Assembly: GCA_910579535.1 (NCBI GenBank)
Contig: CAJTUR010000002.1
Span: 124 to 64,123, forward strand
DNA from: an uncultured Bacilli bacterium
GTDB taxonomy: Bacteria > Bacillota_I > Bacilli_A > RF39 > UBA660
Reading direction: 5' to 3'
Length of the DNA stretch: 64,000 nucleotides
Below, piece by piece: positions 1 through 64,000 of the stretch (positions within the stretch are counted from its first letter, which is position 1; the number at the start of each line of letters is the position of its first letter). The position numbers and the translations under genes are program-made. The notes below the pieces were generated by a model, which searched no databases, was not told the DNA's origin, and saw nothing but the letters and a program-made list of their open reading frames with translations.

Positions 1-9458: not shown

Positions 9459-11438
9459 TTACCTCATATTAAATGCTTTCATTGTATTTTTAAGAATACT
9501 TTTTTCTTCTTTGTTGTAAACCATGTTTACTGTATTGACTAAGTTTTTGTCTTCATCATAAAGTTCAATTTTATAGACTGTACTATAAGTAACTGTGTAT
9601 TCTTTTACAAAATCTGTACTTTCATAAGGACTGTAGATTTTCATCCATGAATAAGCGGTATTTTTGACACTAATATGATCGGTTGTAAAGAAAGTCATAT
9701 CTTCAAATACAAATGGTTCATCCTCATTTTTATCAATCGTAAAGGTTATTTCTTCTGATTTATTGTGTGCTTTATCTAAAGCGTAAATAGTATACGTTCC
9801 ATTTTCAGATAGTTCTGTTCCTAATGTATATGGAATATTTTCTCCATCTTTCGTTAAATAAACGATTACTTCTTGAGTTTCATTTGAAACGGTGATGGTT
9901 ACATTTTCTTCATAAGTCGTATTATTTTCAATACCTTCTATTATAGGAGCTTGGGTATCAATTGTAAATTGAATTTCAGTTTGGTTAAAAGCTTTATCAA
10001 TTACTACTAAATTGTAAACTTTATCTTCAGTGATGTTTGAAAGATTGTCTTGTGTTACTTCTTCATTATTTAAATAAATTTTAAATTCGTTTTGATCTTT
10101 AATTGAAATGGATACTGCTGTGTTCACATAAGCATTATTTTCAATGCCTTCAATGATTGGACTTATTGTATCGTCTAGGATTTTAGCTAGTTCATTTAGA
10201 ATCAATGTTAGTTCATTTTTTAACTCTTCATTTTCTAAAGCATTTACTTTATCTGTGATTTGATTGTTTGTTCTGTAATCTCGTGCTCCATCAATTTCTG
10301 CTTTATTTGTTGCATTTGTTACTTTTTCTTCTAAAGTTTGAACTAATTTTTTTATAATAAAATTGTTTTGTAACTCATCTAATTTATCTTGTAGTTCTTG
10401 TTTTTTATTTGGATCTGTTACTTGATTGATTTTATCTTGTGCATCATCTAAATTATCTTGAGTTAGATTATTCTCAGCGTTATCTAGAGCATTTTCGGCA
10501 TCTTTAATTTTGTTCTCTTCATCAAGTTTGTTTTGTAATTCATCTAATTTATCTTGTAATTCTTGTTTCTTGTCTGGGTCTGTTATTTGATTAATTTTGT
10601 CTTGTGCATTATCTAGATTATCTTGAGTCAAATTATTCTTTGCATCTTCTATTGCTTGTTCAGCGTCTTTAATTTTGTTTTCTTCATCAAGTTTATTTTG
10701 TAATTCATCTAGTTTATCTTGTAGTTCTTGTTTCTTATCTGAATCTGTGACTTGATTAATTTTATCTTGAGCTTTATCAATATTCTCTTGTGTTAAATTA
10801 TTCTCAGCTTTATCTAAGGCTTCTTCAGCATCTTTAATTTTGTTCTCTTCATCAAGTTTATTTTGTAATTCATCTAGTTTGTCTTGTAGTTCTTGTTTTT
10901 TATCTGGATCTGTTATTTGATTAATTTTATCCTGTGCGTCATTAATATTTTCTTGTGTTAAATTATTCTCAGCTTTATCTAAGGCTTCTTCAGCATCTTT
11001 AATTTTGTTCTCTTCATTTAAATCTGGTGATTCGGGTTTTGTGGGATTTTCCTCATTGTTATCTGGAACTTGAGTATTATTGTTATTATTGCTGTTGTTT
11101 TGATTTTGATTATTGTTTGGGTTATTATTTGTTGTTCCATTATTATTAGGACGATTCGGTTTCGTTTGATTAATTATAATATTTTCACCATTATTATCAG
11201 TATCGGTTTCATTTGGTTTTAAAATATCATCTTCTGTCCCTTCAGGAGGATTGATTTCCCCTGGATTAGTTGTGTTTTCATTACTTGGCTTATCTGAATC
11301 CGTTTTATTTGTTTTTTGCTCATCTTTTGTTCTTGTTCCTTTAATTTCATCTTGACTAGGATTCGCAAAAACAAAAGTACTTGTTCCTAAAAATAAAAAT
11401 AATACTACGGCAATAACTATGCCTCTTTTTTTGTTCAT
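9459..11438 (-). CDS. Secreted surface protein with an N-rich tract, 4 x 55-aa helical repeats and two Ig-like C-terminal repeats
   Basis: Signal peptide, an asparagine-rich low-complexity run and four near-identical 55-aa repeats. Two copies of the P(I)IEGIENN...FTID module follow. Confidence 0.7.
   Translation of the reverse strand: MNKKRGIVIAVVLFLFLGTSTFVFANPSQDEIKGTRTKDEQKTNKTDSDKPSNENTTNPGEINPPEGTEDDILKPNETDTDNNGENIIINQTKPNRPNNNGTTNNNPNNNQNQNNSNNNNNTQVPDNNEENPTKPESPDLNEENKIKDAEEALDKAENNLTQENINDAQDKINQITDPDKKQELQDKLDELQNKLDEENKIKDAEEALDKAENNLTQENIDKAQDKINQVTDSDKKQELQDKLDELQNKLDEENKIKDAEQAIEDAKNNLTQDNLDNAQDKINQITDPDKKQELQDKLDELQNKLDEENKIKDAENALDNAENNLTQDNLDDAQDKINQVTDPNKKQELQDKLDELQNNFIIKKLVQTLEEKVTNATNKAEIDGARDYRTNNQITDKVNALENEELKNELTLILNELAKILDDTISPIIEGIENNAYVNTAVSISIKDQNEFKIYLNNEEVTQDNLSNITEDKVYNLVVIDKAFNQTEIQFTIDTQAPIIEGIENNTTYEENVTITVSNETQEVIVYLTKDGENIPYTLGTELSENGTYTIYALDKAHNKSEEITFTIDKNEDEPFVFEDMTFFTTDHISVKNTAYSWMKIYSPYESTDFVKEYTVTYSTVYKIELYDEDKNLVNTVNMVYNKEEKSILKNTMKAFNMR
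10356..11015 (-). repeat. In-frame 165-nt tandem repeat x4 inside the surface-protein gene
   Basis: The unit EENKIKDAEEALDKAENNLTQENI.DAQDKINQ(I/V)TDPDKKQELQDKLDELQNKLD occurs four times with few substitutions. Confidence 0.85.
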
Positions 11439-11626
11439 ATTTACATACCTTCCTCTATTATATAATATACACGTTTATCCTGCTTTTTGCAATATCCATT
11501 CTTACTTAAAGATAAAATTATTCTATTGTATCAAGAATAAATAATGATATGATTTTTATATAATTTCTTTTTCTTAAGTTCACTATTTCAGCACAAAAAA
11601 ACTATTGAGGTTTCAATATTTCAATT

Positions 11627-12154
11627 TTATATAAATTTAAAACGATTTAATGGCCAAAAGCGAATGGCAATTTTTCCAATAATATCTTTTTTTGAAATTA
11701 ACCCTATTTCTCTACTGTCTAAAGAATCAACGCGATTATCTCCTAAAACTAAATACATTCCTTCGGGGATTTTATCGTATCCTAAATCTTTTAAATAAAA
11801 ATCATCGTATTCTAATTCTTTACTAATGTAGGATTCTTCAAATTTTTCATTATTTATAAAAAGTGTGCTGTCTTTAATATACACATTTTCTCCTGGAAGA
11901 CCTATTACTCTTTTTATTAAATACTTTGTATTTGCATATTTTAATGAAATAATATCTCCCCTTTTTACATCTGTAAAACGATAATTAAATTTACTTAATA
12001 TAAACAATTCTTCATCTTTTAAAGTAGGATGCATCGAATTTCCTACGACTTTTGTTACTGAAAAAACATATTGTATGATAAATAAGATTACCACGACAAA
12101 AATAACAATTTTTAAAGTGTCTTTTAAAAACTCTTTTATTTCTAGCCAATCCAT
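11627..12154 (-). CDS. Type I signal peptidase (S26, Ser/Lys P-type)
   Basis: GNSMHPTL (catalytic Ser), KRVIGLPGE (catalytic Lys) and GDNRVDSLDSR motifs. Confidence 0.85.
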   Translation of the reverse strand: MDWLEIKEFLKDTLKIVIFVVVILFIIQYVFSVTKVVGNSMHPTLKDEELFILSKFNYRFTDVKRGDIISLKYANTKYLIKRVIGLPGENVYIKDSTLFINNEKFEESYISKELEYDDFYLKDLGYDKIPEGMYLVLGDNRVDSLDSREIGLISKKDIIGKIAIRFWPLNRFKFI

Positions 12155-12176
12155 TTTTATTCTCCGTTCAAAAAAA

Positions 12177-12821
12177 CTAATTTAAATTTACATTTGCTTC
12201 TTTGGTTGATTGCTCAGCAATCACTTTTATTTTTAATTTAACCATTGGTTGATCGTTATAGTTTTCAGATTCATGATCAGAAATAGCACTTTCTCCTAAA
12301 GAAGTGTCTGTTCTATCCATGTCATCATCTTCATAAAAGTTCCATTTCCAACTTATGGTATGTTGATTGACTTTTAAAGGTTTATTTGCGGGATAAACGT
12401 CTTCTTCTCTCAATAAATTTTCTAAGAAAAATTTCAAAGTTTTGATGTCTAAGTTGTTATAGATTCCATCTAAACTGTAAGTCATTCTTCCTACGGTATC
12501 TAATGCTTCTAATACTTCAATTCTTAAAGTGTAATTGGTTTCGGGAATACCTGTAATGGTAAAGGTGTATTCTCCCTCTGTTCCAGGCGCAACAATTGCG
12601 TCTAAGTTCCCAGATTGTACCATTTTAGCTCCTTGTTCATTAAAATAAGAATCACGAAATAAGTCAATTTCTCTTGTTATGCCTATGTCCCATTTCGCGA
12701 CTCTTGCTTCATCACTGATATCAACTGATGAAACGTATTTAGCCATGGTTCCACTTACACCATATATACTCATTAATGTTAGAAACATTAAGCTTATTAA
12801 AAAGATAGATTTCCTTTTCAT
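12177..12821 (-). CDS. Secreted protein resembling TasA/BsaA-type matrix proteins
   Basis: Signal peptide followed by GTMAKYVSSVDISDEARVAKWDI. This resembles N-termini I associate with SipW-dependent matrix proteins. The gene is adjacent to a signal peptidase gene. Confidence 0.4.
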   Translation of the reverse strand: MKRKSIFLISLMFLTLMSIYGVSGTMAKYVSSVDISDEARVAKWDIGITREIDLFRDSYFNEQGAKMVQSGNLDAIVAPGTEGEYTFTITGIPETNYTLRIEVLEALDTVGRMTYSLDGIYNNLDIKTLKFFLENLLREEDVYPANKPLKVNQHTISWKWNFYEDDDMDRTDTSLGESAISDHESENYNDQPMVKLKIKVIAEQSTKEANVNLN

Positions 12822-12908
12822 ACCATCCCGCCTTAATTCATATATGTTTATATGATACTACATATTTATTAAATATGCTAATCTTTTTTACTATTTTTAC
12901 AATAAATT

Positions 12909-14150
12909 TTAATTGATTTCTAAAATTTCGGTGTAATCGTATTTTTCTGGCACTTCTATTTGGGCGATATTACCCTGTTCATCCTTAATTATTTTTACAA
13001 ATAGTAACTTTGTTTCTATTAAGTGCGCTATTTTTTGGTAAGGTTTAATTACTTGCTCTTTATATTTTACGACGTCTTCCTTAATTAAATGAATGCAATT
13101 TTCTTTTTTCTCTTCACTGGTATACCCACAAAGAATGTAATACTTAAATGTGGTTTTATCTAAACCACTCAAATCGCCTGTTTTGATTTTGTAACCTTCT
13201 TCTAATCTGTTTATTGTTTCATTTAGAGCCCTTTTATTTTCAAAAAATAAGCGCATATCATGCAAGTGTTTTAATACCCCATTGTTTTCAATAGAAATGA
13301 CGTTATTGTCGGCTTTAATTTCAACAAATATTATTTTTTTGTTTTCTCCTACATAGGCATTATCAATTCGGCCACTAAATTTCGTATCATTCCAAAGGGT
13401 TGTTTCTTGAAATTTTTTATTATCATAAACGAAAACTTGCTGTCCTTTTGAACCGCGATAAGGGTAGATGACTACCTCAACTTCTAATGGCAAGGCATTT
13501 TGTTGAATCACCGCACTACAATCTTTTTTCATCATGTATTGTTGAAACATTTTTTCGTCTTTATTCCCTACAAATTCTAAATTGTATTTTTTTATTAATT
13601 CTTTCATTTGCATAATGATTTCATTTAATGTAACACTTTCTAATTGTTCATATTTTAATAAAAATTTAATATCAAAACTAGGCTTTTTTAAAGGCGACTT
13701 ATCCACTGTAACTTTTAAGAGTTCTTGTTGTATTTCGATGACACTCTCAATGGTATTGATGTCTTTAAATTCAATTTTAAAACTTTCTAATTCTTGTAAA
13801 GATTGGGATAATTCCTCTTTTTTTACAATATTTTCTAAGTTTTCTAGTTTCTTTTTAAAGTTGCTTAAGTTGGCATTGGTAAATTCAATGGTTGCGGTTT
13901 CACAGATGATTTCAAAATAAGGATTATATTGATTGAGTTTTTTAATCGCTTTGATATATTTTTGATAATTTTTTTCTTTAAACTCTTTTCCACTTAATTT
14001 TAAAGTTTCAGGCAAGGTGACTATGTTGTTTTTTAAATCAATGTCAAGAAGTCTTTGCCCTAAATAATATACTTTTTGATTGTCTTCGCGATACCTAATA
14101 ATCAGTTCTTCATCTTTTTTTACAATATTTATTAATTCTTTTAATTCCAT
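12909..14150 (-). CDS. Hypothetical protein with a PD-(D/E)xK-like nuclease motif (last gene of the cluster)
   Basis: 413 aa. GRIDNAYVGENKKIIFVEIKAD gives a D...E-x-K arrangement in a beta-rich context. A 3-nt gap separates it from the upstream gene. Confidence 0.4.
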   Translation of the reverse strand: MELKELINIVKKDEELIIRYREDNQKVYYLGQRLLDIDLKNNIVTLPETLKLSGKEFKEKNYQKYIKAIKKLNQYNPYFEIICETATIEFTNANLSNFKKKLENLENIVKKEELSQSLQELESFKIEFKDINTIESVIEIQQELLKVTVDKSPLKKPSFDIKFLLKYEQLESVTLNEIIMQMKELIKKYNLEFVGNKDEKMFQQYMMKKDCSAVIQQNALPLEVEVVIYPYRGSKGQQVFVYDNKKFQETTLWNDTKFSGRIDNAYVGENKKIIFVEIKADNNVISIENNGVLKHLHDMRLFFENKRALNETINRLEEGYKIKTGDLSGLDKTTFKYYILCGYTSEEKKENCIHLIKEDVVKYKEQVIKPYQKIAHLIETKLLFVKIIKDEQGNIAQIEVPEKYDYTEILEIN

Positions 14151-14153
14151 TTC

Positions 14154-15371
14154 TTATACCTCTATTTCTTCTTCGTCTTTGATTAAATAAACATTCTCTA
14201 AGATTTGTTGTAGTTCTTTGGCATTTGTCGTGTGTATGGGAATGACTTCTTTGGCTTTAAGTTTATTTAATAAAGCGATGGTTTCAATACTAGCATGACC
14301 TGATGTATGTAAGTTTATTTTATCATAAATTTCATAATTTTTTATTTTTTCTAAGAACTCTTTCATTTCTTCTTTTTCTTGGTACCCTTCCCACATGGAG
14401 TATAGAAGAACCGCATTCGTAATTTTCTTTTTGGCGTAGAGTTTTTCTATGTCTTCTAACATGGAAGTTTTTACAAGTAGTGTATATTTTTTGTTTTCAT
14501 AGGCTTCCTTTTTGCTGTATTTTTTAAAGGGTTCGATGTACATTTTTTTAAATTCTTTCTGTTTCTTTTTATATTTTGTCGGAATCCAAACGTAAACATT
14601 AGAAAAATTTTGAGGATTGGGAATTTTGTTGTTTTGTAGATGAGTAGCGATATTCGCGGTGAATAAGTCTTCGATAAAGTTTTTGTTCGTTTTTCGACTT
14701 GCTTTATAAATGGTTGTGATACGGTCGATATTGGTAGACGCCTGTAAAATAAACACTTGGTCATATTTTTTAAATATTTCAGTCGCTTCTAGGGTTAGTT
14801 CTTCTTCGGTTTTACTTTTTTCATTCTTTCTTCCTAAGGTTGTTCCTTCTGTTATGATTAGGTCAACAGTTCCTATTTCTTTGATTGCTTTTAAAAAAAG
14901 AGTGCCTTTTCTTCCATGATTTCGGAAGTCCCCCGTGTGCAAGATTCGTTTGTTTTCAGCTTCGATTAAAAACATAGCTGCATTATAGGAAGAGTGATCG
15001 ACTAAAAATGGAGTGATCGTGATGTCTTTAATGGTTATGGGTTTATGAAAGTTAAAGTGTAAGGTTTGTTTTTTGGGGTATTTTTTAGAGGTGAATTCAT
15101 TTAATAGATGATAGATTTTTTCTGAAATTTCTTCAACATAAATGGGAATATCTTCTAAGATATTGTGGATAAGTCCAATGTGATCACCATGGCTGTGGGT
15201 AATGAAGACGGCATCATAAGCGGGAGTTCCTTTGGTTAATCCTTCAATTTCAAAGTCCTTTTCTTCGTCAAGGTCACTTCCAAAATCGATGATAATTTTG
15301 GTGTTTTCCGTTTTGATTTCAGTGATACAGCCTCCTATTTGGTCGGTTCCTTTCCAAATTTTCACTTTCAT
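14154..15371 (-). CDS. beta-CASP metallo-beta-lactamase-fold nuclease (RNase J/CPSF-like)
   Basis: HSHGDHIG (HxHxDH), HTGDFRNHG, LIITEGT and LHTSGHAS motifs. Its start overlaps the upstream stop (ATGA at 15368-15371). Confidence 0.7.
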   Translation of the reverse strand: MKVKIWKGTDQIGGCITEIKTENTKIIIDFGSDLDEEKDFEIEGLTKGTPAYDAVFITHSHGDHIGLIHNILEDIPIYVEEISEKIYHLLNEFTSKKYPKKQTLHFNFHKPITIKDITITPFLVDHSSYNAAMFLIEAENKRILHTGDFRNHGRKGTLFLKAIKEIGTVDLIITEGTTLGRKNEKSKTEEELTLEATEIFKKYDQVFILQASTNIDRITTIYKASRKTNKNFIEDLFTANIATHLQNNKIPNPQNFSNVYVWIPTKYKKKQKEFKKMYIEPFKKYSKKEAYENKKYTLLVKTSMLEDIEKLYAKKKITNAVLLYSMWEGYQEKEEMKEFLEKIKNYEIYDKINLHTSGHASIETIALLNKLKAKEVIPIHTTNAKELQQILENVYLIKDEEEIEV

Positions 15372-17440
15372 AAAACATCTCCTATTTTACTTTCTAATAG
15401 TGTTTTCAATTTTAGTTGTTCTGTTAATTTTGTTTCAGTTCTTAATGCTTGTTCTATTTCTTCCCTAGTTTTATGAGGATTTATTTCGTTTTGTTTAAAG
15501 TAAGTAGAATAAAAAATTTCAGGGTAATCTATTTTTAGTTCGGCAAGTCTTAAAAACATTACGCTATAAGATAAGAGATGCCCTTTCGGGAAAAGGTACT
15601 TTATTTTGCCAATGGAGTCGATTAACCATTCAGGCATCTTCTTTTCTTGCATTAATTTTTTATATTCTTCCCAATTCTCCTTTTTTAATCTTCCAAAACT
15701 GATGTCTTCCATTATTTTTAAGGCATCCTTTCTTTCAAATTGATAGTTTAATAAGGTTGCTAATAAGTCTTCTCTTGAAGAAATGGTGTCTTTTAACTCA
15801 CAAATTTTCTTTTCAAGCAATTCTTGAGCGTTTTCATACCAAGTGTCTGTACCATGAAAAAGCCCATAGAGTTTTATTAAGTCTTCTTGAGAGTAAAGTT
15901 TTAAAGAGGGATTCTTTTTTTCTATAAAGTCTAATAAAAATTCATGAAAGCCTAGTATTCCAAATGGATAAGTAATTTCTTCTTTAGTTATTTTTAATAC
16001 TTTGGGACTATTAAATAAAGAAATGGTACGATTGTCGATGACTAATTCGTGAATGTCTTCTTGAATTTGGTTTTGAATTTCTTCTAATAAGGTTAGTAAC
16101 GAGTGTTCTAGGATGCCAAAACTGGTGATTTTTAAGTTTTCTGTTGGAATTTGAATGATTTTTTTATTTCCTATTATTTTAAAGGGAAGAAAAGATTGGT
16201 CATTTTCTTTTGGGAAGATGTAGTTTCGGCCCGCATGGATTCCTTCGGTCATTTTTACTCCAACGATTTTTAAGGCTAAGGCTTCTTTTTCTTCATTTTT
16301 TAATGTGAGGTTAAATTTTAGGCAATAGTCTTCAACTTTTTTTAAGGCTTCTTGTGGAGAATAAACTTTTTCAGTTCTTAAATAATAAATGTTGTAGTTT
16401 TCTTCTAAGGTGTTTAGGATTTCTTCTCTTTCATAAGCAAAGTTTATATTGATATCTGGCTTTTTATCAAAGTGACTTCCATAAAATATTTCAGGGGCTA
16501 AGTTTTTTTCTATGGGATTAAATTCGGTGATGTTTAATAAGTAGGCAATAAATGAGGAAGCGACTGCTCCTCTTGAAGAGGATAACTCACTTTTTGCACC
16601 TTGCATAATTTCTGCCCATATGAGATAAATGCTTGCGTTATGCTGGGCGAAAATACTTTTTAGTTCGAGCTTTATTCTTTCTAGGACTTCCAAAGGAATA
16701 TTTTTACCATATTTTTCTTGAACTTTTTTTTCTATTAAGGTTTTTAATTTTTCCTCTGCTTTCTCTATCTGTGGTTCTTTAGGTTCTTCAAGAGTTATTT
16801 TTTCTATCTGATTTATTAATGTCTTTTGGTTTTCAATAAAAATTTCATGTTTGATTGGTTCATCAAGATAAGAAAATTCTTCCCAAAGTTCTTCTTTTGT
16901 TTTTAAGTGAAAGTCTTTTAAATGTTCCATTTTTTGGTTCATTAGAATGGCCCAGGCTAATTTGTCTTCTTTTTTTAGGTAACGGACTTCATTTAGGATT
17001 AAAACTTTTTTGTTTTGTTTTTTCGCGGAGTCGAGGATTTTTAAAACTTGTTCTTTCTTCGTTGTGCTAGGAATTCCAATATAATCATAATAAAAATCCA
17101 GTGCGTTTGGTACTTCTTGGATTAAGATAGTGACGACGTTTGGGCATCCTTTTAAATTTTCGAGGGTTATTTCCTTTAATGAAAGTAGTTTAAATAATTC
17201 TTTTATCCCCTGGTTGTTTTTGGCAACGACAATATAGGAAAGTGATTCTTTAGTGGTTATTTCCATGCCATACATGAAGTTTTTGTTTTGTTCTTTAGTT
17301 AATAAATTTACTTGATAAAAATCGGAGATATCTTCTTTATTGGCTAAAATAAAGTTTTTTTCTGTTTCCATTAACTCTTTTATCTCTATTAAACTCTCTT
17401 TATTTGTTTTGGTGTGGACCCAATGAAGGATTTCATTCAT
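15368..17440 (-). CDS. Truncated PolC/DnaE-family DNA polymerase III alpha-like protein, predicted catalytically inactive
   Basis: Colinear with the PolC polymerase core. SSRGAVASSFIAYLLNITEFNPIE matches GSRGSVGSSFVA..TEVNP, and PDININF matches PDIDLNF. GVKMTEGIHAGRNYIFP matches GVKRTTGQHPGG, and FGILEH matches LDILGH. LFHGTDTWYENAQELL matches LSHGTDVWLGNAQELI, and IKYLFPKGHLLSY matches IKYMFPKAHAAAY. At 690 aa it is too short to contain the PolC N-terminal, OB and 3'-5' exonuclease regions. Confidence 0.75.
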   Translation of the reverse strand: MNEILHWVHTKTNKESLIEIKELMETEKNFILANKEDISDFYQVNLLTKEQNKNFMYGMEITTKESLSYIVVAKNNQGIKELFKLLSLKEITLENLKGCPNVVTILIQEVPNALDFYYDYIGIPSTTKKEQVLKILDSAKKQNKKVLILNEVRYLKKEDKLAWAILMNQKMEHLKDFHLKTKEELWEEFSYLDEPIKHEIFIENQKTLINQIEKITLEEPKEPQIEKAEEKLKTLIEKKVQEKYGKNIPLEVLERIKLELKSIFAQHNASIYLIWAEIMQGAKSELSSSRGAVASSFIAYLLNITEFNPIEKNLAPEIFYGSHFDKKPDININFAYEREEILNTLEENYNIYYLRTEKVYSPQEALKKVEDYCLKFNLTLKNEEKEALALKIVGVKMTEGIHAGRNYIFPKENDQSFLPFKIIGNKKIIQIPTENLKITSFGILEHSLLTLLEEIQNQIQEDIHELVIDNRTISLFNSPKVLKITKEEITYPFGILGFHEFLLDFIEKKNPSLKLYSQEDLIKLYGLFHGTDTWYENAQELLEKKICELKDTISSREDLLATLLNYQFERKDALKIMEDISFGRLKKENWEEYKKLMQEKKMPEWLIDSIGKIKYLFPKGHLLSYSVMFLRLAELKIDYPEIFYSTYFKQNEINPHKTREEIEQALRTETKLTEQLKLKTLLESKIGDVL

Positions 17441-17954
17441 AATATTTTTTTACCTCGCTTTCGTATAAAATTAAATCAATATTGATGTCGTGATTTTTTA
17501 CAAAGTCCCTAATCATGTTTTTTAACATGGGTCCTACTTCTTCATGCGTAAAGCCATATTCTCCTGTTCCAATACTTGGGAGTAAGATGTTTTTGTAGGA
17601 TTTTACACCCAATTCATCCAATAGGTTTTGATAAGTTATTTTTAGAATTTCTAAAGGATTTTTATAGTCCCAAACACGAGGGCCTTGAACAAAAAGAATG
17701 TCCATATTTAAGTTAAATCCAGGAGTGATTCGTATTTCTCCGACTTTCATTTCATTGGCGTTACTGTCATACGTGATATGATATTTTTCGCTTGTGTAGG
17801 CTTCTAGTACTTGGACGCCTGCTTTTTTAAATATGGCACCACTTACCCCCATCCCCATACGCATAGCGGGGTTGGTTGGGTTTACAATACAATCATGATT
17901 TTTTAAGATTTCATCAGTGGTGATGTCACCGATTAAGATGTTCATTTTGCCCAT
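17433..17954 (-). CDS. Macro-domain protein (ADP-ribose binding/hydrolysing fold)
   Basis: LIGDITTDE, DCIVNPTN, GMGVSGAIFKKAG and LLPSIGTGEYGF motifs. There is an 8-nt overlap with the downstream gene. Confidence 0.8.
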   Translation of the reverse strand: MGKMNILIGDITTDEILKNHDCIVNPTNPAMRMGMGVSGAIFKKAGVQVLEAYTSEKYHITYDSNANEMKVGEIRITPGFNLNMDILFVQGPRVWDYKNPLEILKITYQNLLDELGVKSYKNILLPSIGTGEYGFTHEEVGPMLKNMIRDFVKNHDINIDLILYESEVKKYYE

Positions 17955-18557
17955 TTAGTCTATCTCCTCAATCGAAAAATTTTCTTTGTTATAGGTTATT
18001 TTTATTTCGTTTTCTATTTTTCCTATTTGATAATTTTTAGGAATTTGATAATTCTCTATATCTTTTTCATTCATAAATAAAATAACTTCACTTTGATTTT
18101 CTTTCGCATAGTTTTCGATTTGATTAAAAATGGTTTCTATGTCTTCTGGGGTGCTACTAATAAAATCATCAAAGTCATCGATTAGGATACAATCGTATTT
18201 TGAGTTATGTTCAAATATAAATTCTAAATAAGTTTCGTCCGAAAATTTGTTTTTGCTCATGATTAAGTCGGATGAACGAATTTTTTCGATGGCATTTACA
18301 AATTTGGTGGGATTGATTTTTTCTTTAGTAGTGTGGCTAACGCCTAACGTTGGGTCTAAATAGGTTTCGATGATTTTATAGGATTCTCCTGATAATAAGG
18401 CAATGAGTTTACTTAAGTAAAAGTTTTTGGGAACATAAAATATTGGAAGAAAGACGGATTTGTTTTGATTTAGGGCATATTCGTTTAGAAGGTTGATAAA
18501 AAAAAGTATTCTTTCTTTGTTATTCATACTCGTGATAATTGAAATTTTTGGGTTCAT
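17955..18557 (-). CDS. Degenerate DnaB-C-terminal-domain (RecA-fold) protein lacking Walker A
   Basis: ISIITSMNNKERILFFINLLNEYA aligns with DnaB LIIIAARPGMGKTAFALNIA, and the GKT is lost. YDCILIDDFDDFI aligns with IDYLQL. AKENQSEVILFMNE aligns with AKEL..PVIALSQLSR. Confidence 0.55.
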   Translation of the reverse strand: MNPKISIITSMNNKERILFFINLLNEYALNQNKSVFLPIFYVPKNFYLSKLIALLSGESYKIIETYLDPTLGVSHTTKEKINPTKFVNAIEKIRSSDLIMSKNKFSDETYLEFIFEHNSKYDCILIDDFDDFISSTPEDIETIFNQIENYAKENQSEVILFMNEKDIENYQIPKNYQIGKIENEIKITYNKENFSIEEID

Positions 18558-19864
18558 GAGTTGCTCCTTTCAAAGGCAAAGATTCTTTCAGGATTTTGGT
18601 TGGATTCTTCAAAGATTAAGTCTACTTTTTCATCGTCTCTTTTTAAAGTGGTGATGATGTTTTGGGTAAATTTACTAAAGTTATGATAAAAGGGTAAATC
18701 TTCTTTAGGGTGACGTATTTGATAGGCATTCAAGATGATGATTTTGGTGTTTTCATATTTGGCATATTGGTAAAGTTGTTCTACTATTTCTTCTCCCTCT
18801 TTCGAACAACGTTTTTGGAAAGTGATAAAGTCATTTATGATTAAGTAATCATAATGGTTTTCTAAGTTTAAAATCTCAGTTTCTAAGTCTATTTTCTTAA
18901 AAAGTTCAGTGTCTTCAAAGTTTTCATAAGTACAATTTAGCGAATTATTTTTTAGTTTTCCATCAAAGTCACAAATTCTTATTTGGGTGTTTTCTTTTAA
19001 AACTTGTTCTTTTAGGATGTTTAGAAGCGTTAGGGCCTCTTGGTTTTCTTCACTATATAATACACTGATTTTATTATTGGTGAAGCGGGTTTCAAATGTT
19101 TTTTCGATTCCATTTTCTTCAAATGTTAAAATTTCATTTGTCTTTGAATTGAGGCTTACTTTTTCGCCCGTGTCAAAATGATAAATCCCCTCTTTTGCAT
19201 TATAGTCGATTACTTTTACGTTATGGTGCTTATAAAAGTTTAGGCTTCCATAGCCAGAAAGTCCTCCTTCTAAAAATAAAAATTGGGTATTGGTTTTACG
19301 GGCGTAGTTCTGAATGGTTTCTAAAACTTTTACTCTTGCTTCTTCATAGGGGATTTGGAGCTCTTGTTCTAATTTTTTTTGTTCATATCTTAAACAACTA
19401 TTGATGTCTTTTAGTATAACTAAATCATATTTTGTATTTTTATAATGTTCATCAAAAATAAAGTAAAGGTTGCCATAGTCAGCATAGATGGATTCGTTTA
19501 TTTGAAAGTGACTATTTTTGATGGTTTCTAAAGAGGCGAAAAAGGCTTCTTTGTTTGGTAAATCGTTTACGACTTGCCTTTCTTCTAGTCGTTGTTGATA
19601 ACTAAATGGGGCTAAATAAGCGAGTGTTTTTTCTAGGTCAATGTTGGAAATTCGCGAAACGAGGTTGGCATGAAACCAGCTCGTGTCTTCAGGAATGTCA
19701 TTCACTGAGGTTATGAGTAAGACTTTTTTGTTTTCTTTTATGGCTGTTTCATAAATGATGTTGGTTAGTAGTGGTGTTAAATCTATGGTAGACCCCCACT
19801 CTCTAGAAATCCATAAATTAATTTCTTGGGTTAATAATTTTTTTGCTATTTTTATTTGATTCAT
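18554..19864 (-). CDS. Protein with two degenerate DnaB-C-terminal/RecA-like modules
   Basis: First module: ISREWGSTIDLTPLLTNIIYETAIKENKKVLLITS, YDLVILKDINSCL and ARKTNTQFLFLE. Second module: YDYLIINDFITF and AKYENTKIIILNAYQIR. The preferred start is ATG 19864 (MNQIKIAKK), preceded by AAAGGAAAGAG. A 4-nt overlap joins it to the next gene. Confidence 0.5.
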   Translation of the reverse strand: MNQIKIAKKLLTQEINLWISREWGSTIDLTPLLTNIIYETAIKENKKVLLITSVNDIPEDTSWFHANLVSRISNIDLEKTLAYLAPFSYQQRLEERQVVNDLPNKEAFFASLETIKNSHFQINESIYADYGNLYFIFDEHYKNTKYDLVILKDINSCLRYEQKKLEQELQIPYEEARVKVLETIQNYARKTNTQFLFLEGGLSGYGSLNFYKHHNVKVIDYNAKEGIYHFDTGEKVSLNSKTNEILTFEENGIEKTFETRFTNNKISVLYSEENQEALTLLNILKEQVLKENTQIRICDFDGKLKNNSLNCTYENFEDTELFKKIDLETEILNLENHYDYLIINDFITFQKRCSKEGEEIVEQLYQYAKYENTKIIILNAYQIRHPKEDLPFYHNFSKFTQNIITTLKRDDEKVDLIFEESNQNPERIFAFERSNS

Positions 19865-19889
19865 ATACTCTCTTTCCTTTTCTACTTCC

Positions 19890-19898
19890 ATTATAACA
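19890..19898 (-). promoter_or_regulatory. Extended -10 promoter element (TGTTATAAT) in front of the 18554-19864 gene
   Basis: The minus strand reads ...ctgTGtTATAATgg, ending ~25 nt upstream of ATG 19864. The -35 region is weak. Confidence 0.4.
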
Positions 19899-19902
19899 CA
19901 GT

Positions 19903-19925
19903 AAAAAAGCCGTTTAGTAAACGAC
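19903..19925 (-). terminator. Intrinsic terminator-like hairpin between the second and third genes of the cluster
   Basis: The minus strand reads GUCGUUU-ACU-AAACGGC followed by UUUUUU. Confidence 0.5.
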
Positions 19926-19967
19926 ATTCTTTTTTATATTTATCTGTTTTAAACACTATTTTTTCGG

Positions 19968-21020
19968 CTATTTTGTAATTGCATTTATTTGGAACCATTC
20001 TTTCTTTTTAAAATCGTACCCGATATTTTGGTAAAGATTATTTAAGTCTTCTAAATCTCTTTCAATTTGGCGTTCCGATTGCAAAAAAACTGTTTTTAGT
20101 TCTTTAGTGGTGAAGGTTTCTTTTCCTTTTAAATATTTTTTTAGTTCTTCTAGTTTTTCTCTTCTTTGGGCACTTATTTTACGTGATTTATTTGTTAATA
20201 AGTTGTTAAGAAATAAACGGTACAGGGTTTCGTCTTCAAAGTAGTTTTCGTTGACAAAATAAAAAGGACTGTATTTTAAATGGTATTTGTTTTGTTTTTT
20301 TACGTCTTGAGTGATGATGTAAACATAGGTAAAGTTTTTAAAGAATGTTCGGTATTTTTTATCCAGTTCTATACTGTTTTTTGGTAATAAATCTTCTTTT
20401 ATGATTGCTAGAAAGCCCTGTTTTCTTTTTAGTTCGTCTAGGATGTTGGCTTTTTTTATGTAGGGAAATTGACAAGCCAATTCATTTTCAATTCTGTCTT
20501 TAAATTCTTGTTGTCTTTTATCGGTGAAGTTTATGTTATCTAATTTCCCACAAAGATAAACGATTCGTTTTTCTTTTTTTAAATCGATGGCATGTGGTTT
20601 TACGTTTATTGTTTTTATTGGGGATTTTACGGATTTAAGGGAGGTTTTTATTTTGTTTTGGGTATTTAAAATAGTATAAAAGGAAACTTGTTCGAGATAG
20701 GCTTTTATTTTTAATAAGTTTTCGTTTAAGTTTAAAAAGAGGATGAGATCACTTGAAATGATTTCTTCACTAAACATGGGGGTATCTGGTTTTATTTGGA
20801 TGCTCTTTTTTACTTTTTCTTTTTCTTCGTCAGTGATATATCTAAGATCGATGTAGCCAAATTGGAGGGTGAGTTTTTGGTCATAAAGACTTGCAAAATC
20901 GTCGATTTTTAGTTCGTTCATTAATTCTTTTTTGCCACTAATTCTAGTTCCTAAAATCAAAATGCGTTTTTCAGGATTTTCTTTAATGATTTTTTTGATT
21001 TTCCTAATTTCTTCTTTCAT
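19968..21020 (-). CDS. Hypothetical protein: deviant P-loop-like N-terminus, central Rossmann-like segment, C-terminal winged-HTH
   Basis: ILILGTRISGKKEL fits GxxxxGK-like. RIVYLCGKLDN is reminiscent of nucleoside deoxyribosyltransferase/SLOG-type strands. The C-terminus TTKELKTVFLQSERQIERDLEDL is DeoR/HTH_11-like. A 4-nt overlap joins it to the NUDIX gene. Confidence 0.4.
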   Translation of the reverse strand: MKEEIRKIKKIIKENPEKRILILGTRISGKKELMNELKIDDFASLYDQKLTLQFGYIDLRYITDEEKEKVKKSIQIKPDTPMFSEEIISSDLILFLNLNENLLKIKAYLEQVSFYTILNTQNKIKTSLKSVKSPIKTINVKPHAIDLKKEKRIVYLCGKLDNINFTDKRQQEFKDRIENELACQFPYIKKANILDELKRKQGFLAIIKEDLLPKNSIELDKKYRTFFKNFTYVYIITQDVKKQNKYHLKYSPFYFVNENYFEDETLYRLFLNNLLTNKSRKISAQRREKLEELKKYLKGKETFTTKELKTVFLQSERQIERDLEDLNNLYQNIGYDFKKKEWFQINAITK

Positions 21021-21466
21021 TCTACTCCCTTTATTTTATTTAAGGCCTGCTGCGTCATTTCATCTCCAACACTTCCCCAATTCAAGTAATTATTTAACTC
21101 TTTTAAGGGAATCAAAATTCTTTGGTAGGTTTCATGTTCGGCGGGATCAGGTCTTTCTTCACCAATGGATTTAATAGTGGCTAACATTCTTACTTGGGCA
21201 TAGGAATCCTTTGTATCACCATTGACTTCTTGGAAGCCTAAATAGGAAATATCGGAAATTATTATATTTACTTCTTCTAATACTTCACGTTTTAGGGTTT
21301 CTTCTAGCGTTTCATTTTTTTCAGGATGTCCGCCTGGAATACGATAATTCCCATTTTTTTCTTGATAAATCAGCACTTGCTTCTTCTCATTTAAGATAAT
21401 GCCAGAGACTTGCGTAATTCTCATATTTTTGGGGACTTCTTCGGTATGGTAGTTATATTCAATCAT
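21017..21466 (-). CDS. NUDIX hydrolase (first gene of the cluster)
   Basis: Nudix box GGHPEKNETLEETLKREVLEEVN. Confidence 0.8.
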   Translation of the reverse strand: MIEYNYHTEEVPKNMRITQVSGIILNEKKQVLIYQEKNGNYRIPGGHPEKNETLEETLKREVLEEVNIIISDISYLGFQEVNGDTKDSYAQVRMLATIKSIGEERPDPAEHETYQRILIPLKELNNYLNWGSVGDEMTQQALNKIKGVE

Positions 21467-21581
21467 TTTTTTCCTCCACTTTGATTTATTAATCGCTTTT
21501 CTTGAACTCCTATTTTTCTCTAATTTTTCAGGTTGGTATAACCATTTTTTAACTTCTACAATGACCTAAATATTTATGTTC

Positions 21582-22076
21582 TTATTTTTTTCTATCTGGG
21601 ACATGCCAAACATCAATTTCTTCTTTTTGGGGAATTTCAAATATAGAGGAAACCTTTTTTAATAATCCTTCATCCACATAAAAACTGGAACCTCCATTAC
21701 CTGCTAGAACTTTACTATTTCTTTCTTCTATATTTTCATACCAAGTTGTATCATCAATATCAATATAATGCATTTCTAATAAAATTTTATGTTCTTTGGC
21801 ATACTCTTTAATTTCATTTCTATTTTCCTTTACCCAAAATCCCCAATCTAAAATTACAGTACATCCTGCATTAACAATTTCTACTGCTTTTTTTCTTAAA
21901 TATAAATTCACTCTTCTAGCAAATTCATCATAATCTTCCCCTTGTTTATTATTTGTTAAATCATAAGTTACTTCATCTGTAGATAAAATCACAGCATGTT
22001 CTTTTTCTTTTAATTGATTCGCATAATAAGTTTTGCCACAACCAATTTTTCCACATATACAAATTAATTTTGCCAT
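21582..22076 (-). CDS. Small P-loop kinase/ATPase (AAA_33-like)
   Basis: Walker A CGKIGCGKTY and a Walker B-like VILDWGF. 164 aa. Confidence 0.6.
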   Translation of the reverse strand: MAKLICICGKIGCGKTYYANQLKEKEHAVILSTDEVTYDLTNNKQGEDYDEFARRVNLYLRKKAVEIVNAGCTVILDWGFWVKENRNEIKEYAKEHKILLEMHYIDIDDTTWYENIEERNSKVLAGNGGSSFYVDEGLLKKVSSIFEIPQKEEIDVWHVPDRKK

Positions 22077-22090
22077 AAACCTAATCTCCT

Positions 22091-22675
22091 TTATTTCCTT
22101 AATCCATCACTTTGTACCCAAGAATAAAATAAACTTTTATCTGGAACATTGTATTCGTAATCTAATTTTGAATTAAAACTATCTATTAAATCAATTGCCT
22201 CTTTCAATACTTCCTCTTTACTTTTGCCTACTATATCTAAGATAACTTCATTAGGCAATAGATCTCTATCCATAATTTTTTTTGTAGATATTTCTAATAA
22301 TTCCAAGTCAATTAATCCATCGGAACCACGAGCAATCATTTGTCTTTTATTTTGTTCATAATCACTTGAAATTAATTTTAAAGTAACAAAATTGGTACCT
22401 TTAAATATTTGTGGTATTTCCCTTGATCTAATGTCATTGAAATCAAGGGCTATAATATATTTTAGACCTTTATCATAAAAATATTTTAATAATAAAATAA
22501 AAGATTCCCACATTATTTCTTCTTCGAATTTTCCTTCATCAACATTATCTGGTATGCCAAACTCTGGAATCATGTTTTGTTCAAAATAAACTCCATTATA
22601 ATGTTTATACAATTCTTTTGCCAAAGTAGTCTTTCCAATACCACTAGGACCAATTATAAATATATAATCTTTCAT
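22091..22675 (-). CDS. Small P-loop kinase/ATPase
   Basis: Walker A IIGPSGIGKTTLAKEL. 194 aa. Confidence 0.6.
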   Translation of the reverse strand: MKDYIFIIGPSGIGKTTLAKELYKHYNGVYFEQNMIPEFGIPDNVDEGKFEEEIMWESFILLLKYFYDKGLKYIIALDFNDIRSREIPQIFKGTNFVTLKLISSDYEQNKRQMIARGSDGLIDLELLEISTKKIMDRDLLPNEVILDIVGKSKEEVLKEAIDLIDSFNSKLDYEYNVPDKSLFYSWVQSDGLRK

Positions 22676-22689
22676 TTCCGTTCCTCCAT

Positions 22690-23349
22690 TTATCTTTTAA
22701 TTATGAATTCTAATAGAAATTCCTTTAAATGCTCTAATATATTTTTTTCTAAATCTGTTTCTAAATAATCTGTATTTTCTTTAATATCAAGAAATTCTAA
22801 AACAAATGGATCTTTTACTAAATCTTTACTTGATTCTAAAATTTGACCTTTCTCTGCAAGTTCTAAGATTTTTTCTTTATTAGTAGATAAGGCTAATCTT
22901 TCATATAATAGAGAACCGATTTGCCTCCCAAGTTCCCTAACACTCCATTTAGTATTTATACATTCATTGAATTAAAAATTCCTTTTAGTTTCTTCCTCTA
23001 TCTTTATTAATTCCAAATAATGTGACCAACTTAATTGCGACGACACTGTTGTCGCAATTGGAAAATAAATATAGAATTTTCTCATTCTCTCTAAATTTCT
23101 TTTAGAAAATCCTTTGCCAAATTCATTCGTTAATTTTTGTGATAGTTTCTCCAAAACAGCATCACCATAACTTGCTCTTTCATCTCCCTGTTGGATTTCC
23201 ATAATTGCCTCGCCAATATTCCAATAAAGCTTAGGCATTTCCGTATTTACAGCACTATATACTTTATTTCTACTATTAATAACTAATTCTTTTATATTAT
23301 CAAATATAGTATTAATTTCATTATCATTTTTAATTAATTCATTGTCCAT
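22690..23349 (-). pseudogene. DUF1016 (YhcG-like PDDEXK nuclease) pseudogene with an in-frame stop and a 3' truncation
   Basis: The N-terminal 125 aa parallel the intact paralog at 55435-56451. My translation continues in the same frame through TAA at 22972-22974 (NF*FNECINTKWSVRELGRQIGSLLYERLALS...EFLLE). It then ends before the nuclease core. Confidence 0.75.
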
Positions 23350-23778
23350 TAATTGCCTCCAATTTTCAATTCAAATCATAAAGACTTCTTATGTCTAAAT
23401 TATACTCTAAGTAAAACTCTTCCATACTCCATATTCATTTTAACTTCTTTTAATTGTAATAAGGGAATTCTTTTAGTTAAACTTATGAAACTTGCTAGCT
23501 ACCGATTATGTCAATATAAACTTAACTGATAAACGATTAACTATCGTAAATAATGTTTAAGATTCGATTGTTTTTTAAATAAATCTATGCTATTTATAGT
23601 ATTTGCTAGATTTCTATTTTTTGATTGTTTATTTTAAAGATACAGTTTTTTTCTAAAATTTTTGCCATTTTTTTAGGAATTTCAAAGGGTTTTGCCCATT
23701 CTTTTTGAAGTATAGTTAAGTCAATGTTTTCTAAAGTTTCATAATTTATAATTAAATTTTCTGCGGTTATTTCAATAC

Positions 23779-24075
23779 TCACTTTTTTATTTTTTGGACT
23801 TCTTTATTGATGTTATCTTGAATGGTAGAATTAATGGTTCGATGATAAGTGATGTCTAATTTGTCTGCTAAGACTAAAGAAAGTCCTATAAATGAATTTA
23901 CTTCGTTTCCAGAGCCATGATCTTGAATCGCATGTTCTAAAATCTTTTTTTCTTCTTCCGTAACGTTTGTGTTTCCTAAGTACTTACGAAACATCTTACT
24001 ACTTCTTAAAGCATGTTCTTTTTTGTTGGTATCACTTTCACTTAAACCAATATCATGAAGTAAAGCGGCGGACAT
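23779..24075 (-). pseudogene. HD-domain phosphohydrolase fragment
   Basis: Begins at ...AALLHDIGL, so it lacks the upstream His region. Another frame continues downstream to about 23620, which suggests a frameshift. Confidence 0.5.
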
Positions 24076-24082
24076 TCATAAA

Positions 24083-24706
24083 TCATTTTTCTTCTCCTTC
24101 AATTTGCTTTATGTCTTCTAGAGTTTCAGGCCAATTTATTTTTTCTAAATAAATTTTTGGACAATTGCCATTTTTAAAAGCAATACCAATATGATTTAAA
24201 GTACTAAAGTTCATTTCTCGTTGGTCATCGTAGTTTTTAAAATAGTCTTCTATCTTTATTTGTTCATAATAATTCTCATCTAATTTTTGATTATCACTAT
24301 AACTTAAATCATAGCCATAAAAGATTTCTTCAATTTGCGTAGCCAATTTTTCATCATGTATATTTATTCGATAAATATCTTTAACTTTGGATAATTCTTT
24401 TATTTTATCTCCTAAATTTATAAAAGGCGGATAGCGAAAGAAATAAATGTAATAGGCACCATTTTGACCACGAAATTTTTTTAACGCTTCGATATAATCT
24501 TCTCTAGTTAAATTTTCTTTTCCATGGTATTCTTTTAATCCCCATTCATTTATTATGCGTTGTTTATATTTTAAGACGTTTTTATCAAATTCTTTAAACA
24601 TTTTATGATCGTACATATATTGTAAACTGTTTAAACCTTTACTTAAGTTGACATCTTTATTTACAAGGTGATAAAAATAAAGAGGCGTTTTTTGATTTGT
24701 ATCCAT
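24083..24706 (-). CDS. Hypothetical protein
   Basis: 207-aa ORF. No motif recognised. Confidence 0.45.
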   Translation of the reverse strand: MDTNQKTPLYFYHLVNKDVNLSKGLNSLQYMYDHKMFKEFDKNVLKYKQRIINEWGLKEYHGKENLTREDYIEALKKFRGQNGAYYIYFFRYPPFINLGDKIKELSKVKDIYRINIHDEKLATQIEEIFYGYDLSYSDNQKLDENYYEQIKIEDYFKNYDDQREMNFSTLNHIGIAFKNGNCPKIYLEKINWPETLEDIKQIEGEEK

Positions 24707-24754
24707 ATTGCTTTTCCTTTCTTCTTATCTACTATTTTTACATCATTCTTTTGG

Positions 24755-25624
24755 TTATTTTAAAACTAATTTTAAGGCATTTGTATCATGACCAAAAACG
24801 TTTCTAGCATTTATTCTTGCCATTAAAATAGATTTTGTTATACATAATTTAGAGTTTGTCATGATAATGTCTTGTTGATTTTTATCTACAATAAATTTTT
24901 CTAAGGCTATTACATAATCATTCTCTATTTTGTGGTAATGATTAACCGAATATATACGACTTAAATATTCTAAAGCAATTTCAATAGCGTATTTTTTATT
25001 TTCATCCGTTCCGTTATAAAACATCACAGGATTTTTCTTCTTATCGTAATTCAAAACAAAAAAATTAGTTAATATAAAATCAAGTTCTTTAACATTTTCT
25101 ACTCTTTTCTTCTTTAAGTCTGATTCATCCATTTTCACAAAAAATTGGTAATTTTTTTTATTTTTTAATTTTTCAAAAACTTTAAGTGCTTCTCTATCTT
25201 GAAATTCGATTCTGTCTTTTAAAATAAAAGTTTCTATCCGATCTAGAGTATTGTTATCTAGTTGATTTGTTTCAAAATCATGAAGATGATTCAAATAAAA
25301 TAATAAAAGATTTCCTACTTTATGATACGTTTTGACAAATTCTTGATATTTATTAGACAATTGACTATAGTATAAGGGGTCTTTTTTTTCAAAGTAACCA
25401 GCTATAAACGCATTGAAAGCTTTATGAGCGTGCACGTAAAAATTTTTTAACTCTTCTTCATTTAGTCCTAAATCTAGATAATACAAAAATTCTTCTTTTA
25501 TTTGCTCCAGATAATCACTTTCTTCTTGCATTTTTTTTATAAATTCTAATGTTTCATCAAAAAATTTTTTTTGTTCTTTCTTTGGTTCTTCTTTTAAAAA
25601 AGAAAGCTGTTTTATTTTTTCCAT
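24755..25624 (-). CDS. Hypothetical alpha-helical protein
   Basis: 289-aa ORF. No motif recognised. Confidence 0.45.
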   Translation of the reverse strand: MEKIKQLSFLKEEPKKEQKKFFDETLEFIKKMQEESDYLEQIKEEFLYYLDLGLNEEELKNFYVHAHKAFNAFIAGYFEKKDPLYYSQLSNKYQEFVKTYHKVGNLLLFYLNHLHDFETNQLDNNTLDRIETFILKDRIEFQDREALKVFEKLKNKKNYQFFVKMDESDLKKKRVENVKELDFILTNFFVLNYDKKKNPVMFYNGTDENKKYAIEIALEYLSRIYSVNHYHKIENDYVIALEKFIVDKNQQDIIMTNSKLCITKSILMARINARNVFGHDTNALKLVLK

Positions 25625-25707
25625 AATCTCACCTTGTTGAATAGCTTCTATTATATTTATAACTTGTCAGAAAGGCAATAAAAAAAATAGTCATTTTTAA
25701 AATTTTA

Positions 25708-26589
25708 CTATTCTTTTATTTTATCAAAGTAAACATCGAAGTCTTTTTTTGATTCTGTTTCGATAGCTTTTATCAATTCTTCTTTGTAAGATTCTTTAAA
25801 ACCTTTAAAAGTTTGGTTTCCTATGATGGTATAAGGAACACCTTTAATGGTATCGTTCATTTGGCGAGCAAATAATTCTAAATTTTCCTTATTTTCTTTG
25901 TTGTACCAAACTTCAAAAGGGTATAGGTTATAAAGTTTGCCGTAGTCTTCCTTTATACTTTCAAAAAATTTAAATTCTTCTTCACAGTGAGGACATCCGT
26001 CTCCCCAAAAGAAATAGATATTCACTTTGTTTTTTTCTTTTTTTACATTTTCTAAATGAACATTTTTGGATGGTGCTGGTGTTTCTTCAGCCTCTGTTTC
26101 ATTAGAAACGGATGAATTCTTGTTTACTTCTTTTAAATGAATATATTTTGTAAACCAATCTTTAAAACCTTCTTTACTTTCATAAAAACGTAAGTCTTCG
26201 TTTTTGTTGGCTTCTAAAAAGTCTATTCTTTTTCCATTTTCAAATAGAATAAATGAAGGATAATAATTTATTTTATCTCCAACTTTCAGTTCTTTTAATT
26301 TTGAAAAAGCAATTTTATAAATAGAAATTTTATTTTCTTTAAGAAATTCATTTAAAACGCTTTCAAAGTCTGATGAGGTGATACACATCGGTTGGTAAAC
26401 AAAAATCGCAAAGCTTTCTTTTTCATTGATTAGTTTTTCTAATTCTGGTCCTTCTATCTCGGTTATTTTATTTTCTCCGTAATATTTTTCTTCTAACTCG
26501 AAGACTTGTTTTTTGGGTTTCAAGATGAAAAAAAGAGAGAGAACCACTCCTATTAATAAAATAGGAAGAATAATTTTCCATTTTTTCAT
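25708..26589 (-). CDS. Membrane-anchored thioredoxin-fold protein (two Trx-like halves)
   Basis: N-terminal TM helix. CPHC redox motif in FFWGDGCPHCEEE. The first half has the Trx-like layout without CxxC. Confidence 0.6.
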   Translation of the reverse strand: MKKWKIILPILLIGVVLSLFFILKPKKQVFELEEKYYGENKITEIEGPELEKLINEKESFAIFVYQPMCITSSDFESVLNEFLKENKISIYKIAFSKLKELKVGDKINYYPSFILFENGKRIDFLEANKNEDLRFYESKEGFKDWFTKYIHLKEVNKNSSVSNETEAEETPAPSKNVHLENVKKEKNKVNIYFFWGDGCPHCEEEFKFFESIKEDYGKLYNLYPFEVWYNKENKENLELFARQMNDTIKGVPYTIIGNQTFKGFKESYKEELIKAIETESKKDFDVYFDKIKE

Positions 26590-27296
26590 TTTTTCACCTT
26601 TGTTAAGACATCAAAATCAATATTATAATAAGGCACTTTGCTAAAATCATACACATCTTTTCCGTCTTTTGTTCTTTTTACTTCAATGGCATGGTTGCCT
26701 TTATAATACCAGTAGCCGCCGATGTCACGAACGCGTTCTTTATCCCAACCTAAAGCAATTAATAACTCTTTAACTTGACCCGCATAGCCACCAGCTCCAC
26801 ACATGATAAAAATATTTTTATCTTTTGGGAAGATGGCTTCTAAAATGGATAAAGATTCTTCATAATTTGCTGTGTAGCTCCCATCTTCTTCTAATGTATA
26901 TAACGTTTCTCCCGTGTACAAACCACTTACGTTTTCACGCTTTTTTTGTTCAATGTATTCATCAGTAAAACCCGCTAGATAAACCGATGGAATGACTTCA
27001 AAACCTTCAATGTACCCACTTAAGTAACGATCGCCACCTTTATTTTCCCAAGTAGCGGTATCAACGAGCATTCTCACATCACGATAAACGGTATCGGTAC
27101 GATTTAAATACTCGTCAATGCTGGTTTCATCAATGTTTTTATCTATTCCATATTTTCCTCGCAATCCTTCTGCTAATTCAGCTTTGGGCAAGGGACTCTC
27201 AAAGGTTCTTTTTTCTTTGAATACAAAATGAGTAAATACTCCTCCCCCTACAAAACAAACTATCATTACTAAAATTAATATTATATTTTTTTTCAT
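26586..27296 (-). CDS. Membrane-anchored rhodanese-like protein
   Basis: N-terminal TM helix. YRDVRML...GYIEGFEVIP...IFIMCGAGGYAGQ...DIGGYWYY follows the rhodanese layout with an active-site Cys loop. A 4-nt overlap joins it to the Trx gene. Confidence 0.5.
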   Translation of the reverse strand: MKKNIILILVMIVCFVGGGVFTHFVFKEKRTFESPLPKAELAEGLRGKYGIDKNIDETSIDEYLNRTDTVYRDVRMLVDTATWENKGGDRYLSGYIEGFEVIPSVYLAGFTDEYIEQKKRENVSGLYTGETLYTLEEDGSYTANYEESLSILEAIFPKDKNIFIMCGAGGYAGQVKELLIALGWDKERVRDIGGYWYYKGNHAIEVKRTKDGKDVYDFSKVPYYNIDFDVLTKVKK

Positions 27297-27386
27297 TTTC
27301 TTCCTCCTTCTGTTTTTAATTTAAAGAAAAAAAGAGAAAATGGCAATCGTCTTTTGGTTTAATCCGCTCAACTTTAAGTTGATTTT

Positions 27387-28088
27387 TTAAGAACAACTTT
27401 TTAGCGTTAAAGGAATGGTGTACGTTTTGTTTTTCTCATCTTTTGTCGTTGCTTTTATGGAAATAAATAAACTCTCTTCTTTATAAAATTCACAAACTTT
27501 TTTGTAATTATCAACAGAAAAAGTGACTTTTTGTAAAAATTTTTCTAATGTAATCGTATTGAGTCCTTCGTATTTATAAGCACTAATTTTCTTTTCTATT
27601 TCTTCGTTTGATTCGTATAAAGTACATTCAATCGTTTGATATTCCTCTTCATTAACTTCTCCACAATATTCAATGTTTGAAATATAAATGGCGGATTTGT
27701 TTTCGTTATAGGCTATGTTTCCAGAAATGTTAAAGTTTTTACATTCAGAGGAAAGGGTTTTAAATTGAAAATCGTTTTTGTTTTGATTCCATATCTTAAA
27801 AAGAACGACTGTAAAAAGAATTAGAGAAAGTGTCACTAAAATAATTAAGAGACTTTTTTTATTCTTTCGATTTGGTGTTTTCCTTTCTCCATCAAATAAT
27901 TCTTCTAAACTAATATTAAAATCTTTGCTTATTTGTCTTATTAAAATCATATCTGGCATGTTTAAGCCACGTTCCCATTTGCTGACGGCTTGGAATGTTA
28001 CATGGTATTTTTCAGCCAATTGTTTTTGAGTTAAATGATTTGTTTTTCTTATTTCTTTAATTAATTGACCAAATTTTTCTTGATTCAT
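27387..28088 (-). CDS. XRE-family HTH protein with a TM helix and an extracytoplasmic domain
   Basis: N-terminal LTQKQLAEKYHVTFQAVSKWERG, followed by a TM segment. Confidence 0.7.
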   Translation of the reverse strand: MNQEKFGQLIKEIRKTNHLTQKQLAEKYHVTFQAVSKWERGLNMPDMILIRQISKDFNISLEELFDGERKTPNRKNKKSLLIILVTLSLILFTVVLFKIWNQNKNDFQFKTLSSECKNFNISGNIAYNENKSAIYISNIEYCGEVNEEEYQTIECTLYESNEEIEKKISAYKYEGLNTITLEKFLQKVTFSVDNYKKVCEFYKEESLFISIKATTKDEKNKTYTIPLTLKSCS

Positions 28089-28145
28089 AAACTTTTTACT
28101 CCTCTTAAGATTTCTTTTATTATACTATTAATTATAAATAATTCA

Positions 28146-30659
28146 CTAAATATTTTCATTTTTTATGGACTCAATAATATTGGTATTTTTTATTTTTTTA
28201 ACACTGTACCTCATCACTATTAAAATGATAACTAAAACACTTAATGTTGCAAGTATTAGGTATTTTGTAGAAAAAAGCATGATTAGTGCATTTTTTTTGC
28301 TATTTAATTTCGAAACTTCTATTAGAAGATAAATTAGAGTTAAAGAAATCGGTAGGCCTATCATTAACGTTTTAATTATTAAAAAGAAACTTTCGAGTTG
28401 AATCATTTTGTTTAAATTTTTCTGACTCATTCCTAGACTTCTTAAAATCGAAAATTCCATTTTTCTTAGGTTGATGTTTGAACTTAGGGTATTAAACATA
28501 CTTAAAATACTTATTAATGCTATAAATAAAAGAATAAAGTAAAGGAGACCTTTTATAACAAGGTAAAGTAAATAGATTTCGTAATTTTCTAGTGCTCGAT
28601 TTTCATATTGAATATGATTTGAGGCGTATTTCTTTACAATTTGATTTATTTCATCGTCTAATTTTTTAAATTTTCGACTATTTATTTCTATTTTCCAATA
28701 TTTCTTTAAATAGTCTTCATACGTTTCATTGGTGATACTACTAAAATTTTTGGTATTTTTACTAATAAAGTTGGTGACTAGATAATTAAATTGTTTTAAG
28801 TCTACAACTAATGTCAGTGTATTAAATTTGTTTAAGTAATTCTTATTGGTTAAGTATAGATTTTCTAAAGTTAAATACGGCTCATGTGTAATATACTGAG
28901 TTGTATTTTCTTGGTCCTGGATTTCTATTTCACAAATTTTTATTCTTTCCAGATTGTCTTTAAAGGCTTCAATTGTTTCGCTTTCATTATTTTTTTCAAT
29001 TTCTTTTAAGTTATACAGAATCATTCGGTCGTCTTTTAATCCTAATTCTTTTTTATATTTTTGATAATTTTCTTCATCTAAACCTACTAAAGAAAGAGTA
29101 TGATAATGATTGTTTTGAGTTAAATACTCTGAGTTAAGAAATTCTTCTTCCGCTTGAAAATAGAGAAAAGCTATTTTTGATTCTACATAGTCATCCATTA
29201 ATTTTATATTTTTAATTTCTTCAATGATTTTTTGATTGTCTTTTTCCTCATTATCAAATAAAGTGATGTCTATATCAAAAGAATGATGAAAGGTGTTTTT
29301 GGTTTGTTCTAAAAAATAATTTATAAAAGTAGAGCCAACGATAAATAAAACAAAGCTTATGGTTAGTGAGGTGGTAATGAGCAAGAATTTATTACTGTTT
29401 CTTTTAATGTTTTTATAAGCCAGTTCTCCGATAGCTCCACTTATTTTTTTTATAAGGGGATAACTAAATTTTTTTATTTTTAGATTGGTTTCGGTATTTC
29501 TGATTGTTTGAATGGGTGGAATATGACTTGCTGTTTTGGCGGGTTTTCTAACGGATAGAAAAATGGTTAGGATGATAAATAAAACGGAGAAAATGAGAAA
29601 AGAGATTTCTAAATTTAATTTAAATGGAAGCGGTAATATTGTTTTTAATGTTTGATTTATAAATAAAAGAATGAGTTCCATTAGCCCTAAGCTTAATCCA
29701 AAACCAATTATGATTCCTAAGGATCCTACTAAGCTAGCTTCATAAAGGAGCATTTTATAAATCTGTTTTTTTGTGGCTCCTATACATTTTAGTCTTCCTA
29801 GTTCCTTTTTTCTTTCTATTAGGGAAATTTCAAATGAATTGTAAATGATTAAAAAGCAAAAAACACTCATAATAGATAGAACAATCCCTAAATAGAAATA
29901 AATACGAAATTGATCTAATTTGTTTTGATACGCTCCATAAGCCACTAATAAGCTCGTATTTATGTTGGTATTTTTAAAAGATTCACTTTTGTTTTTCACT
30001 TCACGTTCTAAATTTAACTTAGTAGCGGTCTTCTCAATTTTATCATAAATATTAAAATAACTTTTATAGGTAATAAAAAAATAAGTATGAGCGTTAGATT
30101 GATCGATGAACGCTTTTGTGAAGGCTACTGGTTTATAAACGCTTTTTAACGTATCATAATGGTCTTCTTGAATTAATTTATTCTCGTTATAAATTCCAAC
30201 TATTTTATAGTTATGAATCCTTTCTTCAAGATCAAGATTCAATTCTTCTGCTAGATTGTTTGATATTAGGATTTCATTATTATTTTGAGGCTCACTTCCT
30301 TTTATTAGGGTTACATATTCTTTTAGCTCTTCATTGTAGGTAAAAAGGTTTAAAATGGTGTCTTCGTTATTGTTTAATTTAATGGGAATTTCTTCTTTTT
30401 TCTGGGTGCATTTAATTGATTTTATCTTTTTGTCTTCTTGTAAAATTTTTATAGATTGATAGTCTAAATCTTCAAATTGAACATGGAAATCGCCGCTACT
30501 TTTTAAGGCTTCTGTGATGTTTTGTTTTCTTATTGTAGAGGCACCTATACCAATAGAGAATAACAACATCGATGTTAAAATGATACTCAATAAAGTCATT
30601 TTGGTTCTTTTTTTATTTAACTTTAATTGTTTATTGGTTAGTGTTATCAATGTTTTCAT
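28146..30659 (-). CDS. FtsX/MacB-type ABC transporter permease (two FtsX domains)
   Basis: 837 aa with TM clusters flanking large extracytoplasmic regions. Contains LKCIGATKKQI and LRSLGMSQKNL FtsX-type motifs. Confidence 0.75.
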   Translation of the reverse strand: MKTLITLTNKQLKLNKKRTKMTLLSIILTSMLLFSIGIGASTIRKQNITEALKSSGDFHVQFEDLDYQSIKILQEDKKIKSIKCTQKKEEIPIKLNNNEDTILNLFTYNEELKEYVTLIKGSEPQNNNEILISNNLAEELNLDLEERIHNYKIVGIYNENKLIQEDHYDTLKSVYKPVAFTKAFIDQSNAHTYFFITYKSYFNIYDKIEKTATKLNLEREVKNKSESFKNTNINTSLLVAYGAYQNKLDQFRIYFYLGIVLSIMSVFCFLIIYNSFEISLIERKKELGRLKCIGATKKQIYKMLLYEASLVGSLGIIIGFGLSLGLMELILLFINQTLKTILPLPFKLNLEISFLIFSVLFIILTIFLSVRKPAKTASHIPPIQTIRNTETNLKIKKFSYPLIKKISGAIGELAYKNIKRNSNKFLLITTSLTISFVLFIVGSTFINYFLEQTKNTFHHSFDIDITLFDNEEKDNQKIIEEIKNIKLMDDYVESKIAFLYFQAEEEFLNSEYLTQNNHYHTLSLVGLDEENYQKYKKELGLKDDRMILYNLKEIEKNNESETIEAFKDNLERIKICEIEIQDQENTTQYITHEPYLTLENLYLTNKNYLNKFNTLTLVVDLKQFNYLVTNFISKNTKNFSSITNETYEDYLKKYWKIEINSRKFKKLDDEINQIVKKYASNHIQYENRALENYEIYLLYLVIKGLLYFILLFIALISILSMFNTLSSNINLRKMEFSILRSLGMSQKNLNKMIQLESFFLIIKTLMIGLPISLTLIYLLIEVSKLNSKKNALIMLFSTKYLILATLSVLVIILIVMRYSVKKIKNTNIIESIKNENI

Positions 30660-30712
30660 TATAATACTCTTTTCTTTATTTATTATAATTGATTTTTGTT
30701 CTAAATTCTATT

Positions 30713-30740
30713 AAAAAAGAAATCATTTTTTTTGATTTCC
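30713..30740 (-). terminator. Hairpin + U-run downstream of the RT gene
   Basis: The minus strand reads GGAAAUCA-AAAAAAA-UGAUUUC followed by UUUUUU. Confidence 0.45.
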
Positions 30741-30745
30741 TTCTT

Positions 30746-31738
30746 TTATTCTCGATTCTTTTTTAGAATTTCTAAATATTGATTTTGGTATTTTTTTAAA
30801 ACTAAGTCTTCTTTTCCTCGAACCATAGCTATAAAGTTCAATCTTCCTTCTATTACTTTTTTCAATTCCTTAATCAGTTTATTTTTATGTATATTTTGAC
30901 AATCATATTTTTCATCTTTTTTAAAATAATTTAAAGCGGTCACATAAAGCCCCTCTTTTTCACAACGATTCAGTAATGCTCTTAATTTTTTGATGTAAAT
31001 TTTTTTTACGTTTACTTTTTCATTAACAATTAAACCCGTCACTTCTTTTCTTTCCCGTTGCCAACTATAATTGGTTTTGGTTTCATTGATGGTAAAGCCA
31101 CTTCTTTCGATTCGTTTTCGTAATTCTTGACCAAGTATAATTTCGTTGTCTTGATTTCTTTTGACAATTTTTTCAGAAAAAGGGGTTCGACTCGATAAAG
31201 TGATATCATCCGCGTATCTTGTATAGTGAAATTGATACTGTTCACCTAAACGAAGTATTTTCTTATCTAATGAATAACACACAATATTTGAAAGACTGGG
31301 TGATGCTGGTGATCCTTGAGGGAGTGCATTGTGAAAACATGAAAGGTTCGCCAGAATGGTTGCGACTTCTTTTGGTAAATTAAATGGCTCAGTCATAAAT
31401 ATGCCTCGAACACGTCCAAAATGAATGGAGGGAAAGAAATTTTTTAAGTCAATATTTAAAATGTATCCCGCTTTACTATGAATTATAGCATTATCCACAA
31501 TACTTTTTCCTTTGATAAAGCCATATTGACATTCTAAAAAAGTATATTTTTTATCAATATACTCTTTTATTTTTTCTTGTACTTTTTTTAGATTCCAATC
31601 AGGTGATGCAATAGTACGATACCCGCCACTTCGTTTTGGCACTTTAAAGGTATGGTATTTACTTTTGGTTAATGCTTCATTAAGTAATTCCTCATCAATA
31701 TCTAAAATATAACTAACATAATTTTTAGGATTTTTCAT
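30746..31738 (-). CDS. Retron-type reverse transcriptase
   Basis: RT motifs YRTIASP, NIDLKNFFPSI, LPQGSPASPSLSN and YTRYADDITLSS. The retron-characteristic VDNAIIH (NAxxH) and RKEVTGLIVNEK (VTG) are also present. 330 aa. Confidence 0.85.
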   Translation of the reverse strand: MKNPKNYVSYILDIDEELLNEALTKSKYHTFKVPKRSGGYRTIASPDWNLKKVQEKIKEYIDKKYTFLECQYGFIKGKSIVDNAIIHSKAGYILNIDLKNFFPSIHFGRVRGIFMTEPFNLPKEVATILANLSCFHNALPQGSPASPSLSNIVCYSLDKKILRLGEQYQFHYTRYADDITLSSRTPFSEKIVKRNQDNEIILGQELRKRIERSGFTINETKTNYSWQRERKEVTGLIVNEKVNVKKIYIKKLRALLNRCEKEGLYVTALNYFKKDEKYDCQNIHKNKLIKELKKVIEGRLNFIAMVRGKEDLVLKKYQNQYLEILKKNRE

Positions 31739-31863
31739 ACTAATTCCTCGAATTCTAACATTATTGGTAAACCCGTAAGAGGTTTTACATATCGTAAGAT
31801 ATGTATTGTTTATACATTTTAATTGTCACTGCGAAACGCTCGTGATAGGCAATTCTTATTTCA
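31739..31863 (-). ncRNA. Candidate retron msr/msd non-coding RNA region (boundaries unknown)
   Basis: 125-nt spacer directly 5' of the RT start, packed with hairpins on the minus strand. These are UCAC-GAGCGUUUCGCA-GUGA, AUGUAU-AAACA-AUACAU, AUAUC-UUAC-GAUAU and AAACC-UCUUACG-GGUUU. I could not identify a convincing a1/a2 pair. Confidence 0.35.
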
Positions 31864-32598
31864 TTAGTAATTTATAAAGTTCTCTTTTTGAGGATTATAA
31901 TCTAAGTACACGGTATCCATACCACCATAACGGTTTTTAGCAATGATGATTTCTAAAATGTTATTTTTATTTTCACTCGAATAGTAATATTTACGATATA
32001 AGAATAAGACAATGTCTGAGTTACTTTCTAAATTACCGCTATTTTTTAAATCCATTAGTAAGGGCCTACTGTTTTCTCTATGTTCTACATTTCTAGAAAT
32101 TTGAGATAATAGAAAGACGATTAATTTTTTCTGATTAGCAAGAGCTCTTATTTTATCTAATACTTCATTATAGGTATCGATAGACGAAGAGCTTTTCTGA
32201 CTACTTTTTAATAATTGTATGTAATCGATGATAACGAATTTTATTCCATTTTCGTTAATCAATTGTTCTAGTTCTTCTACCGTAAAGCAATCGTCTGAAA
32301 GATAGAGATTATAATTCTTTTTAGTGAGTTCAGACATTGTTTCTTTCATTAAGTTTTCATTTTTTTGAATTTCTGAAAATTTTTCTCCTTTTGAAAGGGT
32401 GGCTAATTTTAGAGCACTTTTTTCTTTACTCATTTCTAAATTTACATATAGTGTTGGAACATTATAATTGTCCATTAAACTTAATAGTATATTATTCATA
32501 AAATTACTTTTTCCCATACCAGGCCTTGCTCCAATAGTTATAATAGTACTTTCATTGATTCCATTTAATGCTTTATCTAATGGTTTTAAACCTAACAA
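31864..32598 (-). CDS. Stand-alone DnaB-C-terminal-domain (RecA-fold) ATPase, motifs intact
   Basis: Walker A GARPGMGKSNF, Walker B FVIIDYIQLL, LLSQISRNVE and AKNRYGG. It lacks the DnaB N-terminal domain. The start codon is uncertain: TTG at 32598, or an in-frame ATC at 32658 behind a strong SD. Confidence 0.75.
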   Translation of the reverse strand: MLGLKPLDKALNGINESTIITIGARPGMGKSNFMNNILLSLMDNYNVPTLYVNLEMSKEKSALKLATLSKGEKFSEIQKNENLMKETMSELTKKNYNLYLSDDCFTVEELEQLINENGIKFVIIDYIQLLKSSQKSSSSIDTYNEVLDKIRALANQKKLIVFLLSQISRNVEHRENSRPLLMDLKNSGNLESNSDIVLFLYRKYYYSSENKNNILEIIIAKNRYGGMDTVYLDYNPQKENFINY

Positions 32599-32707
32599 AT
32601 ATTTTTTAACAAAACTTTCATTTAATTGAATGTCTGTTATTTTATTTATGGTTGCGATTTTTACTCACCTTCTTTCTTATGCGTACATAAGTACGAATTG
32701 TAATTTT

Positions 32708-32737
32708 ATTATACCTTTTCTATTTTAAATTTGTCAA
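32708..32737 (-). promoter_or_regulatory. Near-consensus sigma-A promoter driving the ATPase-spacer-RT module
   Basis: The minus strand has TTGACA (32737-32732), an 18-nt spacer and TATAAT (32713-32708). Confidence 0.65.
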
Positions 32738-32800
32738 TTTATTTTTTTATTATTTAGGTGTATAATTAAAATTTTTTTTATTTCTGATTTATGCTCTTCT

Positions 32801-35653
32801 TTAATTAAAAGGTCTTCCCATAATATGGTTTTTTATTTGAACATAATCGGTTGCATAGATTTTATCATCTTCGTTTATGTCTGCGGCAATTAAGTAAGGT
32901 CCTGATAAGAGTGATTTACCCATGATATGATTTTTAACTTTAACATAATCAGTGGCGTAGATTTGTCCATCTCCATTGACGTCTCCTTTTATAACAATAG
33001 TATAGGTATAATCTTGTTGATTAAAGGTTAGCGTAAACTTCATCCCTGTTGCAATGATTCCCTCATTTAGTTCCATATTCTGAGTGTTTTTAAAGTTTTT
33101 TAGAGTGACACCGTTTAGATTGTTTGCTTTATTGATGAAAGTTTTTATAGAGCTATTTAAAGTTATTCCTAAAACGTATTGTTCTTTTTTTCTTAAGCCA
33201 AGACGATTTAATACTCCTTCTTCGGTTAATCCACCTTTTTCTTCTATCGTAACTAAACTAGTTAAAAGAATGGTCCTATTGCCAACAGGGATTAGAACTT
33301 CTACCTTACTGGTTCCAGCTTTCATTCCTAGCAATTCATTGTTTTCATAATGAATTAAATCTGTTTTTTCTATAGAAACTTGATAGTTAAGAGTTTCATT
33401 TGGTGAGAGAACTAAGGGTAGTTTTTTCTTTTCATTTGTCACGAGTTGAAAGGTTTTAGGAAGAGAGAGACTCACGATTCCTTTTGCTAATGACGTTTCA
33501 TCTAAAAGATTTAAATCATGAAAGTTTTTGGCGTACCCGCCGACTCCTAAAAGGGTTTCATTTTCATTTAAGACATAATACACTTGTTTTGGAATTTGAT
33601 AGGTGCCATAAGTAATGGCTTGTAAACCAATAAAGCCTCCTTTATTTTTTTCACCCTTTACGGTACCTGTTGAAAAACTGTTTTCTATTTTAACGTTTTG
33701 ATTTAGACCAATAAAGCCTCCTACGTTTTTAGGTGCTGTCACTTCTAAAGTAGTCGAACAGTTTGTTATTAGGGTTTGATCGTTTCCATTACCAATCAAC
33801 CCTCCTACGGCGATTAAATCATTTAAGGCTTCTCCTTCTCGAGTCACTGATCCACTTTTTAAATGAATGTTGTTTAGGGTAATGTTTTCAGCTACGTTTG
33901 CTAAACCACCTAGATAGTTTTGTTTGTTTGAATAAGCCACTAGGTTCTCTATATTTAAATTTTCTATTTTTGTTGGTGTGCTAAAATGACCAATATTATT
34001 AAATAAACCTGAGCCATTTGTTTTTATGTTACGTAAGGTATGATTTTTTCCTTCTAAATTTCCTTCAAAGTTTAAATTAGAAAGCGTTGCGGTTTCTTTA
34101 AAATCTAAATCATTCTCAAGTTGATAATATTTATTTTTGGTGTCTAACCCCATGAGATATAAAAACGTTTTTTCATCTTTAATGAGATAAGGTTTTTCTT
34201 TTGACCCTTCCCCTTCAATGGTTGGTAAGAGGACGTTGAAAGTAATCGAATCGTTGGTTTCACTTGTCACTTCTATTTTTATTCCTGAGTTTTTCCCATT
34301 GGAATAAAAAAGGGTTTGATTATCAAAAGTAGTATTGGTTGCTATTTCATTTTTTCCCAAAACAGGTCTTTTCATGTTTAATGTTGCTTTTGATAATTCT
34401 CCTAGCCCACTCATCGCTTCGGTTTCATTAGGTCTAAAAATATAAACATGGTCTTCTTTGGGAGCATTTCCTAAATATTTGTAATTTTCATTTACACGAT
34501 ATACGATTAACCCACTTTCAAGTGCGGAATAAGACTCATAGGTGTTCATTTTGTCGTGGTATTCTACGATAAAGTATTCTTTTTCGTTTTCTCCGGTTGC
34601 AATTTTAATCGCTCTTAATTCGTCTTTATTTATAAATTTTGGTTTAGAAAGGGTTAAGTTCATTGTGGTTTTTGAAATTACAGGTATGGGGTTATGCCAA
34701 TTGGTTTCTTTTTGATAATCACTTATGAAATAAGTTAAAAAACTTTGAGGGTTGGAGCCAATAGCGTTTCCCATAATATCATAAAATCCTACTGGTTTTT
34801 CGTTAGGTGAACCGTATCGGTACAAATCTTTAAAGCCTAAGGTATGACCAAATTCATGAATAAGTGTTCCATAAGTACCACGGTTTAATGAAAACACACT
34901 TGCGGATTCTTTGTAATCTTCCGCATAGATTAAGTTATAAGCTCTTATTTTTTTTCCTAAAAAGGTTTGTGTTATTCCTTCACTATCTCGTTCATGAGCC
35001 CAAAGTAAATCTCCCCAACTGATGGTAGAGGGTAAATTTTTTTGACCTTCAATAACAAAAGAAATGGCGTCAATAAAATCATCTTGATTGGTATCTAATT
35101 CATTTCCATTTATTCCATAAGAAGCGCTTTCTTTTTCTAAATAAGCCATTACACGATTGATTAGTTCATTTTCTCTTTTTAAAGCTTCCGTTTTATCTTT
35201 GTAACCTATTTTGTTTTGTTCTGTATATTTTAAGTAATAACCAATGGGCTCTACATCCTTAAAGGCTACCACTTGATTGTTTTTTTTAGGTAAAATTTCA
35301 GTTGTAATGGATAAACTCCCATAACTTTCACGTTCAAAGTATTTTTTGAAAGAAGGAACTCCAATTATTCCATTAACGGTAGTCATTTCTACTGGTGTGT
35401 CGCTATTGTATAATTTATAAGCATTTTCTACACTTTCTATATCATCAATATGATTTAAGACGTTTGAATCGCTATCACTAAATTTAATGAATACTGCCAA
35501 TTGTTTTATTTTTCGAGGGTTGGGGTCTATTTTAGCTAAGGCCAGTTCTTGGTCTGATTTTATAGTGGCTTTACTTACCTTAAAAGAACTACTTGAACAG
35601 ATGAAAAGAACTAGAAAGATGAAAGCTACTATTTTTTTATTTCTTTTTTTCAT
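32801..35653 (-). CDS. Secreted M6-family (InhA-like) metalloprotease with repeat/Ig-like regions and a C-terminal dockerin-like module
   Basis: Signal peptide and HEFGHTLG zinc motif. GGLIG/GGFIG (GLUG-like) repeats. The C-terminus GDVNGDGQIYATDYVKVKNHIMG...ADINEDDKIYATDYVQIKNHIMG forms a duplicated dockerin-type Ca-binding repeat. Confidence 0.75.
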   Translation of the reverse strand: MKKRNKKIVAFIFLVLFICSSSSFKVSKATIKSDQELALAKIDPNPRKIKQLAVFIKFSDSDSNVLNHIDDIESVENAYKLYNSDTPVEMTTVNGIIGVPSFKKYFERESYGSLSITTEILPKKNNQVVAFKDVEPIGYYLKYTEQNKIGYKDKTEALKRENELINRVMAYLEKESASYGINGNELDTNQDDFIDAISFVIEGQKNLPSTISWGDLLWAHERDSEGITQTFLGKKIRAYNLIYAEDYKESASVFSLNRGTYGTLIHEFGHTLGFKDLYRYGSPNEKPVGFYDIMGNAIGSNPQSFLTYFISDYQKETNWHNPIPVISKTTMNLTLSKPKFINKDELRAIKIATGENEKEYFIVEYHDKMNTYESYSALESGLIVYRVNENYKYLGNAPKEDHVYIFRPNETEAMSGLGELSKATLNMKRPVLGKNEIATNTTFDNQTLFYSNGKNSGIKIEVTSETNDSITFNVLLPTIEGEGSKEKPYLIKDEKTFLYLMGLDTKNKYYQLENDLDFKETATLSNLNFEGNLEGKNHTLRNIKTNGSGLFNNIGHFSTPTKIENLNIENLVAYSNKQNYLGGLANVAENITLNNIHLKSGSVTREGEALNDLIAVGGLIGNGNDQTLITNCSTTLEVTAPKNVGGFIGLNQNVKIENSFSTGTVKGEKNKGGFIGLQAITYGTYQIPKQVYYVLNENETLLGVGGYAKNFHDLNLLDETSLAKGIVSLSLPKTFQLVTNEKKKLPLVLSPNETLNYQVSIEKTDLIHYENNELLGMKAGTSKVEVLIPVGNRTILLTSLVTIEEKGGLTEEGVLNRLGLRKKEQYVLGITLNSSIKTFINKANNLNGVTLKNFKNTQNMELNEGIIATGMKFTLTFNQQDYTYTIVIKGDVNGDGQIYATDYVKVKNHIMGKSLLSGPYLIAADINEDDKIYATDYVQIKNHIMGRPFN

Positions 35654-64000: not shown

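Follow-up and report, generated by a model that had tools for sequence, protein, structure and literature searches.

An eight-gene operon that couples an intact nuclease pair to inactivated replisome homologues, a candidate conflict system of a gut bacterium

Systems that pair a PD-(D/E)xK protein with a DNA-sensing partner, as the locus described here appears to do, include Hachiman/HamMAB and Shedu. In HamMAB, an MBL-fold DNase effector is encoded alongside a PD-(D/E)xK protein, and the MBLs of HamM and Avs are pro-nucleases of the ComEC-like type, switched on by a fused trypsin-like protease (PMC12799240). Inactive replication-type proteins are established in the ImuA-ImuB-DnaE2 operon, where a catalytically inactive RecA-fold protein and an inactive polymerase homologue act as scaffolds of the mutasome (PMC3919608); the dead polymerase is of the Y family, and the C-family enzyme, DnaE2, is active. 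Macro domains occur in DarTG and in other defence modules. A plasmid-borne counterpart, on pCY186 of Butyrivibrio proteoclasticus B316 (BPR_RS19065-19015), is annotated only as hypothetical, MBL, dnaX, AAA, and DnaA/Hda genes.

The window (the whole 64,000-nucleotide stretch that was analysed) holds an operon of eight intact ORFs, all on the minus strand, as follows in the order of transcription.

21017..21466, minus strand: NUDIX hydrolase, 149 aa; accessory, first in an upstream NUDIX-g2 unit
19968..21020, minus strand: g2, 350 aa; degenerate P-loop-like N-domain and C-terminal wHTH
19890..19926, minus strand: promoter/operator; palindrome or half-site, then extended -10 element
18554..19864, minus strand: g3, 436 aa (conserved start); two inactive DnaB-CTD (RecA-like) modules in tandem
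17955..18557, minus strand: g4, 200 aa; one inactive DnaB-CTD module
17433..17954, minus strand: macro protein, MacroD-type, 173 aa; accessory
15368..17440, minus strand: iPolC, 690 aa; inactivated mini-PolC
14154..15371, minus strand: beta-CASP MBL nuclease, 405 aa; active site intact
12909..14150, minus strand: g8, 413 aa; PD-(D/E)xK-type nuclease, family uncurated

At four junctions the genes overlap, by 4, 4, 8, and 4 nt; two others have gaps of 0 and 3 nt, and g2 and g3 are set apart by a single spacer of ~100 nt; the ORF coordinates thus bear out the packing described in a sequence-only reading of this DNA. Its domain assignments also held up against Pfam, NCBIfam, PDB, hhalign, and AF2/Foldseek, with g2 essentially left unassigned, and a search of the eight genes for an integrase, flanking repeats, or frameshifts found none, as it had claimed. 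The longest ORF of g3 spans 18554-19927 (457 aa), and the conserved start at 19864, downstream of the conserved promoter, gives 436 aa.

Both predicted nucleases retain their catalytic residues. The MBL protein matches Pfam Lactamase_B_2 (7.6e-15) and the NCBIfam RNase J family (2.9e-17), its closest PDB entries are EF2904 (2az4, 3e-20) and RNase J, and its motifs (HSHxDH, H126, D148, E175, HTSGH, and H380) are invariant in four lineages. For g8, no Pfam family was matched; residues E199, E225, D263, E277, and K279 do not vary among 27 homologues, and the best, though weak, PDB matches of its model are SduA (E 5e-3), Exo5, and HamA, with a further weak match to Hjc. For g8, the PD-(D/E)xK motif is thus intact and the assignment of the fold weak. 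A g8 homologue directly adjoins the MBL gene in 34 of 80 metagenome loci, g8 being the customary neighbour of this MBL, and the pair is a widespread core. Unlike HamM and Avs, the MBL protein is of the beta-CASP type, and the window contains neither protease nor HamB helicase; the PADLOC Hachiman and Shedu models found no match in it.

The helicase and polymerase homologues, by comparison, are catalytically dead in every lineage, through differing substitutions, in agreement with the initial view that they look enzymatically inactive; homologous clusters are not confined to prophage or plasmid replication modules with active-site-intact PolC and DnaB. iPolC matches NCBIfam PolC (2.6e-95) and PDB PolC entries 9qpc/3f2b (about 1e-61; 9qpc, 1.9e-61) and is made up of palm, fingers, and a PHP domain that is degenerate; it lacks exonuclease, OB, N-terminal, and C-terminal clamp/duplex-binding domains. 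Two of its three catalytic Asp residues are lost: in the 9qpc alignment, PDININF replaces PDIDLNF of PolC and SFGILEHS replaces KLDILGHD, the corresponding sequences being PDIFINF in lineage L001 and ISIDINF and IINLLYH in L014. Sequence-level searches gave no match for the DnaB-CTD modules of g3 and g4. The AF2 model of g4 (pLDDT 77, pTM 0.75) retrieves DnaB/G40P/T7 gp4 helicase domains as all of its best 50 Foldseek matches in the PDB (best match, E 3e-6, TM 0.59), and ITSMNNKER stands at the Walker A position. By hhalign, the N-half of g3 aligns with g4 at 96.5% (E 7e-10) and the C-half at 87%, giving three paralogous modules in the cluster, two in g3 and one in g4. A GK[ST] Walker A was sought in g3 of every lineage and was present in none.

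The cluster is a conserved, selected unit rather than a decaying remnant, as first proposed. Omega is 0.07-0.24 across all eight genes at dS up to 2 (~0.1 for NUDIX, 0.08 for macro, 0.2 for iPolC, and 0.17-0.22 for g3), signifying purifying selection; each of the eight genes is free of stops and frameshifts in all alleles compared, and seven independent assemblies carry the cluster intact. A chance juxtaposition, or a remnant in slow decay without current function, could claim some support from the surroundings, in that the HD gene directly upstream is a pseudogene in the window and is separated from NUDIX by a 2.3-kb insertion with decaying genes. Because omega is low, linkage is kept in at least four lineages, and the promoter element is conserved, the data contradict this reading, which we judge very improbable.

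The promoter/operator, composed of TGTCGTTTAC-TAAACGGC-TTTTTTAC-TGTGTTATAAT, lies in the g2-g3 spacer. The pattern TGTCGTTT-N14-24-TGNTATAAT is observed once in the window, where 0 would be expected, and it recurs once each in L001-4, L007, L008, L014, and L016, always immediately 5' of the effector genes. From this conservation, g2 probably regulates the downstream g3-g8 operon through TGTCGTTT and the extended -10 element. The wHTH call is based on a weak match of g2 residues 289-339 to the HTH segment of PADLOC's WYL model (5.4e-5); the L001 orthologue matches ATPase_2 (5.8e-5). Not all lineages keep the P-loop-like motif GTRISGKK, the Walker-A Lys being missing from L014 and deleted in L007. 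The palindrome of the promoter/operator was picked up as a terminator-like hairpin as well. The sequence-only reading had included neither an internal promoter/operator nor g2 as probable regulator, nor the MBL and PD-(D/E)xK pair as a widespread core.

The full version of the cluster is very rare, being found in four lineages among 5.8 billion proteins, and at least three other lineages carry rearranged versions. Shared across lineages are g2 (wHTH), the dead DnaB modules, dead PolC, MBL, and the PD-(D/E)xK protein, with g2 orthologues, or the C-terminal half (g2C) alone, in L013, L014, L016, L023, and L024/25. Gene orders are as follows.

L013: macro-MBL-g8-g2-g4like-HNH
L014: g2-g3-g4-iPolC-MBL-g8
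L016: MBL-g8-g2C
L023: g2C-iPolC-MBL
L024: g8-g2C-FtsH-like-MBL

The neighbourhood is therefore conserved outside close relatives, in shuffled order in divergent lineages (L013, L014, L016, and L023/24) and, in a different form, on the Butyrivibrio plasmid. The pCY186 genes encode a WYL protein, a D..ELK protein, MBL, a DnaX-like protein, a dead DnaE, an FtsH-like AAA protein, a dead PolC, and an Hda-like protein. The MBL belongs to the cluster's family (32.5% identity), genes for a small D..ELK protein and for an HTH regulator lie upstream of it, and two truncated Pol III alpha homologues lack the catalytic Asp (hhalign 97% and 99%). The plasmid version differs in having a true WYL regulator, in having DnaX-like, Hda-like, and FtsH-like AAA protease genes instead of dead DnaB modules, and in lacking a macro or NUDIX gene.

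Both ADP-ribose-handling proteins count as intact enzymes: NUDIX matches Pfam (1.2e-15), with the box GHPEKNE-x7-REVLEE readable in translation, and the macro protein matches Pfam Macro (2e-19) and NCBIfam O-acetyl-ADP-ribose deacetylase (5e-15). The macro domain is MacroD/DarG-like, with a weak DarG match (3.8e-6); unlike DarTG, the cluster has no DarT or other ADP-ribosyltransferase. NUDIX and macro are both absent from L014, and neither was seen in L016, L023, or L024. These two are dispensable accessories, as is the HD gene beside the cluster, so the proposal that ADP-ribose chemistry forms the signalling core of the system is unsupported.

The surroundings are defence-rich. A retron RT lies 9 kb from the cluster in the window (adjacent to it in L001), along with Gabija and YhcG, and plasmid homologues of MBL have as neighbours McrBC and WYL, DUF262 and WYL, or type IIG R-M, GIY-YIG, and TcmP genes; the pCY186 genes likewise adjoin McrBC. 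PADLOC has no model for g2 (the weak WYL match aside), g3, g4, iPolC, MBL, or g8. This accords with the claim that no described system has the same gene combination, and the defence call is therefore made from context. We favour, at about an even chance, an undescribed, regulated conflict operon (anti-phage or anti-plasmid) that arose from the replication module of a mobile element. Besides the context, the dead replicative sites next to intact nucleases, the purifying selection, the conserved but shuffled linkage, the shared promoter element, and the foreign composition and old alleles described below speak for it. Against it stand the rarity of the full version and the occurrence of the cluster in 100% of the sampled genomes that have the identical S26 gene, which is not the presence/absence pattern of a typical defence island. 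Its effectors would be the widespread nuclease pair, which in the window lineage is coupled to the noncatalytic, replisome-derived iPolC, g3, and g4. The dead mini-PolC and the three DnaB-CTD modules may form a non-enzymatic scaffold that recognises an invader's replication intermediates or replication proteins and licenses the nucleases, probably under the control of g2.

The postulated origin is indicated by an intact relative, the uncharacterised metagenomic element L113, which encodes a full DnaB, a catalytically intact mini-PolC, an AAA ATPase, and a macro protein. Its mini-PolC, P0058, is the best non-family match of the iPolC profile (6.8e-82) and has the same architecture (PHP, palm, and fingers; exonuclease and terminal domains are missing). 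Helicase precedes polymerase with macro in the block, as in the cluster, and the macro proteins are 31% identical, which suggests that the macro gene was inherited from such a module. L113 has a DnaB with N-terminal domain and Walker A and a PolC with PDIDLNF and KFDILGHD; the cluster has dead counterparts of both, with the helicase broken up into three modules that consist of the CTD alone, and it has gained the nuclease pair and g2.

The same relative could mean that the locus is a domesticated or still element-serving replication/maintenance module of a plasmid, ICE, or satellite, in which dead PolC and DnaB would be non-catalytic accessory, initiation, or copy-control factors recruiting host enzymes, and the nucleases would be its recombination or processing enzymes. 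Consistent with this, other mini-PolCs sit on mobilisable elements beside Mob_Pre relaxase or resolvases, the pCY186 version is close to a replication initiation gene and the dnaX-/Hda-like genes, and SSB and ClpP genes adjoin some distant MBL relatives. We nonetheless consider it fairly unlikely: the window was searched for an integrase, relaxase, att-like repeats, and a replication initiator, and none was found; the locus is fixed in position among chromosomal genes in all sampled assemblies; catalytic residues were lost differently per lineage while the genes stayed under purifying selection; and MBL and g8 had no match in 50,697 phage records, nor g8 and g2 in IMG/VR.

A complex for DNA repair or damage tolerance, on the lines of ImuA-ImuB-DnaE2, would have the inactive RecA-fold and polymerase-fold proteins scaffold end-processing nucleases (beta-CASP, like SNM1/Artemis, and PD-(D/E)xK), with macro, NUDIX, or ARH enzymes stripping ADP-ribose adducts off DNA. 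WYL-type regulators also occur in DNA-damage responses, and ADP-ribosyl hydrolases recur beside the MBL family (macro in the window cluster and L013, ADP-ribosylglycohydrolase in L088/91/94). However, in the cluster it is the C-family polymerase that is dead, and there are two nucleases and no active polymerase partner; the distribution is extremely patchy and rare; and partners of the cluster family include McrBC, R-M, and GmrSD-like genes. Composition and allele structure also weigh against repair, which seems quite unlikely. The cluster is compositionally foreign relative to its flanks (GC skew is +0.05 to +0.14 in the cluster and -0.15 to -0.32 in the flanks, on an identical coding strand). 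The region forms a recombination mosaic: two deeply diverged cluster alleles (dS 1.2-2.0) sit beside flanks with dS of 0-0.03, and the divergence ends sharply at the g8 stop.

The cluster consists of eight genes on the minus strand between positions 12909 and 21466, and all of the open reading frames that the sequence-only reading had proposed are present, joined by overlaps of 4 to 8 nt, gaps of 0 to 3 nt, and one spacer of about 100 nt. In order, they are as follows.

Minus strand, first gene: NUDIX hydrolase
19968-21020, minus strand: g2, a degenerate P-loop-like protein with a putative winged helix-turn-helix (wHTH)
18554-19864, minus strand: g3, two tandem inactive DnaB C-terminal-domain (CTD) modules
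17955-18557, minus strand: g4, one such module
Minus strand, between g4 and iPolC: macro domain protein
15368-17440, minus strand: iPolC, an inactivated 690-aa mini-PolC
14154-15371, minus strand: MBL, a beta-CASP metallo-beta-lactamase nuclease
12909-14150, minus strand: g8, a PD-(D/E)xK-motif protein

Profile searches uphold the NUDIX, macro, MBL, and PolC-homologue assignments made earlier. The NUDIX product matches Pfam NUDIX at 1.2e-15 (58.1 bits against a gathering cutoff of 21.1), with the Nudix box REx2EE legible in its translation (GHPEKNE-TLEETLK-REVLEE), and the macro protein is of the MacroD type (Pfam Macro, 2e-19; 70.1 bits against a cutoff of 22). MBL is of the RNase J/beta-CASP kind (RNase J family, 2.9e-17), and its closest solved structures in the PDB are EF2904 (2az4) and RNase J. 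Its nuclease motifs are intact: motifs 1 to 4 (D, HxHxDH, H, D) and beta-CASP motifs A to C are present, and D29, H59-S-H61-x-D63-H64, H126, D148, E175, H355/H359, and H380 are unchanged in four lineages. The g8 protein, which matches no Pfam family and yielded no match in a scan of JGI metagenomes, has invariant E199, E225, D263, E277, and K279 in an alignment of 27 members, the classic E...D...ExK signature. Matches to its fold are weak (model pLDDT of 63), the best being Shedu SduA (E of 5e-3, TM score of 0.21), followed by Exo5 and HamA, with Hjc at an E value of about 1.

The core of iPolC (PHP, palm, and fingers) is homologous to PolC (NCBIfam PolC, 2.6e-95; PDB PolC, 1.9e-61 over residues 131 to 651), and its 690 residues align to approximately positions 640 to 1332 of the 1,474-aa enzyme, skipping the exonuclease insert. 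Two of the three catalytic aspartates, which we take to be the equivalents of Escherichia coli DnaE D401, D403, and D555, are gone, since the PolC motifs PDIDLNF and KLDILGHD are replaced by PDININF and SFGILEHS in the residue-level alignment. This bears out the original description of a truncated PolC-like polymerase with substituted catalytic residues. Two aspartates are likewise lost in each of two other lineages, at positions that differ among the three: the motif is PDIFINF in L001 (another version of the locus), and the motifs are ISIDINF and IINLLYH in L014 (a divergent lineage whose iPolC is only 26% identical to that of the window). The PHP domain is also degenerate, with the HxH motif not kept, and iPolC lacks a DnaQ-type exonuclease, the N-terminal and OB domains, and the C-terminal duplex/clamp-binding region, with no Pfam match to exonuclease, OB, or HHH families. 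The family is very rare, forming three clusters among 5.8 billion proteins, and a search with g8 gives a similar picture. Phage matches to iPolC were set aside: the genes concerned encode full-length PolC, and the unverified "Bacteriophage sp." scaffolds that contain them are probably bacterial DNA.

The helicase-like proteins are also degraded at their active sites. Both halves of g3 align to g4 by hhalign (one at 96.5% probability with an E value of 7e-10, the other at 87%), and the two genes therefore encode three paralogous modules. No sequence match to DnaB was returned for g3 or g4 from Pfam (DnaB or the DnaB_C domain), PHROGs, NCBIfam, or PDB profiles, nor is there a DnaB N-terminal domain in either; the fold was resolved solely through structure prediction. 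The AlphaFold2 model of g4 (pLDDT of 77, pTM of 0.75) retrieves DnaB, SPP1 G40P, and T7 gp4 helicase domains exclusively as its top 50 Foldseek matches in the PDB (best E of 3e-6, TM score of 0.59), which assigns g4, and by homology the g3 halves, to the RecA-like CTD fold of the DnaB family. The Walker A motif (GxxxxGK[ST]) is missing: across the lineages, none of the three modules contains GK[ST]. The degenerate DnaB-CTD call is correct.

All eight genes are under purifying selection, with omega of 0.07 to 0.24 and no internal stops in comparison with three other versions of the locus, even at dS of 1.2 to 2.0. The host, to which the MAGs CAJTYF01 and CAOKAG01 are the closest genome records, is an uncultured low-GC gut bacterium of the Bacilli ("Tenericutes"), and the cluster is intact in all 7 independent assemblies that possess an identical S26 signal peptidase. 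Decay of the cluster is essentially excluded. The cluster occurs as two deeply diverged alleles (dS of 1.2 to 2.0), in which iPolC is 690 or 697 aa long and 63% identical, set beside flanks that are 98 to 100% identical; nucleotide identity rises from about 72% to 99 to 100% precisely at the g8 stop codon. The neighboring genes for a 214-aa protein and the S26 peptidase (11627-12821) are 99 to 100% identical to those of L001 and L008, two other versions of the locus. Against a third, L007, the pattern is inverted, with a dS of 0.64 in the flank and 0.05 to 0.5 in the cluster, and the region is therefore a recombination mosaic rather than a site of positive selection. A hypervariable island under diversifying selection was rejected on the same grounds, given the low omega, the mosaic pattern, and a flank that is itself the diverged part relative to L007. 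The composition of the cluster (GC skew) differs from that of its flanks despite their common coding strand.

Linkage within the cluster is conserved beyond close relatives, although the genes are shuffled. The divergent lineage L013 has the order macro, MBL, g8, g2, a single DnaB-like module, and an HNH gene, without a PolC gene separating macro from MBL, and L014 has g2, g3, g4, iPolC, MBL, and g8 with neither NUDIX nor macro. A metagenome scan with MBL recovered 502 relatives, and among the 80 loci fetched, 34 have a g8-like gene directly adjoining MBL, 8 have truncated or dead homologues of Pol III alpha no more than three genes away from it, and 5 have g2 or its C-terminal half nearby. 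On the basis of the distant loci and these neighbor counts, the core of the system comprises the MBL/PD-(D/E)xK pair, g2, and the dead replisome parts; NUDIX, macro, and an HD-domain gene are accessories. The conflict-system interpretation offered from sequence alone thus survives as a candidate system with dead replisome parts, but not with ADP-ribose signaling at its center, since the L014 version dispenses with both NUDIX and macro. An FtsH-like AAA+/M41 protease and an ADP-ribosylglycohydrolase are among the other neighbors of MBL in the 80 loci. The latter (1e-65) lies directly downstream of the MBL family in L088, L091 (approximately 3167-4330), and L094 and is a second ADP-ribose hydrolase linked to MBL, unrelated to the first.

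The spacer between g2 and g3 contains a conserved element (19890-19926) that reads TGTCGTTTAC-TAAACGGC-TTTTTTAC-TGTGTTATAAT. By chance, 0 copies of the composite pattern TGTCGTTT-N14-24-TGNTATAAT would be expected in the window; one is present, and L001 to L004, L007, L008, and L014 likewise have one apiece in the same spacer. In L016, another divergent lineage, the pattern lies upstream of MBL, the leading gene of that locus. The element is predicted to drive the g3-to-g8 unit as a promoter preceded by a protein-binding site, and it places the true start of g3 at 19864. The palindrome could terminate the NUDIX-g2 transcript as well. Consensus scans for promoters and terminators were uninformative in the AT-rich DNA of the window, and no Rfam family was found there. 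Because g2 is the sole DNA-binding protein common to the loci with the element, it is the putative regulator of the operon. The lysine of its P-loop-like GTRISGKK is not conserved, and its C-terminal segment matches the PADLOC WYL model only across the HTH (positions 5 to 53 of 229; 5e-5). Comparison with two true WYL proteins by hhalign gave a probability below 1%, and g2 does not have the wHTH-plus-WYL (WCX) architecture of BrxR/CapW proteins; a PDB profile search returned noise, and hhalign comparisons with Hda-, DnaX-, AAA-, and WYL-type proteins gave matches at the P-loop alone or none. True WYL regulators do occur beside relatives of the system.

An exhaustive HMMER search with iPolC turned up mini-PolCs about 700 aa long, around half of which have degenerate catalytic triads; we found no description of this family in the literature searched. 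The top-scoring member, P0058 (2051-4339 of the metagenomic locus L113), retains an intact triad and lies in the arrangement full-length DnaB, mini-PolC, AAA, and macro, the macro protein being 31% identical to that of the window. Other mini-PolCs adjoin WYL regulators, a Mob_Pre relaxase, resolvases, or a CTD-only DnaB with an intact Walker A. The family is seen on mobile-element-like Bacillota contigs (L113, L108, L110, and L112), where members with intact triads are found beside full DnaB, AAA, and macro genes and those that have lost one or two aspartates beside WYL/WCX, Mob_Pre, and resolvase genes. The cluster thus most plausibly derives from the replication module of a mobile element. 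That ancestral module would have supplied the macro gene, and the nuclease pair may have been recruited first, with polymerase and helicase catalysis lost afterwards. We consider it unlikely that the cluster still helps a mobile element to replicate or to be maintained. The earlier remark that an integrase and repeat boundary are missing was well founded: there is no integrase, recombinase, tRNA gene, or att-like repeat near the cluster, only low-complexity repeats, and the integrase and flanking direct repeats of a prophage, integrative element, or island are absent. GenBank phage records contain no homologue of MBL or g8, and IMG/VR scans with g8, g2, and two dead mini-PolCs were without match.

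The MBL family does occur on twelve plasmids, at 26 to 33% identity, and in all four of those inspected, it resides among defense genes (McrBC and WYL; DUF262, a 3'-5' exonuclease, and WYL; type IIG restriction-modification, GIY-YIG, and TcmP; PP2C, RmuC, and DUF4011). On plasmid pCY186 of Butyrivibrio proteoclasticus B316, positions 124.0 to 135.3 kb of the record encode, in order, WYL, a small D..ELK protein, MBL, and DnaX-like, DnaE-like, FtsH-like AAA, PolC-like, and Hda/DnaA-like proteins, adjoining McrBC. The DnaE-like protein (480 aa) has no catalytic aspartates, the PolC-like protein (332 aa) reads LSIEINV where PolC has PDIDLNF, and the FtsH-like AAA protease is 420 aa long; the "hypothetical" proteins of this locus are unrecognized Pol III alpha derivatives. 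The arrangement is a second, independent "pseudo-replisome" configuration, and its presence in a cultured bacterium renders the idea testable.

The cluster matches no known system. In PADLOC-DB v2, g3, g4, iPolC, MBL, and g8 have no match at an E value of ≤0.1, and the remaining matches are generic: NUDIX (PDC-S07), macro (DarG, 3.8e-6), and the HTH of g2 (WYL, 5e-5). The MBL effectors of HamM and Avs-associated systems are ComEC-like pro-nucleases encoded upstream of a trypsin-like protease fusion (PMC12799240). In contrast, the MBL of the cluster is of the beta-CASP family and not ComEC-like, and Pfam detects no protease domain in any of the eight genes. The literature searched, whose coverage is incomplete, contains nothing on PolC homologues that have lost catalysis, nor on this combination of genes. 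To our knowledge, this is the first description of an operon in which a C-family polymerase and replicative-helicase modules, all of them dead, are joined to two nucleases.

We judge a function in defense or exclusion to be about an even proposition. In such a system, the dead PolC and DnaB modules would form a nonenzymatic sensor or scaffold, g2 would regulate the operon, and the MBL and g8 nucleases would be the effectors against invading DNA. More specifically, and with a low probability in our estimate, the cluster could be an immune sensor that mimics the replisome: a pseudo-DnaB assembly, for example (g3+g4)x2 with six dead RecA-like modules, and the dead PolC would act as decoy or guard, bound by phage or plasmid hijackers of the host helicase or polymerase, or by their forks, and binding would unleash the beta-CASP/PD-(D/E)xK pair. 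The Butyrivibrio version would do likewise with dead DnaE/PolC fragments and DnaX- and Hda-like proteins. Inactivated polymerases and RecA-fold proteins are known to serve as scaffolds in mutasomes and eukaryotic replicases. A repair complex analogous to ImuA-ImuB-DnaE2 (PMC3919608) is a rather improbable alternative. Were the replisome-mimic sensor correct, dead replisome parts as immune receptors would be a recurrent principle. A defense system of any such kind would add a new sensing principle, mimicry of the machine that most phages and plasmids must engage; a new effector pair, the beta-CASP MBL and an uncurated PD-(D/E)xK family with hundreds of metagenomic relatives; and a traceable exaptation, in which an intact replication module of the DnaB/mini-PolC/macro type gave rise to a derivative without catalysis. 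Even if defense is wrong, four protein families without Pfam matches under purifying selection call for explanation.

The surroundings of the cluster contain the following features.

21467-23600: insertion of about 2.1 to 2.3 kb between HD and NUDIX in the window lineage
21582-22076: AAA_33 kinase-like gene in this insertion
22091-22675: P-loop gene in this insertion, split in L007
22972-23349: DUF1016 N-terminal fragment in this insertion
23609-24096, minus strand: HD-domain pseudogene
24083-28088, minus strand: five close-packed genes (HTH_3, 233 aa; 236 aa; thioredoxin-like, 293 aa; 289 aa; 207 aa), followed by HD
28146-30659: 837-aa FtsX-family permease, between the retron reverse transcriptase and the HTH_3 gene
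30746-31738, minus strand: retron reverse transcriptase, 330 aa
31864-32598: mad8-like P-loop protein, upstream of the reverse transcriptase
45128-46291, minus strand: NOV_C (DUF3883-type) protein
50354-53654, minus strand: Gabija-like pair, a GajA-type AAA_15 plus OLD-TOPRIM protein (603 aa) overlapping a UvrD-type helicase (498 aa)
55435-56451, minus strand: intact YhcG PD-(D/E)xK nuclease

The retron, Gabija, NOV_C, and YhcG genes make the 64-kb window rich in defense-type genes, NOV_C and YhcG proteins both being often island associated. The reverse transcriptase is stand-alone (PADLOC retron models, about 1e-113); in L001, it sits immediately beside the HTH_3 gene, and L008 lacks it. The block upstream of the cluster codiverges with it (dS of 0.2 to 1.0, omega of 0.1 to 0.3). 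Its six genes, from HTH_3 to HD, were not counted as members of the system because they are absent from L013, L014, and L016; the first five may be a separate system or partners of the retron. In the window, HD has lost its first 56 codons and is frameshifted near 23785, whereas it is intact (219 aa) in L001, L007, L008, and L100. Insertion and gene decay are locally concentrated in the HD-NUDIX interval, which in L007 contains an additional full-length YhcG-like gene. On the other side of the cluster, the open reading frame at 9459-11438 encodes a 659-aa coiled-coil protein with three 165-nt tandem repeats (10500-11017; 85 to 86% identical), and the length of this protein varies among assemblies (659, 769, or 390 aa).

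Follow-up and report, generated by a model that had tools for sequence, protein, structure and literature searches.

For the Y family it is well established that inactive polymerase homologues can serve as adaptors, with ImuB as the example. ImuB is an inactive Y-family polymerase found with the inactive RecA-like ImuA or ImuA' in the DnaE2 mutasome (PMC12926913). For the C family, the latest census of bacterial polymerases contains only four groups, all active, and truncated or divergent sequences were discarded from it (PMC12926913). So far, no class of non-catalytic modules has been described for C-family polymerases. Here we describe a PolC-like protein without an intact catalytic triad, encoded in the window, that is, the whole 64,000-nt stretch of uncultured Bacilli DNA that was analysed. 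Its gene belongs to an operon of eight genes, encoding a NUDIX protein, a helix-turn-helix (HTH) protein, p457, p200, MacroD, the dead PolC, a beta-CASP metallo-beta-lactamase (MBL) and the PD-(D/E)xK-like p413. The features of the region are as follows.

12909..14150 (-): p413, PD-(D/E)xK-like candidate by motif alone; at the end of the variable block
14154..15371 (-): metallo-beta-lactamase / beta-CASP hydrolase, 405 aa, RNase J-like core (Pfam Lactamase_B_2, E 7.6e-15)
15368..17440 (-): short PolC-like pseudo-polymerase, 690 aa, degenerate PHP plus palm, thumb and fingers (profile, PDB and model matches)
17433..17954 (-): MacroD-type macrodomain protein, 173 aa (Pfam Macro, E 2e-19)
17955..18557 (-): p200, putative RecA/DnaB-like single domain without canonical Walker A; paralogue of the p457 N-terminal half
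18554..19927 (-): p457, putative RecA/DnaB-like N-terminal domain (AlphaFold model and Foldseek)
19968..21020 (-): p350, N-terminal region without assignment and C-terminal HTH, putative regulator or sensor (PADLOC WYL profile)
21017..21466 (-): NUDIX hydrolase, 149 aa (Pfam NUDIX, E 1.2e-15); at the head of the tightly coupled block
21582..22675 (-): two small P-loop kinase-like genes, AAA_33-type (164 aa) and AAA_18-like (194 aa)
24083..28088 (-): upstream co-directional block of HTH_3 regulator, p236, thioredoxin-like p293, p289 and p207

Start and stop codons of adjacent operon genes overlap or lie directly next to each other, and every gene has an SD-like sequence before it. The PolC-like gene (ATG start, TGA stop) is translationally coupled to both the MacroD gene, whose stop overlaps its start by 8 nt, and the beta-CASP MBL hydrolase gene. 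The gene order of the operon is conserved in loci L001 to L008.

The 690-aa protein is a full PolC-type C-family polymerase core, consisting of PHP, palm, thumb and fingers. In HMMER searches against PDB chains, residues 131-651 aligned to the PolC of two species, with E-values of 1.9e-61 (9qpc) and 9.1e-61 (G. kaustophilus PolC, 3f2b). DnaE models matched residues 15-351. NCBIfam PolC models matched the protein at E 2.6e-95 and 6.3e-86, but the scores reached only about one third of the equivalog cut-offs (NF001688, 320.2 bits vs 873; TIGR01405, 289.1 vs 1043). Pfam PF07733 scored 84.6 bits against a cut-off of 23.9, and PF17657 fell narrowly under its own (21.6 vs 22). Palm, thumb, fingers and PHP were all obtained in the AlphaFold model (pLDDT 91.7, pTM 0.89), which gave Foldseek TMq values of 0.79-0.87 to PolC structures (E 2e-42 to 3f2b) and 0.65-0.75 to DnaE, with PHP phosphoesterases also among the matches. 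At the fold level the protein is thus a member of the C-family superfamily, with a PHP and Pol-beta-like palm, thumb and fingers, and it shares this fold with PolC (3F2B; 9QPC/9QRN). Sequence identity to PolC over the core is 24-31%, and the RGSxxSS and KYxFPKxH blocks are among those kept. The colinearity with palm, thumb and fingers of PolC claimed in the first-pass annotation therefore holds in the alignments as well as in the model, which superposes on PolC.

The same annotation had seen only a residual PHP-like start. This point needs correction, as a complete PHP-type domain was confidently modelled at residues 1 to about 225, with its metal ligands mostly replaced. An active PHP is defined by nine metal-binding residues, HHDHEH[C/H]DH (PMC12926913), seven of which could be mapped. 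H1, H4 and H9 are lost to W, K and R (C and Q at the first two elsewhere in the family), and D3 and D8 are both changed to E. E5 and H2 are kept in the window protein, while H2 is R in the family member P0003. In agreement with the first reading, the protein has neither N-terminal domains nor an OB fold, and it lacks the DnaQ-type exonuclease that is inserted in the PHP of PolC; the Zn-finger insert is absent as well. The tail behind the fingers has only 40 residues (positions 651-690) compared with a median of 145 in full PolCs, and the HhH and the clamp-binding C-terminal tail of PolC are missing. With this tail gone, the protein shows no evident motif for clamp binding.

The second and third catalytic aspartates are lost from the protein, whose triad is D329/N331/G442 compared with D/D/D in PolC. 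In the HMMER alignments to 9qpc and 3f2b, 'kvPDIDLNF' of PolC stands opposite 'kkPDININF', and 'LKLDILGHDD' opposite 'ITSFGILEHS'. The same register was given by MAFFT and by hmmalign of 153 sequences. All three alignment methods thus reproduced both changes noticed at first sight, the second Asp to Asn (PDIDLNF to PDININF) and the third to Gly (LDILGH to FGILEH), and Asp or Glu at all three catalytic positions was not found. D/D/D was read in 105 of 106 full-length PolCs in the 153-sequence alignment and in 15/15 in a 42-sequence alignment. Since the former count comes from the same alignment, the triad loss is not alignment noise. Homologues carry the substitutions too: the triad is D/N/G in P0001 (96% identity) and P0002 (89%), and D/F/G in the orthologue P0003 (63%), where the second carboxylate position has changed from N to F. 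Non-carboxylate residues contacting nucleotide or DNA are kept (R290, G291, S295, S296, H446, R556, D558, K619, H621, Y625). Position 445 holds a Glu whose occurrence goes along with triad loss (5/16 broken vs 1/135 intact). This Glu might serve as a relocated ligand, so that some metal binding may persist, although the chance is small. Judging from its sequence, the protein presumably no longer polymerises DNA.

The PolC-like gene is under purifying selection and is not decaying, because its dN/dS was 0.22 at dS 0.18 (against L007) and 0.20 at dS 1.26 (against L001). Conservation is even over all domains (60-71% identity), and at least four alleles, with identities as low as 63%, have an intact ORF. 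The family has so far turned up in just two closely related lineages of uncultured gut Bacilli/'Tenericutes'. A probably non-catalytic PolC-type core conserved inside an operon, as first suggested, is thus supported by three alignment methods, the model, the 63% orthologue, the gene order and a dN/dS of about 0.2; the scaffold role attached to it would be one interpretation of these data.

As for its origin, the window protein falls in a clade of short PolC-like proteins, apart from full-length PolCs, which comprises 47 of the 153 representatives in an NJ tree (distance-based, without support values). The clade is informal and was defined in this analysis. It has no name, and one member (MCL2153649.1) is called 'PHP domain-containing protein' at NCBI. 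Like the window protein, its members have a contiguous PHP and polymerase core (about 680-850 aa) without the exonuclease. So the supposed 'PolC paralog' is neither a recent paralogue of the host PolC nor a trimmed form of it. Triad loss is recurrent in the clade, with 17/47 representatives broken versus 1/106 among full-length PolCs. The best match outside the family, P0043 (762 aa, 293 bits, about 30% identity), differs from the window protein in that its triad is still intact and a genuine DnaB is encoded beside it.

Short-clade members sit mostly on mobile elements, and they are associated with DnaB or DnaB_C, Macro, AAA ATPases and WYL/HTH regulators. The contexts include DnaB, short PolC, AAA, Macro and N6-methyltransferase in L013, a WYL regulator, short PolC and DnaB_C, listed in gene order, in L014, WYL and a Mob_Pre relaxase in L016, recombinases in L017, WYL in L019, AAA in L021 and an endonuclease in L022. 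However, these loci have no detectable homologues of p350, p457, p200 and p413, and no shared operon proteins were detected in them besides the polymerase and, weakly, Macro. The operon may therefore be a lineage-specific system.

The proteins encoded beside the pseudo-polymerase fall into recognisable types to a varying degree. Mean pLDDT of the p457 AlphaFold model was 51, with about 55-86 in the N-domain and a poorly modelled C-terminal half. Its top Foldseek matches were DnaB 4esv (E 3.7e-5), DMC1/RAD51/RadA, SPP1 G40P, T7 gp4 and KaiC, at a TM of about 0.3, from which a putative RecA/DnaB-like assignment is made. The P-loop position of p457 reads W-G-S-T, which is invariant and lacks the lysine. 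The fold of p200 is predicted from that of p457, to which it was matched by hhalign (probability 95.6%, E 1.2e-8); p200 itself had no matches in Pfam, PHROG, PADLOC or NCBIfam. Neither p457 nor p200 matched DnaB_C in Pfam or by hhalign (probability <2%), and neither has the Walker A GK[ST] of DnaB-family helicases; the similarity, taken from a medium-confidence model, is at the fold level only. The MacroD protein is the best-conserved operon product between alleles (84% aa identity, dN/dS 0.075), and its best PDB sequence matches are MacroD-type macrodomains and O-acetyl-ADP-ribose deacetylases (E 3e-17). The MBL protein retains its HxHxDH motif ('THSHGDH'), matches EF2904 and RNase J in the PDB and the NCBIfam RNase J family under the cut-off (E 3e-17), and is a probable nuclease effector. 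For p413, no database or PDB match was found. It shows the pattern E223/E225 ... GRID263N ... FVE277-I-K279 typical of PD-(D/E)xK nucleases, invariant in 4 alleles of 61-93% identity, and is regarded by this motif as a candidate nuclease. The Nudix box of the NUDIX protein is essentially complete except that the box glycine is Asn (sequence GHPEKNETLEETLKREVLEEVNI), and the protein matches the PADLOC candidate family PDC-S07 (E 1.4e-12). In p350, the PADLOC WYL-regulator profile covers only the HTH part (residues 289-339, E 5e-5); 'SERQIERDL' is conserved, while a P-loop-like GTRISGKK is not kept in L007. The kinase-like gene pair upstream is present in the window and in L007, and an HD-domain gene takes its place in L001 and L008.

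The operon is highly variable between strains. Its dS was 1.3-2.1 compared with 0.00-0.03 in the flanking sec214, sipS and RT genes, corresponding to 40 to >100 times the synonymous divergence of the flanks, and the L007 allele is mosaic. In the upstream block, dS climbs toward the operon (0.18, 0.36, 0.60, 0.78, 0.98). The deep divergence of the operon may stem from related mobile elements replacing one another repeatedly, and not from selection for diversity. Also encoded in the window are a retron-type RT (E 1e-113) and Gabija GajA/GajB. With PADLOC-DB v2, no matches were obtained for the PolC-like, MBL, p457, p200 and p413 genes; the sole matches in the operon were NUDIX to PDC-S07, a weak DarG and a weak WYL-HTH, which do not amount to a known defence system.

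Taken together, we consider the PolC-like protein to be a non-catalytic DNA-binding or scaffold subunit in a system for conflict or repair that would derive from the replication cassette of a mobile element, with a probability of about 0.5. The dead polymerase would bind DNA (primer-template) or act as a scaffold, and would join p457 and p200, which have no Walker lysine, in a replisome-like recognition module. Such a module may descend from a cassette of DnaB, short PolC, AAA and Macro, as still present in L013. It would position or license the beta-CASP nuclease and the PD-(D/E)xK-like protein on a nucleic-acid target, and MacroD and NUDIX would remove and then degrade ADP-ribose. The target might be foreign or conflict-related DNA, as in a defence or inter-element conflict system, because of the deep divergence between near-identical flanks and the nearby retron-type RT and Gabija. 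A more specific version, in which dead PolC and dead DnaB-like proteins form a 'pseudo-replisome' immune sensor exapted from the mobile-element replication cassette, is speculative and on present evidence rather unlikely. Here the module would either lure those phage or plasmid proteins by which the host replisome is hijacked or inhibited, or detect intermediates of foreign replication; once engaged, it would set the beta-CASP and PD-(D/E)xK nucleases loose, and MacroD and NUDIX would reset an ADP-ribose mark.

ImuA'/ImuB would be the closest functional analogy, as it likewise pairs a catalytically dead polymerase homologue with a RecA-fold partner without ATPase motifs, as adaptors that selection maintains. 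However, ImuB belongs to the Y family with another fold, while the window protein is of the C family, and ImuB works together with an active DnaE2 and attaches to the beta clamp, whereas neither a clamp motif nor an active polymerase partner was seen in the window locus. DarTG and related macrodomain conflict modules resemble the operon in having a macrodomain hydrolase in a conflict-type neighbourhood, and there is the weak DarG profile match. The window macrodomain is nevertheless MacroD-type, scoring 24 bits against the DarG equivalog cut-off of 250, and the operon yielded no DarT-like ADP-ribosyltransferase.

WYL regulators include DNA-damage regulators such as PafBC and DriD, and they accompany several of the short PolC-like genes. 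This would fit a module for repair or damage tolerance rather than defence, either a mutasome of the ImuA'/ImuB type built on dead polymerase and dead RecA/DnaB-like adaptors, or one that reverses DNA/RNA ADP-ribosylation and processes ends by Macro, NUDIX, HD or kinases and beta-CASP. We regard this as a tentative alternative. MacroD, NUDIX, HD or P-loop kinases and beta-CASP MBL do resemble repair toolkits, and the pairing of inactive polymerase and inactive RecA-like protein has its precedent in ImuA/ImuB (PMC12926913), but mosaic alleles and 40- to >100-fold more synonymous divergence than in the flanks are unexpected for housekeeping repair, the operon has an extremely narrow distribution, the neighbouring genes include no active polymerase or ligase partner, and a clamp-binding motif is not evident. 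It is improbable that the protein is still a nucleotidyltransferase, acting through D329 and E445 (FGILEH) or other ligands and working as a terminal transferase or as a polymerase of specialised type or low efficiency. Although D329 is invariant, the triphosphate and primer contacts (RG..SS, H446, R556, D558, K619, H621, Y625) are kept and E445 replaces a near-invariant Gly and is enriched in broken-triad proteins, the Phe at the second carboxylate position of P0003 cannot bind metal. Furthermore, residue 445 lies three residues from 442 on the same predicted beta-strand (441-445) and should therefore face the opposite side, and the near-universal D/D/D of full-length PolCs (15/15 and 105/106) implies that catalysis strongly constrains the triad sites.

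Loss of both the polymerase and the PHP catalytic sites, relatives on mobile elements and neighbouring RecA/DnaB-like proteins without the Walker lysine would also be expected of a functionless relic of an old integrated element's replication module. The selection analysis has largely refuted this very unlikely explanation: at least four alleles carry an unbroken ORF, with dN/dS of 0.20-0.22 over dS up to 1.26, translational coupling is preserved, the fold is confidently predicted and many non-catalytic residues are invariant. That the gene encodes the organism's replicative PolC, with the substitutions tolerated, is hardly conceivable. Homology alone speaks for it, while two catalytic Asp, the proofreading exonuclease, the OB fold and the clamp-binding tail are missing and the gene lies in a hypervariable island. 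The canonical PolC of related low-GC Bacilli is found elsewhere, in a pyrH-frr-...-polC-rimP-nusA context, and every surveyed Bacilli/Mollicutes genome has PolC and DnaE3 (PMC12926913).

The present case shows that a C-family core presumably without catalysis can still be under selection, and it points to a clade with recurrent loss. In the case of a conflict system, the bacterial immunity repertoire would gain a replisome-derived recognition module, and the exaptation of mobile-element replication proteins would have a tractable example. Should the sensor interpretation be true, C-family polymerases would have been inactivated repeatedly in the short PolC-like clade, which would form a reservoir for their recruitment as non-catalytic modules. 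Such genes are at risk of being labelled 'DNA polymerase III PolC-type', which can confuse the replication-gene inventories of uncultured gut Bacilli. A minor annotation point concerns p457, whose real start is probably M22, at position 19864.

The open reading frame at 15368-17440 on the minus strand starts with ATG, stops with TGA and encodes a PolC-like protein of 690 aa. When this protein was searched by HMMER against all PDB chains, residues 131-651 aligned to PolC of two species (9qpc, E 1.9e-61; G. kaustophilus 3f2b, E 9.1e-61), and the DnaE matches were far weaker. The PolC motif PDIDLNF stood opposite PDININF of the window, and LDILGH opposite FGILEH. The register was then checked by MAFFT with 14 and 42 sequences and by hmmalign with 153 sequences, and was identical in all. 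Because HMMER, MAFFT and hmmalign agree, the catalytic triad is read as D329/N331/G442, with N331 and G442 at the second and third Asp positions of PolC. As 105 of the 106 full-length PolCs in the hmmalign set carry D/D/D, the broken triad proposed in the first-pass annotation is real. The substitutions also persist in homologues, with D/N/G in relatives at 96% and 89% identity and D/F/G in P0003, an orthologue at 63% identity.

An AlphaFold2 model built from the 42-sequence alignment was confident (pLDDT 91.7, pTM 0.89) and superposed on PolC structures (Foldseek E 2e-42, query-normalised TM 0.79-0.87), while the values against DnaE were lower (0.65-0.75). A complete PHP domain (residues ~1-225) was modelled with confidence, so the earlier statement that only a residual PHP-like start remains has to be dropped. 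The PHP metal ligands are mostly replaced: H1 by W or C, H4 by K or Q, H9 by R, and both D3 and D8 by E; H2 is present in the window protein and is R in P0003. The N-terminal, OB and exonuclease parts are absent as annotated, and to these the C-terminal HhH and clamp-binding region of PolC must be added. Judged from its sequence, the protein has the core of a C-family polymerase but lacks two of the catalytic carboxylates and a functional PHP site. Residues contacting the triphosphate or primer in active enzymes are retained (R290, G291, S295, S296, H446, R556, D558, K619, H621 and Y625). In addition, the Gly of LDILGH, otherwise almost invariant, is a Glu at position 445 of the window protein. 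The equivalent site carries Glu in 5 of 16 representatives with a broken triad versus 1 of 135 intact ones; E445, which tends to occur where the second or third catalytic Asp is gone, could be a compensating residue or a relocated carboxylate ligand.

The dN/dS of the PolC-like gene was 0.22 (dS 0.18) against the 91%-identical allele at L007 and 0.20 (dS 1.26) against the 63%-identical allele at L001, both being loci of other genomes with the same operon. Identity of the two deep alleles was even over the PHP, palm, thumb and fingers (60-71%). The gene is under purifying selection and is not decaying.

A word-indexed protein search returned three close clusters only, all from Logan assemblies of public sequencing runs, followed by DnaE or PolC. 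The genome scan found the family in MAGs of two uncultured lineages from the gut, one labelled 'Bacilli bacterium' (MGBC121705, CAJTYF01; 91% identity) and the other 'Tenericutes' (63%). The locus is present on more than 100 public contigs. The wider group was missed by a word-indexed profile search that used short PolC-like sequences, and was reached only by exhaustive HMMER search (5915 hits). The best match outside the family was P0043, a protein of 762 aa with the same shortened architecture and not a PolC. When the representatives were placed in a distance tree built from the polymerase core, 47 of the 153 separated from the full-length PolCs as a clade. These members range from 450 to 1300 aa; in most, the PHP domain is uninterrupted and N-terminal domains are absent. 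Loss of one or more triad residues was counted in 17 of the 47, including 13 outside the window's family; triad loss is recurrent within this short PolC-like clade. The genomic contexts of the members that were looked up are mostly mobile or accessory.

Contexts of other short PolC-like genes
L013 (nearest relative, intact triad): DnaB, short PolC, AAA ATPase, Macro, N6-methyltransferase
L014: WYL regulator, short PolC (triad K/S/D), stand-alone DnaB_C
L016: WYL and Mob_Pre relaxase
L017: serine recombinases
L019: WYL
L021: AAA ATPase
L022: endonuclease

When homologues of the window's operon partners were sought in these loci, a weak Macro match and nothing else was obtained.

The PolC-like gene lies in a group of eight tightly packed genes, whose stops and starts overlap or abut and each of which is preceded by an SD-like sequence.

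Genes of the operon at 12909-21466, minus strand
NUDIX protein: Nudix box essentially complete, box glycine replaced by Asn
p350: C-terminal HTH
p457 and p200: paralogues (hhalign probability 95.6%)
MacroD-type macrodomain protein
PolC-like protein (15368-17440)
beta-CASP metallo-beta-lactamase hydrolase: RNase J-like, HxHxDH intact
p413: invariant E...GRIDN...FVEIK pattern, typical of PD-(D/E)xK nucleases

From this arrangement, the PolC-like gene is predicted to be co-transcribed with ADP-ribose-processing and nuclease-type enzymes, p413 being a putative PD-(D/E)xK nuclease at the motif level. A promoter and terminator scan performed no better than on shuffled sequence. An alternative genetic code with TGA as Trp was ruled out, because genes ending in TGA precede SD-like sequences and overlapping starts. 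No PADLOC model matched the core genes of the operon, and sequence and profile searches of p457, p413 and p350 against the PDB gave no credible match. The p457/p200 search found near-identical sequences only; because this alignment was uninformative, the p457 model reached only medium confidence (N-domain pLDDT 55-86). The model matched RecA-superfamily proteins only, DnaB first and then DMC1/RAD51/RadA, SPP1 G40P, T7 gp4 and KaiC, and the P-loop position reads W-G-S-T without lysine. Since neither p200 nor p457 gave an hhalign match to DnaB_C, the model-based assignment of a RecA/DnaB-like N-domain to p457 is moderate. The mechanical p457 ORF (18554-19927, minus strand) probably begins 21 codons early: M22 (19864) is equivalent to the start of the orthologues and has an SD-like sequence upstream, while M1 has none. 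A start at M22 leaves an intergenic gap of ~100 bp after p350.

Gene order is common to L001-L008, and the window and L001/L008 differ very little in several genes that flank the operon. The operon genes are only 49-84% identical between them (dS 1.3-2.1), while a secreted 214-aa protein (12177-12821, minus strand) and a type I signal peptidase (11627-12154, minus strand) directly downstream are 98-100% identical (dS 0.00-0.03). They define a sharp recombination boundary at about 12.85 kb. Upstream of the operon, dS climbs stepwise through 0.18, 0.36, 0.60, 0.78 and 0.98. The L007 allele is a mosaic: identity to the window is 98-99.5% for p457, p200 and Macro, 91% for the PolC-like gene, and 88% for NUDIX and p350. 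Deep allelic divergence together with recombination is a pattern seen at conflict loci. The PolC-like gene, a member of a clade with recurrent triad loss, resides in an island that varies between strains. A cassette swap seems to have occurred at the operon head (window 21547-23600; L001 5314-5973): the place taken by two small P-loop kinase-like genes in the window and L007 is filled in L001/L008 by the gene of an HD-domain phosphohydrolase. A truncated DUF1016_N fragment of 125 aa (22972-23349, minus strand) inside the island resembles the N-terminus of the YhcG nuclease 32 kb away and may have been left behind by a duplication or insertion.

Megablast of 24 kb around the PolC-like gene against phage and plasmid DNA gave no match, nor did IMG/VR scans; tblastn against phages returned nothing but distant DnaE and contaminant contigs resembling host PolC, and the BFVD fold matches were all distant DnaE-like proteins (11-19% identity). 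These results give no support for a recent phage origin. A literature search found no description of an inactive, truncated, shortened or mini PolC. In a 2026 census of bacterial polymerases, the C family comprises DnaE1-3 and PolC only, inactive homologues are reported for the Y family only, and truncated or divergent sequences were discarded (PMC12926913).

At a probability of about 0.5, we read the PolC-like protein and its operon as a scaffold in a conflict system. The protein would bind DNA or partners without synthesizing DNA; together with the RecA/DnaB-like proteins lacking the Walker lysine, it may make up a module for recognition or scaffolding, derived from a replisome, through which the hydrolases of the operon are directed. 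ImuA'/ImuB is the closest functional analogy to this combination. Because L013 combines DnaB, short PolC, AAA and Macro, and L014 a short PolC with DnaB_C, the ancestry of the module is suggested to be a mobile-element replication cassette. The first-pass interpretation of a conserved, non-catalytic polymerase scaffold in an operon appears essentially right, although its function remains inferential: by sequence the protein is probably a pseudo-polymerase, but of the C family and in an uncharacterised operon.

A role in repair or damage tolerance is a tentative second choice. Residual catalysis is improbable, even though metal binding remains conceivable because the Glu at 445 is a possible relocated ligand. 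A functionless relic is very improbable, and the pseudogene idea is ruled out by the dN/dS of 0.20-0.22. That the protein is the replicative PolC of the organism is, from its sequence, essentially excluded; the canonical polC context, next to rimP-nusA, is shown by P0195, a canonical PolC from a related bacterium in another sample.

Further genes of the window were also annotated, and several of them, such as the retron-type RT and the Gabija pair, make the surroundings of the variable island rich in defence genes.

Other features of the window
30746-32598, minus strand: retron-type RT, 330 aa, and stand-alone DnaB_C, 244 aa (PADLOC E 1e-113; Pfam E 1e-50)
32801-36878 and 45128-46291, minus strand: M6-type metallopeptidase with dockerin and GLUG repeats, cadherin-like protein, NOV_C-domain protein
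50354-53654, minus strand: complete Gabija pair, GajA (OLD-type ATPase/TOPRIM; PADLOC E 6e-55) and GajB (UvrD-type helicase; E 5e-70)
55435-56451, minus strand: intact YhcG PDDEXK nuclease
58858-62652, plus strand: AAA_25 (RepA/KaiC-like) ATPase, Mob_Pre relaxase and tyrosine integrase, resembling an integrative mobilisable element

The retron-type RT, ~9 kb upstream of the operon and directly downstream of the genuine stand-alone DnaB_C protein, matched the PADLOC RT-TIR_XII and RT-Protease_XI profiles at E 1e-113 over the RT part only. Because it is 99.7% identical in amino acids to its L001 counterpart (dS 0.02), it lies outside the hypervariable block. The metallopeptidase, cadherin-like and NOV_C genes are unrelated to the PolC-like gene, and it is unusual to see a dockerin in a gut lineage of the 'Tenericutes' type. 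The mobilisable-type module is on the opposite strand, and the sign of the GC skew flips at ~58 kb.

Follow-up and report, generated by a model that had tools for sequence, protein, structure and literature searches.

The system closest to the one treated here is a protease-less, type XI-like retron lineage associated with DnaB_C, named TXI_noncan_h and described computationally (N. Toro, bioRxiv 10.64898/2026.05.14.725207, May 2026); the preprint curates 29 loci of it, and locates the ncRNA 22–104 bp upstream of the start of the reverse transcriptase (RT), with about 23 bp of structure. The ncRNA of type XI had not been recognized in the 2020 retron classification, which characterizes retron ncRNAs by a terminal inverted repeat, a conserved G after a1, a conserved 5′ hairpin, and 3′ hairpins that are variable but structured (Mestre et al. 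2020, PMC7736814). A DnaB-type partner is absent from this classification, in whose text neither helicase, RecA, nor KaiC appears. In a related RT type, that of retron Eco2, the effector, a tRNA-cutting Toprim nuclease fused to the RT, is caged by the msDNA until a phage nuclease destroys the msDNA and thereby releases it (PMC12916289).

The DNA analyzed here is a stretch of 64,000 nucleotides from an uncultured Bacilli bacterium (contig CAJTUR010000002.1), which we call the window. Its minus strand contains, in this order and at the places indicated by the original prediction, a promoter, the gene of an ATPase, a spacer, and the gene of an RT. These very probably make up a three-part retron, consisting of the RT, a short structured RNA, and an ATPase partner corresponding to the motor domain of the replicative helicase DnaB; the type is rare and probably anti-phage. 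The elements, with the two neighboring genes, are the following:

28146..30659: FtsX-like permease gene, neighbor of the module
30746..31738, minus strand: retron-type RT, 330 aa, with no fused effector domain (RVT_1, 1.7e-25)
31739..31863, minus strand: spacer between ATPase and RT, 125 nt
31864..32658, minus strand: gene of a stand-alone DnaB C-terminal-domain (RecA-fold) ATPase, 264 aa if it starts at ATC
32659..32672, minus strand: Shine-Dalgarno region GAAGGTGAG plus a 5-nt spacer, ahead of the ATC codon
32708..32737, minus strand: predicted sigma-70-type promoter, upstream of the ATPase gene
32801..35653: Peptidase_M6/dockerin protein gene, neighbor of the module

The near-consensus promoter that had been announced is in fact an exact TTGACA-18-TATAAT (32737..32708), scoring 12/12; weaker matches (≥9/12) occur at chance level in a window of 28% GC, with 12 found and 14.4 expected. 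In a homologous locus, L081, both hexamers are kept and the surrounding bases have diverged. The siting between a permease gene and a protease gene is likewise as described, and from it an insertion had been proposed. This last proposal has only indirect support: in locus L260 and in the window the module lies on different sides of the same neighboring genes. An empty site did not turn up, and the GC content of the module equals that of the window. Fragments of SIR2 and DUF1016_N genes lie near the module, and neither an Rfam scan of the whole window (at gathering thresholds) nor a tRNA scan gave any match.

The reverse transcriptase

The RT ends after the RT/thumb region, RVT_1 being its only Pfam domain, and carries at its C-terminus neither the trypsin-like protease of type XI, nor the TIR domain of type XII, nor the Toprim of type I-C. 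The motifs N83-A84-x-x-H87 (in a DNAxxH context), Y175-A-D-D178, and V233-T-G235 do not vary among 20 RT sequences of the family, which confirms the description of a 330-aa enzyme with the NAxxH and VTG hallmarks. That it belongs with the retrons, as had been supposed, is clear from the profiles: the PADLOC retron RT models match it with values from 1e-113 to 1e-50 (among them RT-TIR_XII, 1.6e-113, RT-Protease_XI, 2.3e-112, and RT-Toprim_I-C, 1.7e-99), these matches covering only the RT part of the models and ending at ~310–330 of their 475–570 positions, and the retron models of NCBIfam with values from 1e-98 to 1e-60, as against 1e-16 for the group II intron RT and 6e-11 for Drt2. None of the NCBIfam retron scores attains its curated cut-off, since the RT lacks the fused effector domains. 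In a neighbor-joining (NJ) tree, without bootstrap, the RT forms a monophyletic clade with 19 related clusters, whose sister group is the protease-fused (type XI) RTs; the nearest relatives outside the family are canonical type XI enzymes, at 43–47% identity.

The partner ATPase

The only domain that the Pfam search finds in the partner is DnaB_C, matched over the full length of the profile (1e-50), and the N-terminal domain PF00772 is missing; in the PDB it aligns to the solved DnaB chains from residue ~176–188 onward (best value 6.8e-37). Its AF2 model (pLDDT 82) gives a Foldseek TM of 0.83 against DnaB C-terminal domains, and the top matches include DnaB in complex with the lambda P loader and with DnaC. 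The family alignment shows little or no variation in Walker A, the H1a glutamate, Walker B (IDYIQL), SQxSR, and the H4 loop. Judged by its sequence, the protein preserves the motifs for ATPase activity and DNA binding (Walker A/B, the catalytic Glu, the sensor, and the H4 loop), and the claim that it has all the motifs of the DnaB C-terminal domain (CTD) and no N-terminal domain is borne out. It shares with the replicative DnaB (Aquifex 4NMN, Geobacillus 4ESV) the fold and the motifs H1, H1a, H2, H3, and H4, with ~30–33% identity over the aligned structures, but differs from it in lacking PF00772 and most of the linker, in scoring 173 bits where the equivalog cut-off is 385 bits, and in being encoded in a retron cassette instead of a replication operon.

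The length of the protein requires more attention. The ORF that begins at a TTG (31864..32598) encodes 244 aa, and it was in this form that the ATPase had been described as intact; however, its homologues measure 260–266 aa and begin with MAT(I)xK, 20 codons upstream of the TTG, at a position where the window has an ATC (32658..32656). The Shine-Dalgarno sequence GAAGGTGAG is placed for this ATC at 32658 and not for the TTG at 32598, before which inspection by eye found none. Since all the homologues start with MAT at this point, and a good Shine-Dalgarno precedes the ATC, the product probably has 264 aa. Compared with L081, the 20 upstream codons, which keep the reading frame, show 5 synonymous changes and 3 non-synonymous ones, and there is no coding space before the ATC, as a stop codon lies 3 codons away. 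The label of intact, like the length of 244 aa, needs qualifying, because the canonical ATG has been replaced by ATC.

The RNA between the two genes

A structured spacer had been proposed from the single sequence. On its own, the spacer does not fold better than its shuffles (z = -1.05), so that the structure rests on comparative evidence, by which it emerges as a covarying RNA conserved in every locus of the family: 15 pairs change on both sides, and the observed values are reached by 0/500 shuffles. The element occupies 12–117 nt upstream of the ATG of the RT, and its parts, all on the minus strand, would be:

31750..31855, minus strand: candidate msr/msd-like ncRNA of ~106 nt, from a1 to a2, by comparative covariation
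31851..31855, minus strand: a1 (GAATT), pairing with a2 in the comparative alignment
31850, minus strand: invariant G after a1, a candidate branching G by its position alone
31826..31845, minus strand: hairpin H1, UCACGAGCGUUUCGCAGUGA, nearly invariant, by this conservation a candidate RT-recognition (msr) hairpin
31786..31805, minus strand: hairpin H2, 8 bp here (7–12 bp elsewhere), covarying, with 8/12 aligned pairs altered on both sides; candidate msd
31769..31785, minus strand: hairpin H3, 6 bp here, covarying, with 5/7 aligned pairs altered on both sides; candidate msd
31750..31754, minus strand: a2 (AATTC), pairing with a1, directly 5′ of the ribosome-binding site of the RT
31745..31749, minus strand: ribosome-binding site of the RT, GAGGA, abutting a2

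The alignment is an N-padded structural alignment (MAFFT misaligned H3 and a2), and as the arms of H2 and H3 were defined sequence by sequence, their 100% pairing is given by construction and only the covariation counts are informative. RNAalifold recovers a1/a2, H1, H2, and H3, although the assignment of each hairpin to msr or msd is inferred. The a1/a2 stem has 5 bp, of which 4 do not vary; the remaining one, G-C, becomes A-U in two loci (L260, L001) and does not form in L256. A long-range ATTA/TAAT stem that would extend it is weak (81% of cells paired, 1 pair changing on both sides) and is not claimed. The H1 motif, TCACGNGCGNNNCGCAGTG, occurs once per locus in 28/28 family loci and in 0/238 other loci; in the window it is found once, with 0.03 expected, and among the viral contigs it has no match.

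Conservation and genomic context

The order of ATPase, spacer (125–140 nt), and RT is kept in all of the 14 distinct loci retrieved, with unrelated flanking genes, so the adjacency on which the original prediction depended is conserved, and the distances between RTs correlate with those between ATPases (r = 0.75, Mantel p ~2e-4). Together with the retron RT models and the covarying spacer RNA, this adjacency upholds the core reading, that of a retron-type RT with a stand-alone DnaB-CTD ATPase as partner. Some loci have defense-type neighbors, namely a LlaJI restriction system (L256), SIR2 (L263), PDDEXK_4 (L258), and Macro (L264), and in about half of the distinct contexts genes of replication type adjoin the pair. 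A scan of contigs with the ATPase profile returned almost exclusively replicative DnaB genes and one true relative (L001, from an uncultured Bacilli); searched with the RT profile, viral and metagenome sequences yielded RTs of other retron types only, at ≤45% identity, and the phage and plasmid collections contained no relative above ~42% identity.

No further component was retained. The 233-aa protein of the window and the HTH gene of L250, considered as a conserved third protein, share only the HTH domain, and the small upstream ORFs are not conserved across contexts; DUF1810 follows the RT in one subclade only. The link that had been drawn with degenerate DnaB-like genes at 18–20 kb is not supported, as those ORFs have no DnaB match even at E ≤ 5, and show no similarity to the DnaB_C-like genes adjacent to the retron in L250.

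Proposed mechanism

To our knowledge, the partners of known retrons are nucleases, enzymes that degrade NAD or nucleotides, membrane proteins, or proteases, and the bare motor of a replicative helicase has no obvious route to killing or arresting a cell. The module would probably serve in defense against phages. The effector role of the ATPase is assumed, as no nuclease, protease, or other domain of evident toxicity is present in it. On these premises a replication poison caged by msDNA could be imagined, which we offer tentatively and to which we give rather less than even weight: (i) the RT would recognize the invariant hairpin H1; (ii) synthesis would be primed on the conserved G after a1, and H3 and H2 would be copied into a short msDNA; (iii) the complex of RT and msDNA would bind the ring-forming DnaB-CTD ATPase, whose natural ligand would be ssDNA, and hold it harmless; (iv) phage infection would degrade, modify, or displace the msDNA; (v) and finally, the freed ATPase, without the N-terminal collar and primase-binding domain, would engage unproductively with forks, ssDNA, the host helicase, or its loader, stalling replication, with abortive infection or growth arrest as the outcome. 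In the lineage of the window, the weak ATC start might serve to keep a dangerous partner scarce. A precedent for caging by msDNA exists in a related RT type, that of Eco2 (PMC12916289).

Taken as a whole, the reading of the module as a protease-less, DnaB_C-associated, type XI-like tripartite retron, in which one promoter would drive the ATPase, a ~106-nt msr/msd-like RNA, and the RT, and which would work in the manner just outlined, is the one that we favor by a modest degree. A variant in which a DnaB ring devoid of its N-terminal domain is loaded on, or gated by, msDNA, mimics the host helicase, and either senses phage loaders and hijackers or poisons forks on release, seems to us doubtful.

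Alternative explanations

The replacement of the ATG could also mean that the copy in the window is decaying or has been silenced, the loss of the start having switched off the ATPase and left the locus to drift toward a pseudogene. The non-ATG form is the commoner one in the species cluster (the exact 244-aa form is on 109 contigs and the 264-aa forms on 13), the RT is split into ORFs of 140 + 178 aa in some strains, and gene fragments lie close by; nevertheless, both ORFs are full length with every catalytic motif present, the reading frame runs on through the 20 codons after the ATC, where synonymous changes outnumber non-synonymous ones, table 11 admits ATC as a rare start and a good Shine-Dalgarno precedes it, promoter and ncRNA are intact, and the form is widespread and not sporadic. 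We consider decay improbable. Similar in weight is the idea that the RNA is a cis-regulatory leader for the translation of the RT, or a processing site, instead of an msr/msd template, the RT working without msDNA as in some DRT systems. Such a leader would agree with a2 adjoining the ribosome-binding site, with the compactness of the RNA (a 5-bp a1/a2, and no long msd stem-loop like that of classical retrons), and with the absence of any Rfam match, retron families included, but it would leave aside the NAxxH and VTG motifs of the RT, which are specific to retrons, and the architecture of the spacer, which fits that of retron ncRNAs in its terminal inverted repeat, G after a1, conserved 5′ hairpin, and variable structured 3′ hairpins (PMC7736814).

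The role of the ATPase itself could be otherwise conceived. As a decoy or guard of the replisome, the DnaB-CTD would be mainly a sensor that mimics the surface of the host replicative helicase bound by phage loaders and hijackers, whose capture would alter the complex of RT, msDNA, and ATPase and trigger a response. The sequence stands nearer to the CTDs of cellular replicative DnaB than to phage helicases (TIGR00665, 1.2e-50, against phage_DnaB, 1.3e-39), the lambda P loader and DnaC of the Foldseek matches both contact the CTD, and a conserved N-terminal peptide, unstructured in the model, may be an interaction motif. But the structural matches reflect similarity of fold, not conserved loader-binding residues, and a conserved unit of two genes with no separate effector would require some other executor of the response; we think this guard an unlikely one. 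Less likely still, indeed very improbable, is an accessory to the replication of an integrated mobile element, where RT, RNA, and DnaB_C would provide priming or helicase functions and not immunity. In several loci the pair is found among HTH repressor-like, serine recombinase, PolIII-alpha-like, primase/DnaA-like, second DnaB_C-like, and SSB genes, and frequently there is no gap, or even an overlap, between it and the gene upstream; however, mobile elements commonly carry defense cassettes, the neighboring DnaB_C-like genes are only remotely related to the ATPase and have no Walker A match, the window, L256, L258, L260, L263, and L264 have no neighbors of replication type, and the RT is of the retron kind and is accompanied by an RNA resembling those of retrons.

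Implications

Should the ring that mimics DnaB prove to be real, it would be the first case of a retron guarding or targeting the replisome, and of an immune effector built from the motor of a replicative helicase. Finding out how a bare helicase motor kills or arrests a cell would bring to light a new kind of effector action, for instance the poisoning of replication or the mimicry of the replisome. The type XI-like retrons, which for a long time had no recognized RNA, would gain a three-part cassette of <2 kb that is experimentally tractable, with exact coordinates for the targets of mutation (the G at 31850, H1, YADD, the Walker A lysine, and the ATC start) and with its strand-aware order clarified as ATPase, RNA, and RT.

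Comparison with known systems

The original prediction had raised the possibility of a new effector class, and the ATPase indeed has no counterpart among the PADLOC retron effector models; but this novelty has been pre-empted by the DnaB_C-associated, type XI-like lineage of the preprint (bioRxiv 10.64898/2026.05.14.725207), an independent report of the pairing and of an ncRNA upstream of the RT. The module of the window matches TXI_noncan_h by description and is a new member of this very recently proposed kind. They have in common a protease-less RT in a type XI-like clade (RVT_1 only, by the NJ tree without bootstrap), a separate DnaB_C ORF directly adjoining it, a compact conserved a1/a2 RNA directly upstream of the RT, here at 12–117 nt from the ATG, and a host-associated origin in the Bacillota. 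They differ in that the preprint orders the neighbors by genome coordinate (+1 in 14 loci, -1 in 5), whereas read with regard to strand the ATPase precedes the RT in every case, the RNA lying between the two genes; in that its RNA is a “double stem-loop” and ours has three hairpins plus a1/a2; and in the ATC start of the window lineage.

The canonical type XI (Mestre et al. 2020, PMC7736814) supplies the closest RT relatives, as the RT-Protease_XI score also reflects, but its RT is fused to a trypsin-like protease, where the module has no protease domain and a separate ATPase gene. Retron Eco2/Ec67 (type I-C, RT-Toprim) has a related RT (NCBIfam retron_Ec67_fus, 2.2e-93, in addition to the PADLOC I-C value of 1.7e-99), and yet the partner here is a separate RecA-fold ring ATPase without a nuclease domain. 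With types I-A and I-B (PtuAB of Ec78, the OLD-like ATPase-Toprim of Eco8) the module shares a partner that includes an ATPase; in those retrons, however, it is of the ABC type and coupled to HNH or Toprim nucleases, while here a RecA-fold ATPase of the DnaB family stands alone.

The conserved gene pair

Every gene of the retron module lies on the minus strand of the window, and its elements are the following:

32737..32708, minus strand: perfect match to the promoter TTGACA-18-TATAAT, upstream of the ATPase gene
31864..32658, minus strand: ATPase gene, probably 264 aa from a rare ATC start (ORF end 31864)
31855..31851, minus strand: a1, closing repeat of the spacer RNA
31850, minus strand: invariant G
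31845..31826, minus strand: hairpin H1
31805..31786, minus strand: hairpin H2
31785..31769, minus strand: hairpin H3
31754..31750, minus strand: a2, closing repeat
31749..31745, minus strand: RT ribosome-binding site
30746..31738, minus strand: RT, 330 aa, with RVT_1 as its sole Pfam domain

The adjacency of ATPase and RT is conserved in relatives, which come from one uncultured Bacilli MAG and gut metagenomes: the order DnaB_C, spacer of 125–140 nt, RT on one strand is kept in 14/14 distinct loci fetched, while the flanks differ. These are LlaJI-type restriction genes in locus L256, SIR2 in L263, PDDEXK_4 in L258, Macro in L264, HTH, DUF1810 and primase/DnaB_C-like genes in L248-252 and L257, a serine recombinase, PolIII-alpha-like genes and SSB in L083-88, and Cadherin-like and peptidase genes in L260, where the module lies on the upstream side of the Cadherin-like/Peptidase_M6 pair, in contrast to its position on the downstream side in the window. 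The ATPase search returned a family of 16 clusters (45–94% identity), often on contigs equal in size to those of the RT matches, and the pairwise distances of RT and ATPase correlate (Pearson 0.75, Mantel p ~2e-4). The constant order, the varied flanks and the correlated distances therefore define the two genes and their spacer as a conserved, mobile unit.

In one subclade (L248, L250-252, L257; also L253) a DUF1810 gene, absent from the window, begins ~20 nt after the RT stop, sometimes followed by Macro, and may be an extra component there. L257 also carries a group II intron RT/maturase (RVT_1 + GIIM, 2991-4262), 1.7 kb upstream of the retron and beside transposase fragments.

The ATPase and its start

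The proposed promoter is a perfect sequence match, and both hexamers are kept in the relative L081 despite divergence of the adjacent bases; weaker promoter-like matches occur in the window at the frequency expected by chance in 28% GC DNA. The ATPase had been predicted as a 244-aa protein without an N-terminal domain, and the automatic ORF call likewise begins at TTG 32598 (244 aa). The domain content stands, the length probably does not: the homologues are all 260–266 aa and start with MAT(I/M)xK 20 codons upstream of the window's TTG position, and where the family has ATG the window has ATC (32658..32656, minus strand), five bases 3′ of GAAGGTGAG and three codons downstream of a stop. The 20 codons that follow the ATC keep the frame and show five synonymous and three non-synonymous codon differences from L081. 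Given the homologue starts and these codons, the gene is annotated as 31864..32658. A sequencing slip as the cause of the ATC was ruled out, since 109 contigs carry the exact 244-aa form and dozens of further contigs carry other variants of 244 aa; this form dominates the species cluster, ATG/264-aa forms being found on 13 contigs.

Pfam DnaB_C is matched end to end (1e-50), and the Pfam search found no N-terminal DnaB domain. The alignment to solved DnaB structures begins at about chain residue 176–188 (best match 4NMN, 6.8e-37), and the AlphaFold model, computed on the family alignment with a pLDDT of 82, gives a TM of 0.83 on DnaB C-terminal domains; residues 1–16 are unstructured in it, yet M1, A2, K6 and I10 are conserved. 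Across 17 sequences Walker A (GARPxMGK[T/S]), the H1a glutamate, Walker B (IDYIQL), SQxSR and the H4 DNA-binding loop (DL..SGNLE..SD) show no or almost no variation; the KNRxG arginine is replaced by lysine in three. The protein is under selection, is probably an active and probably a ring-forming ssDNA-dependent ATPase, and is devoid of the collar/primase-binding domain. Identity as the replicative helicase was rejected, because the N-terminal domain is missing and the score is 173 bits against the 385-bit cut-off of the replicative-DnaB equivalog model.

The reverse transcriptase

The 330-aa RT is of retron type, as had been proposed: NAxxH, YADD and VTG are invariant in its family, and its best PADLOC matches, each limited to the RT portion of a fusion model, are retron RTs (type XII 1.6e-113, XI 2.3e-112, I-C 1.7e-99), against 1e-16 for the group II intron model and 6e-11 for Drt2. 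The database search gave 19 further clusters (62–94% identity, 330–356 aa) and, beyond a clear gap, RTs of at most 47% identity, mostly fused to trypsin-like proteases; a neighbor-joining tree, built without bootstrap support, places the family in a clade of its own, with a large group of protease-fused RTs as its sister. Most other family RTs end in an acidic/aromatic tail of 15–25 aa that the window RT lacks, and that of L263 (2380-3993, protein P0061) has an extra C-terminal ~190 aa with no Pfam domain.

The spacer RNA

Long invariant stretches are common to the spacers, as are hairpins that differ in sequence yet still pair. RNAalifold gave a closing stem GAATT/AATTC, H1 as UCAC-GNGCGUUUCGC-A-GUGA, and the further hairpins H2 and H3. 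As MAFFT misaligned H3, pairs were counted on a structural alignment of 13 distinct sequences, anchored at the loops and padded with N; the arms of H2 and H3 were chosen per sequence, so that their 100% pairing arises by construction and what is informative is how much the pair types vary at the loop-anchored positions. Both sides change in 15/37 pairs (shuffles 6.8 +/- 1.5, with 0/500 reaching 15), which upholds the predicted structured spacer, and the covariation score is 0.273 versus 0.094 in shuffles and <=0.053 with slid partners. Compensatory changes affect 8/12 pairs of H2 and 5/7 of H3, and two sequences have A-U in place of G-C at the outer a1/a2 pair. The sequence of H1 is invariant; its motif is present in a single copy in each of 28 family loci, in 0/238 other loci, and once in the window (0.03 expected). 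The folding energy of the single sequence is unremarkable (z = -1.05), and the spacer has no Rfam match.

Genomic surroundings

The GC content of the module (28.4%) is close to that of the window (28.1%); the host is probably a low-GC Bacillota of the gut. In L081 and L082, contigs otherwise nearly identical to the window, the FtsX-like permease gene is almost wholly missing (window region 28135-30608), and identity to the window is 98.3% over 39972..30608, retron included, and 84% beyond; this drop suggests a recombination breakpoint. The window contains, at scattered positions, homologues of genes that neighbor the retron in other genomes:

15368..17440: degenerate PolIII-alpha-like protein, 690 aa, adjoining Macro; Pol-like homologues stand beside the retron in L083, L253 and L001
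17433..17954: Macro-domain protein, 53% identical to the retron-adjacent Macro of L264
41646..42350: 234-aa gene
42499..42861: truncated SIR2 ORF, 120 aa, without profile positions 1-58

The last two are 66–67% identical to direct retron flanks in L263 and L264, at a distance of ~10 kb in the window. This scatter points to a rearranging variable region. The degenerate DnaB-like genes proposed at 18-20 kb were not recovered, the ORFs there showing no DnaB similarity.

Nearly all long ORFs of the window are on the minus strand, and no tRNA genes or Rfam matches were found in the 64 kb. A 125-aa DUF1016_N fragment (22972-23349), 39% identical to a full-length 338-aa copy (55435-56451), is a gene remnant.

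Proposed mechanism

In the retron Eco2 the msDNA cages the effector until it is degraded by a phage nuclease (PMC12916289). By analogy with characterized retrons, and Eco2 in particular, the RT-msDNA complex would bind the DnaB-CTD ring via its ssDNA-binding channel and restrain it; phage interference with the msDNA would release an ATPase incapable of proper helicase action, which could stall replication through (i) unproductive loading, (ii) co-assembly with the host helicase into mixed rings, or (iii) sequestration of the loader. With the weak ATC start, less of this dangerous ATPase would be made.

Instead of a caged effector, the DnaB_C protein may be a replisome-decoy sensor, or the whole module may serve the replication of a mobile element. 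The spacer RNA, which ends directly before the RT ribosome-binding site, may be purely cis-regulatory. The retron locus of the window may also be decaying: in some strains the RT is split into one piece of 140 aa and one of 178 aa, both located on the same contigs (cluster members P0178/P0179), so that the retron is undergoing inactivation in part of the population.

Comparison with known systems

The original prediction allowed for an uncatalogued partner. Mestre et al. 2020 (PMC7736814) list no helicase or RecA-type partner for retrons, and no PADLOC retron effector model matches the ATPase, which gave only a weak match to mad8 and one to Csm2. The RT-DnaB_C association is nevertheless covered by one paper, of May 2026 (N. 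Toro, bioRxiv 10.64898/2026.05.14.725207), as TXI_noncan_h, a protease-less type XI-like lineage defined from 29 loci in Bacillota and Bacteroidota. There, 69% of the loci have separate DnaB_C proteins, and a compact RNA flanked by a1/a2 lies 22-104 bp upstream of the RT, with a structure of ~23 bp, 13 of them covarying; neighbor offsets follow genome coordinate, not strand, which probably explains their mix of "+1" and "-1".

Type XI itself was without a recognizable ncRNA in Mestre et al. 2020 (PMC7736814), where the general retron ncRNA combines terminal inverted repeats with a G after a1 and with hairpins of the msr and the msd. The spacer RNA resembles this layout in an unusually compact form, with H1 as the candidate msr and H2/H3 as the candidate msd. 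As every feature compared agrees, the module is filed under the newly proposed TXI_noncan_h as a new member.
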